Part shown: in pieces, positions 1-39,923 of the stretch | How the letters are laid out: each line of letters begins with the position of its first letter | Position numbering within the stretch: position 1 is the first letter of the stretch | Made by a program: the position numbers and the translations under genes | The notes under the pieces: model-generated | What the model saw: only the letters and a program-made list of their open reading frames with translations | Told to the model about the DNA's origin: nothing | Databases searched by the model: none | IMG/VR virus record: IMGVR_UViG_3300015175_000005 | Coordinates: 1-39,923 of that record | Reading direction: 5' to 3' (one strand) | Source: a virus | Length of the DNA stretch: 39,923 nt

Positions 1-25
1 CGTCAGGGTATAAATTCCGTTGATA
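1..25. repeat. Direct terminal repeat copy 1 (att core or circular-assembly overlap)
   Basis: CGTCAGGGTATAAATTCCGTTGATA is identical to 39899-39923. Confidence 0.95.
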
Positions 26-207
26 CGCTCCACCTTGCGCGGGAGTGGCGCTGAACCGTTGGAATACTGCGGAAACGTAGACGGCGGAATGGTTTTCATG
101 GCGTCGTACAGGCGCAACGCTGATACAAGTTCTACGTCTGAAAACGTCGTTTTACGCCCACTTAGAGTGTGATTTAGAGTGGACTCCCGAACACAGGGAG
201 GACAGTC

Positions 208-1428
208 ATGGCCAGCAGGGCGAGAAACAGGAGGACCGGAGGATCCGGAAGCGTGTTCCAGGACTCCAAAGGACGATGGCATTTCCGCAAGGACATGGGA
301 ACCGACCCGACGACCGGACGCCGCCGTCCGCCGATCGAGGCCACGGGCATGGTGAAAAGCGAGGCGCGCGCCCGCTTCCAGGCGAAGATCGCCGAATGGG
401 AGCGGGACGGAAGACTGCCCAGCAAGGACGGCCCCAAGACCGCCGACTACTTCGAACGGTGGATGGATGAGCACCGCGCGGCCATCAACCCCACCACATG
501 GCGCAACGAATCCAGCTGGATGCGCACCATGAATGCCATCATCGGCGACATACGCCTCAACCGGCTCACCGCCAACGACATCAACGTCATGTGCAGACGA
601 CTGCGCCGCACACGCAAAGGCAGGACCATCAACACCTACCTCGCGATCCTCGGGGCCATGCTCCGAACCGCGAAACGGAACGGACTCATCGCATGCAACC
701 CCATGGAAGACGTCAGACGGATGCCGGAGGACCGATACGAACGCCCCATCCTCGACGACGCCGACCCCGCGAAGGTGATCGAGGCGGCGCTCGCCGACCC
801 GGGACGCATGGCGGCCGCGTTCGACGGTCCGGACGAACGCGAGAAATGGGCCCTCATGTTCGAACTCGCCTTCACCACGGGCATGCGGCCGGGCGAGCGG
901 TACGGCCTGATGCCCTACCAGCTGGAACTGCATCACGGCGTGCCGACCATCAACGTGTGCCAGCAGGCCAAACCGATACCGTCCAACGCCACGATCCCGG
1001 ACTGGATGGTCGCCGAACACCTGGACGGGGTGATCTGGCTGACCAAACCGAAGACCACCAAAGGCATACGCACGGTCCCCATCCCGCAGGGCCTTTGGGA
1101 CCGGCTCTGGGCCCACATCGTCAAATGGGGCATACCGCCGCACGGCCTCGTGTTCACCAACCTCTACGGGCGGCCCGTCAGACGGGACAACGAGGAGAAA
1201 CGATGGCGGCGCGCCCTGCAGGCCGCTGGACTCCCATACGTGGACATCTACAGCGCCCGCCACTGGCTCGCCACCGAACTCGCGGCCGCCGGAGCGAACG
1301 ACGAGCAGCGCACCGCCATCATGGGCCACACCGACATCCACACCACCAGCGTGTACACGCATTGGCGGGAACAGGCGCTCGCCAAGACGCTCGACGCCGC
1401 CCTGCCAGACCTCCGCGACGTCCAGTGA
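208..1428 (+). CDS. int: Tyrosine recombinase / phage integrase
   Basis: 406-aa ORF with a GGGAGGA RBS upstream of the ATG. C-terminal catalytic pattern ARHWLATE ... GHTDIHTTSVYTHW (R..H-x-x-R..Y type). Adjacent to the att repeat. Confidence 0.95.
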   Translation: MASRARNRRTGGSGSVFQDSKGRWHFRKDMGTDPTTGRRRPPIEATGMVKSEARARFQAKIAEWERDGRLPSKDGPKTADYFERWMDEHRAAINPTTWRNESSWMRTMNAIIGDIRLNRLTANDINVMCRRLRRTRKGRTINTYLAILGAMLRTAKRNGLIACNPMEDVRRMPEDRYERPILDDADPAKVIEAALADPGRMAAAFDGPDEREKWALMFELAFTTGMRPGERYGLMPYQLELHHGVPTINVCQQAKPIPSNATIPDWMVAEHLDGVIWLTKPKTTKGIRTVPIPQGLWDRLWAHIVKWGIPPHGLVFTNLYGRPVRRDNEEKRWRRALQAAGLPYVDIYSARHWLATELAAAGANDEQRTAIMGHTDIHTTSVYTHWREQALAKTLDAALPDLRDVQ

Positions 1429-1464
1429 CGGACTGCGACGGCTTTTCCGCAACACGAAAGAGTA

Positions 1465-1493
1465 TTGACGCACACCGCGCTCGCCGGTAGATT
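1465..1493 (+). promoter_or_regulatory. Putative sigma70-like promoter for the 1517 gene
   Basis: TTGACG (1465-1470), 17-nt spacer, TAGATT (1488-1493). Lies about 24 nt upstream of the AAGGAGG RBS. Confidence 0.45.
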
Positions 1494-1516
1494 GAGATAC
1501 GAAGCAAGGAGGTGCC

Positions 1517-2065
1517 GTGGACGATGAGCATGAGGACGTTGATGGAATCGATGCGGCGCGGAGCGGCGGCCGGAACAAGGATAGCGGTGACGAGACACGT
1601 GGAGTACAGGTCGCCGATTCAGGTGAAGTCGGCCTCGGAACTCCAGACGGCAGCGTGGAACAGGGTCGGTCGGACGCTCCGGGAGTCGATGAAACGGGAG
1701 AAGGCGTCCGACAGGTAGCCGTCCAATGGCGCTCCGCCCCACTGCCGACCGTCGACGAGTTCGCAGGCTACGAACGAATCCAGCCGGGAGCCGCGGACAG
1801 GATCATCACCATGGCCGAGAAATCACTCGACGCGGAGATCGAAGCTCAAAGAACATCGAATGAGGTTGCGGCCGACGACCATAAAGCGCAGAACATCTGC
1901 ATGATCATCGCCACTACCGCCTATTCGATTCTCCCATACGCCGGATTCGGAAGCGCGATCGCCTGCGCCGCGTTCGGACAACCGGTGGCCGCCACCCTCG
2001 GTGCACTCATCGGAGCCGTCACGGCCGGACCACAAATAATCCAGGAAATCAGGAAAAAGAGATAA
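1517..2065 (+). CDS. DUF2335-like membrane protein (moron)
   Basis: GTG start after AAGGAGG (1506-1512). Motif PLPTVDEFAGYERIQPGAADRIITMAEK is typical of the DUF2335 pattern. Two C-terminal hydrophobic helices and an acidic N-terminus. Confidence 0.8.
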   Translation: MDDEHEDVDGIDAARSGGRNKDSGDETRGVQVADSGEVGLGTPDGSVEQGRSDAPGVDETGEGVRQVAVQWRSAPLPTVDEFAGYERIQPGAADRIITMAEKSLDAEIEAQRTSNEVAADDHKAQNICMIIATTAYSILPYAGFGSAIACAAFGQPVAATLGALIGAVTAGPQIIQEIRKKR

Positions 2066-2074
2066 CAACAAATA

Positions 2075-2116
2075 CCCTGGCGCTCGCGGTATGCGGGTGG
2101 CCGGGGTCATTTTTTA
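2075..2116. terminator. Putative bidirectional terminator between convergent genes
   Basis: CCCTGGC (2075-2081) pairs with GCCGGGG (2100-2106) including one G-U, followed by TCATTTTTTA. Sits between the 1517..2065 (+) and 2180..3742 (-) genes. Confidence 0.45.
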
Positions 2117-2159
2117 TAAGGAATCCGAACGGGTATAAGGCTCTATAAGCACGTATAAA
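2115..2159. repeat. Phased TATAAG/TATAAA array
   Basis: TATAAG at 2115, 2134 and 2144, and TATAAA at 2154 (spacings 19, 10, 10), in an AT-rich patch downstream of both convergent genes. Confidence 0.5.
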
Positions 2160-2179
2160 TATGTGATGAGGTGATCGCG

Positions 2180-3742
2180 TTATCGTGAACCTGCATCATC
2201 GTCCGATGGAAGATCGACGGAGACCTTCACTTGACCATCGCTTTTTTCGATGGTTGCGGAGGTGACTTTCGTCTCGGATCCGAATGGATTGGTGTTCGTC
2301 GGCAGTGCCACGGTGCCTAGGACGGTTCCGCTTAGACGGATTACCAGGACGTCTGCCGATGGTTTCACAGTCACCCAGACATGCGATTGGTCCTCGAATT
2401 GGTCGAGGATCTCGTCAAGTCCGTCCACCGGCTCGATGCGTACTGTCCTGCCGATGGGGGTGAGCACCTTCTTGTGAGGTTTCGCATTTGAGAACATGAC
2501 GCTCTTCACGTTGGAGAATTGCTTTTTCGGGCTCGGCGTGACGGGTTTCGGCTTCCTTGGCTTCTCTGTCTTCGGAGACTCCATGCCTTGGCGGGTGAGC
2601 TCCATCGGGTCGTGTTCCTCCGGCATCTGCAGGCGTAGCTGCCATATGTGTCGATCCTTGTCCTTCACCCTGTCCGGGACATGGGCGAGCATCACGGCAC
2701 CCTCGGGAGGTACCTGACCACAGTGACGCTCCATCTGGTATTTGCTTATATATCCGATTTCCTCGCCGTCGAGAAACACCCAGTACGTGGGGTATCCTGC
2801 ATACTTGCCCTTCCGTATCCGGTCTTCCATGACATAGACCCAGACCCATGCGTCGTATCCGTATCTTTTCAGGATCCGCTGGTGATCCTCGTCTCCGGAG
2901 ATCTCCACGCCGCACTCTATGGTCTCGATCATGACGCCATCCGGCTTCGCGTTGACCGCGCTTGGCATCTCGCCGCCGAGATAAGCGCTCTTCATGAAGA
3001 AGGAGTCCTTGCGGCGCCTGTCGCGGAGCGCCCGCCGCTTCGATTCGTCCCTCTCGGTTTGCGTGAGCGTCCTCGGGGTGTACATGACCTCCAGCCGGCG
3101 CCAGCATTCGAGAGTCCACCGGGCGTCGGACAGGGCGCGATGCTCCTCGGTGACCTGCATGCCAAGCAGCCGCATGGTCTCCTGCAGGCTTGCCGATGGT
3201 GCGTTTGGGAACTTCGCCATTGCCAACGACATCGTATCGATGCAGGTCGTGTCAAGACAATCGATGCCGAGTCGTGACGCTTCCTTGTTCAACGCGGAAA
3301 TGTCATAGCTGATGTTATGGCCGATCAGTGTGAGGTTCGAGATGGCTGCGAGGAATTCGGGGATTACCTGTTCCGCGTTCGGCTGGGACAGCAAGGACTC
3401 TTCGGTGATTCCGGTCAAAAGCGTTGCCGACGCCGGCAGGTCGCATTCGGGGGAGATAAGTTGCTCCCATTCGCAGGTCGGCACGTTGTTCCTTATCAGG
3501 ATTGCGCCGATATCGATGACACGTGTCCCGGAAGGGGAACTTATCGTTTCCGTGTCGATGACGACGGCATCGGCGATGGCGGCGTTCATTCTGAACTCGG
3601 CGAACGAATCCAGACCGTCATCGCCCGCATGCGATTCTCCGGACAATCCACTTTCCACAGGTACGGACGATTGTCCCTTGTCCTTCTTCGATACGGCGTA
3701 GGCGATGGCCGCAACGGCAACGATGACTATGACCAGCGTCAT
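2180..3742 (-). CDS. Membrane-anchored DEDDh (DnaQ-like) 3'-5' exonuclease with an uncharacterised C-terminal half of about 290 aa
   Basis: N-terminal TM helix MTLVIVIVAVAAIAYAV followed by KKDK. ExoI VVIDTETIS (D63, E65), ExoII LIGHNISYDISAL, ExoIII HRALSDARW. Its start overlaps the stop of the upstream ImmA-like gene (ATGA). Confidence 0.85.
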   Translation of the reverse strand: MTLVIVIVAVAAIAYAVSKKDKGQSSVPVESGLSGESHAGDDGLDSFAEFRMNAAIADAVVIDTETISSPSGTRVIDIGAILIRNNVPTCEWEQLISPECDLPASATLLTGITEESLLSQPNAEQVIPEFLAAISNLTLIGHNISYDISALNKEASRLGIDCLDTTCIDTMSLAMAKFPNAPSASLQETMRLLGMQVTEEHRALSDARWTLECWRRLEVMYTPRTLTQTERDESKRRALRDRRRKDSFFMKSAYLGGEMPSAVNAKPDGVMIETIECGVEISGDEDHQRILKRYGYDAWVWVYVMEDRIRKGKYAGYPTYWVFLDGEEIGYISKYQMERHCGQVPPEGAVMLAHVPDRVKDKDRHIWQLRLQMPEEHDPMELTRQGMESPKTEKPRKPKPVTPSPKKQFSNVKSVMFSNAKPHKKVLTPIGRTVRIEPVDGLDEILDQFEDQSHVWVTVKPSADVLVIRLSGTVLGTVALPTNTNPFGSETKVTSATIEKSDGQVKVSVDLPSDDDAGSR

Positions 3743-4131
3743 TCCACTATCCTTTCTCCATAAGCCGTCGTGACACGAGAAGCCAACAGCGACTTGTAAT
3801 CCTCCACAACCTGCACCGTCACGCCAAGCTCACACGCGATGAGATAAGAGTCCCCGTCGTACAGTCGTTCGGCGGTCGCATATTCGACGGGGCCCACGAG
3901 CCATAACGCGGTCTCCTTGCGGGTGCGCTGTTCCGCTTTTGTTCCGATGATTCCGCATCCAGGGTCATGGTGTCTCGCATGCACGAGCTCATGGCAGAGC
4001 GTGCACATCTTCTGATGGTCAAGCAGTCGATTGTCAACGATGATGAGCCGCAACGTATCACAGTACAGTCCACACAACCCGCGACCCAGGCTGCGTTCCT
4101 CCACGCGCACGTCCATCGACTCCGCCTCCAT
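3739..4131 (-). CDS. ImmA/IrrE-family (COG2856-like) zinc metalloprotease
   Basis: 130-aa ORF with an HExxH motif (CHELVHARHHD) in the usual ImmA context. Its stop overlaps the start of the exonuclease gene. Confidence 0.8.
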   Translation of the reverse strand: MEAESMDVRVEERSLGRGLCGLYCDTLRLIIVDNRLLDHQKMCTLCHELVHARHHDPGCGIIGTKAEQRTRKETALWLVGPVEYATAERLYDGDSYLIACELGVTVQVVEDYKSLLASRVTTAYGERIVE

Positions 4132-4151
4132 CAGAAGCCCGTCATAACTGT

Positions 4152-4310
4152 CTATCGGCCCTCACCGCCGTTCATCTCGATTTCCTTATTCGGATCCCTG
4201 TTGGCGGCCACGTCATAGTCCTCGGGGTGCGCGGCGATACGGTCGATGAGATCATCGGTGATCTGGGATTCGCGCTCGCGGGCCTCGTAGACGCGGGCGG
4301 CTTTTAAGGT
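4152..4310 (-). pseudogene. 5'-truncated ORF remnant (no usable start codon) upstream of the ImmA-like gene
   Basis: Open minus-strand frame ...KAARVYEARERESQITDDLIDRIAAHPEDYDVAANRDPNKEIEMNGGEGR*, with its stop at 4152-4154. There is no ATG/GTG/TTG upstream of the GC/AT junction near 4300. The coding-like GC-rich part ends exactly at that junction. Confidence 0.35.
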
Positions 4311-4311
4311 A

Positions 4312-4347
4312 GAGTCCCGACATTCATTGAGCTGTACATCGGGACTC
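4312..4347 (-). terminator. Stem-loop immediately downstream of the nuclease gene
   Basis: GAGTCCCGA (4312-4320) and TCGGGACTC (4339-4347) form a 9-bp perfect stem with an 18-nt loop, with no strong U-tract. Possible attenuator or processing site. Confidence 0.4.
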
Positions 4348-4369
4348 GAACTATTTTCAAATGATGCTG

Positions 4370-5461
4370 TTATAGAAGGCGTCGCACCTCTTCGCGAATC
4401 CGCTCGGAATATGCGTAGATGCCATTAAGCGTATCGATGGGCATGCGCTCGCAGTTCTTGTTCTCGCCGAAAACACCGAGATATTTCTGCTTGGTGTTGA
4501 AGTAGAGGCGAGCAATCGGTTTTCGATTGTTGTCATCGAGGAAGATGGCGCAGTATTTCTTCGCGTCTCTCATGGTCACCCGTTCCGGATCCACATCGCT
4601 GCATGCGATGGCTTTGATGATTCGGTAACCTGCGATTTCCTCCTCGGTGGTGACGATTCCATCGTCCTCGTTGTCATCGGATTCGTTCTCGACGTTTGCT
4701 TCCTCGTCTGCGTAGTCCGGTTCGGCTGTGCCGGCCTTGATGTCATCGGCTCCGAGGGCTGTCTTGAGTCGGTCGTTGACCTGGTCGGAGAGGAATTGTT
4801 TAAGCGCCTTGCCGACCAATGGCCTGAATTTTTCCATGACGGAAGCATAGAAGGAACCATCATACACATGGCTGGCGAGCAGTTTTACAAATTCATCGGA
4901 CGGGCTCTTGAATTCCTCTCCAATGGCTCTCTTGAGTGCGCCCACGTATTTGAGCTCTTCGGCACTGCTGGCGATGGAATCAAGGTCGAATGCCGGCTTG
5001 GTCAGCTTCTGCAACGCCGGGATTATCGTCGGGTCGATATCCAATAGATCCAGCACTAGGAACGGCTTCGAATCCATGCGGTTCGGCTCATCGATGTCCA
5101 TGTAGAAATTCCATACCTGCCCGTTGGTCAGAACGCCGATGCGCGCGTTCGTGACGGCGAAGTAGCGGTACAGTTGACTTGCGTTCTCCAAGCTGAGCGG
5201 TACGCCGATCTTCTTGCATTCGATAAGAATCTGCACTTGATCGTCATGCACGAGCGCGTAATCGACTTTCTCGCCTTTTTTGACTCCAACGTCGGCGGTG
5301 AATTCCGGCACGACCTCGGTTGGATTGAATACGTCATAACCGAGTACTTGGCCGATGAACGGCATGATGAACGCGTTCTTCGTGGCTTCCTCTGTTTCGA
5401 TGCCCTCTTTGAGGTCGCGTACCTTCGCGGCGACTTGGTTAAGGCTCTCCTCGAACTCCAT
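4370..5461 (-). CDS. HsdR-N-terminal-type PD-(D/E)xK nuclease-fold protein
   Basis: 363 aa, with an AAGGGAG RBS. The N-terminus EEATKNAFIMPFIGQVLGYD...KVDYALVHDDQVQILIECKK gives a D-x13-E-x-K motif as in HSDR_N-type domains. There is an acidic linker and a C-terminal domain (TTEEEIAGYRIIKAI...). Only 15 nt downstream of the repressor stop. Low GC. Confidence 0.8.
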   Translation of the reverse strand: MEFEESLNQVAAKVRDLKEGIETEEATKNAFIMPFIGQVLGYDVFNPTEVVPEFTADVGVKKGEKVDYALVHDDQVQILIECKKIGVPLSLENASQLYRYFAVTNARIGVLTNGQVWNFYMDIDEPNRMDSKPFLVLDLLDIDPTIIPALQKLTKPAFDLDSIASSAEELKYVGALKRAIGEEFKSPSDEFVKLLASHVYDGSFYASVMEKFRPLVGKALKQFLSDQVNDRLKTALGADDIKAGTAEPDYADEEANVENESDDNEDDGIVTTEEEIAGYRIIKAIACSDVDPERVTMRDAKKYCAIFLDDNNRKPIARLYFNTKQKYLGVFGENKNCERMPIDTLNGIYAYSERIREEVRRLL

Positions 5462-5476
5462 TGTTGTTCTCCCTTC

Positions 5477-5824
5477 TTATTTGGTTTTGATGGATTCTTC
5501 GATTTTGATGCGGTCGGCCCACTTGTCGATGTCGACGTCCTCGTGCGATGCCTCGAAATCGCCTATGATATCCGGGTCCTTGCTGAGTCCATCCGCGTCG
5601 GCGATGATCTGCGACAGCGGCATCTTCAAGGCGTCCGCGATCCGGTGCAGCTGCTCATAGTCGGCAACGGTGTTCAAATCAAATATCTTGCGTAGTGTGC
5701 TATATGGCACATTTGATTTCTCGGCTAATGCTGGGCCTTTAATTTCTCTTGTTGCCATCGCCCGTTTGATTGCTATCGATAATGCCTTTGATTCGATAGT
5801 CGGGATTTTCTTTCCTGTTGCCAT
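5477..5824 (-). CDS. CI-like XRE-family HTH repressor (no S24 peptidase domain)
   Basis: 115 aa with HTH ALAEKSNVPYSTLRKIF. Divergent from a Cro-like gene across an 82-bp AT-rich region. Confidence 0.85.
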   Translation of the reverse strand: MATGKKIPTIESKALSIAIKRAMATREIKGPALAEKSNVPYSTLRKIFDLNTVADYEQLHRIADALKMPLSQIIADADGLSKDPDIIGDFEASHEDVDIDKWADRIKIEESIKTK

Positions 5825-5880
5825 AGTTAGAACTTTAGACCCAATTGGGATATAGATAACTCATATGGGACACGCCGAAG

Positions 5881-5908
5881 TTGACATAGGTCATATATAA
5901 CATAATAT
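5881..5908 (+). promoter_or_regulatory. Putative rightward early promoter (PR-like), possibly giving a leaderless cro transcript
   Basis: TTGACA (5881-5886), 16-nt spacer, TAATAT (5903-5908). The -10 overlaps ATG 5907, and a second in-frame ATG lies at 5916. Flanked by TCATATGGGA (5861), TCATATATAA (5891) and TCTATATGGGA (5911) operator-like repeats. Confidence 0.5.
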
Positions 5909-6152
5909 GTTCTATATGGGAACAAATAAGCTCGATTCACAATATCTCGGAAAAGCGATGAAGTCTGCAATAAAGCATGCTGGGCTCACGCAGGATGAAG
6001 CCGGCATCAAGGCCGGCATTCCACGCAACAGTCTCAACCGCAAACTCAACGGCGGAACATTCAACTTCGACGAGCTTACCCGCATCAGCCAAGTCGCCGG
6101 ACGCAAGCTCTCCGACATCATCAAAGACGCCGAAGCGCTCGCCGACGCATGA
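5907..6152 (+). CDS. Cro-like XRE-family HTH regulator
   Basis: 81 aa (78 aa if started at ATG 5916) with HTH GLTQDEAGIKAGIPRNSLNRKL. Divergent from the repressor. Confidence 0.8.
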   Translation: MFYMGTNKLDSQYLGKAMKSAIKHAGLTQDEAGIKAGIPRNSLNRKLNGGTFNFDELTRISQVAGRKLSDIIKDAEALADA

Positions 6153-6174
6153 ATCGAAAGGAGAATCCGAAATA

Positions 6175-6474
6175 ATGACTACCAAGAAAACGATGATTAC
6201 CGAAATCGATCTTTATGAGTTGACGGACAAACAGTCTCAAGCGCTCGTCGAACTGCTCGGGGAGGATCCACTGGAGATGGGCGCTCTCGATGTGCAACCG
6301 ATTCACGTGGTGTATTCGCCAGGACAAGATCTCACTGTGGTCAGGTACATGAAAATGCGGCAGATCAAAGGCAATCAACTCGGCCATATCCTCGGCATCA
6401 CGACCGGTGGTACGGAGGGACCGGTTTCATCACGAAGAAACGATGGGATAGATCGTCGGGAAGAGCCCAGGTGA
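6175..6474 (+). CDS. Hypothetical early protein
   Basis: ATG 6175 preceded by AAAGGAGAA. This is the internal start of the 5977..6474 ORF. The last 77 nt overlap the convergent 6398..6934 gene. Confidence 0.55.
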   Translation: MTTKKTMITEIDLYELTDKQSQALVELLGEDPLEMGALDVQPIHVVYSPGQDLTVVRYMKMRQIKGNQLGHILGITTGGTEGPVSSRRNDGIDRREEPR

Positions 6475-6934
6475 TGCGTACGTCATCGTTGGTGCTGACT
6501 TCCAGACCTCGTTCGAGGAACAGGAAGCTTGATTCGGAGCCGCGCGAGATGTCGCCGAGTTCGTACTCGTTGCCATTCGAAAGCTCGACCCTCACATCCT
6601 TGGCGTCGAACGGATTGTTGTTCGCGACGGAATGTCTGAGGTTCTGCACCTGGCGAATCCCCCATTCCGGAACGGACGCCTCATCTTCCTGGATGGTCGC
6701 TTGGCGTTGCAGGGCGTCAGCCTGCGACTCAAGGGCACGCACCTGATCGCGAAGCGTTGAAACCGTGGCATTCGACGCTTCGAGCTGTTCTCGCAACAGT
6801 TCGATGTCTTCCTCACGGTCCTTGTTCCGTTCTTTCGAACTCTTGTGTTCGACGACCCATCCAACGACCGTCACGACCAGCGTGAGAACGAATGCGGCGA
6901 ATTCGATGCCGTGCTGTGAAAACCAATCAGTCAT
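6398..6934 (-). CDS. Membrane-anchored coiled-coil protein (leftward moron; possible superinfection-exclusion type)
   Basis: ATG at 6934 (MTDWFSQHG...) is preferred over the TTG at 6976. TM helix IEFAAFVLTLVVTVVGWVV, coiled coil LREQLEASNATVSTLRDQVRALESQADALQRQ, and a small C-terminal domain. Confidence 0.65.
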   Translation of the reverse strand: MTDWFSQHGIEFAAFVLTLVVTVVGWVVEHKSSKERNKDREEDIELLREQLEASNATVSTLRDQVRALESQADALQRQATIQEDEASVPEWGIRQVQNLRHSVANNNPFDAKDVRVELSNGNEYELGDISRGSESSFLFLERGLEVSTNDDVRITWALPDDLSHRFFVMKPVPPYHRS

Positions 6935-6958
6935 GAAAACGATTCTAAGGAGAATCCA

Positions 6959-7756
6959 ATGAACAACGAAATCCAACGGTTCGATTTCAGGGGCGCATCA
7001 TTGCGCACCTTGGCCGATGAGGCGGGGGAGCCTTGGTTCGTCGCCAAGGACGTATGCGACATCCTCGAACTGAACAACATCACAGAAGCTCTTCGCCCTC
7101 TTGATGACGATGAGAAGACCAACTTCAGAAATTCTGAAGTTGCTCAGAGTGGTGGTCGTGCGCCTCTCATCATCTCTGAGCCAGGCCTGTACAAGCTCAT
7201 CATGCGCTCGCGGAAGCCGGAGGCCAAGGAATTCCAACGTTGGGTGACTCATGAGGTGCTTCCCCAGATTCGCAAAACCGGCGGCTACATCCCCACCACA
7301 GACGCGGATGATGACATGACCATCCTCGCGAAGGCCGTGATGATCGGCCAGCGCACCATGGAAGCGCAGAAGCAGAAGATCGCCGAACAGCAGACGCGCA
7401 TCGTGGAACTGGAGCCGAAAGCGCGGTTCGCGGACGCCGTGGCCGCGTCCGACGGCACGTGCCTGGTCGGCGAGTTGGCGAAGATGCTCCGGCAGAACGG
7501 GATGGACATCGGCCAGAACCGGCTGTTCCGTCTTCTTCAGGCTGACGGGTATCTCGGCAAGTCCGGCTCGAATCGCAACGTGCCGACACAGCGTGCGATG
7601 GACCTCGGCCTGTTCCGCATCAAGGAGACCACCGTCACCCATGCGGACGGGCACACCACGGTCAGCCGCACTCCGAAGGTCACGGGCAAGGGGCAGCGCT
7701 ATTTCATCGACCGGCACTGGGGTCGCGCTCAGCCGTCGTTGGAAGCGGGTGCGTGA
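6959..7756 (+). CDS. Phage antirepressor (BRO-N plus KilAC/ANT domains)
   Basis: TAAGGAGAA RBS. The N-terminus FDFRGASLRTLADEAGEPWFVAKDVCDILEL is a BRO-N pattern. The C-terminal half (ARFADAVAASDGTCLVGELAKML...) is KilAC-like. Confidence 0.9.
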   Translation: MNNEIQRFDFRGASLRTLADEAGEPWFVAKDVCDILELNNITEALRPLDDDEKTNFRNSEVAQSGGRAPLIISEPGLYKLIMRSRKPEAKEFQRWVTHEVLPQIRKTGGYIPTTDADDDMTILAKAVMIGQRTMEAQKQKIAEQQTRIVELEPKARFADAVAASDGTCLVGELAKMLRQNGMDIGQNRLFRLLQADGYLGKSGSNRNVPTQRAMDLGLFRIKETTVTHADGHTTVSRTPKVTGKGQRYFIDRHWGRAQPSLEAGA

Positions 7757-8076
7757 TGTCAGTCGATGACTCTTTTGTGCCGTGCCGTATCGACAAGCCG
7801 AATCCGTTTGAAGTGCTGTTCGCACTGATTTACATGGGTGTCGGAGTGTTCTGTCTGATTGCGGGTCTCCGGCGGATGGAACGCTGGGAGATTCTTTTCG
7901 GATTCGCGATGTTGATGGTTGCATCGCAGGTATCCAACAGGTTTCTCGCGCGCAAGCGACTCTACGAGGACTGCTTGGTGTTCTACAAGCCGTCGGAAGT
8001 CACCCAGGAAGTTGAAGGAAAGATGATCCGGACGCGACAAGCTGACGGGCACCCTCGGAAAGAAGCGCTGAAATGA
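7756..8076 (+). CDS. Small membrane protein, hypothetical
   Basis: ATG overlaps the antirepressor stop (TGATG). Two hydrophobic helices. The 3' 77 nt overlap the convergent 8000..8677 gene. Confidence 0.55.
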   Translation: MSVDDSFVPCRIDKPNPFEVLFALIYMGVGVFCLIAGLRRMERWEILFGFAMLMVASQVSNRFLARKRLYEDCLVFYKPSEVTQEVEGKMIRTRQADGHPRKEALK

Positions 8077-8677
8077 ATGGTTTTGCTATCTTGTTCTTCA
8101 GGTTCTCCCATACAGTGGGTTTCTCGGTCTGTGTCTCCGCCATGTACAGTACGCCAAGCAGGGCTTGCAAGGAGATTCTCAGGTCGAATTCTTTCCCGGC
8201 TATGTATTCGTCGAGGTTCCTTCTTGCCTCAGAGATGAGGTCCAGTACATACACTCGCAGCGATGTTGGCAGACTGTCGTCCTCTCGTACTGCCTTCAGC
8301 GCTTCGTCCAGGAATTCGGAGATTGTCTTGTGTGCTTCTTCGGCAATGGAGATCGGTAGCGATGGCGACTTGTCGGCGATGATTTCCAATGCCTGTGCTT
8401 CAGCCGCATCCAGAGTGATATCTCGTTGTTGGGAAGTCGAGAAACCGGCCCAGTATCCGCTTCCTGAAGAATTTGTGTACGACTCCCATAGTTTCTGCCA
8501 TATCTGTGGCATGACGCTTTTCGTCGTGCCCAATCGTCTGACATTCATTTTGATCAGATTGTCCAGGCATGTTTCGGTGTCATGCATTCGGCTGAACGAT
8601 GTGGATATGCCATCGTCGAAGCCATCGTCCCTTTCCTCGATTTTGAAGAACTGCAGCATGTACTCGGCTGGGTTCAT
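8000..8677 (-). CDS. Hypothetical 225-aa protein (leftward low-GC moron)
   Basis: ATG 8677 preceded by TAGGAGAAGAA, so the internal start is preferred over 8728. I recognise no motif. Opposite strand to the surrounding early operon. Confidence 0.7.
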   Translation of the reverse strand: MNPAEYMLQFFKIEERDDGFDDGISTSFSRMHDTETCLDNLIKMNVRRLGTTKSVMPQIWQKLWESYTNSSGSGYWAGFSTSQQRDITLDAAEAQALEIIADKSPSLPISIAEEAHKTISEFLDEALKAVREDDSLPTSLRVYVLDLISEARRNLDEYIAGKEFDLRISLQALLGVLYMAETQTEKPTVWENLKNKIAKPFISALLSEGARQLVASGSSFLQLPG

Positions 8678-8794
8678 TGATTCTTCTCCTAACTGTTCGG
8701 CCCGCACGTCGGAAATGCGGGGTGACACCGAGTTTAGGAGAGGGCCGGGCGGTTCTCCTAACGCCGCCCGGCGTCACACACGCAAAGGAGGCGC

Positions 8795-9031
8795 GTGATG
8801 GTCCCGCGATACGAGCTCGAGGATGCGAGCCGTGTGCCGTTGAAGGACAGGCTCGCATGGACGATCCCGCAGGCCGCGAGCCTGTACGGCATCGACTACG
8901 ACGGTCTGCGACAGGCCGTCAACCAGGGGAACGTGGACACGTTCCGCCCGCCAAGCAAACGAGGGACGCCCTCACGTCGCCACATCAGGCGCGAGGAGAT
9001 GGACCGGTACGTCAAATCATTGGAGGAATAG
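8795..9031 (+). CDS. Excisionase-family / MerR-like HTH DNA-binding protein
   Basis: AAGGAGG RBS. WTIPQAASLYGIDYDGLRQAVNQGNV resembles the Xis-type winged-helix pattern. Short basic C-terminus. Confidence 0.65.
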   Translation: MMVPRYELEDASRVPLKDRLAWTIPQAASLYGIDYDGLRQAVNQGNVDTFRPPSKRGTPSRRHIRREEMDRYVKSLEE

Positions 9032-9033
9032 AC

Positions 9034-9282
9034 ATGGAGAGGAAACCCAGCAGGGAAGCTGACATCGCGCGAAAACATCCGCACGAACGCCTAGCGACGC
9101 TCGTCGCGCTGGTCGTGGCGTGCGTGACCGGCACGCTGCTGTTCGGCTGGTGCGTGCCCGCGCGCAGCTGGCAGGCCGTGCTTTGCGGGGCGCTCATGCT
9201 CGTGGCGGTCACCTACCTGACGTACGTGGACACGCGCCATCATCCACCGGTCGAGGACTTCGACGACCCCGACCTGCCGTAG
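9034..9282 (+). CDS. Small membrane protein, hypothetical
   Basis: ATG 9034 after GGAGGAATAGAC. Two hydrophobic helices (LATLVALVVACVTGTLLFGW, AVLCGALMLVAVTYLTY). Confidence 0.6.
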   Translation: MERKPSREADIARKHPHERLATLVALVVACVTGTLLFGWCVPARSWQAVLCGALMLVAVTYLTYVDTRHHPPVEDFDDPDLP

Positions 9283-9290
9283 GGTCTTCC

Positions 9291-9400
9291 GCCGGCGTGC
9301 ATGGTCGCGGACGGCGGCGGGGAGGGACGCGCATCCTCTCTCCCTGTCGCATCAGCCCTCCGCCGTCCGTCCGCCGCGGGTTCGAATCCCGCCGACGGCT
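9291..9400 (+). ncRNA. tRNA-like element A (acceptor/T-arm module, non-canonical interior)
   Basis: GCGGG-TTCGAAT-CCCGC (9376-9392) followed by CGACGGC (9393-9399), which pairs 6/7 with GCCGGCG (9291-9297). No canonical D or anticodon arm can be drawn. Confidence 0.3.
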
Positions 9401-9544
9401 CTTGGCCGGACCGTCAACGCCGCCCGCATCCCCGTTCTTCGGTGCTCTTGGGAATGCGGGAACGATGGGCGCGTACTTTTCTTCGTCATGGCGTCCAGCG
9501 GTCCGGCCGCATCAACACACACAACCAGATACAAGGAGGATCCA

Positions 9545-9889
9545 ATGGATGAGATTCTGCCGCATTGGCGTTTCAGTCCGAACGCACCGGACCTGCCGCC
9601 GTTGGACAAGGGCATGACGAAACGCGACAGGATCGTCGCGGCGGCGTGCAGGGAGGCGATGGAGTCGAAGGAGTACGCGGCTTTGCTGAATCTCGAACGT
9701 CTCGGCGTGAGGTTCACGGGCCTCGTGGGCGTCTGCGTGCGGGAGGTCGCGCGGATCGTGTTGGACGCGATGCCGGACGACGCGGCGCACGAGACGGCAC
9801 GGATGCAGTTGGAGCACATGGTGAAGACCAGGGATGGCGGCGAGACCATCCGCATCGTCAAGACTCTCGCCGTGAAAGGAAGGTTCTGA
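9545..9889 (+). CDS. Hypothetical early protein
   Basis: ATG 9545 after CAAGGAGGA (internal start of the 9488 ORF). Its stop overlaps the ssb start. Confidence 0.7.
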
Positions 9890-10386
9890 TGGCCGGAGAG
9901 ACAGTCATCACCATCGTGGGCAATCTGACCGCCGACCCGGAGCTGCGCACGACGCGGAACGGCAGGAGCGTGGCCGGTTTCTCGATCGCGTCCACCCCGC
10001 GCACGTTCGACCGGCAGTCGCAGCAGTGGGTCGACGGCGACGCGTTGTTCCTGCGCTGCAGCGCGTGGGGCGATCTCGCGGAGCATTGCGCGCGCAGTCT
10101 CGTCAAGGGCATGCGCGTGATCGTCCAAGGCCGGCTGACCCAGCATTCGTGGGAGGACGAACAGCATCAGAAACGCACCGCCGTGGAACTGCAGGTGGAC
10201 GAGATCGGCCCCTCCCTGCGGTACGCGACCGCGCAGGTGACCGGGACGCGCAAGGCCTCCGCCGGCGCGTACGGGGACCCGTCGTCCACCCCGGCCGGCT
10301 ACACGGGCGGGACCGTCCAACCGCCGCCATCCGACCCGTGGAGCGCGCCACAAAACCAATCAACCGAAACGGAACCCGAATTCTAA
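9889..10386 (+). CDS. ssb: Single-stranded DNA-binding protein
   Basis: [38 protein letters not shown]... is a canonical OB-fold SSB N-terminus. Gly/Pro-rich tail ending in an acidic tip, ETEPEF. Confidence 0.93.
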
Positions 10387-10395
10387 GGAGGAATC

Positions 10396-11787
10396 ATGGG
10401 CATCACCATCAAGGACCTGAACGTCGAGGACCTGCATCCGAACCCGGACAACCCACGCAAACGCATGGACGACGTGGCCGACCTGGCGGCCAGCATCCGC
10501 ACGCAGGGCATCAAACAACCGCTCCTGGTCACACCGACCGCACAACCCGACATCGACGGCCGCACGCAATACCGCGTCGTCATCGGACACCGCCGTCTCG
10601 CCGCCGCCAAACACGCCGGACTCGACACCGTCCCGGCGATCGTGGAGGAAATGGACCCACGCCGCGAACGGGAGATCATGCTCGTCGAGAACACGCAACG
10701 CTCCGACCCGACCCCCGTCGAGGAGGCCGACGGCTATCAGGGACTCCTCGACCTGGGCATGCAGGTCAAGGAGATGGCCCGGATGACGGGCCGCAGCGAC
10801 AGGTTCGTGCGCCGACGCCTGAAGATCGCCGGAATCCCACGACAGACACGCGACAGCGCCCCCGACTTCGACCAACTGACCCTCGACCAACTGGACAAAC
10901 TCACCGAATTCGAATCCGATCCGGACGCCCAACGCGAACTCGCCCGCGCCCGCGACTTCGAATGGACGTACCAGAAGCTCTCCCGCCAACGGCTGAAGAC
11001 CGAATGGAAGAACGACGCCGCACAGGCGCTCACCTCCGCCGGCGTCGACGTGCATGACATCCCCGACGGGGAGCACTACTGGAATTGGAGTCCGCATGGT
11101 TATGTGTTCGGCCGTGTGATCAACGATCTGCGCAAGCCCTTCTGGACGGAGTTCACCGAGGACGAGCGTTGGCCGCAGGAGCTCGTGTACGCCGATGATT
11201 ACGGGTTCTGCACGTACAGGCCGATTCCCGCCGACGAATTGGAGAAGGCCGAGGCCGGCAAGGAGGCGTCGAGGGCGGCGAACGCGCGTCGCCGGGAACT
11301 CGACCGGCGGGCGCGGGAATTCGAGATGGTGGCGAAGGCGAGCCGTGTCGCGTGGTTGAGGGACAACCTGCGCGTCCTCTCCGGCGAGCGTGCGCGGGAG
11401 GCGACGTACCGGCTCATGGTCGCCGAGACCGTCGGCTCCGGTTCGGAGTTCCCGAGTCTGTACTGCGGCGAGAACGTCGTCGCCACGCTCGTCTCGTTCG
11501 GCTGGAGCATGCCGGTCGCCGAGTGTGACGACGGGCATTGGACGTTGGAGTGCGGGGAGAACCTCGACGCCATACGTGACACGTTGATGGATGACCGGTC
11601 GCGGATCCTCGACGTGCTGGCGGCGCGCCGCGAATCGGACGCCGATTGGATGATGTGGCGCAACCGGTACGGGGTGGACCGGCTGACCGTCTGGTACGAC
11701 GTGCTGGAGCGTGCAGGCTATCAGGTGTCCGCCGACGAACGCAAGGCCCTCGAAGGCGAATACATCGACGAAAAGGACGAATCATGA
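10396..11787 (+). CDS. ParB-like nuclease-domain protein
   Basis: N-terminus LHPNPDNPRK ... VVIGHRRLAAAKHAGLDTVPAIV ... ENTQR is the ParB/Srx N-terminal domain pattern. Long C-terminal extension. Confidence 0.88.
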   Translation: MGITIKDLNVEDLHPNPDNPRKRMDDVADLAASIRTQGIKQPLLVTPTAQPDIDGRTQYRVVIGHRRLAAAKHAGLDTVPAIVEEMDPRREREIMLVENTQRSDPTPVEEADGYQGLLDLGMQVKEMARMTGRSDRFVRRRLKIAGIPRQTRDSAPDFDQLTLDQLDKLTEFESDPDAQRELARARDFEWTYQKLSRQRLKTEWKNDAAQALTSAGVDVHDIPDGEHYWNWSPHGYVFGRVINDLRKPFWTEFTEDERWPQELVYADDYGFCTYRPIPADELEKAEAGKEASRAANARRRELDRRAREFEMVAKASRVAWLRDNLRVLSGERAREATYRLMVAETVGSGSEFPSLYCGENVVATLVSFGWSMPVAECDDGHWTLECGENLDAIRDTLMDDRSRILDVLAARRESDADWMMWRNRYGVDRLTVWYDVLERAGYQVSADERKALEGEYIDEKDES

Positions 11788-12677
11788 GCTTGCAAGCATT
11801 GACATGGGTGATATACGAGGTGGGCGCGGATATCAAGTACTCGGATTTCCGCGTGCTGCTCATCCTCGCCGACATGGCCAACCAGCAAGGCAACGGCGCG
11901 TATCCGAGCCGCAGCACGATCGGCCGTCTGACCGGATACAGCGTTCGAACGGTGTCATACGCGCTGAAGAACCTGGAATCTGCCGGACTTATCCGCAGGG
12001 GAGACCAGCGCATCGTGTCCGGACTCGGCGGATACAAGCCGACCGTCTGGAACCTCAACATGGACAGGGATGCAAAAACTGCACCACTCGAAACCAACGA
12101 TACAGCAGTGCAAACAGACTGCACACCAGCAGTGCAACGAGGGGTGCAAAAAACAGGGGACAGGTGTGCAAACAGCAGTGCAATAGGCTTGCACAAGAAC
12201 CCATCTAAGGAAGAACCGTATATAGAACCTAGAGAGAGTAACGCGCGCGAGAGAAAACCAACCCCAATACCAGCCGACTGGAAACCCACCGAGGAACACC
12301 GGGCGCTCGCCGACCGGCTCGGCGTCGACTGCCACGCCGAAGCCGACAAATTCCGCGACCGCGCCCTCGACTCGGGAGCCCGCTCGGCAGACTGGAACGC
12401 GAAATTCCGCAACTGGCTCGTCAAAGGCAAGGAACGCGGATTCGCCACACCAAAAGATTCCAGCGCTCGCCGAAGGTTCACGTGGGGCAGCGAAGAGGTC
12501 AAACGGGTTCTCGGCCCGATAGCCTGCGAGGGCACGGACACGTACGTGGAGCTCGCGTGCAAGGTCGCCGACCTACTCAACCAGGGCCTGGACCCGGATA
12601 TGTTGCGCCGTCAGCTCGCGGACGTGTCCGACAACGCATGGGTCGAACAATTGTTCGAACAGGGGGAGGTGGCGTGA
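11784..12677 (+). CDS. Winged-helix replication-initiator-like protein
   Basis: ATG 11784 overlaps the ParB-like stop. The N-terminus LILADMANQQGNGAYPSRSTIGRLTGYSVRTVSYALKNLESAGLI is a wHTH pattern. An iteron array is embedded in the gene. Confidence 0.75.
   Translation: MSLQALTWVIYEVGADIKYSDFRVLLILADMANQQGNGAYPSRSTIGRLTGYSVRTVSYALKNLESAGLIRRGDQRIVSGLGGYKPTVWNLNMDRDAKTAPLETNDTAVQTDCTPAVQRGVQKTGDRCANSSAIGLHKNPSKEEPYIEPRESNARERKPTPIPADWKPTEEHRALADRLGVDCHAEADKFRDRALDSGARSADWNAKFRNWLVKGKERGFATPKDSSARRRFTWGSEEVKRVLGPIACEGTDTYVELACKVADLLNQGLDPDMLRRQLADVSDNAWVEQLFEQGEVA
12071..12197. repeat. Iteron array (candidate origin of replication) inside the initiator gene
   Basis: CAGCAGTGCAA x3 (12103, 12127, 12173). 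GTGCAA at 12108, 12132, 12144, 12166 and 12178 (spacings 24, 12, 22, 12). Inverted TGCAC copies at 12081, 12121 and 12191. Local low GC. Confidence 0.6.
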
Positions 12678-12868
12678 ACGGCATGGACATCGCACGTATG
12701 ACAAGCATCCTCGCGTCGGTCGTCCAAACCGTCGACCGATTGGAACTCGCAGCGCTCGACGGCGCGCGGCTCACCGCCGCCGACCTTGACCGCATCCGCG
12801 ATATCAGACGCGACTGCTCGACCTGCGTCGGCCTGCTCGACCGTCTCGACGGGAGGGAACGCGAATGA
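12674..12868 (+). CDS. Hypothetical small protein
   Basis: GTG 12674 (or ATG 12683) after GGGGAGG. Overlaps both the upstream stop and the downstream start. Confidence 0.55.
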   Translation: MNGMDIARMTSILASVVQTVDRLELAALDGARLTAADLDRIRDIRRDCSTCVGLLDRLDGRERE

Positions 12869-13239
12869 ACGCGGCGGAGAAGACCGAGTTCGAGAGATCG
12901 AAGCGTCTCGTCGCGCAACGGCAGGGCTGGCATTGCCTCCGATGCGGCGTGAACACGCATGGCGGCGCATGGCATTCCACGCATCACCGCCAGTCCCGCC
13001 GCTTCCACGACAACGGGCCGGCGAACCTGGTGCGCCTGTGCGGTTCGGGCACGACCGGCTGCCACGGGTGGGCGCACGCCCATCCGGCGGAGGCGCGGAG
13101 GCTCGGCTACATCGTCCCCGGTTGGGCGGATCCGAGGACCGTGCCGGTACGCGACTGGCGCGGCGTCTGGCTGTGGCTTGACGAGGACGGCACCGCCAGG
13201 CGTCTCACCCGAACCGAAATCACCGCATTGGGCCAGTGA
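12865..13239 (+). CDS. HNH endonuclease-family protein
   Basis: CLRCG ... HSTHHRQSR ... NLVRLCGSGTTGCHGWAH is a Cys/His HNH-type pattern. Confidence 0.75.
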   Translation: MNAAEKTEFERSKRLVAQRQGWHCLRCGVNTHGGAWHSTHHRQSRRFHDNGPANLVRLCGSGTTGCHGWAHAHPAEARRLGYIVPGWADPRTVPVRDWRGVWLWLDEDGTARRLTRTEITALGQ

Positions 13240-13254
13240 AAGGAAGAACCAACC

Positions 13255-13836
13255 ATGAAACATGCGGCATCATGCGACGGCAAGCCCGAGGCGCTGCTGT
13301 GGCTCGACTTCGAAACCACCGGAACGGACAGGGAGGACAGCCTGCCGTTGGAGGTCGGCATGGAATGCACCGACGTGCTGGGCGAACATCCGTTCGGATC
13401 CCTGCACCGCATCATCCGCCCGACCCATCTCGACCTGTTGGGCATGGACCCGATCGTGTTCTCCATGCACACGGACAACGGGCTCCTGTTCGAACTGTTG
13501 AACGGCTCCGCCAGGAACGACTGCGCGCAGTCGGTCGCCAACGCCGTCGAAGAACATCTCGACTCCCTGTCGCAACGCTTCACGCTGATCCCGGCCGGAA
13601 CGAACGTGGACTTCGACGTCGACTTCCTCAAACGACTCGGCCTGAACCCGGACAGGTGGCTGTCATATCGCAAGTTCGACCTGACCACGTTCCGCCGCTA
13701 CCTCACGTTCCTGACCTACCCGATCGACCCGTACGGCGCCGGCGGAGGCCTGCACCGCGTCCGCGACTGCATCAGGCGTGACATCGACGACTACAGACGG
13801 TACAGCGAGATCCTGCGAAAAAACATGGTGGCATGA
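13255..13836 (+). CDS. Oligoribonuclease-like DEDDh 3'-5' exonuclease
   Basis: WLDFETTG (ExoI), AGTNVDFDVDFL (ExoII) and LHRVRDCIRRDIDDYRRY (ExoIII H-x4-D), in an Orn-like arrangement. Confidence 0.85.
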   Translation: MKHAASCDGKPEALLWLDFETTGTDREDSLPLEVGMECTDVLGEHPFGSLHRIIRPTHLDLLGMDPIVFSMHTDNGLLFELLNGSARNDCAQSVANAVEEHLDSLSQRFTLIPAGTNVDFDVDFLKRLGLNPDRWLSYRKFDLTTFRRYLTFLTYPIDPYGAGGGLHRVRDCIRRDIDDYRRYSEILRKNMVA

Positions 13837-13847
13837 AAGGAAGAACC

Positions 13848-14111
13848 ATGAAACCCACAACCAGGGAAACACGACCCCGCAAATGGCGCAAACCAACGCC
13901 ATGCCCCATATGCGGCTGCACGCGCATCGGCTTCCAATGGATCGCGACCGCATACAACCCGATACTCCACACGACCCGCGCCATCTGGCGCGTCCAATGC
14001 CGACACCGCCAAGGCATCCTCATCATCACCAGACACAACGACCTCAAAGAAGCCATCCGCGCGTGGAACACGAGAGCCAACAAACACAAAAGAAAAGCAA
14101 AGGAACGGTGA
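13848..14111 (+). CDS. Lar-family restriction-alleviation-like protein
   Basis: CPICGC ... WRVQC ... LKEAIRAWNTR matches the Lar-family zinc-ribbon plus AW-N-R pattern. ATG 13848 follows AAAGGAAG. The alternative ATG 13833 overlaps the upstream stop. Confidence 0.6.
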   Translation: MKPTTRETRPRKWRKPTPCPICGCTRIGFQWIATAYNPILHTTRAIWRVQCRHRQGILIITRHNDLKEAIRAWNTRANKHKRKAKER

Positions 14112-14115
14112 ACCA

Positions 14116-14250
14116 GTGAAAACGAAGAAAATCCTCGTGGACATGATCATGAAATGGCACCAAGCCGGATACTCAACCGACGAAATCGCGCCACTGGTGC
14201 CACAAATACCGAAACCCGAAATCCAAGCCATCATCCAACACCGCGAATAA
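14116..14250 (+). CDS. Small HTH-like protein (44 aa), not in the ORF track
   Basis: GTG 14116 to TAA 14248-14250, read manually as VKTKKILVDMIMKWHQAGYSTDEIAPLVPQIPKPEIQAIIQHRE. This looks like a Hin/sigma-region-4-like HTH. Confidence 0.4.
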   Translation: MKTKKILVDMIMKWHQAGYSTDEIAPLVPQIPKPEIQAIIQHRE

Positions 14251-14325
14251 ACAAGAAACCCGACCTTCCGGCCGGGCTCCTGGCATCACCACCAGAAGAC
14301 TACCACGCCGGAGGGAATCGAACAA

Positions 14326-15195
14326 ATGTACGAACCAACCAACGAATCCCAATCAACCACCAACACGACAACCAACACCACCAGCACCACCACCAACCAA
14401 ACAACACCAGCGCTCGCTGACGTGTGCTTTGTGTGCGGCGGCCCGTGCCGCGTCGGCGACACGATGTGCCTCGTGTGCGACGGGCGGATGTGCGGCTGGC
14501 TGCTCGGCTATCCGTCATGGCTGGGGTCGTTGCGTGAATTCCTGGATTCGACCGCGCACTACGGCGGCCATCAGCCGGGACGTGCGAACCCCGCGTCCGC
14601 GCCCACCCCGGTCAGACTGTCGGTCCTCGATCATCTGCGTGAGGTCGAGGACATGGCGATCGCGTTGTGGCGCAGGCTGTACGCGCCGCCGGCGATGCCG
14701 TGGGCCACGCGCGTCACGCATCCGGGCCTGACGGACATGCTCGGCGCATGCGCGTCATGTCCGCGACTGCGCCGTCTGCCGGACATCGCCGACCACTACC
14801 GGCAGTGGGAGATGCTCGTGCGTCACACGTTGGCCATCATCGACGTGCCCCCGGCAAGGCACGGCATCGGCAGGTGCCCGAACCCGCTGTGCGGCGTCGA
14901 ACTGCAGGCCGCCGTCGACGCGGTAAGCGTCGCGTGCCCGATGTGCGGCAACACCTACCGTGTGGTGGACGTGCGGCTGGCGTTCCTGCGGGAGTGCATC
15001 TCGTCCGGCCGCACGTTCACCTCCGGCGAGTGCGCCGAGCTGCTGCGCGAATGCGGATTCAGCTGCAACGTGAACACGATTCGCTCGTGGCGCAAGCGCG
15101 GCAGGCTCCAGCCGGTCGGCAGGAACGGGAAGGGGCGGCCGTTGTACAGGCTTTCCGACGTGCATGGGCAGGTCGTGCGGCACGGCTCGATTTGA
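14326..15195 (+). CDS. Zinc-ribbon plus C-terminal HTH protein, hypothetical regulator
   Basis: GGAGGG RBS. Thr/Asn-rich low-complexity N-terminus, CxxC pairs (CFVCGGPC..CLVC, CPNPLC..CPMC), and C-terminal TSGECAELLRECGFSCNVNTIRSWRKRG. Confidence 0.8.
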   Translation: MYEPTNESQSTTNTTTNTTSTTTNQTTPALADVCFVCGGPCRVGDTMCLVCDGRMCGWLLGYPSWLGSLREFLDSTAHYGGHQPGRANPASAPTPVRLSVLDHLREVEDMAIALWRRLYAPPAMPWATRVTHPGLTDMLGACASCPRLRRLPDIADHYRQWEMLVRHTLAIIDVPPARHGIGRCPNPLCGVELQAAVDAVSVACPMCGNTYRVVDVRLAFLRECISSGRTFTSGECAELLRECGFSCNVNTIRSWRKRGRLQPVGRNGKGRPLYRLSDVHGQVVRHGSI

Positions 15196-15232
15196 CATGA
15201 TCGAAAGTGCAACGCATAATTGTCAGTGGATT

Positions 15233-15270
15233 AGAGGGTTCAAACCGAGAGCAGACGGTTTGAACCCTCT
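15233..15270 (+). terminator. Strong stem-loop after the early operon
   Basis: AGAGGGTTCAAACC (15233-15246) and GGTTTGAACCCTCT (15257-15270) form a 14-bp perfect stem with a 10-nt loop. The U-tract is weak. Confidence 0.45.
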
Positions 15271-15440
15271 TCATATCCACCTTGGATTCTCCTAACTCCT
15301 TGGGTTACGTACCCGTCCTGTCCGAACGGCATATCGGACACGCTCCGCCCACTCACGTCAGAGTGGGCATACACCAATAGCGGCAGGCAAGCCAATCCCG
15401 CGACTCACGTGATGCGGTGATGCTCAAACCGCCTGTCCAT

Positions 15441-15540
15441 GCCTTCGTAGGAATCAACGGCAGGTCGCACCGGTCGTAGATCTTCGGATCCTCTTCCTTG
15501 CGGCCGCGTGTATGCGCGGGTTCGAATCCCGCCGAAGGCG
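15441..15540 (+). ncRNA. tRNA-like element B (acceptor/T-arm module, non-canonical interior)
   Basis: GCCTTCG (15441-15447) pairs 7/7 with CGAAGGC (15533-15539). GCGGG-TTCGAAT-CCCGC lies at 15516-15532. The 5' end GCCTTCG-TA-G mimics tRNA positions 1-10. The 66-nt interior is too long for a cloverleaf. Confidence 0.3.
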
Positions 15541-15568
15541 CTAGCCGATCCGCGGTAAGGGGGCGACG

Positions 15569-15742
15569 ATGGAAGACGTGCTCAAGGAGATAGCCCACCA
15601 GCTCACCCGCTTGGCCGACCAGGGAGAACAGGCGGGCATGCAGGTCGGCAGGGGCGACGCATTGGAAGCGTGGGGGCTGCGGATCTACGAGAGCGAGTTC
15701 CTGGCGGCGCTCGAACGACTCGGGATCGAAGTTGTGGAATGA
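15569..15742 (+). CDS. Hypothetical small protein (57 aa), not in the ORF track
   Basis: ATG 15569 after AAGGGGG. Read manually as MEDVLKEIAHQLTRLADQGEQAG...LERLGIEVVE. Its stop overlaps the HNH start (ATGA). Confidence 0.5.
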   Translation: MEDVLKEIAHQLTRLADQGEQAGMQVGRGDALEAWGLRIYESEFLAALERLGIEVVE

Positions 15743-16068
15743 GAGGCGAACGCGATCCGCGCAAGGCGAACGGATGGAAGCGCGCCCGGCTTCGTGCAAG
15801 GGTGCTGGCCGCGTACGATGTGTGCGCCATCTGCGGCAGGCCGGTCGACAAGACGCTGAAGACGCCGCATCCGATGAGCGCCGAGGTCGACGAGATAATA
15901 CCAGTCAGCCGAGGCGGCGATCCGCTCGCATGGGGCAACGTGCAGCTCACGCACCGATGCTGCAACCAGACCAGAAGCAACCGGTCGAACGAGTGGGCGA
16001 AACGGAAGGCGGCGGGCAGGCCGACGGTCAAGGCGGCGGCGATGCCGTTCAAAACCATCGGCATCTGA
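15739..16068 (+). CDS. HNH endonuclease (terminase-associated type)
   Basis: CAICGRPVD ... EVDEIIPVSRGGDPLAWGNVQLTHRCCN. Lies immediately upstream of the terminase genes, as in HK97-like cos phages. Internal start of the 15670 ORF. Confidence 0.9.
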   Translation: MRGERDPRKANGWKRARLRARVLAAYDVCAICGRPVDKTLKTPHPMSAEVDEIIPVSRGGDPLAWGNVQLTHRCCNQTRSNRSNEWAKRKAAGRPTVKAAAMPFKTIGI

Positions 16069-16148
16069 CCGGCACCCACGGGAGTGGATCCTACCGGCGG
16101 TGCGCCGCCTGCCCCGCCGCATTGGGCCGATATCTCTCCGGGACTTCA

Positions 16149-16174
16149 AAACGTGACGATACGGAAACGTGACG
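16149..16174 (+). repeat. Direct repeat AAACGTGACG x2 upstream of terS
   Basis: Copies at 16149-16158 and 16165-16174. Possible terminase or cos-region recognition element. Confidence 0.4.
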
Positions 16175-16187
16175 GAGGTGTGATGTT

Positions 16188-16607
16188 ATGGAATGCCTTG
16201 AATGCGGCAAGGAATTCCGTCCCTCCGGACGCGGCAAGCCAGGCAAGTACTGCTCCGGAGCATGCAAGGCGAAAGCCTATCGACGCAGGAAGAAGAACGG
16301 CGAGGTCGCGGCCGTTGCGAAACCGAAGCGAGCGAAGACGGAGGGCCCTGCGAGGATCACGGGGCTTGACCGTCGCAGCTTCGAGCGGATGATGGACGGC
16401 TCCCATGAGGACACGCTCCGCGAAATCGTCGGCAGACTGCGCGAGGCCCTGCATGACCCGTCGACGCCGGCCAGCGCGTTGCCGTCGATCAGCAGCAAGC
16501 TCGCCGAATTCGACGAACGGATGCGCATGGCCGAGGAATCCGGCGGCCTGTTCGATGACGATGATGTGACGGAGGTTTCGGAGGATGTCGGAGCGTCGAT
16601 TGTCTGA
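16188..16607 (+). CDS. Putative terminase small subunit
   Basis: Called by position, directly upstream of and overlapping terL. N-terminal zinc ribbon CLECG..CSGAC, basic patch, acidic C-terminus. Confidence 0.6.
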   Translation: MECLECGKEFRPSGRGKPGKYCSGACKAKAYRRRKKNGEVAAVAKPKRAKTEGPARITGLDRRSFERMMDGSHEDTLREIVGRLREALHDPSTPASALPSISSKLAEFDERMRMAEESGGLFDDDDVTEVSEDVGASIV

Positions 16608-18018
16608 TATCGCCCAACGGCTCGTGCAGCCGAATGATATCGTCGGAAGCGACTTCACGATGATCGACCGCGCGGCCGTCAGGGCGGGAATCCATTTCGA
16701 CCTGTGGCAGAAGGGCTTCCTCTACCTGCTGTTCGGCAAGCGAGCCGACGGCAGGTACGCCTGCGGCTCCGGCGGCGCGGTACTGTCGTCCTGCCGCCAG
16801 ATCGGCAAGACGTTCACGGTCGGCAACGCGATGTTCATCCTGTGCGCCGGACGCGCCGGGACATTGGTCATCTGGACCGCGCACCACACGCGCACCTCCG
16901 ACGAGACGTTCGCCGACATGTGCGACCTGACACGCAACCCGAAGCTCGCCCGATACGTCGAGAACGTGCGTCGGGCGAACGGCCAGCAGGAGATTCGGTT
17001 CGCGAACGGCAGCCGCATCATGTTCGGTGCACGTGAGAACGGCTTCGGCCGTGGCTTGCACTCCGCGGACATCGAGGTGTTCGACGAGGCGCAGATCCTC
17101 ACGGTGAAGGCGTTGGACAATCTGATCCCGATCGTGAACACGAGCCCGAACCCGCTGGTCGTGTTCATGGGCAACCCGCCGAAGCCCGGCGACCAGTCCG
17201 AGGCGTTCAGCGAGAAGCGGAACCTCGCGCTCGGCGGCGACGCCGAGGGCATGCTGTACGTGGAGCTCGCCGCCGACCGCGACGCGAATCCTGATGACCG
17301 TGAGGCGTGGGCGAAGGCGAACCCGAGCTATCCGACGCGCACCAGCGAGCAGGCGATCATGCGAATGCGCAACCTGCTCGCCGAGGACTCGTTCAGACGC
17401 GAGGCCCTTGGCATCTGGGACGAGCAGACCGCGCAAAGGGCGATAGACCCGAAGCTGTGGAAGCGGTCGGAGACCACGATCGTGCCGGATGGAGGCGTCC
17501 CGAGTTTCGCACTGGACATGCCGCCGGATCGCGGCACTCTGGTCATCGGCAATGCCTTGAAGCTGCCCGACGGCACGGCCTTGATCCAGATGGCGGCCAT
17601 CGAGGACGCGCGCCGGAACGGCACCCAGTGGGCGGTCGAATGGCTGCGTGAACGGTGGCCGAAGACCGCCGCGGTCATGATCGACGCGCAGTCGCCGGCC
17701 ATGAGCCTGCTGCCCGAACTGCAGAAGGCGCACATCCGCGTGACCGTCACCTCGATGGCCGAGATGGGACGCGCCTACGGACGATTCCAGGACATGCTCA
17801 ACGACGGACAGCTGAAGCACCTGCCGGACGACGCGCAGCCGCAATTGGCCGCCGCCGTGCGCGGCGCGATAACCCGTAATCTCGGCGCCTCGGGCGCGCT
17901 GGCGTGGAACAAGCTCGGCGCCGACGTGGACATCAGCCCATTGGTCGCGTGCACGCTGGCCCTTTACGGCGCGTTCACATCGAAACGCATTCCAGGACGC
18001 AAACAGAGAGCTGGATGA
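16585..18018 (+). CDS. Terminase large subunit
   Basis: 477 aa with a Walker-A-like SCRQIGKTF, a downstream DIEVFDEAQ (Walker B-like) and a nuclease half. Position fits the packaging module. Confidence 0.92.
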   Translation: MSERRLSDIAQRLVQPNDIVGSDFTMIDRAAVRAGIHFDLWQKGFLYLLFGKRADGRYACGSGGAVLSSCRQIGKTFTVGNAMFILCAGRAGTLVIWTAHHTRTSDETFADMCDLTRNPKLARYVENVRRANGQQEIRFANGSRIMFGARENGFGRGLHSADIEVFDEAQILTVKALDNLIPIVNTSPNPLVVFMGNPPKPGDQSEAFSEKRNLALGGDAEGMLYVELAADRDANPDDREAWAKANPSYPTRTSEQAIMRMRNLLAEDSFRREALGIWDEQTAQRAIDPKLWKRSETTIVPDGGVPSFALDMPPDRGTLVIGNALKLPDGTALIQMAAIEDARRNGTQWAVEWLRERWPKTAAVMIDAQSPAMSLLPELQKAHIRVTVTSMAEMGRAYGRFQDMLNDGQLKHLPDDAQPQLAAAVRGAITRNLGASGALAWNKLGADVDISPLVACTLALYGAFTSKRIPGRKQRAG

Positions 18019-19472
18019 TAGTTATGGTTGAATTCTCCGCATTGGGGCCGATTCCCGGCATTCCCGACAGCGACATGGACACCGTCCAGCGCCTGTACCG
18101 GACATGGATCCGGAAATACGAGCGCAACGCGTTGAGGACGGAATACTACAACGCCCACGAACGTGTGAAGAACCTAGGCATCGCGGTGCCCGACAAGCTC
18201 GCCAGCCGGTTCCACGCATGCGTCGGCTGGCCGGCCAAGGCGGTGAAGACGCTCGCCGACCTGAGCGTCTTCGACGGGTTCACCTACCCGAACGGCGATG
18301 ATGTGCACGGCGTCGACAAGATCATGGACCTCAACCGCTTCGACCTGATAACGCCGGAGACCATCGTGAACGCGTACACTCATTCGTGCGCGTTCCTCAC
18401 CGTCTTCCAGGATCCCGACGACAGCGGGCGCGTGCGAGTGATCCCGCGACCCGCCACATGGTCGGCCGCGATCTGGGATTTCATGCGCAACCGCATCAAG
18501 GCCGCGCTGACCATCACCGACGTCGACGAGTACGGCAACGCCACCGACATGAACGTGTGGCTGCCGCACGTGGTCTACAGGTGCGACCGCGCCGCCGGCG
18601 TGTGGAAGGCCGTAGCCTGTCCGAACGACTGGCCGTATCCCACCGTGGTTCCCGTCTGCTACGACCCGCAGGCCGAACGCCCGTTCGGACGCTCCCGCAT
18701 CACACGCCCGCTGATGGCGCTGACCGACGCGGCCATCCGCACCATGCTCCGCATGGAGGTGGGCGCCGAGTTCTACGCGGCTCCGAGCCTGTGGTTCATC
18801 GGCCTGGACCCTGACGCTTTCGAGGACAAGTGGAGCTCGCTGGTAAACAGCATCAACTCCATCAGCCGTGACGTGAACGACGAGGTGCCGACCCTGCAGC
18901 AGGTGCAGCAGATGACCATGCAGCCGCATTCGGACATGCTGCGCACGATCGCCCTGATGGTGTCCAGCGAGACCAGCATCCCGGTCAACGACCTGGGCAT
19001 CACCATGGACAACCCGGCCAGCGCTGAAGCGATGATGGCCGCCGAACGCAAGCTGTCGCGCGAGGCCGACCGTCAGAACCATCTCTTCTCCTACGCGTTG
19101 GAGGAGGTCGTGCGCATGGTCGTATGCCTCCAAGAGCACATCGACCCTGAGAGCATGCCGGAATCATTGACGGGAATCCGCTGCCGGTGGAAGCCGACGC
19201 AGGAGATCAGCCTCGGCGCACGCGCCGACGCTTTCAGCAAGATCGCGAACGTGTCCGAAGCGTTCGCCCAGTCGGAGGCTAGCTGGCGGTACGCGGGCTT
19301 CGACCATGAAGACATCGCGGACATCATGGGCGCGATGCGCTCCCAGAACGCGCGCAGCGTGCTCGACAGACTCGTCGGAGGTGCCGGCAACGCCCAGCGG
19401 AAGGACTCCGAACCGCGGAAACCCGATGCCGCGGAACCGGGAAACGCCGGCAAGCCAGCGGATGGGGGCTGA
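18015..19472 (+). CDS. Portal protein (SPP1 gp6-like)
   Basis: ATG 18015 overlaps the terL stop (alternative ATG 18024). Size and position are typical for a portal. Confidence 0.9.
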   Translation: MIVMVEFSALGPIPGIPDSDMDTVQRLYRTWIRKYERNALRTEYYNAHERVKNLGIAVPDKLASRFHACVGWPAKAVKTLADLSVFDGFTYPNGDDVHGVDKIMDLNRFDLITPETIVNAYTHSCAFLTVFQDPDDSGRVRVIPRPATWSAAIWDFMRNRIKAALTITDVDEYGNATDMNVWLPHVVYRCDRAAGVWKAVACPNDWPYPTVVPVCYDPQAERPFGRSRITRPLMALTDAAIRTMLRMEVGAEFYAAPSLWFIGLDPDAFEDKWSSLVNSINSISRDVNDEVPTLQQVQQMTMQPHSDMLRTIALMVSSETSIPVNDLGITMDNPASAEAMMAAERKLSREADRQNHLFSYALEEVVRMVVCLQEHIDPESMPESLTGIRCRWKPTQEISLGARADAFSKIANVSEAFAQSEASWRYAGFDHEDIADIMGAMRSQNARSVLDRLVGGAGNAQRKDSEPRKPDAAEPGNAGKPADGG

Positions 19473-19633
19473 CGGCCTGAAGGCCAAGTTCGACGCATCG
19501 GGCATCGCGCTCCACGCCGGCGTCGAACCATCCAACGCCGCCCCTCCGCTCGGACTGGAAGGCGTCGGATTCAACGGACCGTGGTCCGTCTCGCTCAGGA
19601 ACCCCAACAGCGAGTGACGAATGATCGGAGGCC

Positions 19634-20905
19634 GTGATGGATGGCGGTGCGAACCGGACCCCGAATCGCAGGCAGATCGGCGAACTGCGGCAGGCGCAGT
19701 CTCAGGCGTCAGCCTTGGCTAAACGGGAGCTGGGCAGGGTCTGGAGCGAGATCGGCGACTGGGAGCCGGAACAGCAGCGCGACGCGCTGCTCGAACTGGT
19801 GCCAGCGATCATCGACAAATACGCCGACACATCCAGCGTCGCGGCCGCCGAATGGTACCAGCGCGTGCGCGACAAGTGGATCTCCGACGATTTCAAAGCA
19901 CGCACGCCGGTAAAGGCGAACGATGACATCAGCAAGCTGATCCGCGCGAACGCCGGCGTCCTGTTCGGCGACGGCGCGGACCCGGGGCGGATGCTCCGCT
20001 TCCTCAACGCCGTCGTGGACAAGGGCGTGAAGCAGGGAGGCCGCGACACTATCCGCTACAACGCGAAACGCGATCCGAAGAAACCGCGCTACGCGCGAGT
20101 CCCGTCCGGCGCTAAGACGTGCGCGTTCTGCGCGATGCTCGCGTCCCGCGGCTGGGTGTACGAATCAGCCGAGACAGCCGGCGCGATGAGCAAATACCAT
20201 CCTGACTGCGACTGCGAGATCGTACCCAGCTGGGACAAGGACAAGCCGAACGTCGAAGGCTACGACCCCGAAAAGCTCTATGAGGACTATGAGAAGGCTT
20301 ACAAGGCCGCGGGCGGCAATCCCACAATGGAAGACGTTCTCGCGGCAATGCGGAGCCAGCCGGGGAAGTACACGGATGGCAGGCTGGTGCCTGTGAAGGT
20401 TCCGAAGGATTGGAAGCAGCCGCACGCTCAGAACGAGGATCGTCTGCTTTCGATGAAGGGATTGGCGGATGTCACCGATGCGGAATGGTATCGGCGTCAG
20501 GAACGGGCCGGGGTTCCGCATTCGGTGGATACGCTTTACCCGCAGGAGATCGTGTTCCTCGAACGTTTCCGGAATCTCGGCAACCATGTCGAATGGATAC
20601 CAAGAGACAAGGAGAACGCAACGGCGACAAACGACTTCCGCTGGATTGAAATGAACGAATTGTGCGAATTGAAATCCATGGCGAAAGCAGATTTCGGCAA
20701 GATTGCAGACCGCATCACCAAGGCCGTTCGAAGCGCCAAGGAGAATCACGATGTCGTCAAGGACTGTTTCGTCATAGACCTCGGCCAGGCGAAGCGTAAG
20801 GACAAACTCGTGCACCAATTGGAGAAATACAACGACCGCGAATGGAAAATCCGCAGGCTTTTCATCTTCGACGGTGAAGGGTTCTCGGAAATCAAATTGA
20901 AATAA
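19634..20905 (+). CDS. MuF-like minor head protein fused to a C-terminal PD-(D/E)xK nuclease-toxin-like domain
   Basis: The actinophage MuF hallmark KTCAFCAMLASRGWVY...YHPDCDCEIVP is followed by a low-GC extension of about 165 aa containing FLERF...NDFRWIEMNELCELKS (E...D-x10-E-x-K). Confidence 0.88.
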   Translation: MMDGGANRTPNRRQIGELRQAQSQASALAKRELGRVWSEIGDWEPEQQRDALLELVPAIIDKYADTSSVAAAEWYQRVRDKWISDDFKARTPVKANDDISKLIRANAGVLFGDGADPGRMLRFLNAVVDKGVKQGGRDTIRYNAKRDPKKPRYARVPSGAKTCAFCAMLASRGWVYESAETAGAMSKYHPDCDCEIVPSWDKDKPNVEGYDPEKLYEDYEKAYKAAGGNPTMEDVLAAMRSQPGKYTDGRLVPVKVPKDWKQPHAQNEDRLLSMKGLADVTDAEWYRRQERAGVPHSVDTLYPQEIVFLERFRNLGNHVEWIPRDKENATATNDFRWIEMNELCELKSMAKADFGKIADRITKAVRSAKENHDVVKDCFVIDLGQAKRKDKLVHQLEKYNDREWKIRRLFIFDGEGFSEIKLK

Positions 20906-20991
20906 AACAACCGGGAGCACCCCTCCGCTCATTGCGTGTTATTTCAACGCCGCAGAGGACCCCCGGTCTTTCTATATCCTATCACGCTTTT

Positions 20992-21073
20992 GGTGGGTTG
21001 GCCCAGCGGCGACGGCAGGAGCCTGTAAATCTCCGACATCGACACATCGCGGGTTCGAGTCCCGCACCCACCA
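20992..21073 (+). tRNA. tRNA-Tyr (anticodon GTA), class II architecture
   Basis: Acceptor GGTGGGT/ACCCACC. Anticodon loop CTGTAAA (GTA at 21025-21027) with U33 and A37. 14-nt variable region. T-arm GCGGG-TTCGAGT-CCCGC. The layout parallels E. coli tRNA-Tyr. Caveats: C31:U39 mismatch, weak variable-arm pairing, no encoded CCA. Confidence 0.75.
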
Positions 21074-21079
21074 CTCGCA

Positions 21080-21101
21080 AGCCCCGGAACGGGGCTTTTT
21101 T
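21080..21101 (+). terminator. Rho-independent terminator after the tRNA
   Basis: AGCCCCG-GAA-CGGGGCT followed by TTTTTT. Confidence 0.7.
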
Positions 21102-21135
21102 AATGCCCTGGAACAGGGCGGAAGGAGCAGAGGCA

Positions 21136-21633
21136 ATGACCGACGCAGCCACCATCGACAACGCCCAACAGCCGCAGGGGGAGGGTTCGGATGGCGTCCA
21201 GTCCGCCGAACCGCCGGTGGATTGGAAGGCGAAGTACGAGGTCGCCATCAAGCATTCCCGCGAATGGGAGTCCCGCGCGAAGGCCAACAAGGACGCCGCC
21301 GACGAGCTCGACAGGCTCAAGGAAAGCCAATTGTCCGAAACGGAGAAGCTGACCCGCAGAGCCGAACGAGCCGAGAGGGAACTGTCCGCATTGAAGACCG
21401 CCAATCAGGTCAACGCCTGGAAGAACGCGGCGGCCGAACAGTACCACGTGCCCGCGTCGCTGCTGTCCGGCGCGACCGAGGACGAGATCAACGCGAACGC
21501 GAAGGCGTTGGCCGAATGGAAGAACCCGGAACGTTCCGGCGCTTCCGCGCTCGGCGACCCGTCGGGCCTGCCCCAGACACCACCGAAAAGCGCCGACGAC
21601 TGGATCCGCTCGGTCGCCCGGCGCAACAAATAA
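21136..21633 (+). CDS. Capsid scaffolding protein
   Basis: ATG 21136 after GGAAGGAG. The upstream part of the 20932 ORF covers the tRNA. Charged, coiled-coil-rich and immediately upstream of the major capsid gene. Confidence 0.85.
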   Translation: MTDAATIDNAQQPQGEGSDGVQSAEPPVDWKAKYEVAIKHSREWESRAKANKDAADELDRLKESQLSETEKLTRRAERAERELSALKTANQVNAWKNAAAEQYHVPASLLSGATEDEINANAKALAEWKNPERSGASALGDPSGLPQTPPKSADDWIRSVARRNK

Positions 21634-21655
21634 GCACTAACGGAAGGAGAAGCAC

Positions 21656-22600
21656 ATGGCTTCCATCGTCAATCAGATGATCGGCTCCACCGACCTCGGC
21701 GGCGGCCTCATCCCCACCGAGTACTCCACCCAGATCATCCAGGACATCCCCAAGCAGAGCGTCATGCTCTCCCGCGCACGCCGGATCACGATGAGCACCC
21801 GCACCCGCACCCAGCCGGTATTGGACTCCAAGCCCATCGCCTACTGGGTCGGCGGCGACACCGGACTGAAGCAGACCACGAAGATGGGCTGGAGCGGCCT
21901 GAACATCACCGCCGAGGAGCTCGCCGCGATCGTGCCGATCCCGGAAGCCGTCATCGACGACGCCGGCATCCCCGTCTGGGACGAGGTCATGCCGCGTCTG
22001 GTCTCGGCCATCGGCTACAAGCTCGACCAGGCATGCCTGTTCGGCACCGACAAGCCGTCCAGCTTCCCGAACGGCATCGTCCCGCAGGCCATCGCCGTGG
22101 GCAACAAGCTCACCCAGGGCGAGGACCTCGCCGCCGACGTGGCCACCATGGGCCAGAAGCTCGCCGAACAGGGCTACGCGATGAACGGCTTCGCCAGCAA
22201 GCCCGGCCTGAACTGGCAGCTCATCGGCCTGCGCTCCAGCAACGGCGCGCCGATCTACGTGCCGTCCCTCGCCGACGGCGCGCCGTCCACCCTGTACGGC
22301 TACCAGCTCAACGAGGTGAACAACGGCGCATGGGACACCACAAAGGCCGTGCTGCTCGGAGCCGACTGGACGAACTTCGTCATCGGCGTCCGCCAGGACA
22401 TCACCTTCAAGATGCTCGACCAGGCACCCATCACCGACGACGACGGCAAGGTCATCCTCAACCTCGCCCAGCAGGACTGCATCGCCATGCGCGTCGTGTT
22501 CCGCGCCGGCTTCCAGATCGCCAACCCGATCAACGACGTGCAGTCGGACAAGGCGAAGCGCTTCCCGGCGTTCGTCATCCAGCCCGCCACAGGCAGGTGA
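21656..22600 (+). CDS. Major capsid protein (HK97-fold type)
   Basis: 314 aa with a GGAAGGAGAAG RBS. Position after the scaffold and typical composition. Confidence 0.9.
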   Translation: MASIVNQMIGSTDLGGGLIPTEYSTQIIQDIPKQSVMLSRARRITMSTRTRTQPVLDSKPIAYWVGGDTGLKQTTKMGWSGLNITAEELAAIVPIPEAVIDDAGIPVWDEVMPRLVSAIGYKLDQACLFGTDKPSSFPNGIVPQAIAVGNKLTQGEDLAADVATMGQKLAEQGYAMNGFASKPGLNWQLIGLRSSNGAPIYVPSLADGAPSTLYGYQLNEVNNGAWDTTKAVLLGADWTNFVIGVRQDITFKMLDQAPITDDDGKVILNLAQQDCIAMRVVFRAGFQIANPINDVQSDKAKRFPAFVIQPATGR

Positions 22601-22608
22601 GGCGCGCC

Positions 22609-23079
22609 ATGGCATTGACACGACAGGTCACATTCGTCCAGCAGGACAAGATCGACGACCATCTGCCGGTCGAGCGGCTGGCCGCGTTCGACTCGGCCGG
22701 CGGCCCGGTCACGGTCGGCGGAGGAGCCGCGTACACGCTCCCCAAGGCCACCGCCGCCGTGCTCGGCGGCGTGAAGATCGGCGACAACATCACCATCGCG
22801 TCCGACGGCGCCATCTCCGCGCCTGCACCATACGCGCTGCCCGCCGCCACGGCGAATGCATTGGGCGGCGTAAAGCTGCAGGTGTTCGACGAAGCGATCG
22901 GCAACGCGAACTCCGCCGTGGCGAAGACCTCCGGCGAATCCACGACGAAGGCCGAATTCGACGCGCTCGTGGACGCCTACAACGCGCTGGCCGCCCAATT
23001 CAACCGGCTCATCAGCGGCCTCGCCTCCTCCGGCGTCATCAAACCGCCGGCCTCCTCCCGACAAGAGACGGCGCGATGA
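22609..23079 (+). CDS. Head fibre / decoration-like structural protein
   Basis: ATG 22609 (internal start of the 22033 ORF). Duplicated motif YTLPKATAAVLGGVKIG / YALPAATANALGGVKLQ. Confidence 0.7.
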   Translation: MALTRQVTFVQQDKIDDHLPVERLAAFDSAGGPVTVGGGAAYTLPKATAAVLGGVKIGDNITIASDGAISAPAPYALPAATANALGGVKLQVFDEAIGNANSAVAKTSGESTTKAEFDALVDAYNALAAQFNRLISGLASSGVIKPPASSRQETAR

Positions 23080-23465
23080 CCGATGACCAACCGCAGACGG
23101 CGGCGTTCGCCACCGTCGACGATCTGGCGGCACGCTGGCGGGTCCTCTCCGATTCGGAGAGACGGCAGGCCGAAACCCTGCTGGACGATGCGAGCGACCT
23201 GATCCGCGCCGAATGCCCGACGTATGTGGATGCGGGCCGGTCGACGCTGAAGCGCATCACGTGCGCGATCGTGAAAAGAGCCATGCTGGCCGGCGGGGAC
23301 GCGGCTGGAATCAGCCAGTCAAGCCAGACCGCAGGCCCCTTCACCGAAAGCCTCACGTACGCGAACCCCGCCGGCGACCTGTACCTCACGAACGCCGAGA
23401 GGACATCCCTCGGCCTGAAAAGACAACGCGCCTTCAGCGTCGAACTCGTGGGGGAGGAACAATGA
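23076..23465 (+). CDS. Head-tail connector (gp6-like adaptor)
   Basis: TVDDLAARWRVLSDSERRQAETLLDDASDLIRAE is the typical N-terminal pattern. Overlapping start and stop. Confidence 0.8.
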   Translation: MTDDQPQTAAFATVDDLAARWRVLSDSERRQAETLLDDASDLIRAECPTYVDAGRSTLKRITCAIVKRAMLAGGDAAGISQSSQTAGPFTESLTYANPAGDLYLTNAERTSLGLKRQRAFSVELVGEEQ

Positions 23466-23803
23466 TCCGCGGTGAGAGCGTCACCGTGCTCCGCCCATCC
23501 AAAACCGACGGGAATGGGAAATACAACGCGCAGACCGCGAAATGGTCGGACGAGCCGGTGGACGACGTACTGCTCGGAACGGCCGCCCCGGCCGACGTGC
23601 AGGACGGCACGCGGCCGAACGCCCTGAGCGTCGACCTGACGGCCTACTTCCCGCGCGGCTACACAAAACCGCTTCGCGGCTGCCGCATACGCGCGCGCGG
23701 CCGCGTCTGGCAGGTCGTCGGCGACCCGATCCCGTATGACGGCGGACTCGCGCCGACCAAATGGAATCTCGCCGTGAACCTGCATCGTACCGACGGAAGG
23801 TGA
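23462..23803 (+). CDS. Head closure / head-tail joining protein
   Basis: ATG 23462 after GGGGAGGAACA. Size and position in the neck module. Confidence 0.7.
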   Translation: MIRGESVTVLRPSKTDGNGKYNAQTAKWSDEPVDDVLLGTAAPADVQDGTRPNALSVDLTAYFPRGYTKPLRGCRIRARGRVWQVVGDPIPYDGGLAPTKWNLAVNLHRTDGR

Positions 23804-23806
23804 ATC

Positions 23807-24127
23807 ATGACGGACTTCAAAGTCTCGAAGAAGTGGTTAGAGAAGAACGTCCTCTCCAACCCTGCCGTAAGGGACGCCCTGGACGCGAAGGCGCGGCGCA
23901 TCGCACCCATCGTGAAGCGCATCGCCCTGAAGGAAGGCGACCGCGCATACGCGGAATCCGTACGCATCCAAACCGGCCGGCGTCCGGGCGCGAAATCGCC
24001 GACGCGCATCGCCCGCCCATACGCGCGGGTCATCATCGGCGACGAGCATGCCATGGAGAAGGAGCACGGCTCCAAATACTTCCCCAAGAAGGGCTTCCTC
24101 CGGCGTGCGGTCATGGAAGCGGGGTGA
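23807..24127 (+). CDS. Neck/tail component (HK97 gp10-like)
   Basis: 106 aa. Called by position. The EKEHGSKYFPKKGFLRRA-type C-terminus resembles gp10-family proteins. Confidence 0.7.
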   Translation: MTDFKVSKKWLEKNVLSNPAVRDALDAKARRIAPIVKRIALKEGDRAYAESVRIQTGRRPGAKSPTRIARPYARVIIGDEHAMEKEHGSKYFPKKGFLRRAVMEAG

Positions 24128-24133
24128 CGGCAT

Positions 24134-24529
24134 ATGAGTGTGAGGCTCGAAGGCTCATGGCCACCGCCCCTGCCCATCGTCATCCGATGGCTCGCCGACC
24201 ATGCCGGTGTGAAGGCGCTGACCGCGATCCCGGAGAACCTGCCAGATTCCCTGCCGGCCGTGGTCGTGAGCCCCGCCCCTGCGGGCGTCGACATGGGCGA
24301 CTACACGCGCTCCGGCGGCGTGGACATCGACGTGTACGCGGCCGACTGGGAGTCCATGGACGTGACGATATCCTCCGTCACCTCCGCCCTCGCCTCGCTG
24401 CAGGGCGACGGCAACGAGTACGGGTACGTCGACTCGTCCGAACTGACCCCGTTCTCCGCCATCGCAGACCCCGACCCCGACGTGCTCCGCTGCACCGCGA
24501 CGGTCACGCTCAGCACAAGACCACAATGA
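24134..24529 (+). CDS. Tail terminator-like protein
   Basis: 131 aa, immediately upstream of the major tail protein. Confidence 0.7.
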   Translation: MSVRLEGSWPPPLPIVIRWLADHAGVKALTAIPENLPDSLPAVVVSPAPAGVDMGDYTRSGGVDIDVYAADWESMDVTISSVTSALASLQGDGNEYGYVDSSELTPFSAIADPDPDVLRCTATVTLSTRPQ

Positions 24530-24549
24530 TTTTCCGATAGAAGGAGGAA

Positions 24550-25221
24550 ATGATGGCTGCAACAGACGTGGTCAGCATTCTCAACGACAACAACAGGAAC
24601 GTCCGCAAATGGGGCACCCAACTGCTCGCCATCGCGGACTACTCCACCGCGATGCCGGCCGATTTCTTCGACGCCGCGACCAACAAGCCGAACGCGCTGC
24701 CCGAGGGATTCAAGGTCCTCGGATACATCAGCACCGACGGAGCGAAGATGAGCCGAGGCATCGAATCCTCGGACACCAACGCCGTGCAGGACCTGGAGCC
24801 CGTACGCTCCGACATCACCGGCCGCACCCGCACCCTGCAGGTCGTGTTCCTCGAGATGAACGCATGGGTGAAGGCCCTCGCCCACGGCCTGCCAGTATCC
24901 AAATGGCCGACCAAGGCCGACGATGGCTTCGAGTTCACCGACGGCGAGGCCACGGACTTCCCGTACTACAGGCTGATCTGGCTCGGCCAGGACGGCGTCG
25001 GCGCTGACGCCCACTACCGCATAGAGGCCGGATACCGTGTCAAGGTCACCAACCAGGGCGACAGCACGAAGAACCGCTCCGACGCGGAGAACGAGGACCA
25101 GACCTTCACGTTCTTCCGAGACCCGAAGACCGGCAAGGTCTTCTACGAGGGCGAGAAGATCGCCAAGGCGTCATCGGAGTCCCCGAGACAGGCTTCCATC
25201 ACGCCGGACCCATCCAAATAG
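24550..25221 (+). CDS. Major tail protein
   Basis: 223 aa with a GAAGGAGGAA RBS. Followed by a strong hairpin and then the chaperone pair. Confidence 0.8.
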   Translation: MMAATDVVSILNDNNRNVRKWGTQLLAIADYSTAMPADFFDAATNKPNALPEGFKVLGYISTDGAKMSRGIESSDTNAVQDLEPVRSDITGRTRTLQVVFLEMNAWVKALAHGLPVSKWPTKADDGFEFTDGEATDFPYYRLIWLGQDGVGADAHYRIEAGYRVKVTNQGDSTKNRSDAENEDQTFTFFRDPKTGKVFYEGEKIAKASSESPRQASITPDPSK

Positions 25222-25237
25222 CCCTCGACCCATTCTT

Positions 25238-25277
25238 CCCGCACCGGGCTTTTCCTCGTTTCTTTCACCGGTGCGGG
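25238..25277 (+). terminator. Stem-loop (attenuator) after the major tail gene
   Basis: CCCGCACCGG (25238-25247) and CCGGTGCGGG (25268-25277) form a 10-bp perfect stem with a 20-nt loop. Confidence 0.5.
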
Positions 25278-25331
25278 ACCCGCCTTATTCTTCCGCCGAA
25301 AAGGAACGCTGCTCTTTGAAAGGATCGAGCA

Positions 25332-25679
25332 ATGACCGACGAAAAACGCAAAGTCCGCTCTCTCAATGCCATCAAGGCGAAATACCTGGAATCCCATCCC
25401 GCGATCCCGGAATGGATCGAATTCACCATCGACGACAAGCCGGACGCGCAGGTGTTCCGCATCCACTCGCCCCTGTTCCAGACCAACGCCGAGAAGCGCA
25501 TGTTCGCGCACGCTCAGGAAAGCGGCGACGAGTTCGAACTGGCCAAGGCGCTCCTCGGGGACCAGTGGAAGGCGTTCGACAGGGACGGAGGGGCGGTCAG
25601 CCTGCTCATGCTCCTGCTCAACGACGTGGCCGAATCCATGACGGGGACCGACGGCGAGGGAAACCCTACGACGCTTTAG
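25332..25679 (+). CDS. Tail assembly chaperone (gpG-like)
   Basis: 115 aa between the major tail and tape measure genes. Contains a slippery heptamer near its 3' end. Confidence 0.85.
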   Translation: MTDEKRKVRSLNAIKAKYLESHPAIPEWIEFTIDDKPDAQVFRIHSPLFQTNAEKRMFAHAQESGDEFELAKALLGDQWKAFDRDGGAVSLLMLLLNDVAESMTGTDGEGNPTTL

Positions 25680-26110
25680 AGCTCCTCGACGGCAACGGGC
25701 ACGCGGAGGAGCTGGAGGCCGCGCTGTGCGCCGTCTACGCCCCACGCGACCCGATCAGGGAGTTCTGGCAGGGGCTCATCAGCCTGCGCGCCCTGCATGC
25801 GCTGATCGTGCACATGCCACCCGACAACGTGTTCTACCGCGCCCTCGCGGGCGACGGGTGGAGCGAATCGGAGTGGCTGCTGCATGACCTGGGCGACATG
25901 CTCCGCGACATCCAGCTGACTGTCACCCAGTGCGCCCCGTTCGTCGAGCATCCACTCGAGGAGGGGGATATCCGCCCGCGCACTCGCCCTCCGGCGGTCG
26001 TGCTGGCGGAATCCAAGCGCGAACAGACGCCCGCCGACGGCAGGGCGCTGCATGCGCGTGAGCGCGACGAGCTCATGGCCCTCGTCTTGGGCGATCAAAC
26101 GAGAAAATGA
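25332..26110 (+). CDS. Tail assembly chaperone frameshift product (gpGT-like)
   Basis: A -1 shift at 25658-25664 joins ...DGEGK to PYDALELLDGNGHAEELE...GDQTRK, the 3' part of the 25037..26110 ORF. Confidence 0.75.
25658..25664 (+). promoter_or_regulatory. -1 programmed ribosomal frameshift slippery site G_GGA_AAC
   Basis: X_XXY_YYZ heptamer in the zero frame of the chaperone gene, 15 nt before its stop. The -1 frame stays open to 26110. Confidence 0.8.
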
Positions 26111-26126
26111 ACAGTGAGGTGGCCTC

Positions 26127-29100
26127 ATGGCCGGTACAGCCGCGTGGATAGACGTGCTCCCCAACCTGAGCGCGTTTGGCGCAAAGCTCAACAGCGGCGT
26201 GACGGCCGCGGCCACGTCGGCCGGCAGAAACGCCGGCAAACGCTTCTCCGACGCGATGAACCAGGCCGCGTCGGGCGACGTGCTGTCCGAACAGGTCAAA
26301 AGCCTCGAGGCCGCCGAAGGACGCGCCCGGAAGGCCGTGAACGCGGCCACCGCCCAGATCGCCAAGGCGCGCGACGAGCAGAAGAGCGCCGCGCTGCGCG
26401 CACAGGCCGCGGAGACGGGGCTTTCCGAAACCGTCGCGAAATACGGCGCCTCGTCCGCGCAGGCGCTCAACGCGCAGGCGCGTCTGAACGACGCGCGCAG
26501 CAAGGCCCGTCAGAAGGACGAGGCGCTCAAGAACGCCGAGGAGCAGATCAGCGCCGCGCAGAACGGTTTGAAGGAGACCCAGAACCAGCTGGCGGACGCA
26601 CAGCGCAAGGCGTCCAACACGACCGGCGGGTTCCGCGCCACGCTCGCCAAATGGAAGGCCGCCGCCGACGCGGCGAGATTCTCCACCGGCACCCTCACCG
26701 AAGCGCAGACGCGCCTGGGCGAGGCCAGCCGCCGCACGGCCGCACGGTTCGGCGCCATGGCCGGAGCGGTGGGAGGATTCGCGTCGAGCATCGCCGGCAA
26801 GGCCATCGCCGGCATCGCATCCCTCGGCTCGTCCATGGTCGACGCGTCCGACTCCGCGCAGAAGTTCGCCAGCACCATGGGCTTCGCCGACGTGGACGCG
26901 GACACCATCAGACGTCTGACCGCGTCCACGCAGGAGTACGCCGACAAGACGGTGTTCGACCTGAGCGACATCAGGAACACGACGGCCCAATTGGCCGCGA
27001 ACGGCGTGGACAACTACGCCAAGCTGGCCGAGGCCGCCGGCAATCTGACCGCCGTGGCCGGAGGCGGAGCTGACGCGTACAAGAGCGTCGCCATGGCGTT
27101 GACGCAGACCGCCGGCGCCGGCAAGCTCACCACGGAGAACTGGAACCAGATCGCCGACGCCATCCCCGGAGCATCCGGTAAGCTGCAGAAGGCCATGAAG
27201 GACAACGGCGCGTACACGGGGGACTTCCGCGATGCCATGGAGAAGGGCCAGATCTCGGCCGACGAGTTCAACCAGGCTTTGCTCCAGCTCGGCATGGATG
27301 ACGTGGCCAAGAAGGCCGCCTCCTCGACCAGCACGTTCGAGGGCGCGATGGGCAACTGGCAGGCCGCCCTGCAGAAGCTCGGCGCGACCGCGCTCGACAA
27401 GGTCAAGCCACAGTTGACCGGCGCATTGGACTTCATGAGCGACAAGGTCACCGATTTCACGGACTGGTTCTCCGGCGCGTGGAACGGCCTGTCGCAGAAC
27501 ACGACGCTCAACGGGTTCCTCACCTCGACGCGGGACCTGTTCTCCTCCGTGTTCGACGTCGCGAAAAACAAGGTCACAGGATTCTTTGCCGCGTTCAAAA
27601 ACACCGGAGCGTTACAGACAGTCTCGCAGGCGTTTGGCGTGGTCGTCGACGCGGCAAAAAGCCTCGGAGGCGCGTTCAATGATGTGATGTCGCGGTTCGG
27701 CGCGCTTGCCGGACTATCCGGAGACGCCAGCGCCTTCGGCGACGTCGTGGGCAAGGCGTTCCAAGGCGCGTCCGTCCTCGTCGACAAGGCGGCGGGAGCG
27801 TTGGGCCGCGTCAGCGGCTGGGTGTCGCAGAACTCCGGGATGGTCGCCGGCGCGTTGGCGTCGATCGCCGGAGGGTTTGCCGCGTTCAAGGCCGCGACGC
27901 TGATCACGGCTGCCGTCAACGCGCTCAAAGGGTTCAGCCTCGCCTCGACTGCCGCGGCCGCCGCGCAGTCGGTGTTGAACGTGGCCATGAACGCCAACCC
28001 GTTCGTGTTGACCGTCACCGCCGTCGGCGCGGCCGTGACCGCATTCACATGGTTCTTCACCCAGACCGAGACCGGGCGGAACATCGTCTCCACGGCGTGG
28101 ACCGGCATCCAAAACGCGGTCAGTGTCGTCGTGACATGGTTCCAGACGTATGTGGTTCCGGTCTTCCAGACCGTGTGGGGCGCGTTGCAGACCGGCTTCC
28201 AGATCGTCGGACAGATGTTCTCCACGGTGTGGAACGCGATCAAGACCGCCTTCCAGGTCGGGTTCCTGTTCATCAGCACCGTGGTCCTCACCCCGTTCAA
28301 GCTCGCGTTCGACGCGCTCGGAGCGGCGTTCAACTGGCTGTATGCGAACGTGATCCAACCGGTGTGGGCTGGAATCCAAGCGGTGTTCCAAGCGGCTTGG
28401 TCGTGGATCGATTCGAATGTGATCCAACCGTTCCAAGCCGGTCTCGACGCCATCGGCACGGTGTTCAACTGGCTGTATGCGAACATCATCAAACCGGTGT
28501 GGGCTGCGATCAGCGGAGCGTTCCAGACCGCGTGGAACTGGATCGACCAGAACGTGGTGCAACCGTTCAAAGCGGGCATGGATGCGCTCGGACAGAGCGT
28601 CCAGCACATGAAGGACATGGCCTCCAAGGCGTGGGACTCGCTCAAGGAGGCCGCCGCGTCACCGGTGCGGTTCGTGGTCAACACCGTCTATACCAACGGC
28701 ATCCAGAAGGTGTGGAACGGCATCGCCGGAGCCATCGGACTCGACAACCTCAAACTTCCCGACGCGAAGATCAAGTTCGCGTCTGGCGGCGTCATACCGG
28801 GCTACACGCCGGGCCGTGACGTGACGATGGCGGCCGTGAGCGGCGGCGAGGCGATCATGCGCCCCGAGTTCACGCGCGCGGTAGGCAAACAGCAGATCTA
28901 CGAGTGGAACCGTCTCGCACGAGTGGGTGGAGCGCAGGCCGTGCGCGACAGCATGACAGGCGTGCCGCATTATGCGAACGGCGGCGTCGTGCCGGCGTCG
29001 CAGGCCATCGCCAACGCCAACCGGGCGACGGCCGGCTCCGGATTGCTCGACAAGTTCGGCGACTTCCTCTCGGGACCCGCCGAATGGGTACGCTCCAAGA

Positions 29101-29858
29101 TCCTCGACCCCGTCACGAACATGGTCAAAACCATCGGCGGCGGCAACTGGGGAAGCATGATGGGCAGCCTGCCCGTCAGCCTCGCCAAGGGATTGGTGGA
29201 CAAGGCCGTCAACGCCGTCAAGGACTCCTTCTCCGTCATCGGCGGCAACACATCCACCGGTTCCACCGGGGGCGCCGGCGTGGAACGGTGGCGCGGCCTG
29301 GTCAACCAGGTGCTGACCATGCTCGGCCAGCCGACCAGCTGGGCGGACACGGTGCTGCGCCGCATGAATCAGGAGTCCGGCGGCAATCCGAACGCCATCA
29401 ACAACTGGGATTCCAACGCCAAGGCCGGTCACCCGTCGCAAGGCCTGATGCAGACCATTCCGGGAACATTCGCAGCCTATGCGGGGCCTTATCTGGCGCG
29501 TGGCATCACTGACCCGCTCGCCAACATCTACGCCGGCGTGAATTACGCACTGCACCGTTACGGCAGTCTTTCCGCCTTGAACCGCGCGGGCGGCTACGCT
29601 CTCGGCGGCATCGTCGAAGATCGTCCGACCCTGTACGACCGCGGCGGCATCCTGCCTCCCGGACGGCATCTCGTCGCCAACGAGACCAGGCAGCCCGAAC
29701 TCGTCCTGACGCGCGAGCAGATAGTCAGGATCTTCGGCTCCGACGTCAAGGACAAGGGCGACAGGACCGTGAACCTCAACGTGAGCATCCCCGAACGCTC
29801 CGACCCATGGAGCGATGCGTCGATCCTGGTGCGCACGGCGCGGCACCAACTGAGATAA
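26127..29858 (+). CDS. Tape measure protein with C-terminal lytic transglycosylase (SLT) domain
   Basis: 1243 aa with a coiled-coil N-terminus and hydrophobic repeat core. The SLT-like motif MNQESGGNPNAINNWDSNAKAGHPSQGLMQTIPGTF lies near the C-terminus. Confidence 0.95.
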   Translation: MAGTAAWIDVLPNLSAFGAKLNSGVTAAATSAGRNAGKRFSDAMNQAASGDVLSEQVKSLEAAEGRARKAVNAATAQIAKARDEQKSAALRAQAAETGLSETVAKYGASSAQALNAQARLNDARSKARQKDEALKNAEEQISAAQNGLKETQNQLADAQRKASNTTGGFRATLAKWKAAADAARFSTGTLTEAQTRLGEASRRTAARFGAMAGAVGGFASSIAGKAIAGIASLGSSMVDASDSAQKFASTMGFADVDADTIRRLTASTQEYADKTVFDLSDIRNTTAQLAANGVDNYAKLAEAAGNLTAVAGGGADAYKSVAMALTQTAGAGKLTTENWNQIADAIPGASGKLQKAMKDNGAYTGDFRDAMEKGQISADEFNQALLQLGMDDVAKKAASSTSTFEGAMGNWQAALQKLGATALDKVKPQLTGALDFMSDKVTDFTDWFSGAWNGLSQNTTLNGFLTSTRDLFSSVFDVAKNKVTGFFAAFKNTGALQTVSQAFGVVVDAAKSLGGAFNDVMSRFGALAGLSGDASAFGDVVGKAFQGASVLVDKAAGALGRVSGWVSQNSGMVAGALASIAGGFAAFKAATLITAAVNALKGFSLASTAAAAAQSVLNVAMNANPFVLTVTAVGAAVTAFTWFFTQTETGRNIVSTAWTGIQNAVSVVVTWFQTYVVPVFQTVWGALQTGFQIVGQMFSTVWNAIKTAFQVGFLFISTVVLTPFKLAFDALGAAFNWLYANVIQPVWAGIQAVFQAAWSWIDSNVIQPFQAGLDAIGTVFNWLYANIIKPVWAAISGAFQTAWNWIDQNVVQPFKAGMDALGQSVQHMKDMASKAWDSLKEAAASPVRFVVNTVYTNGIQKVWNGIAGAIGLDNLKLPDAKIKFASGGVIPGYTPGRDVTMAAVSGGEAIMRPEFTRAVGKQQIYEWNRLARVGGAQAVRDSMTGVPHYANGGVVPASQAIANANRATAGSGLLDKFGDFLSGPAEWVRSKILDPVTNMVKTIGGGNWGSMMGSLPVSLAKGLVDKAVNAVKDSFSVIGGNTSTGSTGGAGVERWRGLVNQVLTMLGQPTSWADTVLRRMNQESGGNPNAINNWDSNAKAGHPSQGLMQTIPGTFAAYAGPYLARGITDPLANIYAGVNYALHRYGSLSALNRAGGYALGGIVEDRPTLYDRGGILPPGRHLVANETRQPELVLTREQIVRIFGSDVKDKGDRTVNLNVSIPERSDPWSDASILVRTARHQLR
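28329..28598 (+). repeat. 135-nt tandem repeat (2 units) inside the tape measure gene
   Basis: TTCAACTGGCTGTATGCGAAC restarts at 28329 and 28464. Peptide units are FNWLYANVIQPVWAGIQAVFQAAWSWIDSNVIQPFQAG and FNWLYANIIKPVWAAISGAFQTAWNWIDQNVVQPFKAG. Confidence 0.7.
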
Positions 29859-29868
29859 GGAGGCCGAT

Positions 29869-30750
29869 GTGGCCTGTTTCGTGGAACTGTCGGCCCCCGG
29901 CATGGAGCCGGTGCGCTTCGAGGGTCTGGGCGACCTTGACTGCCTGTGCGTCGCCAAGGGCGGCATCGAGGGCTGGTGGTCGACTCCGACGGCGAAGGTC
30001 AGCGTGATCGCCCGCGGCCAGGGCGACGGCGGGCACGACGTGAGCGAGGACGACATATCCTACGCCAGCCGTACCGTCACCCTGCACTGGAACGCGAACG
30101 CCTCCGGCCGCGGCGCTCTCACCGTCTTGACCGACAGGGTGCGCAGGCTCGCGCACCGGCTGGTCAAGATGCGGGTGGTCGACGGCATGGAGGACACCTA
30201 CTGCGCCGGCGGGTATCTCACGCTGGCACAGCAGCCGGATTATCGTGCAGGCAGCATCGCCGATTCGACCATCACCATCGTTTTCGAGCGTCCCGAACGC
30301 CTGTCCACGCTGGCGCACTCCGGCGAGGCTCGCGCGTCGGTGGTGCAGGCCGGAGGTCTGAGCTACGGCACCGGCAATGCCGGCCTTGCGTACCCGCTGT
30401 CGTATGGCACGGTATCCGATGGCGCGACGGTCATGCGTCTGCCGAACCAGGGCACAAGCCGCGCCTACCCGACCTACGCGCTTAACGGTGAGTGGCCGAA
30501 TGGCTGCACTCTTCGCCTGGCATGTGATGGGCTGGGTTCGACTCTTGCCTTCAACCGCGCGATTCACACCGGCACACCGGTGCTCCTGGACACACGCTCG
30601 CGTACCGCCACCATGGGAGGCGTGGACGTGTCCTCGGGATTATCGCGGCGTGGCTGGATGACGATACCCGCCGGCAGTGCGCTGACCGTCAATCTCGCCA
30701 CGCCTGGTAGTGGCTGGGTCACATGCGAATCACACGACACATACATGTAA
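29869..30750 (+). CDS. Distal tail protein (Dit-like)
   Basis: GTG start 5 nt after AAGGAGG. 293 aa, directly after the tape measure gene. Confidence 0.75.
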   Translation: MACFVELSAPGMEPVRFEGLGDLDCLCVAKGGIEGWWSTPTAKVSVIARGQGDGGHDVSEDDISYASRTVTLHWNANASGRGALTVLTDRVRRLAHRLVKMRVVDGMEDTYCAGGYLTLAQQPDYRAGSIADSTITIVFERPERLSTLAHSGEARASVVQAGGLSYGTGNAGLAYPLSYGTVSDGATVMRLPNQGTSRAYPTYALNGEWPNGCTLRLACDGLGSTLAFNRAIHTGTPVLLDTRSRTATMGGVDVSSGLSRRGWMTIPAGSALTVNLATPGSGWVTCESHDTYM

Positions 30751-30779
30751 GAACATCGTTCGTTTTGGAGGCGCAATTC

Positions 30780-31727
30780 ATGGTTACCGCTTTGGGTATC
30801 CGTCCCGACGGCAAGAATCAGGGCGTGAGCCCCCAGGTGCACAGGCACATCATCAGCTCGCAGTGGACGAGCGACGGCATCATCCATGGTCTGACCGTGA
30901 CAGGCGGCACCGGACTCACTTACAACGTCGCCGCCGGCACCGCGCTCATCCAGCCGGACGGCCAGAGTGGCGAGGCTGTGCTCGCGTATTGGCCGGGCGG
31001 ACAGACCCCCGCGGTGAGCGCCGGCAACGCAGGACTGAGCCGGTATGACGTCATCTGGCTTCGCGCGCACGACCTTGACAAGGGCGACGCGGACAACCAG
31101 GTCGTGCTTGGCGTCACGCAAGGCACTCCGGCCGCAGATCCGGACGTGCCGCTCGACCAGGTGCCATCCGGCGTGGCGCGGTTGGCGGTCATGCTCGTGC
31201 CCGCCGGCATGACCCAGACCAAATCCTGCAGCGGCGACGGCGCAGAACGATACGCCCTGCCGTACGGCGCGTCCAAGGGTCTGATCGCCCGGAACGTCCG
31301 CAATTACGAGGGTCCGGCGGACATGGGCGACGGCGGCAAGGACTATTTCGAGCAGGACACATCTTTCTATCTGCCGACAGACCGTCTTGTCGAACTTCGG
31401 TATGCTGCAATTGCCTGCGCCTGTCGTCACGAAGATCCGCGGAAGCCGACCGAGAATGCCACGCAGATGGCATGCTGGTACGTCGGCTTCCAGATCGACG
31501 GGAAGGACGTGGCTGGCGGCGGCGGCCAGTTCCAGGTGTCGCGAGCATGGCAGCCTGTCCATCTCAATACGCTCGTCCAATTGTCCGCGGGGTGGCACAC
31601 GGTACGCACGCGCAACCACAGGGTCGCATGGGGCGAGAACGTGTATTTCATCTGCCATTCCGACTCGAAGGAGAACTACCCCGGCCGCACCCTCGAGGTG
31701 TGGGACCGCGGAGTGAACGTCGGTTAA
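30780..31727 (+). CDS. Minor tail protein
   Basis: ATG 30780 after GGAGG (internal start of the 30723 ORF). Position in the tail tip module. Confidence 0.75.
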   Translation: MVTALGIRPDGKNQGVSPQVHRHIISSQWTSDGIIHGLTVTGGTGLTYNVAAGTALIQPDGQSGEAVLAYWPGGQTPAVSAGNAGLSRYDVIWLRAHDLDKGDADNQVVLGVTQGTPAADPDVPLDQVPSGVARLAVMLVPAGMTQTKSCSGDGAERYALPYGASKGLIARNVRNYEGPADMGDGGKDYFEQDTSFYLPTDRLVELRYAAIACACRHEDPRKPTENATQMACWYVGFQIDGKDVAGGGGQFQVSRAWQPVHLNTLVQLSAGWHTVRTRNHRVAWGENVYFICHSDSKENYPGRTLEVWDRGVNVG

Positions 31728-31740
31728 AGGAAGGATCGAT

Positions 31741-32958
31741 ATGGCTTGGCGCGCGTACATCGTCGACACCATCAGCGGCCAGATCATGTGTCCGATCGAT
31801 TTGCCGAGTTTCAGCTGGTCGGTCAGCGTGGCCGACTCCAGTTTCTCGACCACGAAATCCAAGGGCGTCGGCAAAGACGAGGCGAGCGGTCTGAAACTCC
31901 CGTGGACGGCGATACCCGCAGCCATGCCGGGGGAGCGCTGCCGTCTGCTCGCCCCCGACCGGCGTAGCATCGCGCTCTGCTGGACGAGTCCATTGGATTC
32001 CGAGGATGCGATAGGCACGCCGATACTCTGCGGGCTCATCGGCCAGAGGAAGGACGGTCCACTCGACACGGACTTCAGCCTGACCAGCATTTACGGCCTG
32101 CTCGGCGATAGATACTTGTTGCGTGAGGGAGTCTACGGAGCCGCCAATGGCAGCACCAGCACGGATGTCATCAACTTCAGCGATCTATCCCTCCGCGCCA
32201 TCGCGGCCGAGACGGGCTGGCTGTGCACCAACGCCAAGCCGGGCGGCGGGCTACCCATCGACTGGCACTACCGAGGAGAGCAAGGCTCGCACCAACGCGA
32301 ATACGATTCATGGGACATCCAGAATCTGAAATGCTCGGACGTGTGGGACAAAATCGCCAACGTGGAAAACGGGCCCGACCTGCAACTACGGCCGAAACTG
32401 TCCGGCGACACCATCCGCTTCGACTTCGTCGCAGGTTCGGACGCGGATCCGAACATCGCGCAGAACACGATCATCGAACTATCTTCCTCGCCATACGGCG
32501 GGACTCTGGAAAACATCACAATAGACCATCTCGGAGCCGTGAACCGTGTCTATGCGAGCGGCTCAGGCACGGACAGGGCGCAATTATGCCATCTGTCCGA
32601 AGACCTGAGTCTTGTGAATGGAAGTCACGAGCCATTCCCGCTGCGGGAGATGTCCCACAGCGACACCGACGCCGCCGACGCAGGTCTGCTCCGCCAGCAC
32701 GCGGACGGCATATTGGCCGCCAACCGGCGTCCGCTCATGCAGATCAAGGGCGAACTCCACGCCAACGACGTGAGCGTCGACGGCACGCCATTGCATCCGC
32801 TCGGCAGCTTCTGGCCCGGCGAGACGATGCGGTTGGACATCCAAGGCTTCCCAACTCTCGCGGACGGCGTGTACGAATGCCGGCTCATGCAGATGAGCGG
32901 CGACCAGACGGACAAAGTGAGTCTGATATTCGACGCCATGGATGATCCCATGGCCTGA
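31741..32958 (+). CDS. Minor tail / tail-tip (Tal-like) protein
   Basis: 405 aa with an AAGGAAGGA RBS. Lies between the Dit-like gene and the fibre gene. Confidence 0.75.
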   Translation: MAWRAYIVDTISGQIMCPIDLPSFSWSVSVADSSFSTTKSKGVGKDEASGLKLPWTAIPAAMPGERCRLLAPDRRSIALCWTSPLDSEDAIGTPILCGLIGQRKDGPLDTDFSLTSIYGLLGDRYLLREGVYGAANGSTSTDVINFSDLSLRAIAAETGWLCTNAKPGGGLPIDWHYRGEQGSHQREYDSWDIQNLKCSDVWDKIANVENGPDLQLRPKLSGDTIRFDFVAGSDADPNIAQNTIIELSSSPYGGTLENITIDHLGAVNRVYASGSGTDRAQLCHLSEDLSLVNGSHEPFPLREMSHSDTDAADAGLLRQHADGILAANRRPLMQIKGELHANDVSVDGTPLHPLGSFWPGETMRLDIQGFPTLADGVYECRLMQMSGDQTDKVSLIFDAMDDPMA

Positions 32959-32974
32959 CATTTTGGAGGTGGCT

Positions 32975-35900
32975 ATGTCCTCTCACGTGGAATTGAATCC
33001 AGACGATTCGACGCTCGGCCTGAGCCTGGGCATGAAGGCCATGCGCCTCGCCCTGACCCAGAAGACCCACAAGATGGGCACCGTGCGCATCCCCGGCACG
33101 GGCGGCACGGACGTCATCATCGGCGCCGGCGCGTCCGATGGCGTCAACCGCGTGGACAAGGACGGCGTCCAACTGCCGTTGGTGGACACGAGCGGCATCG
33201 ACAAGGCCGCCAAGGACGCGCAGCAGAAGGCGGACGCCGCGGCTGCGAAGGCGGACGAGGCGATCGCCAAGGGCGAGCAGATTAGGCAGGACGCGCAGGC
33301 GGGCATCGACGACGCGCGCAAGCAGGCGCAGGCGGTCGAAGCCAAGGCCGACAAGGTCCGAACCGATCTCACCCAGCAGGTTCAAAACGTTAAGTCCGAA
33401 ATGGATTTGGCAGTTGAAGCTGCCCAGACATCCGCCAATAAGGCCCAGTCCGCAGCAGATGCAGCCCGGAAGGCGGCTGACAAAGCCAATGCGTCTACAG
33501 TAGATCTTGATAAATCAGTCCAAGCAGTCGATGCGAAGGCCATTGCGGCGAAACAGGCCGCAGCCGAGGCCCAGTCCAAGGCCGAGAACGTCGCATCGGA
33601 TCTCGATTCCGCGAATGCGGTCATCGAACAGCACACCACGGAACTCGGAACCCTTACGACGAAGGTCTCCAATGCCGGCACCAAATCCGACAGCGCCCTG
33701 AGTGTCTCCACGGAGGCCAAGCAGACTGCGACCGAGGCATCGACTACGGCATCTTCCGCATACAAGGATTCGCAGACCGCTCTTACCCAGAGCACCACTG
33801 CGACACAAACGGCAACCACCGCAAAGACCACTGCCGAATCGGCAAGCAAGACCGCAAGCGATTCGCTTAAGCAGTCTTCCGCAGCAGTGCAGACGGCCAA
33901 TCAGATCAGTACGACTCTGAAGACCGAGTATCAGACCAAGGCGGATGCCGATAAGATCTATGCGACCCAGTCGAGTCTGAAACAGACTTCGGATTCCATC
34001 ACGGCTTCCGTATCAAAGACATATGCCACGAAGGACGCATTGTCCGCCCTCCAGAACGTCGCAGATAATGCCATCGAATCCTGGCGAGGAACCGGTGTCC
34101 CGACACTGACGAACAAGCCGGCTTCGGACTGGACCACAAACGCCGATAAGAAGAAGCACTCCGGTGATCTTTATTATGACAAATCAACCGGTAAGGCATA
34201 TCGTTTCGGTTCTGATGGCGTGACATATACTTGGGAGCTGAATCAGGATACTGATGTCACCAAGGCATTGGCGGATGCATCCAAGGCACAGACTTCCGCG
34301 AATAATGCCCAGGCGTCCGCAACGGCAGCGAACACTGCTGCCGGTAAGGCCCAATCGACGGCAAATACCGCAGTCAGCAATGCGGCCACCGCGAAGAACG
34401 CAGCCGATGCCGCGCAATCCAGTGCGAACAAGGCTCAGAGTGATGTCGATAAGCTGAAGATCGATATTCCCGAGACCTATGCGACCAAGAGCTCTCTGAC
34501 CCAGACCGCCGAATCCATCACCGCAAATGTAGAATCCGTTAGGACAACCGCAAACAGTGCCGTGACGGCCGCATCGAAGGCACAGCAGACCGCCGATGGT
34601 ATTTCCGCAAATCTGTCAAAGAATTATCAGACGAAATCCCAGGCAGATACGATATATGCAACCAAGGCGAGTCTGAAGGCGACTTCCGAGAGTATTTCCG
34701 CCGAAGTCACCAAAGCGCAGGGAACCGCCGATGGTGCCGTGACAGCTGCATCGAAGGCACAGCAGACCGCTGATGCCGTCACTCTGAATCTGTCAAAGAA
34801 TTACCAGACGAAAGCACAGAACGATGCCGTGTACGCAACCCAGACAAGTCTGAAGGCGACTTCGGATTCGCTCAGCGCGAGTATTACGGCAAATGCGAGG
34901 ACCGCACAAAGCGCTGTTGACAAGGCGACAAGTCTCGAAGCGAACCTTAATGGTTTTAAGACTACTGTCGCTGAAACATATCAGACTAAATCTGGAATGT
35001 CTGCTTACGCAACCAACAGTTCCCTTACCCAGACTGCGAATTCCATTAAAGCTCAGGTCACTGAAGTCTCCAAGACCGCAAACGGTGCAATGTCCAAAGC
35101 CACTACAGTGGAACAGACTGCCAATGGCCTTAGCAGTAAGATCACCGAACAGGGTAAGACACTCAATGCGACCGTCAAGACCGCGAACGAAGCAAAGAGC
35201 ACCGCTGACAGCAATAAGACCACTATCAGTCAGGTAAGCACTACAGCCAGTAATGCGTTGTCTAAAGCCTCCACGGTGGAACAGAATCTCAACGGTTTCA
35301 AGACCAGCGTAAGTCAGACGTATGGACGCGGTTCGAATCTCTGGGTCAATCCGACGTTTGATGCTGATAAGCCCCAGATCACCTCTCGGGTGAATAACGT
35401 AACTGCGCCGAATGGGAGCGGAGTAAATCTGCTCGCAAGTCGTGACCATTACAATTCCGCCACCAGTTTTCCTGTGGTTCCGGGCCATACGTATGTGGTG
35501 ACCGCTCATGTCAAGCGATTAGAGGGAGATCTACCGCTGACGGCCGGTATCTGGTACACCGCACAGACCGGCGGAACTTGCTGGGACTCGATAACGTCAT
35601 GCGAATCAACGTCAAGCCTGAGTGATGGATGGATGGCCGCGACATGGCGTTTCACCTGTCCGGATGGAAAATCCAGAGGATGCGTGTTGTTCCATCTTGA
35701 GCAGTGGAAATCTTCGACACAGTGGTATGTGGCGAACGTCGTATGCGTCGATGTGACTGGATTGCAGCCGTCCGGCGACTACGCGACGAACAGCAGCCTG
35801 TCGCAGACGGCGAACAGCATCAAGGCGCAGGTGTCGGAGGTCGCGAAGACCGCTTCCGGGGCGATGAACAAGGCGTCCTCGGTGGAGCAGACCGCTTCGG

Positions 35901-37513
35901 GTCTTTCGACCAAGATCACCGAACAGGCCAAGACCCTCGATGCGACTGTCAAGACCGCGAACGAGGCAAAGAGCACTGCCGACTCGAACAAGCGGACCAT
36001 CTCACAGGTCGCATCCACCGCTGACGGCGCTGTAAGCCGCGTAAGCTCTCTGGAACAGAATCTCAACGGGTTCAAGACCAGCGTGGCGAAGACCTACCAG
36101 ACCAAGGGGGACTATCCGACCAAAGCCGAGGTGCAGTCCAGGATCGACCAGTCGGCCTCCTCGATCAAATCGACGGTCGGCCAGACCTACACGACTCTCG
36201 ATGCGACCGAGGCGTTGAGGAAGAGCGCGACCCGTATGTTCACGCTGTACGGCGCGTCGGGCAGTCCGAAATGGGTCAAGCTCGGCTATCTCACCAGCAA
36301 CGGCGACTCGTCGAGCGTCCTCCTGCACGTCTACTCCGGCGACGGCTACAACGGCGCTGCCCGCCAGAACGCGGAGTTCGAGATCTTCGTCAAGGACGGC
36401 TGGCAGTCGTCCGCGTCCGCGTCGGGCGCGTTCGGCGTGAGCGTGAACCGTATCCGCAACGCGGATGACGTGAAGGTCAAGGTGCTCGCGTTCGACGATC
36501 GGAGTTGCGACATCTGGGCGTACCTGCCGTGGGCCTGGTGGAACGGGCACTACACGCTGCAGGGCGACTACAAGGCGTGGCAGGACGGCCCAAACTGCGG
36601 CGGCGTGAATGTACAGGACAATGAGCCCACGAACAGCGTCGCGCAGGACCTCGCGTACGACACGCTCAGCACGCGCAGCTACGTCGACCAGACCAGCAAG
36701 TCGGTGGCCTTGGGCGTGGTGCAGAATTACCGTGGCGCGGACGGTTCGGGACTGGCCACGAAAAGCGACATCACCGCGAGCGAGAGGAGCATCACCAGCA
36801 CCGTCGCAGGCACTTACGCCACCAAGAGCGGCGTCACGCAGGAGATCTCGTCGAAGATCACCCAGAACAACAACAGCCTGGACGTGAAGTTCGCAACCAA
36901 GACCGAGACCAAGACCGCGCAGGCCACGGCGAACACAGCCAAGTCCGACGCTTCCGACGCCCAATCGCGCGTCGGTGTTCTGGAGGACTGCATCAGGCTC
37001 ACATCCGAAGGCGTGCGCGCCGGCCACCAGAAAAACGGGGTGTTCAACGGCATGAGCGCCCTCGTGAACACCGACGGAAGTTTCGACCTGCTGGACAAGG
37101 ACGGCAACCTGCTCACGCGCATCGACCGGCACAGTTTGCAGGTGGCCGGTGACGATGGGGCCGGTTCAGGGCATTTGATCCTGTCGCAGGACGGTCTCGA
37201 CATCACCGTGCAGCCTACGGCGAACAGGGCGGTCGCCTATCATATCCGGCTCGGCGCGGAAGGCATCAGCATCACCGCGCCTGACGGGACGCATGTCGAA
37301 TGCTCGGCCCGGACCGGTCTGGATCTGGAGACGGTGAGATACGGCAAACTGGCCATCGGCCCTGGCGGCTTGCAGTTCACGAACGACCAGGGATGGGGCT
37401 TGGCCCTCTCCGCCGTCGGCTGGAGCCTGAAATGGGCGGGGAACCACCGGCTCGCCACCGGTCCGACGGCGGGCAAGCTCTACATCGACGGACACGAGAT
37501 CGTCACCAAATAA
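32975..37513 (+). CDS. Tail fibre / receptor-binding protein (1512 aa), repeat-rich
   Basis: ATG 32975 after GGAGGTGG. Long Ala/Thr/Ser/Gln-rich periodic coiled-coil-like repeats. An internal beta-rich CBM-like insert (about 35330-35760) and a globular C-terminal region. Confidence 0.9.
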   Translation: MSSHVELNPDDSTLGLSLGMKAMRLALTQKTHKMGTVRIPGTGGTDVIIGAGASDGVNRVDKDGVQLPLVDTSGIDKAAKDAQQKADAAAAKADEAIAKGEQIRQDAQAGIDDARKQAQAVEAKADKVRTDLTQQVQNVKSEMDLAVEAAQTSANKAQSAADAARKAADKANASTVDLDKSVQAVDAKAIAAKQAAAEAQSKAENVASDLDSANAVIEQHTTELGTLTTKVSNAGTKSDSALSVSTEAKQTATEASTTASSAYKDSQTALTQSTTATQTATTAKTTAESASKTASDSLKQSSAAVQTANQISTTLKTEYQTKADADKIYATQSSLKQTSDSITASVSKTYATKDALSALQNVADNAIESWRGTGVPTLTNKPASDWTTNADKKKHSGDLYYDKSTGKAYRFGSDGVTYTWELNQDTDVTKALADASKAQTSANNAQASATAANTAAGKAQSTANTAVSNAATAKNAADAAQSSANKAQSDVDKLKIDIPETYATKSSLTQTAESITANVESVRTTANSAVTAASKAQQTADGISANLSKNYQTKSQADTIYATKASLKATSESISAEVTKAQGTADGAVTAASKAQQTADAVTLNLSKNYQTKAQNDAVYATQTSLKATSDSLSASITANARTAQSAVDKATSLEANLNGFKTTVAETYQTKSGMSAYATNSSLTQTANSIKAQVTEVSKTANGAMSKATTVEQTANGLSSKITEQGKTLNATVKTANEAKSTADSNKTTISQVSTTASNALSKASTVEQNLNGFKTSVSQTYGRGSNLWVNPTFDADKPQITSRVNNVTAPNGSGVNLLASRDHYNSATSFPVVPGHTYVVTAHVKRLEGDLPLTAGIWYTAQTGGTCWDSITSCESTSSLSDGWMAATWRFTCPDGKSRGCVLFHLEQWKSSTQWYVANVVCVDVTGLQPSGDYATNSSLSQTANSIKAQVSEVAKTASGAMNKASSVEQTASGLSTKITEQAKTLDATVKTANEAKSTADSNKRTISQVASTADGAVSRVSSLEQNLNGFKTSVAKTYQTKGDYPTKAEVQSRIDQSASSIKSTVGQTYTTLDATEALRKSATRMFTLYGASGSPKWVKLGYLTSNGDSSSVLLHVYSGDGYNGAARQNAEFEIFVKDGWQSSASASGAFGVSVNRIRNADDVKVKVLAFDDRSCDIWAYLPWAWWNGHYTLQGDYKAWQDGPNCGGVNVQDNEPTNSVAQDLAYDTLSTRSYVDQTSKSVALGVVQNYRGADGSGLATKSDITASERSITSTVAGTYATKSGVTQEISSKITQNNNSLDVKFATKTETKTAQATANTAKSDASDAQSRVGVLEDCIRLTSEGVRAGHQKNGVFNGMSALVNTDGSFDLLDKDGNLLTRIDRHSLQVAGDDGAGSGHLILSQDGLDITVQPTANRAVAYHIRLGAEGISITAPDGTHVECSARTGLDLETVRYGKLAIGPGGLQFTNDQGWGLALSAVGWSLKWAGNHRLATGPTAGKLYIDGHEIVTK
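35021..35323 (+). repeat. Diverged 303-nt in-frame duplication, copy 1 (low GC)
   Basis: Encodes SLTQTANSIKAQVTEVSKTANGAMSKATTVEQTANGLSSKITEQGKTLNATVKTANEAKSTADSNKTTISQV...NLNGFKTSVSQTY. Confidence 0.85.
35795..36097 (+). repeat. Diverged 303-nt in-frame duplication, copy 2 (high GC)
   Basis: Encodes SLSQTANSIKAQVSEVAKTASGAMNKASSVEQTASGLSTKITEQAKTLDATVKTANEAKSTADSNKRTISQV...NLNGFKTSVAKTY. Confidence 0.85.
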
Positions 37514-37537
37514 ACCGATTCACAAAAAGGAGGAATC

Positions 37538-37858
37538 ATGAGCGACGAGAAGACAACCGAAACCACGGTCGAAGCGGGGAAGACCGATGCGGCCGGCACC
37601 GTGCTGGACCTGCGCCCGCCAAAGAACGGGATTGTATACCAGCTGCTCCGCCTGGGCTTTGCCTTCGACCATCGTGACGATGGCGGGGAGACATGGACGG
37701 ACTACACGCGTGGCGTGACGGCCGTGTTCAATGACCGTTCGTCCACGAAGGTCATGCTTGCGGATATGGACACCAAGGATTCCCGCACCGTGCAGCTCGC
37801 CGACCTCGAAAAGGTCATCGAGATCAGGACATGGCGCTCTGACGGGGCGGGCGACTGA
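37538..37858 (+). CDS. Hypothetical protein
   Basis: 106 aa with an AAAGGAGGAA RBS. Lies between the fibre gene and the lysis genes. Confidence 0.7.
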   Translation: MSDEKTTETTVEAGKTDAAGTVLDLRPPKNGIVYQLLRLGFAFDHRDDGGETWTDYTRGVTAVFNDRSSTKVMLADMDTKDSRTVQLADLEKVIEIRTWRSDGAGD

Positions 37859-38247
37859 TGGCGCTGGCGTTCTTCTCGAGCACCGAGTTCTGGACGGCGG
37901 CGATCGTCGCCCTCGTCGGCGGCGGCGGGGTCGGCGCGATCATCGGCGCCGTCTCCTCGCGTCGCAAGGACACGGCGCAGATCGCCGCGCAGGCGTGCGA
38001 CATCCTGACCGATTCGGTCATCAAGCCATTGCGTGAGCAGGTGGACGAGCAGGAGGGACAGATCGAGCATCTGGAAAAACAGCAGCGCAAGTACTTCGCG
38101 CTCACGGCGTACACCCGTTCGCTTTTCCACTGGCTGCAGGAGTTCTGTGAGATCACCGAACCGGAGTTCCTCGCCCGACATCCGAAGCCGAGCCTGCCGG
38201 ACGAATTGCGTGCCGACATCGCGCCGGAGACCTGCTCCCGGCGATAA
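37858..38247 (+). CDS. Membrane protein with coiled coil (lysis-module accessory / holin-like)
   Basis: N-terminal TM FWTAAIVALVGGGGVGAIIGAV followed by a coiled coil. ATG overlaps the upstream stop. Confidence 0.65.
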   Translation: MALAFFSSTEFWTAAIVALVGGGGVGAIIGAVSSRRKDTAQIAAQACDILTDSVIKPLREQVDEQEGQIEHLEKQQRKYFALTAYTRSLFHWLQEFCEITEPEFLARHPKPSLPDELRADIAPETCSRR

Positions 38248-38302
38248 CCATTCCAAGGCCATCTCCTCGGAGGTGGCCTCTGCCATATCTAAGGAGGCAA
38301 TC

Positions 38303-38746
38303 ATGGCGGAACACGCCAACGAAAAACAAACCAATAATCTTCCCGGATTGACCGGCGAACGAGTGAAAGCCGTCGTTACGATTCTCGTCACGCTCTTCTC
38401 CCTTGCCAATGCGGGCTTGAGCCTGGCCGGATTCAACCCACTCCCGTTCACCAACGAGCAGGTGAGCGCGACCCTCTTCGCGGTCGTCGGCGTGATCGGC
38501 ACCGTGTACGGCTGGTGGAGGAACCAGAACATCACATCCGCCTCGATCGCGGGACAGCAGCTCGTGGACGCCCTGAAAAAGGAGGGCGTGGTCAACGGCG
38601 TCAGCGCCGCGAAGAACGCGGCCCTGAGCGCGGCGGCAGCCGTGGCCAAGACCACGCCGAAGACTGCCGCCGAATCAGCCGAATCGACGGACATGGACAA
38701 AACCGTGGCGGACTCCGATCTTGTGCCGGGCGGTGACGACCAGTGA
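38303..38746 (+). CDS. Holin
   Basis: ATG 38303 after TAAGGAGG. Two TM helices (VKAVVTILVTLFSLANAGLSLAG, ATLFAVVGVIGTVYGWW), then a WWRNQNITSAS-type motif and a charged tail. Directly upstream of the endolysin. Confidence 0.8.
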   Translation: MAEHANEKQTNNLPGLTGERVKAVVTILVTLFSLANAGLSLAGFNPLPFTNEQVSATLFAVVGVIGTVYGWWRNQNITSASIAGQQLVDALKKEGVVNGVSAAKNAALSAAAAVAKTTPKTAAESAESTDMDKTVADSDLVPGGDDQ

Positions 38747-39651
38747 CCGGCGCAGGCTTCGCACTATGGCGCGGCAGTCCGAACCACTATCAGGGCCGTA
38801 ACGGGCTGCTCGTGGACCACATCACCCTGCACATCATGGTCGGCCGATTGGCCGGCACGGACTCGTGCTTCATGCGATCCAGCTTCCAGGCCGCCTCGCA
38901 CTACGGCGTCGGCGGCGACGGCAGCGTCTACCAGTGGGTGGACGAGGACGACGGCTCGTGGGCCGACGCCAACTGGCAATCCGATTGCAGCGGCGTGACC
39001 ATCGAGCACGAGGGCGGCATGGCCGGAATCCCCGTCACCGACGCGGAGGTCGAGGCCAGCGCCAGACTGTGCGCCGACATCGCCCGCCGATACGGGTGGG
39101 GGACCCTCTGGCACGACGCCAGCGGCAACCGCGCCGGCAACATCGTCCTGCACCGCGAGGTGCCGGGCACGGACCACTACGGGTGTCCCGACAGGTGCGT
39201 CAACGCGCTGCCGGTGGACAGGATCATCGCAAAAGCGAACGAATTATTGGGAGGAGACGACATGTCGGCGGAAGACGTATGGAATTTCAATCAGAATGGT
39301 GTCCCGGTGCGTGACCGCCTGCAAGGCACGGATGAGGCGGCAAACGCCACGAGGGGGGAGCTTTTCAGGCTTTCGCAGTGGGACAGGAACACCCACGCGT
39401 CGGCCTTGGGCAACCTCGTGGTCGAGCAGCCGGTGCAGGGCGGCGCAAAGTTAGGGGATCGTGTGGCCGGCATCGATGCGAAGACCAGCCAATTGGTCAC
39501 GCAGGTGGCCGCTCTGACCGAGGCGGTCAAGACCCTCGCCGCAAGCAAGGGCGCCGCCCCGGACCAGATCGCGGCCGCCGTGGAAAACGCCGTGAAGGCC
39601 AAGCTCGACAAGCTCAAGATCACCGTCACGGACGGTTCCGACGGAAAATAA
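38743..39651 (+). CDS. Endolysin, N-acetylmuramoyl-L-alanine amidase (amidase_2/PGRP type)
   Basis: HITLHIMVG...ASHYGVGGDGSVYQWVDEDDGSWADANW...VTIEHEG...LHREVPGTDHYGCPD. GTG start overlaps the holin stop. Confidence 0.9.
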   Translation: MTGAGFALWRGSPNHYQGRNGLLVDHITLHIMVGRLAGTDSCFMRSSFQAASHYGVGGDGSVYQWVDEDDGSWADANWQSDCSGVTIEHEGGMAGIPVTDAEVEASARLCADIARRYGWGTLWHDASGNRAGNIVLHREVPGTDHYGCPDRCVNALPVDRIIAKANELLGGDDMSAEDVWNFNQNGVPVRDRLQGTDEAANATRGELFRLSQWDRNTHASALGNLVVEQPVQGGAKLGDRVAGIDAKTSQLVTQVAALTEAVKTLAASKGAAPDQIAAAVENAVKAKLDKLKITVTDGSDGK

Positions 39652-39681
39652 GCGTTGCGTTAAAGACAAGCGCAACGTTTT
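39651..39681 (+). terminator. Rho-independent terminator of the late operon
   Basis: CGTTGCG (39653-39659) and CGCAACG (39671-39677) form a stem with an 11-nt loop, followed by TTTT. Confidence 0.7.
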
Positions 39682-39898
39682 AGAGTCCTAACATTTGGAA
39701 GGATTGATTCTTACACTTATCCTTTCAGATGTTAGAAGAATGAAAGAATTTTGCCCCTCTCTCAGCTGATGCTGGGGGGAGGGGCCATTCCTTGTTTCAG
39801 GTGGTATCATACGGAGCAAACAGAAGATTGGAGTCGGTTCTGAGTGACATTTGAGTGGTATTGAAACGCGGAGCCAACCACGAGAACGCATGGTGGAG

Positions 39899-39923
39899 CG
39901 TCAGGGTATAAATTCCGTTGATA
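39899..39923. repeat. Direct terminal repeat copy 2 (att core or circular-assembly overlap)
   Basis: Identical to 1-25. The repeat may extend beyond the window edges. Confidence 0.95.

Follow-up and report, generated by a model that had tools for sequence, protein, structure and literature searches.

Does an ImmA-like metalloprotease whose gene runs into that of a putative membrane-anchored exonuclease act together with it, or do the two genes merely share a compact prophage operon? The question arises from a stretch of viral DNA of 39,923 nucleotides (IMG/VR record IMGVR_UViG_3300015175_000005), the whole of which is called the window below. A sequence-only reading of this DNA had suggested a protease-gated, membrane-tethered nuclease effector for defense or exclusion rather than only an induction switch. 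The stretch is a Bifidobacterium prophage, and the genes and elements concerned are as follows.

208..1428, plus strand: tyrosine integrase gene, marking the prophage end (Pfam Phage_integrase, E = 1.8e-16)
1517..2065, plus strand: DUF2335 membrane protein gene, convergent with the exonuclease gene (Pfam DUF2335, E = 1.1e-7)
2074..2159, no strand assigned: conserved 86-bp element 3' of the exonuclease stop codon (96.5% identical to Siphoviridae sp. ctl617)
2180..3742, minus strand: 520-aa exonuclease gene (ORF list)
3739..3742, minus strand: ATGA start/stop overlap of the ImmA and exonuclease genes (read directly from the sequence)
3739..4131, minus strand: 130-aa ImmA/IrrE-like (Peptidase_M78) zinc metalloprotease gene (Pfam, PHROG)
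4153..4295, minus strand: 3'-terminal remnant, non-coding, of an XRE (ImmR-like) gene (DNA alignment to locus L020)
4370..5461, minus strand: gene for a 363-aa HSDR_N-like putative endonuclease, resembling the type I R-subunit N terminus, PD-(D/E)xK-type (Pfam HSDR_N, E = 8.7e-11)
5477..5824, minus strand: 115-aa XRE/Cro-C1-type repressor candidate, heading the leftward operon (HTH_26, E = 4.8e-4; PHROG repressor families)
5907..6152, plus strand: 81-aa Cro-like HTH gene, divergent from the repressor operon (Pfam, PHROG)

The open reading frames for the 130-aa and 520-aa proteins both lie on the minus strand as originally described, and the TGA stop codon of the first falls within the ATGA at 3739-3742 (GTGGAATGACGCTG). 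A Shine-Dalgarno-like run, GGAGAAAGG, is located just 5' of the exonuclease start. Four-base overlaps are common in compact operons. As judged from the sequence, this one indicates co-transcription and possible coupling, and nothing beyond.

The identification of the 130-aa HExxH protein as ImmA-like was borne out. It matches Pfam Peptidase_M78 (E = 2.5e-5; 24.5 bits versus a cut-off of 22) over 118 of 123 profile positions, and PHROG 87 'metallo-protease' with an E value of 1.6e-12. The zinc site HELVH occupies residues 47-51 (encoded at 3979-3993), and HExxH is kept in all of the more than 20 homologs found. The XRE remnant ahead of the protease gene is near-identical to the 3' end of a 155-aa HTH gene of L020, which matches HTH_31/HTH_3 and directly precedes ImmA in close relatives. 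No ORF of at least 30 aa covers the remnant on the minus strand, which is its coding strand; on the plus strand, an ORF of 83 aa (3967..4218) runs into one end of it, and 72 bp of the region are 98.6% identical to phage PMBT6. The position of this remnant ahead of ImmA implies an ancestral immR-immA layout.

ImmAR-type regulation of prophages has been described (PMC12637031). As in the ImmR/ImmA systems of the ICEBs1 and phage phi105 type, a Peptidase_M78 protein with an HExxH motif is encoded co-directionally and 3' of an XRE repressor gene in an integrase-proximal operon. The window differs in that the adjacent XRE gene is reduced to its 3' remnant, a different XRE gene (of 115 aa) and a nuclease-like gene lie upstream, and the protease is minimal (125-130 aa). 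The ImmA-like protein most likely serves this prophage as a usual anti-repressor of the ImmR/ImmA type, i.e., as its induction switch. The classical immR-immA layout in close relatives, with an XRE gene before ImmA, argues against a dedicated, protease-gated pairing with the nuclease.

The 520-aa protein can be divided into six parts, which are encoded on the minus strand in the order anchor, exonuclease, helical linker, dom1, Lys/Pro-rich linker and dom2.

3689..3739, minus strand: predicted N-out/C-in membrane anchor, residues 2-18, TLVIVIVAVAAIAYAVS (hydropathy and charge)
3083..3571, minus strand: DnaQ/PolC-type DEDDh 3'-5' exonuclease domain, residues 58-220 (Pfam, PHROG and PDB sequence matches)
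2960..3067, minus strand: Arg/Lys-rich helical linker, residues 226-261 (helix 228-255 in a low-confidence full-length model)
2588..2959, minus strand: dom1, a β-rich domain and the most conserved part of the protein, residues 262-385 (AlphaFold, conservation)
2501..2587, minus strand: variable Lys/Pro-rich linker, residues 386-414 (pLDDT < 50)
2207..2500, minus strand: dom2, a more divergent second copy of the dom1 fold, residues 415-512 (hhalign)

The exonuclease domain is a nearly full-length match to Pfam RNase_T (PF00929; E = 2.9e-23, residues 60-212, profile positions 1-162 of 164) and scores 83.7 bits versus a cut-off of 24; its E value for PHROG 192 is 1.3e-38. The closest solved structure is the PolC-type exonuclease 2p1j (E = 3.7e-19), with which the motifs align as DTET/DFET, HNISYD/HNANFD and HRALSD/HRALDD. 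Motifs also align in further PDB sequence matches, namely 8h18, a DinG exonuclease and a Cas2-DEDDh protein. Exo I can be assigned to D63/E65, Exo II to D147, and Exo III to H201/D206. These residues, together with H142 and N143, do not vary among 14 homologs with identities down to 51%, and the AlphaFold pLDDT of the domain is 85-96 in the full-length model. The complete DEDDh core that had been noticed from the letters is thus upheld, each catalytic residue being aligned, and 3'-5' exonuclease activity is predicted.

The DnaQ-like core invites the explanation that the protein is a phage or host accessory for replication, repair or recombination, for instance an exonuclease that proofreads or that processes DNA ends. 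Names given in databases ('DNA polymerase III epsilon', 'PolC-type') and the closest structures (PolC, DnaQ and DinG exonuclease domains) are consistent with this explanation, and NCBIfam DnaQ-type models match the protein; however, every one of these matches falls far under its family cut-off. The gene lies in a lysogeny operon, on the strand opposite to the replication genes (SSB and others) and distant from them, and it is variable cargo, being missing from the same position of the related prophage Bbif-1, which is ∼91% identical in DNA over matched segments that include the integrase gene. A predicted membrane anchor and a patchy distribution also speak against such a role. Only 15 exonuclease-family loci were found among 185,579 species-representative genomes, in a scan with two conserved peptide patterns that may miss divergent members. 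One short variant of the family does lie at a conserved position in the chromosome, with MurJ/MatE on one side and the dcw cluster on the other, which looks more housekeeping-like than defense-like, and eukaryotic HIRAN-type domains serve replication-fork repair. Overall, a replication or repair function seems quite unlikely.

The single N-terminal membrane helix claimed earlier holds as a prediction. Residues 1-19 have a mean Kyte-Doolittle value of 2.24, the maximum for the protein with a 19-residue window; no charge precedes the hydrophobic segment, and KKDK follows it. The helix is kept, with conservative substitutions, in homologs of at least 71% identity and is absent from those of 58% identity or less, and in distant homologs a short MGLLSWLFG-type N terminus replaces it. 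Among ∼50 full-length family representatives, ∼23 carry TM segments of the same extreme N-terminal type, ∼7 carry the MGLLSWLFG type, and one carries DUF4236 plus a TM segment. These N termini are unrelated in sequence and yet their types recur, so membrane association appears to recur as well. For the short chromosomal variants, a soluble protein is predicted. The 520-aa protein is probably membrane-tethered, with its bulk in the cytoplasm.

The ∼290 C-terminal residues, which the initial reading could not assign, indeed have no match in Pfam, NCBIfam, PADLOC or PDB sequences. Two segments with a similar beta-like pattern had been pointed out there, and they prove to be true homologous repeats: a dom1 profile aligns to a dom2 profile with an hhalign probability of 99.0% (E = 5.6e-18), and reciprocal HMM matches occur between the repeats within the protein. 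By these profile comparisons, a single β-rich domain, previously undescribed, has been duplicated in tandem to form the C-terminal half. Dom1 is modeled with high confidence (pLDDT 96.1, pTM 0.89, from a 46-sequence alignment), and dom2 reaches a pLDDT of ∼75-86 in the full-length model. Identity to distant homologs is 73% for dom1, 56% for the catalytic domain, 49% for the Arg/Lys-rich linker, and 13% for the Lys/Pro-rich linker. Dom2 is missing from the short chromosomal variants.

The dom1 family is small, with 64 representatives among 1.84 billion proteins searched, and its named members are all from Bifidobacterium. Its usual partners are a DEDDh exonuclease or a HIRAN domain, often with an added N-terminal TM helix, and proteins composed of TM, HIRAN and dom1 exist in Bifidobacterium. 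In a Foldseek search of the PDB, the HIRAN domain of HLTF takes four of the top five ranks for dom1, although the matches are weak (E = 0.16-0.9, TM 0.29-0.36). Pfam HIRAN (PF08797) is not matched by any of the 46 members at E ≤ 1, the hhalign probability between dom1 and genuine HIRAN domains of related proteins is only 8.8%, and dom1 has no PDB sequence match, whereas a control HIRAN alignment does match HLTF. HIRAN domains of relatives contain the 3'-end pocket motif N-x-[YF]-D-x-N-A, which was not found in the dom1 or dom2 alignments. A structural match in BFVD is gp33 of Propionibacterium phage E6 (E = 1.3e-4, TMq 0.60), a protein that combines two TM segments and a HIRAN domain with a dom1-like fold at its C terminus, and whose gene lies directly 3' of an XRE gene; this likeness is structural only (HMM E = 0.56). 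Dom1 and dom2 are possibly HIRAN-like. The tandem dom1/dom2 repeat, the dom1 family and its distribution are the new elements of this locus.

Homologs of the 520-aa protein number 153 at E ≤ 0.001; those listed are 51-100% identical, the named ones are all from Bifidobacterium, and single variants recur on ∼100-130 assembled contigs each. The viral homolog loci are IMG/VR contigs, several of which are ∼30-48 kb long, and the C-terminal half is absent from isolated phages in GenBank. To compare neighborhoods, the loci were grouped into ∼13 lineages. In 12 of these, the exonuclease gene belongs to a prophage repressor operon, where it lies zero to two genes 3' of a gene resembling an XRE repressor. 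A cro-like gene diverges from it, and an integrase gene is usually close by. In the window, the operon headed by the 115-aa XRE gene, which is 1.3 kb upstream of ImmA, also contains the HSDR_N-like gene (PHROG 4225 'endonuclease', E = 9e-123), and homologs of this XRE gene are directly 5' of the exonuclease gene in L003 and L040. The HSDR_N-like gene is 82% identical to a B. apri gene directly 5' of a short exonuclease variant.

If the protease and the nuclease formed a dedicated two-gene defense or abortive-infection system, in which an infection-sensing protease activates or releases the nuclease, for instance through cleavage of either the nuclease or an inhibitor, then the two genes should be conserved neighbors, a point that the sequence-only reading raised as a check. 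The identical ATGA overlap is kept in the window clade (relatives L020-L033) and in B. biavatii (L006), where the exonuclease is only 50% and ImmA 36% identical. Moreover, the window has lost the cognate XRE gene before ImmA, which leaves ImmA beside the nuclease only. COG2856 proteases also occur in three-component toxin-antitoxin-like modules. However, ImmA is directly upstream of the exonuclease gene in just three lineages, directly downstream in two (L036 and L039, where adjacency still favors a pair), one gene away with Fic or SNIPE between in two, and, in six, missing from the surrounding 5-8 kb, a distance set by the flank retrieved or by the end of the contig. Conversely, Bbif-1, PMBT6 and ctl617 have ImmA homologs in their lysogeny modules without the exonuclease. 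Divergence of the two proteins is uncoupled, with ImmA identity ranging over 36-63% while exonuclease identity stays at 47-50%; the operon is always headed by an XRE gene; and ImmA has no match in PADLOC. A protease-gated nuclease is very unlikely on these grounds, and the two genes are not conserved as neighbors. An XRE-COG2856-toxin three-component module was likewise rejected, since co-occurrence of protease and effector is not conserved across the ∼13 lineages. The pairing is best explained by a shared location, the overlap and common operon arising because both genes sit in one compact module, and not by a functional link. This case cautions against taking four-nucleotide overlaps as evidence of functional pairs.

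Could the exonuclease instead help to regulate lysis and lysogeny, by making or removing a single-stranded DNA or DNA-end signal for ImmA-type proteases or RecA and so tuning induction? In seven of the ∼13 lineages it shares an operon with XRE and ImmA, and the strong conservation of dom1 fits the binding of a ligand that does not vary, for instance a DNA end. In pneumococcal prophages, accessory lysogeny-module genes beside immAR are co-regulators of activation, and the ImmA ortholog PprI is reportedly activated by single-stranded DNA (PMC12637031). However, five of the ImmA-lacking lineages are prophages that retain repressors, and the sixth (B. goeldii) lies outside a prophage, beside Abi_2. 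Short variants are found outside prophages, some within toxin-antitoxin or restriction-type islands, neighboring genes are of defense type, and a regulator of prophage DNA hardly needs a membrane anchor. We consider a co-regulatory function unlikely.

Our preferred explanation, which we hold with about equal measures of belief and doubt, is that the 520-aa protein is independent prophage cargo (a 'moron'), a membrane-tethered 3'-5' exonuclease that would destroy incoming linear DNA, with ImmA acting as anti-repressor. The exonuclease gene does lie in the integrase-repressor cargo region, and known or candidate defense genes fill the slot or its islands in relatives, as had been anticipated: Abi_2 (L002, L005, L053), HipA (L002), Fic (L037, L048), GmrSD and SocA (L048), SNIPE (PF13250, T5orf172 and MUG113; L056, L057), DUF3800 (L003, L004), and an HSDR_N-like nuclease (the window, L011). 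Together with an intact nuclease in the lysogeny module, these genes make a defense or exclusion role plausible. That part of the earlier proposal stands, and its protease-gated pairing does not. Guilt by association at a cargo hot spot is weak evidence, and dom1 is more conserved than the catalytic domain, which is unexpected for a fast-evolving phage-recognition domain and counts against defense.

From the gene structure, domain identities, intact motifs, internal repeat and neighborhoods, all directly observed, we infer a membrane topology, expression in the lysogen, a substrate and a defense phenotype. The N-terminal helix would anchor the protein with its bulk in the cytoplasm, holding the DnaQ/PolC-type exonuclease at the inner face of the membrane. 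The presumed ligands of dom1 and dom2 would be DNA ends or some part of the machinery for DNA entry, and the repressor promoter would drive expression in the lysogen. Linear DNA that crosses the membrane into the cell would then be degraded; genomes of superinfecting phages are one example, and DNA arriving by transformation or conjugation is possibly another. The circular chromosome would be spared because it lacks free ends and is away from the entry site.

A broader and more tentative possibility, which we regard as doubtful, is that dom1 marks an unrecognized class of Gram-positive/actinobacterial lysogeny-module proteins in which a membrane tether is joined to one or two copies of dom1 and to a module for DNA ends, either a DEDDh exonuclease or HIRAN, and which destroy or block foreign DNA at the membrane. 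Self and foreign DNA would be told apart by place and topology, that is, by free ends emerging at the membrane. The targets would be incoming phage DNA and perhaps DNA taken up by transformation. In this view, the exonuclease from Bifidobacterium would serve as the catalytic prototype, and an adjoining ImmA might also couple protein level to induction. If this is true, the small, testable dom1 family gains its first functional hypothesis. Domain sharing ties the 520-aa protein to TM-HIRAN lysogeny proteins (pneumococcal 'ThaL', E6 gp33), which likewise have an N-terminal TM, a DNA-end-related module, a C-terminal β-domain and a repressor-adjacent gene. It differs from them by an active-looking exonuclease in the HIRAN position and by the duplication of dom1.

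Membrane nucleases that distinguish self from non-self by location and not by sequence, SNIPE and Mpr, have been shown only recently. SNIPE (PD-lambda-1), a nuclease bound to the membrane, cuts phage DNA while it is being injected. Like the 520-aa protein, it has a single N-terminal TM, a predicted cytoplasmic bulk, a nuclease and an extra domain, and unrelated N-terminal membrane-association modules occur across both families. In contrast, SNIPE contains DUF4041 and a C-terminal GIY-YIG (T5orf172/MUG113) endonuclease, whereas here the anchor is followed by the DEDDh exonuclease, with dom1/dom2 at the C terminus. The protein was rejected as a SNIPE, having no sequence relationship and no Pfam match to DUF4041, T5orf172 or MUG113. 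In L056 and L057, a genuine SNIPE homolog is encoded by a separate gene of the repressor operon, directly beside the gene for the exonuclease family member.

Mpr of Mycobacterium smegmatis is a membrane-anchored 3'-5' exonuclease for which destruction of phage DNA at the membrane has been proposed, and one of its domains is required for defense and dispensable for catalysis (PMC12596739). Both proteins are actinobacterial, with anchoring in the present case predicted from hydropathy and charge. However, the nuclease region of Mpr is unlike known nucleases, whereas the 520-aa protein has a canonical DEDDh domain; Mpr ends in DUF4352, to which a Pfam search of the 520-aa protein gives no match; and Mpr is chromosomal, whereas the gene studied here is prophage cargo encoding a putative exonuclease.

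Defense-associated DEDDh proteins are also similar (PADLOC DEDDh, E = 1.1e-29; candidate PDC-S48, E = 1.8e-25; Cas2-DEDDh structure 8fy9, E = 4.4e-9). The PADLOC matches are to the Cas-associated DEDDh model and the N-terminal part of PDC-S48. All of these matches are restricted to the generic exonuclease core, the models lacking the anchor and dom1/dom2, and the 520-aa gene has no Cas context. Membership in PDC-S48 was rejected, as only profile positions 7-171 of 411 match.

Bifidobacteria are key gut commensals and probiotics from which few phages have been isolated and which are notoriously hard to transform. Both characteristics could owe something to a membrane-located nuclease encoded by a prophage. 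If the proposed activity is real, then a membrane nuclease built on DEDDh and carrying a new, duplicated domain would widen the location principle to Gram-positive prophages.

Several further features of the region were observed. The G+C content of the cargo region is 0.50-0.59, versus ∼0.64 in the remaining prophage, which fits the reading of the exonuclease gene as cargo, and a sigma70-like promoter (10 of 12 matches in a promoter scan) is located at 5881-5908 before the Cro-like gene. The DUF2335 gene also matches the PHROG 3996 'membrane protein' moron, and the order exonuclease-DUF2335-integrase is repeated in L055. The 86-bp element contains a G+C hairpin with flanking T-runs on both strands and is probably a bidirectional terminator. 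In ctl617, it is found directly 3' of the ImmA-like gene of that phage.

The window is a Bifidobacterium prophage, and the genes in its left part are arranged as follows.

Genes in the left part of the window
208-1428, plus strand, tyrosine integrase
1517-2065, plus strand, DUF2335 membrane protein
2180-3742, minus strand, exonuclease (520 aa)
3739-4131, minus strand, ImmA-like protease (130 aa)
4132-4369, gap of 238 bp
4370-5461, minus strand, HSDR_N-like putative endonuclease
5477-5824, minus strand, XRE repressor
5907-6152, plus strand, cro-like HTH protein
6959-7756, plus strand, Bro-N/ANT antirepressor

The G+C content at 2-6 kb is 0.50-0.59, compared with ~0.64 for most of the prophage, and low values of this kind are typical for acquired cargo. 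Other dips (0.53-0.56 versus ~0.64) occur at 20001-21000 and 34001-36000 and may mark further acquired cargo genes. Bifidobacterium phage Bbif-1 is ~91% identical to parts of the first 8 kb with a coverage of only 39%, and its matches over this region leave out the exonuclease-ImmA stretch. The putative endonuclease matches PHROG 4225 (E 9e-123). Proteins 99-100% identical to the exonuclease are carried by >100 metagenomic and genomic contigs, and one 99%-identity cluster is named '3'-5' exonuclease [Bifidobacterium pseudocatenulatum]'.

The sequence-only reading had described the 520-aa protein as a complete DEDDh exonuclease behind one N-terminal transmembrane (TM) helix, and both descriptions hold, the helix as a prediction. 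The protein has a full RNase_T/DnaQ domain (Pfam, E 2.9e-23), its Exo I, II, and III catalytic residues align residue-for-residue with those of the PolC-type exonuclease 2p1j, and these residues are invariant among homologs down to 51% identity. As judged from these alignments, the active site is intact. The deoxydinucleotidase (diDNase/NrnC) family (PMC11706625) was set aside, as it represents a different DEDD subfamily. The predicted helix coincides with the hydrophobic maximum of the protein, which is formed by the first 19 residues (Kyte-Doolittle 2.24). Because no charge precedes this segment and KKDK follows it, the positive-inside rule predicts an N-out/C-in anchor that would leave the enzyme in the cytoplasm. 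More distant prophage homologs have no TM helix.

The 130-aa HExxH protein scores above the Pfam threshold for Peptidase_M78 and matches PHROG 87, as befits the ImmA-like protease it was taken to be. The ATGA overlap between its gene and that of the exonuclease (3739-3742) is present in the sequence. Gene overlaps of 4 nt are very common; this one shows that the genes are compactly co-transcribed and is no proof of a functional pair.

The two proteins had been proposed to form a dedicated pair in which the protease gates the nuclease. For a neighborhood check, 50+ related loci were fetched and ImmA was sought with an iterated profile (jackhmmer) in all ORFs, because greedy ORF calling in high-G+C DNA masked some ImmA genes by antisense ORFs. 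Grouping the loci by exonuclease divergence gives ~13 lineages. Identities are pairwise to the window exonuclease; that for L040 is a tblastn best-segment value for the C-terminal half only.

Gene order in the exonuclease lineages (exonuclease identity to the window; exo, exonuclease gene; XRE155, 155-aa HTH gene preceding ImmA in close relatives; L-numbers, related loci)
a, window clade, 90-100%: XRE155-ImmA-exo
b, L027-L032 and L005, 74-78%: ImmA-exo; in L005, Abi_2-ImmA-exo
c, B. biavatii, 50%: 146aa-ImmA-exo-integrase
d, L036, 50%: XRE113-exo-ImmA
e, L039, 47%: rep158-277aa-exo-ImmA
f, L037, 49%: HTH125-exo-Fic-ImmA
g, L056/57, 47%: rep112-exo-SNIPE-ImmA-like
h, B. dentium L003, 72%: rep115-exo-DUF3800, no ImmA
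i, L004, 58%: no ImmA
j, L040, about 58%: rep121-exo-integrase, no ImmA
k, L053, 53%: rep120-exo, then two other RNase_T genes, Abi_2, and integrase; no ImmA
l, L055, 54%: 114aa-exo-DUF2335-integrase, no ImmA
m, B. goeldii, 56%: non-prophage, Abi_2-85aa-exo with HipA genes nearby, no ImmA

The position of ImmA varies among these lineages, or the gene is absent. ImmA-like genes also occur without the exonuclease in the same module of Bbif-1, PMBT6, and ctl617, and the neighboring cargo is a lipoprotein gene in PMBT6 and a RhuM-family gene in ctl617. Furthermore, ImmA identity to the window protein ranges from 36% to 63% across lineages whose exonucleases are all 47-50% identical. These results speak against a dedicated protease-gated pair. 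By this sequence comparison, ImmA and the exonuclease are not co-evolved, and their adjacency is best explained by a shared location in the same module.

What the 12 prophage lineages have in common is the location of the exonuclease gene, which follows an XRE repressor-like gene at a distance of 0-2 genes. Every locus fits a single scheme, immR - (cargo slot) - immA - (cargo slot) - ... - int, in which the exonuclease may occupy either slot as cargo. The exonuclease slot also holds Abi_2 (three lineages), Fic, SNIPE, DUF3800, and nuclease-like genes, and neighborhood evidence from such a cargo hot-spot is weak. In L056 (2010-5310) and L057 (1911-5211), rep112 is followed by a 475-aa exonuclease with no TM helix, a SNIPE homolog (PF13250 + T5orf172 + MUG113), and an ImmA-like ORF; two different nuclease cargo genes thus separate repressor from ImmA. 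A DUF2335 gene lies between the exonuclease and integrase genes both in the window (1517-2065) and in L055 (5866-6450), whose exonuclease is only 54% identical. This repeated order could be chance or could reflect a second conserved neighbor.

More than just a promoter region lies in the 238-bp gap preceding ImmA. Positions ~4153-4295 (minus strand) align near-perfectly to the 3' end of the XRE155 gene of close relatives, and no ORF of at least 30 aa on the coding (minus) strand covers this stretch. The end of the remnant is overlapped by an 83-aa plus-strand ORF (3967-4218), and 72 bp of it (4185-4256) match the 3' end of a gene of PMBT6, a phage of B. thermophilum, at 98.6% identity. The stretch resembles a scar left by recombination or a junction between modules. 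Read from these alignments, the ancestral layout is XRE155-ImmA-exo, and here the 5' part of XRE155 has been replaced by the 115-aa repressor and the HSDR_N-like gene. Repressor-like genes that otherwise differ share the conserved tail encoded by the remnant (…DDLIDRIAAHPEDYDVAANRDPNK…).

Behind the exonuclease stop, an element of 86 bp (2074-2159) matches Siphoviridae sp. ctl617 at 96.5% identity. Because the same element directly follows the ImmA-like gene in ctl617, the exonuclease seems to have entered the operon between ImmA and the terminator. Within the element, a G+C hairpin has T-runs on both strands and probably acts as a bidirectional terminator that also serves the convergent DUF2335 gene. 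This candidate is a local hairpin only, as overall folding of the region behind the stop is no better than that of shuffled sequence (z -0.59).

The C-terminal part of the exonuclease had been left unassigned, and residues 226-520 indeed have no match in Pfam, NCBIfam, PADLOC, or PDB sequences. A tblastn search of the C-terminal half against 50,697 GenBank phage records likewise gave no match, and a Lys-rich match to an rRNA-processing protein in the PDB search was spurious and was discarded. This half consists of two β-rich domains, dom1 (residues ~262-385) and dom2 (residues ~415-512), joined by a variable Lys/Pro-rich linker. The two similar beta-like segments noticed previously reflect a genuine tandem duplication, because dom1 and dom2 match in a profile-profile comparison (probability 99.0%, E 5.6e-18) and an HMM of either domain finds the other inside the exonuclease. 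Only 64 relatives of the C-terminal half emerged when 1.84 billion representative proteins were searched exhaustively with a profile. All organism-named members are from Bifidobacterium, and 15 of 15 loci from a genome scan are in Bifidobacteriaceae. The diverse dom1 alignment has no conserved 7-10-mer and a closer alignment was used for the related-locus scan, so distant loci are under-sampled.

A full-length AlphaFold model based on 14 close sequences, in which the pLDDT of dom1 was <50, is superseded by a domain model from a deeper alignment (46 sequences) with a pLDDT of 96, six strands, and two-to-three helices. HLTF HIRAN domains take four of the top five solved-structure ranks for dom1 in Foldseek, with weak scores (E 0.16-0.87, TM ~0.3). 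Membership in the HIRAN family, a first guess from the pattern 'vxvxGexxhQ ... vxLDGxxiGyl', was not established by Pfam, hhalign, or Foldseek. Because these fold scores are weak, the Pfam HIRAN profile does not match dom1, hhalign against genuine HIRAN domains gives a probability of only 8.8%, and the HIRAN pocket motif N-x-Y-D-x-N-A is absent, dom1 is not classed as HIRAN and is HIRAN-like at most. It is the best conserved part of the exonuclease, with 73% identity to distant homologs versus 56% for the catalytic domain, and such conservation is more in keeping with an invariant ligand than with a phage protein that evolves fast.

Domain architectures were scanned for 51 dom1-family representatives. 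RNase_T directly precedes dom1 in 35 of these, a genuine Pfam HIRAN domain takes the place of the exonuclease in five, and others have different exonuclease-type matches. All five HIRAN proteins (P0167, P0177, and P0188, confirmed individually, and P0182 and P0185, which share the same sequence layout) start with an extreme N-terminal TM helix in the style of the window exonuclease. Among ~50 full-length representatives, ~23 have N-terminal TM segments, ~7 have an MGLLSWLFG-type N-terminus, and one has DUF4236 plus TM. When compared with predicted viral structures, dom1 resembles the C-terminus of gp33 from Propionibacterium phage E6 (E 1.3e-4, TMq 0.60), a likeness that rests on structure only, as sequence similarity is not significant (E 0.56). 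This protein (L052, 24101-25699, annotated 'DNA binding domain protein') comprises, in order, two TM segments, a HIRAN domain (Pfam E 2e-10), and the dom1-like fold. Its gene lies directly behind an XRE gene and is divergent from an HTH and antirepressor pair. Because the family architectures and gp33 share that order, the window exonuclease is assigned to a modular group combining a membrane tether, a DNA-end module (exonuclease or HIRAN), and dom1. New findings are the dom1 domain family with its duplication and the connection of this family to TM-HIRAN lysogeny proteins.

The surroundings of gp33 resemble a second immunity-like region of phage E6. The MGLLSWLFG(K/R)-type N-terminus substitutes for the TM helix in many members with different central domains (P0116-P0120, P0125, P0127, P0164, P0175, P0178, P0240, P0242, and P0243) and may serve in targeting, for instance as an amphipathic motif that binds membranes.

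The exonuclease gene is located in a lysogeny operon, its accessory domain is duplicated and conserved, and its predicted membrane tether recurs in the family. The enzyme could be made in lysogens at the inner face of the membrane, where it would digest linear DNA from 3' ends during entry. Dom1 and dom2 would hold the DNA ends or dock onto the entry machinery, and the chromosome, having no ends, would be spared. Two systems that have been studied experimentally act in this manner. In mycobacterial Mpr, a TM-anchored 3'-5' exonuclease, defense requires the C-terminal DUF4352 (PMC12596739), and SNIPE of E. coli has an N-terminal TM segment, a DNA- and tape-measure-binding domain, and a nuclease. 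SNIPE homologs, like the dom1 family, have varied membrane-targeting N-termini. The exonuclease is a member of neither family because its domains differ; by analogy, it may work like both. A role as a co-regulator of induction, as reported for other accessory genes beside immAR in pneumococcal prophages (PMC12637031), seems unlikely. From the earlier interpretation, a lysogeny-expressed, probably membrane-tethered nuclease effector survives as plausible, given the intact active site, predicted tether, lysogeny operon, and defense-type neighbors, whereas protease gating is unsupported, since ImmA is adjacent as part of a shared module. If the effector reading is true, the exonuclease is a variant of prophage-borne, membrane-localized nuclease exclusion.

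Short exonuclease-dom1 variants (322-379 aa) have one repeat and no TM helix and are chromosomal (e.g., the B. thermophilum-type contigs L045-L047, and L048). One type is found at a conserved position flanked by MurJ/MatE and the dcw cluster, beside FtsQ/MurC/MurG/FtsW, and another shares an island with GmrSD, SocA_Panacea, and two Fic genes. Because the short variants are chromosomal and one is found at the conserved MurJ/MatE-dcw site, a cellular DNA-metabolism role is possible for the ancestral form. In B. apri, a chromosomal gene (L011, 4960-6162) that is 82% identical to the HSDR_N-like putative endonuclease of the window (4370-5461, minus strand) is the immediate upstream neighbor of an exonuclease-dom1 gene in the interval from MurJ/MatE to the dcw cluster; this locus is a second, independent nuclease-exonuclease adjacency. 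The B. biavatii genome (L006/L050) carries both the prophage long variant (146aa-ImmA-exo-integrase) and a short exonuclease-dom1 gene (6347-7882 and 11201-12424), the latter just outside the prophage and adjoining a Vsr gene.

Follow-up and report, generated by a model that had tools for sequence, protein, structure and literature searches.

Exclusion genes residing in the repressor operon or lysogeny module of temperate phages are known from several systems, among them rexAB of phage lambda, Ltp of the Streptococcus thermophilus phage TP-J34 and the prophage-mediated defense genes of mycobacteriophages. A second point of reference for the locus studied here is provided by nuclease domains whose D...(D/E)xK triad and QxxxY motif were defined from EcoR124I HsdR and RecB-family nucleases. 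We characterized a gene (4370–5461, minus strand) of a Bifidobacterium-type temperate phage (record IMGVR_UViG_3300015175_000005; the window that we analyzed is the entire record of 39,923 bp). Judged from profiles, alignment and an AF2 model, this gene encodes a stand-alone protein of 363 aa that belongs to PHROG 4225 and adopts an HsdR-type PD-(D/E)xK nuclease fold. We propose that it forms an optional, promoter-less, repressor-linked cassette whose self-sufficient nuclease most likely protects the lysogen against foreign DNA, a reading in which, taken as a whole, our confidence is evenly divided.

Domain architecture of the nuclease-fold protein

The protein matches the phrog_4225 profile ('endonuclease') almost from end to end (E 9.2e-123, 410.8 bits; residues 1–361 of 363 against profile positions 2–353 of 357). 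Its N-terminal nuclease domain (residues 1–140; 5042–5461, minus strand) was delimited by the Pfam HSDR_N match, invariant residues and the AF2 model. A sequence-only reading of this DNA had noticed an E...D-x13-E-x-K motif at the N-terminus and had proposed Pfam profile searches as a check on the nuclease fold. Both HSDR_N (PF04313; E 8.7e-11, 42.5 bits with a cut-off of 25.1, residues 23–128) and HSDR_N_2 (E 3e-8, 34.2 bits with a cut-off of 25) indeed scored above their cut-offs, which supports the predicted fold. The motif, too, was borne out: the signature KVDYALVHDDQVQILIECKK corresponds to D67-x13-E81-x-K83, and the catalytic-type residues E24, E25, D67, E81 and K83, together with Q96 and Y100 of a Q96xxxY100 motif, are invariant in 36 homologues of 48–94% identity (alignment A2). 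The AF2 model has a pLDDT of ~78–96 over the nuclease domain. In a Foldseek search its top match was the HsdR fragment 3h1t, followed by the restriction-endonuclease-like structures 9y1l and 3ijm, all of these matches being weak (E 0.03–0.05, TM-scores ≤0.47); the type IIG enzyme BpuSI was also among the top fold matches. The protein has no Pfam match to Mrr_cat or GmrSD, its full-length sequence returned no match among PDB sequences, and no NCBIfam model matches it. By these sequence and model comparisons the protein is a member of PHROG 4225 with a predicted nuclease fold of the HsdR/RecB type, and we infer that it probably cuts DNA. Purifying selection acts on the gene (dN/dS 0.053–0.060 against four close relatives, dS ~0.6). 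A decaying pseudogene was ruled out by the dN/dS of ~0.055 and the intact reading frame.

The nuclease domain is followed by a helical middle region (residues 144–235; 4757–5032, minus strand), for which AF2 predicts helices at residues 144–151, 160–185, 189–196 and 206–235 and which has no Pfam match even at E 10. A disordered, strongly acidic linker (residues 237–268; 4658–4753, minus strand; pLDDT <50) carries a net charge of −13; across the 36 homologues this charge ranges from −2 to −13 with a median of −10, and the linker sequence is not conserved. The protein ends in a conserved alpha-beta5-alpha domain (residues 270–363; 4373–4654, minus strand) delimited by conservation and by its model (pLDDT 92.2, pTM 0.85), with an invariant polar cluster of R298, D299, Y303, D309, N311, N312, R313, R318 and N322. 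Structure prediction of this domain, a further check proposed from the sequence, yielded a confident fold (pLDDT 92) matching nothing known: neither Pfam, PDB sequences, PDB folds (Foldseek) nor BFVD gave a match at E ≤0.001, and the comparison with Pfam at E 10 gave no significant match. The best TM-scores, ~0.45, were reached by frataxin-like alpha-beta sandwiches at a probability of ≤0.15, and frataxin-like homology was rejected on these values. The C-terminal domain is carried by 1,902 representative proteins (50%-identity clusters), and rare variants have a fused TerD domain (stress response) or a fused SeqA-C-like domain. The alignment of 36 sequences is collinear over its full length, and all aligned homologues have the same length and four-part layout.

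The gene had also been described as stand-alone, with no methylase, specificity or helicase partner in the window, and the searches upheld this description. When all six frames of the 39,923-bp record were searched over its full length, none of the DNA methyltransferase families PF01555, PF00145, PF02384 and PF02086 was detected, nor was HsdS (PF01420) or the ResIII motor (PF04851). In the protein itself, HSDR_N and HSDR_N_2 were the sole Pfam matches, and SF2 translocase domains are absent. In cellular genomes, 136 proteins flanking the gene at 75 loci matched 132 different Pfam families without a recurring partner, on the basis of crude ORF calling (longest ORFs with a GC3 filter) that may miss small neighbors; neither PF02384 nor PF01420 was among the 25 commonest families matched by these flanking proteins. 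Membership in a type I restriction-modification enzyme was rejected on the absence of a motor, HsdM and HsdS, and the NCBI name of the PHROG 4225 family is misleading because no type I system is present here.

The immunity region and the borders of the cassette

The nuclease gene follows that of a 115-aa HTH repressor (5477–5824, minus strand), recognized by phrog_4583 ('transcriptional repressor', E 2e-7) and by HTH_26 (E 4.8e-4; 20.8 bits, slightly below the cut-off). Between the TAA stop codon of the repressor (5479–5477) and the ATG of the nuclease gene (5461) lies an intergenic spacer of 15 nt (5462–5476, minus strand), which opens the mobile cassette at its 5' end and contains the ribosome-binding site AAGGGAG (5469–5475), 7 nt ahead of the ATG. 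The ORF map and sequence agree with what the sequence-only reading had given for this pair, namely its exact coordinates, its 15-nt spacing and its AAGGGAG site. The same reading had called the repressor CI-like, which is appropriate for its position and not for its architecture: the profile search revealed no S24 autocleavage domain, and the repressor is for this reason CI-like by position only and of the ImmR/Xre type. The divergent, AT-rich switch region (5825–5906; 35% GC, a fraction of 0.354) separates it from a cro-like HTH gene (5907–6152, plus strand; Xre-like-HTH E 1.6e-6, and HTH_3). The rightward cro-like gene has a promoter-like TTGACA-16-TAATAT element at 5881–5908 (plus strand, 10 of 12 consensus matches), and a simple scan of the switch region picked up no leftward promoter. 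On the far side, outside the cassette, lie genes for an ImmA-like M78 metalloprotease (3739–4131, minus strand; Peptidase_M78 E 2.5e-5, phrog_87 E 1.6e-12) and, as context only, for a DEDDh (RNase_T) exonuclease of 520 aa with a long C-terminal extension (2180–3742, minus strand; profile matches). The repressor and nuclease genes had been said to form a block of lower GC, and they do: their GC content is 52.2%, compared with 61.8% across the entire record and 64.1% in the backbone at 10.4–33 kb, which places them in the lowest 4% among equal-sized windows, and the GC minimum of the record starts at 4776.

Comparison with an empty site and an alternative site defined a mobile cargo cassette of 1,175 bp (4302–5476, minus strand) that consists of the ribosome-binding site, the ORF, a hairpin and TACCTTAAAA. 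The empty site is found in phage L174, which is 94–97% identical on both flanks (5477–8000 and 4188–4301) and lacks 4302–5476. Seven other relatives (L008, L021, L025, L026, L028, L031 and L034) share only the stretch from ~4291/4300 to 5486/5491, and the cassette is located there behind an M78 gene; in alignment A4, homology to these relatives begins at AAGAAGGGAG. The two insertion sites, after an HTH gene and after the M78 gene, have no flanks in common (alignments A4 and A5). In a further phage, L177, a deletion removed the cassette along with ImmA and the exonuclease, and the nuclease gene stands right behind the repressor in 22 of the 26 viral contigs with the same repressor allele. Adjoining the cassette is what is left of a second HTH gene (4152–4301, minus strand), a 3' remnant whose head was cut off by the cassette. 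It matches the C-termini of intact HTH ORFs in L174 (in-frame ATG at L174:3606, listed ORF 3383–3994) and in L021 (130 aa, 4526–4918), a comparison by which the arrival of the cassette evidently removed the 5' part of this gene. The designation of the gene as a moron is well founded in these data: it is horizontally acquired, optional cargo, absent from the near-identical L174.

A promoter-like site of the cassette's own was not detected; the single weak site, in the 3' end of the repressor gene, is within chance expectation. The gap of 15 nt between the two genes is too short for a terminator. Beyond the nuclease gene, 22 nt past its stop codon and within the cassette, lies a hairpin with a 12-bp stem (4312–4347, minus strand; region dG −25.7 kcal/mol, z −2.8) that is kept together with the gene in relatives (alignment A5). 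It has no U-run and was not called by a consensus terminator scan; it is possibly a factor-independent terminator or a 3' stabilizer. This anatomy of ribosome-binding site, ORF and 3' hairpin without a promoter would make the nuclease gene dependent on the repressor transcript. Because the cassette is inserted directly after the repressor stop codon, it is most likely co-transcribed with the repressor in lysogens.

A compact, promoter-less unit with sharp borders in an intergenic position could also be a selfish cassette of a free-standing homing-type endonuclease, which would cut empty immunity regions and be copied in by repair without conferring a benefit. The presence/absence polymorphism among phages that are 96–97% identical, the different intergenic positions in close relatives and the deletion of the 5' part of the adjacent gene are all compatible with this. 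However, alternative insertion sites without common flanks are a misfit with homology-driven homing into one target: L174 offers one clean empty site, and the other close relatives have a different site with unrelated flanks. Thousands of copies are also present in unrelated chromosomal contexts across phyla, and the conserved extra C-terminal domain, together with strong purifying selection at a dS of ~0.6, is more typical of a beneficial gene. No homing-endonuclease family is known to be of the HSDR_N type. On balance, we consider selfish homing unlikely.

Because the gene is located within the immunity region, adjacent to those for ImmA and the exonuclease, an alternative is that the nuclease does not attack competitors and serves the cycle of the prophage itself. 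It would act on phage or host DNA in induction, excision or the control of lysogeny, perhaps in concert with these two proteins. Some relatives likewise have a DEDDh exonuclease nearby, such as L021 (7279–8058), and the insertion, by destroying the second HTH gene, changed the regulatory module. On the other hand, the cassette is optional, as L174 and the loss in L177 illustrate, and is found behind different genes and ahead of very different ones; in cellular genomes the gene stands alone in unrelated contexts, and a match is present in no more than 12 of 151 Bifidobacteriaceae genomes, one of which has a copy of 94% identity. Since the cassette is dispensable and portable, a core life-cycle function is disfavored, and we regard this alternative as unlikely. 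A narrower suggestion of the sequence-only reading, that the protein could sense DNA as a partner of the protease/exonuclease pair encoded downstream, found no support, as the cassette moves independently and its neighbors are rarely RNase_T or M78 proteins. Among 51 non-redundant downstream neighbors in viral contigs, RNase_T and Peptidase_M78 occurred twice each; in cellular genomes, RNase_T matched 2 of the 136 flanking proteins, and Peptidase_M78 was not among their 25 commonest families. The mobility of the cassette and these neighbor statistics led us to reject ImmA and the DEDDh exonuclease as obligate partners.

Distribution of the family and its proposed role in lysogens

All 8,000 scored 90%-identity clusters were homologous. 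Relatives of the nuclease protein are encoded by 279 IMG/VR contigs and, among species-representative genomes, by at least 572 stretches, which represent hundreds of species; in Bifidobacteriaceae, the distribution is patchy. Family members include gp33 of Corynebacterium phage Juicebox, whose host is C. xerosis, and proteins of phages of Streptococcus (IPP25, Javan316), Enterococcus (EG-TP1), Fusobacterium (FNU_1P) and Porphyromonas, among others; E. coli and Pseudomonas also have members. The query is an ordinary new member of a very large, catalogued family.

A survey of how often the family sits behind phage repressors, proposed in the sequence-only reading, showed that at least 30 of 40 non-redundant same-strand upstream neighbors in viral contigs are repressors (HTH/S24) or ImmA (M78) proteases, with HTH_3 found in 21, Peptidase_S24 in 12 and Peptidase_M78 in 9. 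The gaps to these 40 neighbors measure 5–173 nt, mostly <65 nt. The order from repressor, with or without ImmA, to nuclease gene was also observed in Juicebox, IPP25, EG-TP1, FNU_1P and a metagenomic prophage, and phages of three phyla (Actinomycetota, Bacillota and Fusobacteriota) share it. In the Porphyromonas (Bacteroidota) phage record that we examined, the gene lies among structural genes and adjoins HicAB, and in one Bifidobacterium prophage it is convergent to the repressor and not co-oriented; coupling to the repressor is thus frequent, not obligatory. The downstream neighbors of viral relatives include Abi_2, GmrSD_N, HEPN and a restriction-endonuclease-like domain. The genes next to it in cellular genomes are unrelated, with no visible enrichment for defense genes.

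This last observation leaves room for a factor of DNA metabolism that does not kill foreign DNA, is beneficial to the host or neutral and travels as prophage cargo, for example a DNA-binding protein or a structure-specific nuclease of repair or recombination. Chromosomal copies are widespread in Actinomycetota and Pseudomonas and have no defense-island neighbors, rare variants are fused to TerD or SeqA-C-like domains, and a partner for self-protection is absent. Nevertheless, we judge such a function unlikely, given that unrelated temperate phages repeatedly have the gene tightly placed in the operon of the repressor, a classic slot of exclusion and defense genes, that Abi_2, GmrSD and HEPN genes occur as neighboring cargo, and that the patchy distribution speaks against housekeeping.

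Both the position of the gene and this neighboring cargo point to a role in defense or exclusion. Protection of the lysogen by the nuclease would proceed as follows. Transcribed together with the repressor, the nuclease would cut incoming foreign DNA, e.g., that of superinfecting phages, and thereby protect the lysogen and hence the prophage. Cutting would require neither a methylase nor a translocase. Recognition of a target or trigger would fall to the C-terminal domain, and restraint of the nuclease might come from the acidic linker. Because prophages of many phyla keep the family in the same spot, the gene is a credible candidate for an anti-phage gene. More tentatively, and with slightly less than even confidence, we suggest that PHROG 4225 as a whole could be a widespread single-protein anti-phage system, in which an HsdR-type nuclease would be combined with a new C-terminal recognition domain (R-D...Y...D-x-N-N-R...R...N) and an acidic autoinhibitory linker in a repressor-transcript cassette found in at least four phyla, without a methylase or motor.

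A counterpoint to defense is the question of how a constitutive nuclease without a methylase would spare the DNA of host and prophage.

In our literature search, no experimental study turned up that demonstrates nuclease activity or phage resistance for any PHROG 4225 member, and the nuclease gene is not mentioned in a paper on pneumococcal lysogeny modules (PMC12637031). In Campylobacter jejuni, a phage-resistant strain has a protein with the annotation HsdR N-terminal domain-containing that the sensitive strain used for comparison lacks (PMC8713573); this finding is correlative, and the protein is a possible member of the family by its annotation.

Should the nuclease restrict phages, it would rank among the commonest defenses carried by prophages in gut bifidobacteria and elsewhere, in a family that is filed under a misleading database name and without a PADLOC v2 system model. 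The undescribed C-terminal domain would in that case represent a new way to aim or gate a restriction-type nuclease. The window adds a natural experiment: a near-identical phage without the cassette and relatives with the cassette elsewhere define the exact functional unit.

Comparison with known systems

Within PHROG 4225, the query is a full member without structural difference. With the type I HsdR subunits (EcoR124I, 2w00; Vibrio fragment, 3h1t) and the type IIG enzyme BpuSI (3s1s), it has in common the nuclease domain with D-x13-ExK and QxxxY. Unlike HsdR, it has no SF2 translocase, and HsdM and HsdS are absent from the protein and the record and are not among the 25 commonest families of the cellular neighborhoods; in place of the further parts of HsdR and type IIG enzymes, it has the helical region, the acidic linker and the undescribed C-terminal domain. 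No system model of PADLOC-DB v2.0.0 matched the protein; the sole match, to REase_MTase_IIG, was weak (E 1.3e-4) and covered residues 27–132, i.e., the shared nuclease domain. A DefenseFinder entry, 'FS_HsdR_like', may be a counterpart of the stand-alone nuclease.

Like the modification-dependent type IV restriction enzymes Mrr and GmrSD and other single-gene nuclease defenses, the gene is stand-alone, lacks a cognate methylase and is carried on mobile elements, and genes for GmrSD_N and Abi_2 occupy the adjacent cargo slot in some of its relatives. The protein has no match to the Rex or Ltp families in its list of Pfam matches. As in the slot of rexAB and Ltp, the gene lies directly downstream of the repressor gene, is co-oriented with it and is optional among relatives, and the expression logic is presumably the same; in contrast to Rex and Ltp, the predicted effector is a nuclease and not a membrane or ion-channel protein.

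The nuclease gene and its domain

On the minus strand, a 115-aa HTH repressor ORF (5477-5824) is followed by the 363-aa nuclease ORF (4370-5461) across a 15-nt spacer, whose RBS, AAGGGAG (5475-5469), lies 7 nt ahead of the nuclease ATG. ORF list and sequence agree here with the coordinates and gap of the sequence-only reading, which had also placed both genes in a low-GC block. Indeed, together they have 52.2% GC, whereas the record averages 61.8% and its 10.4-33 kb backbone 64.1%; this is among the lowest 4% of equal-sized windows of the record, and the record's GC minimum begins at 4776. This IMG/VR virus entry is complete, bears direct terminal repeats and comes without an attached host genome. 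In a lysogen, the repressor (immunity) transcript would carry the nuclease gene. Within the 3' end of the repressor gene lies a weak promoter-like site (TCGACA-16-CAAAAT, 9/12; 5502-5529, minus strand). Two such sites were found against 3.0 expected in shuffled sequence, which puts this one at chance level; it could be a source of some repressor-independent nuclease transcription.

The PD-(D/E)xK assignment, previously based on the motif KVDYALVHDDQVQILIECKK, was borne out. The motif is present as D67-x13-E81-x-K83, and Pfam HSDR_N matches residues 23-128 (E 8.7e-11; 42.5 bits vs a cut-off of 25.1), with HSDR_N_2 matching at E 3e-8. The PHROGs family phrog_4225 'endonuclease' matches over the full length (E 9.2e-123); NCBIfam has no model for the protein, and in PADLOC only a weak match came up, between residues 27-132 and the nuclease portion of type IIG enzymes. 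A saturated search of 5.8 billion proteins returned at least 8,000 clusters, every scored one homologous. The active site is intact, and E24, E25, D67, E81, K83, Q96 and Y100 are invariant in an alignment of 36 sequences (48-94% identity). The D...ExK...QxxxY set is a hallmark of HsdR and RecB-family nuclease domains. The AlphaFold2 model (mean pLDDT 82.7) has four parts: residues 1-140 form the nuclease domain and 144-235 a helical region, and an acidic, disordered linker (237-268) leads to a compact alpha-beta5-alpha C-terminal domain (273-362). The top Foldseek matches in the PDB were the HsdR fragment 3h1t, the restriction-endonuclease-like 3ijm and 9y1l, Cas4 and BpuSI; their E-values are just 0.03-0.13, so the sequence profile is the main basis of the fold assignment.

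When the whole record was searched in six frames, neither a DNA methyltransferase (four major Pfam families) nor HsdS nor a ResIII motor turned up, in line with the partnerless state noted earlier. Among 136 proteins that flank the gene at 75 cellular loci (Actinomycetota and Pseudomonas), Pfam matches spread over 132 different families, none recurring more than three times, and Hsd genes were absent from the 25 commonest families. As partners are neither present in the record nor recurrent at cellular loci, a type I subunit identity is ruled out. The database name of the family is a misnomer.

Cassette borders and optional status

We compared the DNA of the window with 80 viral contigs. In seven closely related contigs (L008, L021, L025, L026, L028, L031 and L034), homology is confined to about 4291/4300 to 5486/5491. 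According to the alignments, the common block opens with AAGAAGGGAG and the RBS, takes in the stop codon and a hairpin with a 12-bp stem (4312-4347, minus strand; from folding and alignment), and closes at TACCTTAAAAGCC, with divergence beyond. It lies 3' of the M78 ImmA gene in L008/L021-type relatives and 3' of the HTH repressor in the window. A repressor search yielded 26 contigs, 22 with the nuclease directly behind the repressor. Over 5477-8000 the near-identical contig L174 matches the window at 96-97% identity, and over 4188-4301 at 94%, but 4302-5476 is missing; where this stretch would be, L174 has about 260 nt and the 5' portion of an HTH gene that is intact there. In L177, another of the 26 (IMGVR_UViG_3300015182_000020, 3364-4121), the nuclease is cut after its first 36 codons and the integrase lies some 650 nt further on, so that nuclease, ImmA, exonuclease and DUF2335 genes have been lost. 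In L199 the frame breaks at residue 335 (L199/L035, 4365). L177 and L199 are natural loss variants, and absence, truncation and breakage in these three contigs make the nuclease gene optional cargo. Its dN/dS is 0.053-0.060 at dS 0.55-0.63 (four relatives); where present, the gene is under strong purifying selection.

A selfish homing-type cassette would fit the sharply cut borders and the existence of an empty site. We consider this reading quite improbable, however, since alternative insertion sites have unrelated flanks and the family is spread hugely across chromosomes. It is also unlikely that the nuclease serves induction or DNA processing of the phage itself; the dispensability and portability of the cassette tell against it.

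Between the nuclease gene and ImmA lies a headless frame (4152-4301, minus strand), which is what is left, at the 3' end, of a second HTH gene of Xre type. This gene is intact in L174 (3606-3994) and in L021 (4526-4918), where a 130-aa HTH ORF has the same C-terminus. Arrival of the cassette, or an exchange, thus took away the head of this gene, leaving the window phage without one of two tandem HTH regulators. One may then ask which repressor the ImmA protease of this phage now targets.

Position behind phage repressors

The proposed survey of the family's place behind phage repressors supported this arrangement: among 40 non-redundant, same-strand upstream neighbours on viral contigs, at least 30 are repressors or ImmA proteases (HTH_3 in 21, Peptidase_S24 additionally in 12, Peptidase_M78 in nine), at gaps of 5 to 173 nt, the majority below 65 nt. 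The order recurs in annotated phages. In Juicebox, repressor gp34 is followed by endonuclease gp33 and metalloprotease gp32; in FNU_1P, CI by the nuclease gene and integrase; in IPP25, the repressor by a 384-nt hypothetical gene (HEIGH motif in its product), the nuclease gene and integrase. EG-TP1 has a DNA-binding protein, metalloprotease, endonuclease and, further on, integrase, and a metagenomic prophage has cro, a divergent repressor, a 15-nt gap and then the nuclease-family gene. Exceptions are a Bifidobacterium prophage with the nuclease gene convergent to the repressor and Porphyromonas phages in which it adjoins HicAB amid structural genes.

Downstream neighbours vary and include defence-type cargo (Abi_2, GmrSD_N, HEPN and the EC042_2821 restriction-endonuclease-like domain); relatives show a cargo hotspot in the slot 3' of the nuclease. 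DUF3644, DUF3800 and P63C genes also occupy it in viral loci L004-L083 (A7, the alignment of downstream neighbours). In L021 (7279-8058, minus strand) and L025 (7279-8064, minus strand), where the cassette lies behind ImmA, an apparently membrane-anchored DEDDh exonuclease of about 260 aa is convergent to it; the window's 520-aa exonuclease thus has shorter cousins in the same neighbourhood. The nuclease was matched in 12 of 151 Bifidobacteriaceae species genomes. A 94%-identical copy in the Bifidobacteriaceae species-representative genome G121 (C1:983342-984427) is probably a prophage of the window lineage whose host is cultivable or assembled.

The C-terminal domain and the proposed role

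Modelled on its own, the C-terminal domain folds very confidently, with pLDDT 92.2 and pTM 0.85. Its conservation equals that of the active site, with R298, D299, Y303, D309, N311, N312, R313, R318 and N322 invariant. No Pfam family matches it even at E 10, the PDB gave no match by sequence profile, and neither PDB nor BFVD gave a fold match at E <= 0.001; its own profile matched 1,902 representative proteins (50% clusters). It follows HSDR_N in seven of ten longer proteins scanned, and rare family variants (P0178, P0249, P0217, P0233 and P0214) have extra domains: TerD in two, a SeqA-C-like domain in two (E 2.5e-5 and 6e-4, slightly below the Pfam cut-off) and DUF4236 in one. The domain therefore appears tied to this nuclease rather than a promiscuous module. 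SeqA-C is a reader of hemimethylated GATC, and a SeqA-C-like domain might, weakly, fit sensing of DNA methylation state. The acidic linker is variable in sequence and net negative in every homologue (-2 to -13, median -10). Linker and C-terminal domain may regulate the nuclease.

The earlier reading of the gene as a whole is partly supported. With about an even chance of being right, the best supported role is that of a self-sufficient nuclease, expressed in the lysogen from the immunity transcript on which its gene rides, that would cut incoming DNA as defence. That it is a non-defence DNA-metabolism protein seems very unlikely. A literature search found no experimental data for any member of PHROG 4225, and the nuclease matched no known defence model in PADLOC. 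The Campylobacter jejuni CAMSA2038 protein DDV75_03095, differently sourced and at most a possible family member, offers a correlative hint only: annotated as containing an HsdR N-terminal domain, it occurs in a phage-resistant strain but not in the sensitive one used for comparison (PMC8713573). The nuclease belongs to a family that is already catalogued, with a putative function.

What the first reader, a model, noticed from the sequence alone, without database searches (positions are those of the whole stretch)
20390..20905. MuF head protein with a low-GC C-terminal PD-(D/E)xK toxin-like domain and no adjacent immunity gene
- **Seen:** Up to about residue 250 the protein is a typical actinophage MuF-like protein (CAFCAMLASRGWVY...HPDCDCEIVP). 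GC content then drops clearly.
- **Seen:** A module of about 165 aa follows: ...EIVFLERFRNLGNHVEWIPRDKENATATNDFRWIEMNELCELKSMAKADFGKIADRITKAV...CFVIDLG. It has an E...D-x10-E-x-K arrangement. This reminds me of restriction-endonuclease-fold toxin domains at the C-termini of polymorphic toxins, such as the CdiA-CT tRNase type.
- **Established:** MuF-family proteins of temperate phages are a described scaffold for polymorphic toxin domains, usually with a cognate immunity gene immediately downstream.
- **Seen:** Here the downstream 230 nt contain no ORF, only a tRNA and a terminator.
- **Inference:** This may be a capsid-delivered nuclease effector whose antidote is elsewhere, absent, or non-proteinaceous.
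Basis: partly seen in the sequence, partly recalled or inferred. Interest (0 to 1): 0.72.

Follow-up and report, generated by a model that had tools for sequence, protein, structure and literature searches.

The report
Phage toxin module paired with tRNA-Tyr
A Bifidobacterium prophage head protein ends in a nuclease domain distantly related to bacterial tRNA-cutting toxins, and across many actinobacterial phages this domain is followed not by the usual antidote protein gene but by a conserved DNA/RNA hairpin and a tyrosine tRNA gene, which suggests (untested) that RNA genes take the place of the antidote.

Summary
ORF 19634-20905 (423 aa) is a VG15/MuF-type head protein. Its last ~160 aa form a separate, lower-GC module with a confident PD-(D/E)xK fold and conserved E305/E310, D334 and E345-x-K347. 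The module is a remote homologue of Pfam CdiA_C, the family of the CdiA-CT Bp1026b tRNase (PDB 4G6V). The same scaffold elsewhere carries deamidase, EndoU, ADP-ribosyltransferase and CdiA_C toxin domains, each followed by a small ORF. This module has no downstream ORF.

New here: the module travels as a cassette. A 59-nt three-tier hairpin (20910-20968; 10 of 19 pairs compensatory; one copy per genome; invariant TTATT loop core within a near-invariant TTATTTC; inverted in some lineages) follows in every intact phage locus read. A tRNA-Tyr(GUA) with its own terminator (20992-21074; 21079-21097) follows in 15 of 19 module lineages, and in none of 71 module-less VG15 loci. Mosaic breakpoints end exactly at the tRNA 3' end. 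The prophage att site is not a tRNA, so tRNA-dependent lysogeny is excluded.

Best reading (about 0.4): a capsid-delivered, isoacceptor-specific tRNase aimed at tRNA-Tyr, with the cassette tRNA as replacement or immunity. Toxicity, substrate and the hairpin's role are untested. It is a new variant of MuF polymorphic toxins.

The parts
19634..20905 (+). Gene for a 423-aa VG15/MuF-type minor head protein fused to a C-terminal nuclease-like module. It lies between the portal gene (17904-19472) and the scaffold gene (about 21136-21633).
   Evidence: ORF listing. Pfam VG15 E 1e-65 over aa 11-222. PHROG 13257 covers aa 51-422.
19664..20299 (+). VG15 (PF25310) scaffold domain, aa 11-222, including the CxxC...HxxCxC motif.
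   Evidence: The conserved CAFCAMLASRG...HPDCDCEIVP motif appears in the alignments.
20300..20419 (+). Variable linker, aa 223-262. In relatives its length varies and it is often Gly/Ser/Pro-rich.
   Evidence: Alignment A3. The recombination breakpoint against L050 is at nt 20419.
20420..20905 (+). C-terminal module (aa 263-423 plus stop codon). It has a PD-(D/E)xK nuclease fold and is a remote homologue of CdiA_C tRNase toxins. Candidate catalytic residues are E305 (20546-20548), E310/R311, D334 (20633-20635), E345 (20666-20668) and K347 (20672-20674).
   Evidence: [quoted passage not shown] Invariant residues. hhalign 94% to the L087 CdiA_C domain. Foldseek hits. 409 family clusters, always C-terminal or stand-alone.
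20910..20968 (.). Conserved three-tier hairpin. P1 is ACCGGGAG/CCCCCGGT, P2 is CCTCCGC/GCAGAGG with an invariant C.A mismatch, P3 is GCGT/ACGC, and the 9-nt loop is GTTATTTCA. It starts 5 nt after the stop codon and has one copy in the genome. The strand on which it acts is undetermined.
   Evidence: Covariation: 88% of cells paired against 30-48% in slid controls; 10 of 19 pairs compensatory; 0 of 500 shuffles reach this. The covariance model gives a single window hit of 86.6 bits, no hit in the 71 module-less loci, and minus-strand hits in L044 and L056. No Rfam family. Folding energy is -20.4 kcal/mol (z -2.1) on the plus strand and -32.4 (z -4.2) on the minus strand.
20992..21074 (+). tRNA-Tyr (anticodon GUA), class II with a long variable arm. 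It is the only tRNA gene in the prophage and no CCA is encoded.
   Evidence: ARAGORN. Rfam tRNA, 47.9 bits. Orthologous cassette tRNAs keep the cloverleaf, with 10 of 20 pairs compensatory. Similarity blocks with the L008 and L032 phages end at 21074/21075.
21079..21103 (+). Intrinsic terminator (AAGCCCCGGAACGGGGCTT followed by TTTTTT) that closes the cassette, just upstream of the scaffold gene's ribosome-binding site.
   Evidence: Terminator scan and sequence.

Best explanation
The 3' end of the head-protein gene plus the next ~200 nt form one mobile cassette: nuclease module, hairpin, tRNA-Tyr, terminator.

Shown:
- The module is a PD-(D/E)xK domain of the CdiA_C (CdiA-CT Bp1026b/E479) lineage.
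- It is attached by a flexible linker to MuF-type head proteins that elsewhere carry classical polymorphic-toxin domains.
- It is exchanged between scaffolds together with the hairpin and the tRNA.

Inferred:
- The protein is packaged in the capsid and enters the cell with the DNA, as MuF/SPP1 gp7-type proteins do.
- There the module acts as an isoacceptor-specific tRNase, like its characterised relatives. The isotype of the linked gene points to tRNA-Tyr as the target. Tyrosine is decoded by a single anticodon, so losing tRNA-Tyr would stop translation.
- The cassette tRNA-Tyr is made in the producing cell, and possibly from the prophage. It restores or protects tyrosine decoding as a poorly cleaved replacement or a decoy, doing the job that an immunity protein does for the other toxin domains on this scaffold.
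- The hairpin, the module's most constant companion, at least insulates or terminates the unit and marks its recombination boundary. Its sequence-conserved, orientation-independent core suggests it is also bound by a protein, possibly the module itself.
For: Fold and homology.
- AF2 model with pLDDT 91 and the catalytic E, D and ExK in canonical positions.
- hhalign 94% probability, E 1.3e-7, to the L087 C-terminal domain. That domain is Pfam CdiA_C at E 2e-20 and matches PDB 4G6V_A at E 1.3e-3.
- 4G6V is the Mg-dependent tRNA-Ala acceptor-stem tRNase. Its sister E479 cuts the T-loop (PMC9086364).
- BFVD Foldseek hits labelled 'CDI toxin-like' and 'tRNA nuclease CdiA C-terminal domain' have TMq 0.52-0.55.

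Scaffold is a toxin carrier.
- Gln_amidase, CdiA_C, EndoU and ADPrib_exo_Tox occur on VG15, each with a tightly coupled small downstream ORF.
- L061 has an N-terminal part 86% identical to the window's but carries a deamidase instead.

Linkage to the RNA genes.
- tRNA-Tyr lies 84-105 nt after the module stop codon in nearly all loci fetched with the module that have enough downstream sequence.
- These loci span Bifidobacterium, Pseudoscardovia, Gordonia, Mycobacterium and Rhodococcus, down to 34% module identity.
- By lineage the count is 15 of 19 with tRNA-Tyr, against 0 of 71 module-less VG15 loci (38-41 lineages). Fisher p is about 2e-10.

Cassette behaviour.
- The module is 88% identical on scaffolds that are only 54% identical.
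- Nucleotide similarity to L008 and L032 stops at the tRNA 3' end. Similarity to L050 stops at the hairpin, and L050 has a tRNA-Tyr of another lineage.

The tRNAs.
- They are under selection as tRNAs.
- The normally invariant U55 of the T-loop is C in three lineages and G in two. L040 and L054 differ only at that base. This is the site cut by the related E479 toxin.
- The Corynebacteriales-type tRNAs have an aberrant long D-stem.

Rival use of the tRNA excluded. The att core is not a tRNA.
Against: - No activity, toxicity or packaging data exist.
- The module fails Pfam CdiA_C outright. Similarity to solved structures is weak (best PDB Foldseek E 0.04, TMq 0.3), and PD-(D/E)xK domains are more often DNases.
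- Four intact lineages (L041, L042, L043, L046/L055) keep the catalytic residues and the hairpin but have no tRNA. The tRNA is therefore not indispensable.
- The window's own tRNA-Tyr has a canonical anticodon loop and T-loop. Nothing in it marks it as cleavage-resistant.
- The host tRNA-Tyr could not be retrieved for comparison.
- The association could partly reflect common descent of a cassette rather than functional need.
- The hairpin's inversion between close relatives (L222 against L044) is hard to reconcile with a strand-specific RNA role.
Confidence: 0.4

Rival explanations
1. The hairpin, not the tRNA, is the module's true partner. The nuclease domain binds or cuts this structure in its own transcript or DNA. 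Possible roles are an RNA antitoxin in the manner of type III toxin-antitoxin systems, autoregulation of a low-copy head protein, or processing of the mRNA/pre-tRNA junction. The tRNA-Tyr would then be an accessory passenger.
For: - The hairpin is present in every intact phage locus read, including the four lineages without a tRNA.
- It starts 0-20 nt after the stop codon.
- It has one copy per genome and is absent from the 71 module-less loci.
- The P2/P3/loop core is far more conserved than the adjacent protein. The L042, L044 (reverse complement) and L222 cores are nearly identical, while the modules are only about 40-50% identical.
- The orphan module remnant L051 still carries two copies.
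Against: - The element occurs in both orientations relative to the gene in otherwise syntenic loci, so a single-strand RNA sequence cannot be the conserved feature.
- Which strand folds better differs between lineages.
- There are no tandem repeats as in ToxI.
- L039, L041 and L187 have a different inner hairpin.
- This reading does not explain why the linked tRNA is always Tyr.
Confidence: 0.2
2. The module is a toxin or effector with some other target (DNA, another RNA). The hairpin, tRNA-Tyr and terminator form an independent moron that merely hitch-hikes at this recombination hot spot. The tRNA would supply tRNA-Tyr against host defences that deplete it, as T5 tRNA-Tyr does against retron Eco7 PtuAB, or would boost translation.
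For: - Phage tRNAs, tRNA-Tyr included, are documented counter-defences (PMC11555353 and PMC10264068).
- The tRNA has its own terminator and, in the Bifidobacterium type, a conserved TA(t/a)CAC box just upstream.
- Modules and tRNA lineages can be re-assorted, as in L050.
- Some lineages lack the tRNA.
Against: - None of 71 related phages without the module carries any tRNA at this position, although they infect similar hosts.
- The link persists across 15 lineages and several host genera at a fixed spacing.
- Other toxin domains on the same scaffold always have a protein ORF instead, so this module would be left with no immunity at all.
- The anticodon loops are canonical, unlike the anticodon-loop escape variants described for phage tRNAs.
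Confidence: 0.2
3. The module is not a toxin. It is a structural or DNA-handling domain of the head protein, for example one that binds a DNA end or the phage's own hairpin during packaging or ejection. The catalytic-looking residues would serve binding, or a phage-internal nicking reaction.
For: - The hairpin core is conserved independently of orientation, which fits recognition as double-stranded DNA or a cruciform.
- From general knowledge, MuF/gp7-type proteins contact DNA.
- The best PDB fold match is a restriction endonuclease.
Against: - The module behaves like a polymorphic-toxin cassette. It is found on three scaffold families, as stand-alone and orphan copies, behind variable linkers, with a compositional break, and it is replaced by bona fide toxin domains in near-identical scaffolds.
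- About half of VG15 proteins have no extension at all, so it is dispensable for head assembly.
- In GMA4 the element lies about 5 kb from the start of the deposited genome record.
Confidence: 0.08
4. tRNA-dependent lysogeny. Here the phage tRNA-Tyr would complement a host tRNA-Tyr gene destroyed by integration.
For: The mechanism is documented in actinobacteriophages (PMC10865867). This prophage has a tyrosine integrase.
Against: - The prophage is bounded by a 25-bp att core (window 1-25 and 39899-39923) that is not tRNA-like.
- In the chromosomal context L219 the junction lies next to a histidine-phosphatase gene, with no tRNA in 4 kb of host flank.
- The tRNA sits about 20 kb from the integrase and tracks the module, not the integration module.
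Confidence: 0.02

Closest known systems
MuF polymorphic toxins of temperate phages (Jamet et al. 2017, PMC5576092; Zhang et al. 2012, PMC3482391)
   Same: - A head-morphogenesis protein encoded next to the portal gene carries a variable C-terminal toxin-type domain of at least 100 aa.
- The same scaffold bears alternative toxin domains in related phages.
- It is found in prophages of Actinobacteria and Firmicutes. Jamet et al. cite a Bifidobacterium bifidum MuF with an EndoU domain.
   Different: - No immunity protein gene follows the module. A conserved hairpin and a tRNA-Tyr gene follow instead.
- The C-terminal domain belongs to no curated toxin family.
- The N-terminal domain is Pfam VG15, not Phage_Mu_F, although the module also occurs on Phage_Mu_F and Phage_min_cap2 proteins.
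CdiA-CT tRNases of Burkholderia pseudomallei 1026b and E479 (Pfam CdiA_C PF18451; PDB 4G6V, 5J4A)
   Same: - PD-(D/E)xK core with an E, D, (D/E)xK active site.
- A C-terminal toxin module on a delivery scaffold.
- Detectable remote homology through a phage CdiA_C domain.
- The characterised members are isoacceptor-specific tRNases.
   Different: - Below Pfam detection, and not found among solved structures by sequence.
- Delivered, by inference, by a phage capsid rather than a CdiB/CdiA filament.
- Neutralised in CDI by a CdiI protein, and no such gene is present here.
- Substrate unknown.
Phage tRNAs that offset tRNA-cleaving nucleases (T5 tRNA-Tyr against retron Eco7 PtuAB, PMC11555353; T5 tRNA-Lys against PARIS, PMC11464382; anticodon-loop variants, PMC10264068)
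   Same: A phage-encoded tRNA of a single isotype is proposed to keep translation going when the cellular tRNA of that isotype is destroyed. tRNA-Tyr is a known target in such conflicts.
   Different: - In those cases the nuclease is a host defence and the tRNA is unlinked to it.
- Here the nuclease-like domain and the tRNA are encoded side by side by the same phage and move together.
- The anticodon loops are canonical.
Type III toxin-antitoxin systems (ToxIN)
   Same: A nuclease toxin would be accompanied by a cis-encoded structured RNA rather than a protein antidote.
   Different: - ToxI is a tandem repeat array upstream of toxN and is processed by the toxin.
- Here a single hairpin lies downstream, occurs in either orientation, and sits next to a bona fide tRNA.
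- ToxN is not a PD-(D/E)xK enzyme.

Membership tests
MuF polymorphic toxins | N-terminal phage head-morphogenesis (MuF-type) domain, encoded next to the portal gene | tested here: met
   - Pfam VG15 at E 1e-65, and PHROGs 'minor head protein / head maturation protease'.
- Gene order terminase, portal, this gene, scaffold, capsid.
- The module also sits on PF04233 Phage_Mu_F and PF06152 scaffolds.
- Equivalence of VG15 to Pfam Phage_Mu_F itself was not tested by profile comparison.
MuF polymorphic toxins | C-terminal extension of at least 100 aa forming a separate toxin-type domain | tested here: met
   A 161-aa module behind a variable linker; confident independent fold; remote homology to CdiA_C.
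MuF polymorphic toxins | Polymorphism: the same scaffold carries different C-terminal toxin domains | tested here: met
   Gln_amidase, CdiA_C, EndoU and ADPrib_exo_Tox occur on VG15. About half of VG15 proteins have no extension.
MuF polymorphic toxins | Cognate immunity protein gene immediately downstream | tested here: not met
   No ORF lies in 20906-21135. The space holds a hairpin, a tRNA and a terminator. Other VG15 toxin types do have a small ORF there.
MuF polymorphic toxins | Toxicity of the C-terminal domain and its neutralisation | not testable with these tools
   This needs expression experiments.
Pfam CdiA_C (PF18451) / CdiA-CT Bp1026b-type tRNases | Match to the family profile above the curated threshold | tested here: not met
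   No Pfam hit for the module at E<=1. The profile search of PDB sequences finds no CdiA-CT.
Pfam CdiA_C (PF18451) / CdiA-CT Bp1026b-type tRNases | PD-(D/E)xK core with an acidic residue on the first helix, D at the start of beta-2, and (D/E)xK in beta-3 | tested here: met
   E305/E310, D334 and E345-x-K347 are conserved and sit on the predicted elements.
Pfam CdiA_C (PF18451) / CdiA-CT Bp1026b-type tRNases | Homology detectable by profile or structure comparison | tested here: inconclusive
   - hhalign 94% probability, E 1.3e-7, to the L087 CdiA_C domain, but only 14% to the L071 CdiA_C domain.
- Foldseek TMq 0.52-0.55 to phage CdiA-like proteins.
- No CdiA-CT among the top 50 PDB hits.
- Best described as a sister family.
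Pfam CdiA_C (PF18451) / CdiA-CT Bp1026b-type tRNases | tRNase activity | not testable with these tools
   Inferred only from relatives (PMC9086364) and from the linked tRNA gene.
tRNA-dependent lysogeny | attB overlaps a host tRNA gene of the same isotype, and that gene is not rebuilt on integration | tested here: not met
   The 25-bp att core is not tRNA-like, and the host flank in L219 has no tRNA.
Phage counter-defence tRNAs with escape mutations | Anticodon-loop changes relative to the canonical tRNA | tested here: not met
   The loop is CUGUAAA in 13 of the 14 lineage tRNAs extracted (CUGUAAC in L189). The unusual changes lie elsewhere: T-loop position 55 and the D-arm.
Type III toxin-antitoxin | Tandem-repeat RNA antitoxin adjacent to an endoribonuclease toxin | tested here: not met
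   A single hairpin, with no repeats and variable orientation.

The most novel reading that the evidence does not exclude
The cassette would be the first polymorphic-toxin unit whose immunity is an RNA gene. In this reading, a capsid-injected tRNase of a new CdiA_C-related family destroys the cell's single tRNA-Tyr species. The phage-encoded tRNA-Tyr, perhaps with the hairpin as a nuclease-binding element, is the cleavage-resistant replacement or decoy that protects the producer and lysogens. The isotype of the linked tRNA would then reveal a toxin's substrate directly from sequence.
Probability: 0.33. Interest if true: 0.85.

Novelty: new variant of a known kind. Interest (0 to 1): 0.72.

Why it matters
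Polymorphic toxins are defined by toxin/immunity protein pairs. A widespread family (409 clusters at 50% identity) in which the immunity slot holds a tRNA gene and a conserved hairpin would add an RNA-based solution to self-protection.

It would also turn a phage tRNA from a passive counter-defence into part of an offensive module. And it would give a sequence-only way to guess a tRNase's substrate.

These cassettes are common in prophages of gut Bifidobacterium (B. adolescentis and relatives). They may therefore shape competition between strains of a health-relevant commensal.

The hypothesis can be tested directly with a few constructs. Even if the tRNA model fails, two things still need explaining: the conserved, invertible hairpin, and the aberrant cassette tRNAs (non-U55 T-loops, tRNA-Sec-like D-arm).

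Tried and rejected
Searches that led nowhere:
- Sequence search of PDB with the module and with its profile gave only chance hits.
- Foldseek against PDB found nothing below E 1e-3. The weak top hits were PD-(D/E)xK nucleases.
- Megablast of the region against 50,697 phage genomes found no match. Only Gordonia phage GMA4 carries the cassette.
- Rfam has no family for the hairpin.
- An 18-mer hairpin-core pattern scanned over GTDB genomes gave 120 hits, all chance.
- I tried to recover host Bifidobacterium tRNA-Tyr with a D-arm/anticodon pattern. It returned alphaproteobacterial tRNAs plus a known prophage copy. The comparison of host and cassette tRNA could therefore not be made.

Ideas rejected:
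- tRNA-dependent lysogeny.
- Codon compensation. Tyr has a single anticodon, and the tRNA tracks the module rather than the phage group.
- The hairpin as a T-box, a promoter, or a mimic of an anticodon loop or T-loop. There is no Rfam hit, the hexamers do not fit, and the orientation flips.
- Stop-codon readthrough into the hairpin. The extension would run into the tRNA gene and stop in its anticodon loop, which is not meaningful.

Error corrected: one search reported module GC3 as 0.33 from an out-of-frame slice. The in-frame value is 0.67.
Full report
**1. What is in the window**

The window is a complete temperate-phage genome.
- It begins and ends with the same 25 nt, CGTCAGGGTATAAATTCCGTTGATA.
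- A tyrosine integrase lies at 208-1428, and a holin and an amidase lie at 38033-39651.
- In a 311-kb Bifidobacterium-type metagenomic contig (L219), the left repeat is the junction with chromosomal DNA, next to a histidine-phosphatase gene.

The finding lies in the late operon: terminase (16585-18018), portal (17904-19472), the ORF in question (19634-20905), a scaffold-like gene (about 21136-21633) and the capsid gene (21656-22600).

**2. The observation**

The 423-aa ORF is real.
- Residues 11-222 match Pfam VG15 at E 1e-65. The remaining residues match no Pfam or NCBIfam model.
- PHROG 13257 covers the whole length, so the architecture recurs in phages.
- GC falls from about 0.65 to about 0.51 over 20400-20950.
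- In frame, GC3 is 0.82 for aa 1-262 and 0.67 for aa 263-423, against 0.84-0.95 in neighbouring genes. GC2 also falls, from 0.46 to 0.33, because the module is rich in Lys, Glu, Asn, Ile and Phe. The GC3 of 0.33 was an out-of-frame error.
- A smaller GC3 dip recurs in about two-thirds of the other lineages.
- The E...D-x10-E-x-K motif is E305/E310, D334, E345, K347. These and about 20 other positions are invariant or nearly so in 31 homologues.
- Downstream there is no credible ORF. There is a tRNA-Tyr(GUA) at 20992-21074 and a clean terminator at 21079-21097 followed by a T-run.

**3. What the module is**

An AlphaFold2 model built on 23 trimmed homologues is confident (pLDDT 91.3, pTM 0.86). 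[quoted passage not shown] E305/E310 lie on the first core helix, D334 lies at the start of the second strand, and E345-x-K347 lie in the third strand.

Foldseek results:
- Against PDB nothing is significant. The weak top hits are PD-(D/E)xK enzymes: EcoO109I, influenza PA-N, Card1 and NucS.
- Against predicted viral structures it finds family members, including Gordonia phage GMA4 Orf4.
- It then finds proteins labelled 'CDI toxin-like protein' (E 7e-4, TMq 0.55) and 'tRNA nuclease CdiA C-terminal domain-containing protein' (prob 0.97, TMq 0.52).

A homology chain supports this:
- The module profile aligns with the C-terminal domain of the VG15 protein of locus L087 at 94% probability (E 1.3e-7), with the catalytic motifs in register.
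- That domain is a full-length Pfam CdiA_C match at E 2e-20.
- It hits PDB 4G6V chain A at E 1.3e-3.
- 4G6V is CdiA-CT of B. pseudomallei 1026b, a Mg-dependent PD-(D/E)xK tRNase specific for the acceptor stem of tRNA-Ala. Its sister enzyme E479 cuts the T-loop of tRNA-Arg (PMC9086364).

The alignment to a second CdiA_C domain (L071) is weak. I therefore treat the module as a sister family of CdiA_C, not a member.

**4. The scaffold is a polymorphic-toxin carrier**

I fetched 80 viral loci using only the VG15 N-domain.
- The VG15 proteins range from about 245 aa (bare scaffold) to 560 aa.
- The long ones carry Gln_amidase (PF15644), CdiA_C (PF18451), EndoU_bacteria (PF14436) or ADPrib_exo_Tox (PF03496) at the C-terminus.
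- Almost all of these are followed by a small ORF of 79-152 aa that starts between -31 and +18 nt of the stop codon. This is the arrangement described for MuF toxins (PMC5576092).
- L061 has a scaffold 86% identical to the window's but ends in a glutamine deamidase.

The module itself forms a family of 409 clusters at 50% identity.
- It is always at the extreme C-terminus or stand-alone.
- It occurs on VG15, Phage_Mu_F (some copies with inteins) and Phage_min_cap2 scaffolds.

**5. The cassette (the new result)**

Gordonia phage GMA4 is the only deposited phage with a module homologue (35% identity). It has the same gene order and also a tRNA-Tyr directly downstream. I therefore fetched loci by the module from IMG/VR, GTDB genomes and metagenomes.

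*tRNA-Tyr.*
- A tRNA-Tyr(GUA) on the same strand starts 84-105 nt after the stop codon in nearly every locus with enough downstream sequence.
- ARAGORN missed two of them (L056, L221). They are visible by eye and confirmed by Rfam.
- Counted as lineages, 15 of 19 have the tRNA. The hosts include Bifidobacterium, Pseudoscardovia, Gordonia, Mycobacterium and Rhodococcus.
- In the control set, all 8 loci with a confident module match have the tRNA and none of the 71 module-less loci (38-41 lineages) has any tRNA. Fisher p is about 2e-10 by lineage.

*Hairpin.*
- Between the stop codon and the tRNA lies a conserved nested hairpin.
- On nine Bifidobacterium-type sequences, 88% of pair cells are standard pairs, against 30-48% in slid controls. 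Ten of 19 pairs show double compensatory changes, and no shuffle out of 500 reaches the observed values.
- One pair is a C.A mismatch in all nine sequences.
- The loop core TTATT is invariant and the extended TTATTTC nearly so (TTATTCC in L035) across all 15 lineages aligned.
- A covariance model finds exactly one copy in the window (20910-20968). It finds none in the module-less loci and finds minus-strand copies in L044 and L056.
- The Gordonia MAG locus L222 has a hairpin almost identical to the reverse complement of L044's, in the same module-to-tRNA context. The element therefore inverts as a unit while keeping its sequence.
- Rfam has no family for it.
- In the window the minus-strand RNA would fold much better (-32.4 kcal/mol, z -4.2) than the plus strand (-20.4, z -2.1). 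The preferred strand differs between lineages.

*Mosaic breakpoints.*
- Against phages whose scaffolds are only 54% identical but whose modules are 88% identical (L008 type) or 77% identical (L032 type), nucleotide similarity runs from inside the VG15 gene to exactly the tRNA 3' end (window 20084/20086 to 21075/21074). The portal, scaffold and capsid genes are not alignable.
- Against L050, similarity covers 20419-20966, which is the module plus the hairpin. L050's tRNA-Tyr belongs to another lineage.
- The three parts therefore travel together and can also be re-assorted.

**6. Exceptions**

- L042, L043 and L046/L055 (the last from Tsukamurella) have an intact module with all catalytic residues, and the hairpin. 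They then go straight to the scaffold or capsid genes.
- L041 has a variant hairpin followed by an 82-aa CxxC...CxxC ORF where the tRNA would be.
- L051 is a chromosomal, frameshifted, scaffold-less remnant flanked by two hairpin copies, which resembles an orphan toxin cassette.
- L058/L225 is a truncated fragment.

**7. The tRNAs**

- Cassette tRNAs from nine Bifidobacterium-type lineages keep a perfect cloverleaf, and 10 of 20 pairs are compensatory. They are functional genes.
- The anticodon loop is the canonical CUGUAAA in 13 of the 14 lineage tRNAs extracted.
- Position 55 of the T-loop is normally U/pseudouridine. It is C in L035, L040 and L050, and G in L187 and L189. L040 and L054 differ only at that base.
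- The window's tRNA has a normal T-loop but a C31.U39 mismatch.
- The Corynebacteriales-type tRNAs have A8 and a 5-bp D-stem with a 4-nt loop. Rfam scores them best as tRNA-Sec despite the GUA anticodon.
- The host tRNA-Tyr could not be retrieved, so the test for a 'resistant variant' remains open.

**8. Interpretation**

Shown:
- A CdiA_C-related PD-(D/E)xK module sits on a polymorphic-toxin scaffold.
- It has no immunity ORF.
- It has a tight and evolutionarily persistent linkage to a hairpin and a tRNA-Tyr.
- tRNA-dependent lysogeny is excluded (compare PMC10865867).

Inferred:
- Capsid delivery, by analogy with MuF/gp7-type proteins and Jamet et al.
- tRNase activity, from the relatives.
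- tRNA-Tyr as the target, from the isotype of the linked gene. Tyr has a single anticodon, so it is a single point of failure. It is also a known target of PtuAB (PMC11555353).
- The cassette tRNA as replacement or decoy.

I put about 0.8 on 'nuclease-type effector module of the MuF polymorphic-toxin kind'. I put about 0.8 on 'the RNA genes are functionally tied to it'. I put about 0.35-0.4 on the specific tRNA-Tyr cleavage-and-replacement model.

The main rivals are these:
- The hairpin is the real partner (0.2).
- The RNA genes are a hitch-hiking counter-defence moron (0.2).
- The module is a non-toxic DNA-handling domain (0.08).

The hairpin's sequence-conserved, orientation-independent core is the least explained feature. 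At minimum it is a strong stem-loop at the end of the toxin ORF. In the Bifidobacterium type it would be a good terminator for antisense transcription, since a U-rich tract follows it on the minus strand. It also coincides with a recombination boundary.

**9. Novelty**

I found no paper describing a toxin paired with a tRNA gene in place of an immunity protein, nor this cassette in bifidobacterial prophages. The literature holds only the separate ideas of phage tRNAs as counter-defence and of cleavage-resistant tRNAs as an evolutionary escape. I classify the finding as a new variant of a known kind (MuF polymorphic toxins). There is a realistic chance that it reveals an RNA-based immunity principle.

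Noticed in passing
window 1-25 and 39899-39923; L219 3794-3818: The window is exactly one prophage bounded by a 25-bp direct repeat (att core CGTCAGGGTATAAATTCCGTTGATA). In the chromosome it is inserted beside a histidine-phosphatase gene, not in a tRNA.
   Followed up: yes
window 2180-5461 (minus strand): A lower-GC (0.50-0.59) lysogeny-side island encodes a 520-aa DEDDh/RNase_T-type exonuclease fusion and a 363-aa protein with a type I restriction HSDR_N domain. These could be prophage defence or moron genes.
   Followed up: partly
window 34001-36000, inside ORF 32942-37513: A second compositional dip (GC 0.53-0.55) lies inside the 1523-aa tail protein gene. This suggests an exchanged receptor-binding segment.
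   Followed up: no
L035 4557-4640, L040 4557-4639, L050 4547-4631, L187 3549-3631, L189 3572-3655: The cassette tRNA-Tyr genes have a T-loop TCCGAA or TGC(A/G)AA instead of TTCGAA, so the near-universal U55 is C or G. L040 and L054 differ only at this base. The related CdiA-CT E479 tRNase cuts the T-loop at this site.
   Followed up: partly
L047 4561-4642 (GMA4), L222 3522-3601, L233 3579-3658, L221 3530-3609, L056 4553-4632: The Corynebacteriales-type cassette tRNAs carry a GUA anticodon but have A8 and a long D-stem with a 4-nt loop. Rfam scores them as tRNA-Sec (48-53 bits), and ARAGORN misses two of them.
   Followed up: partly
L051 1343-2106 (Bifidobacteriaceae MAG, contig JAQXZM010000084.1): A chromosomal, frameshifted module remnant without any head-protein scaffold or tRNA. 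It is followed by two copies of the hairpin (1862-1921, 2049-2106) and resembles an orphan toxin cassette.
   Followed up: partly
L041 4583-4831: In one low-GC lineage the tRNA is replaced by an 82-aa CxxC...CxxC (zinc-ribbon-like) ORF directly after a variant hairpin. This may be a protein immunity or substitute partner.
   Followed up: partly
L222 about 3433-3505 versus L044 4470-4540: Nearly identical hairpin sequences lie in opposite orientation between the same flanking genes. The element inverts as a unit, possibly through its own P1 inverted repeat.
   Followed up: partly
P0093, P0130: Phage_Mu_F proteins that carry this module also contain intein splicing domains inserted in the MuF domain.
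   Followed up: no
L147 and L150 (contig OATQ01000009.1, 257 kb); L158: One metagenomic Bifidobacterium contig holds two module-bearing prophages about 42 kb apart. L158 has an extra tRNA-Arg 452 nt after the module stop codon, downstream of the tRNA-Tyr.
   Followed up: no
window 20969-20991 and equivalent spacers in L008, L032, L035, L040, L050, L187: A conserved TA(T/A/G)CAC box lies 4-6 nt upstream of the tRNA 5' end in Bifidobacterium-type cassettes. It is not a canonical -10 hexamer and its role (promoter or processing signal) is unknown.
   Followed up: no
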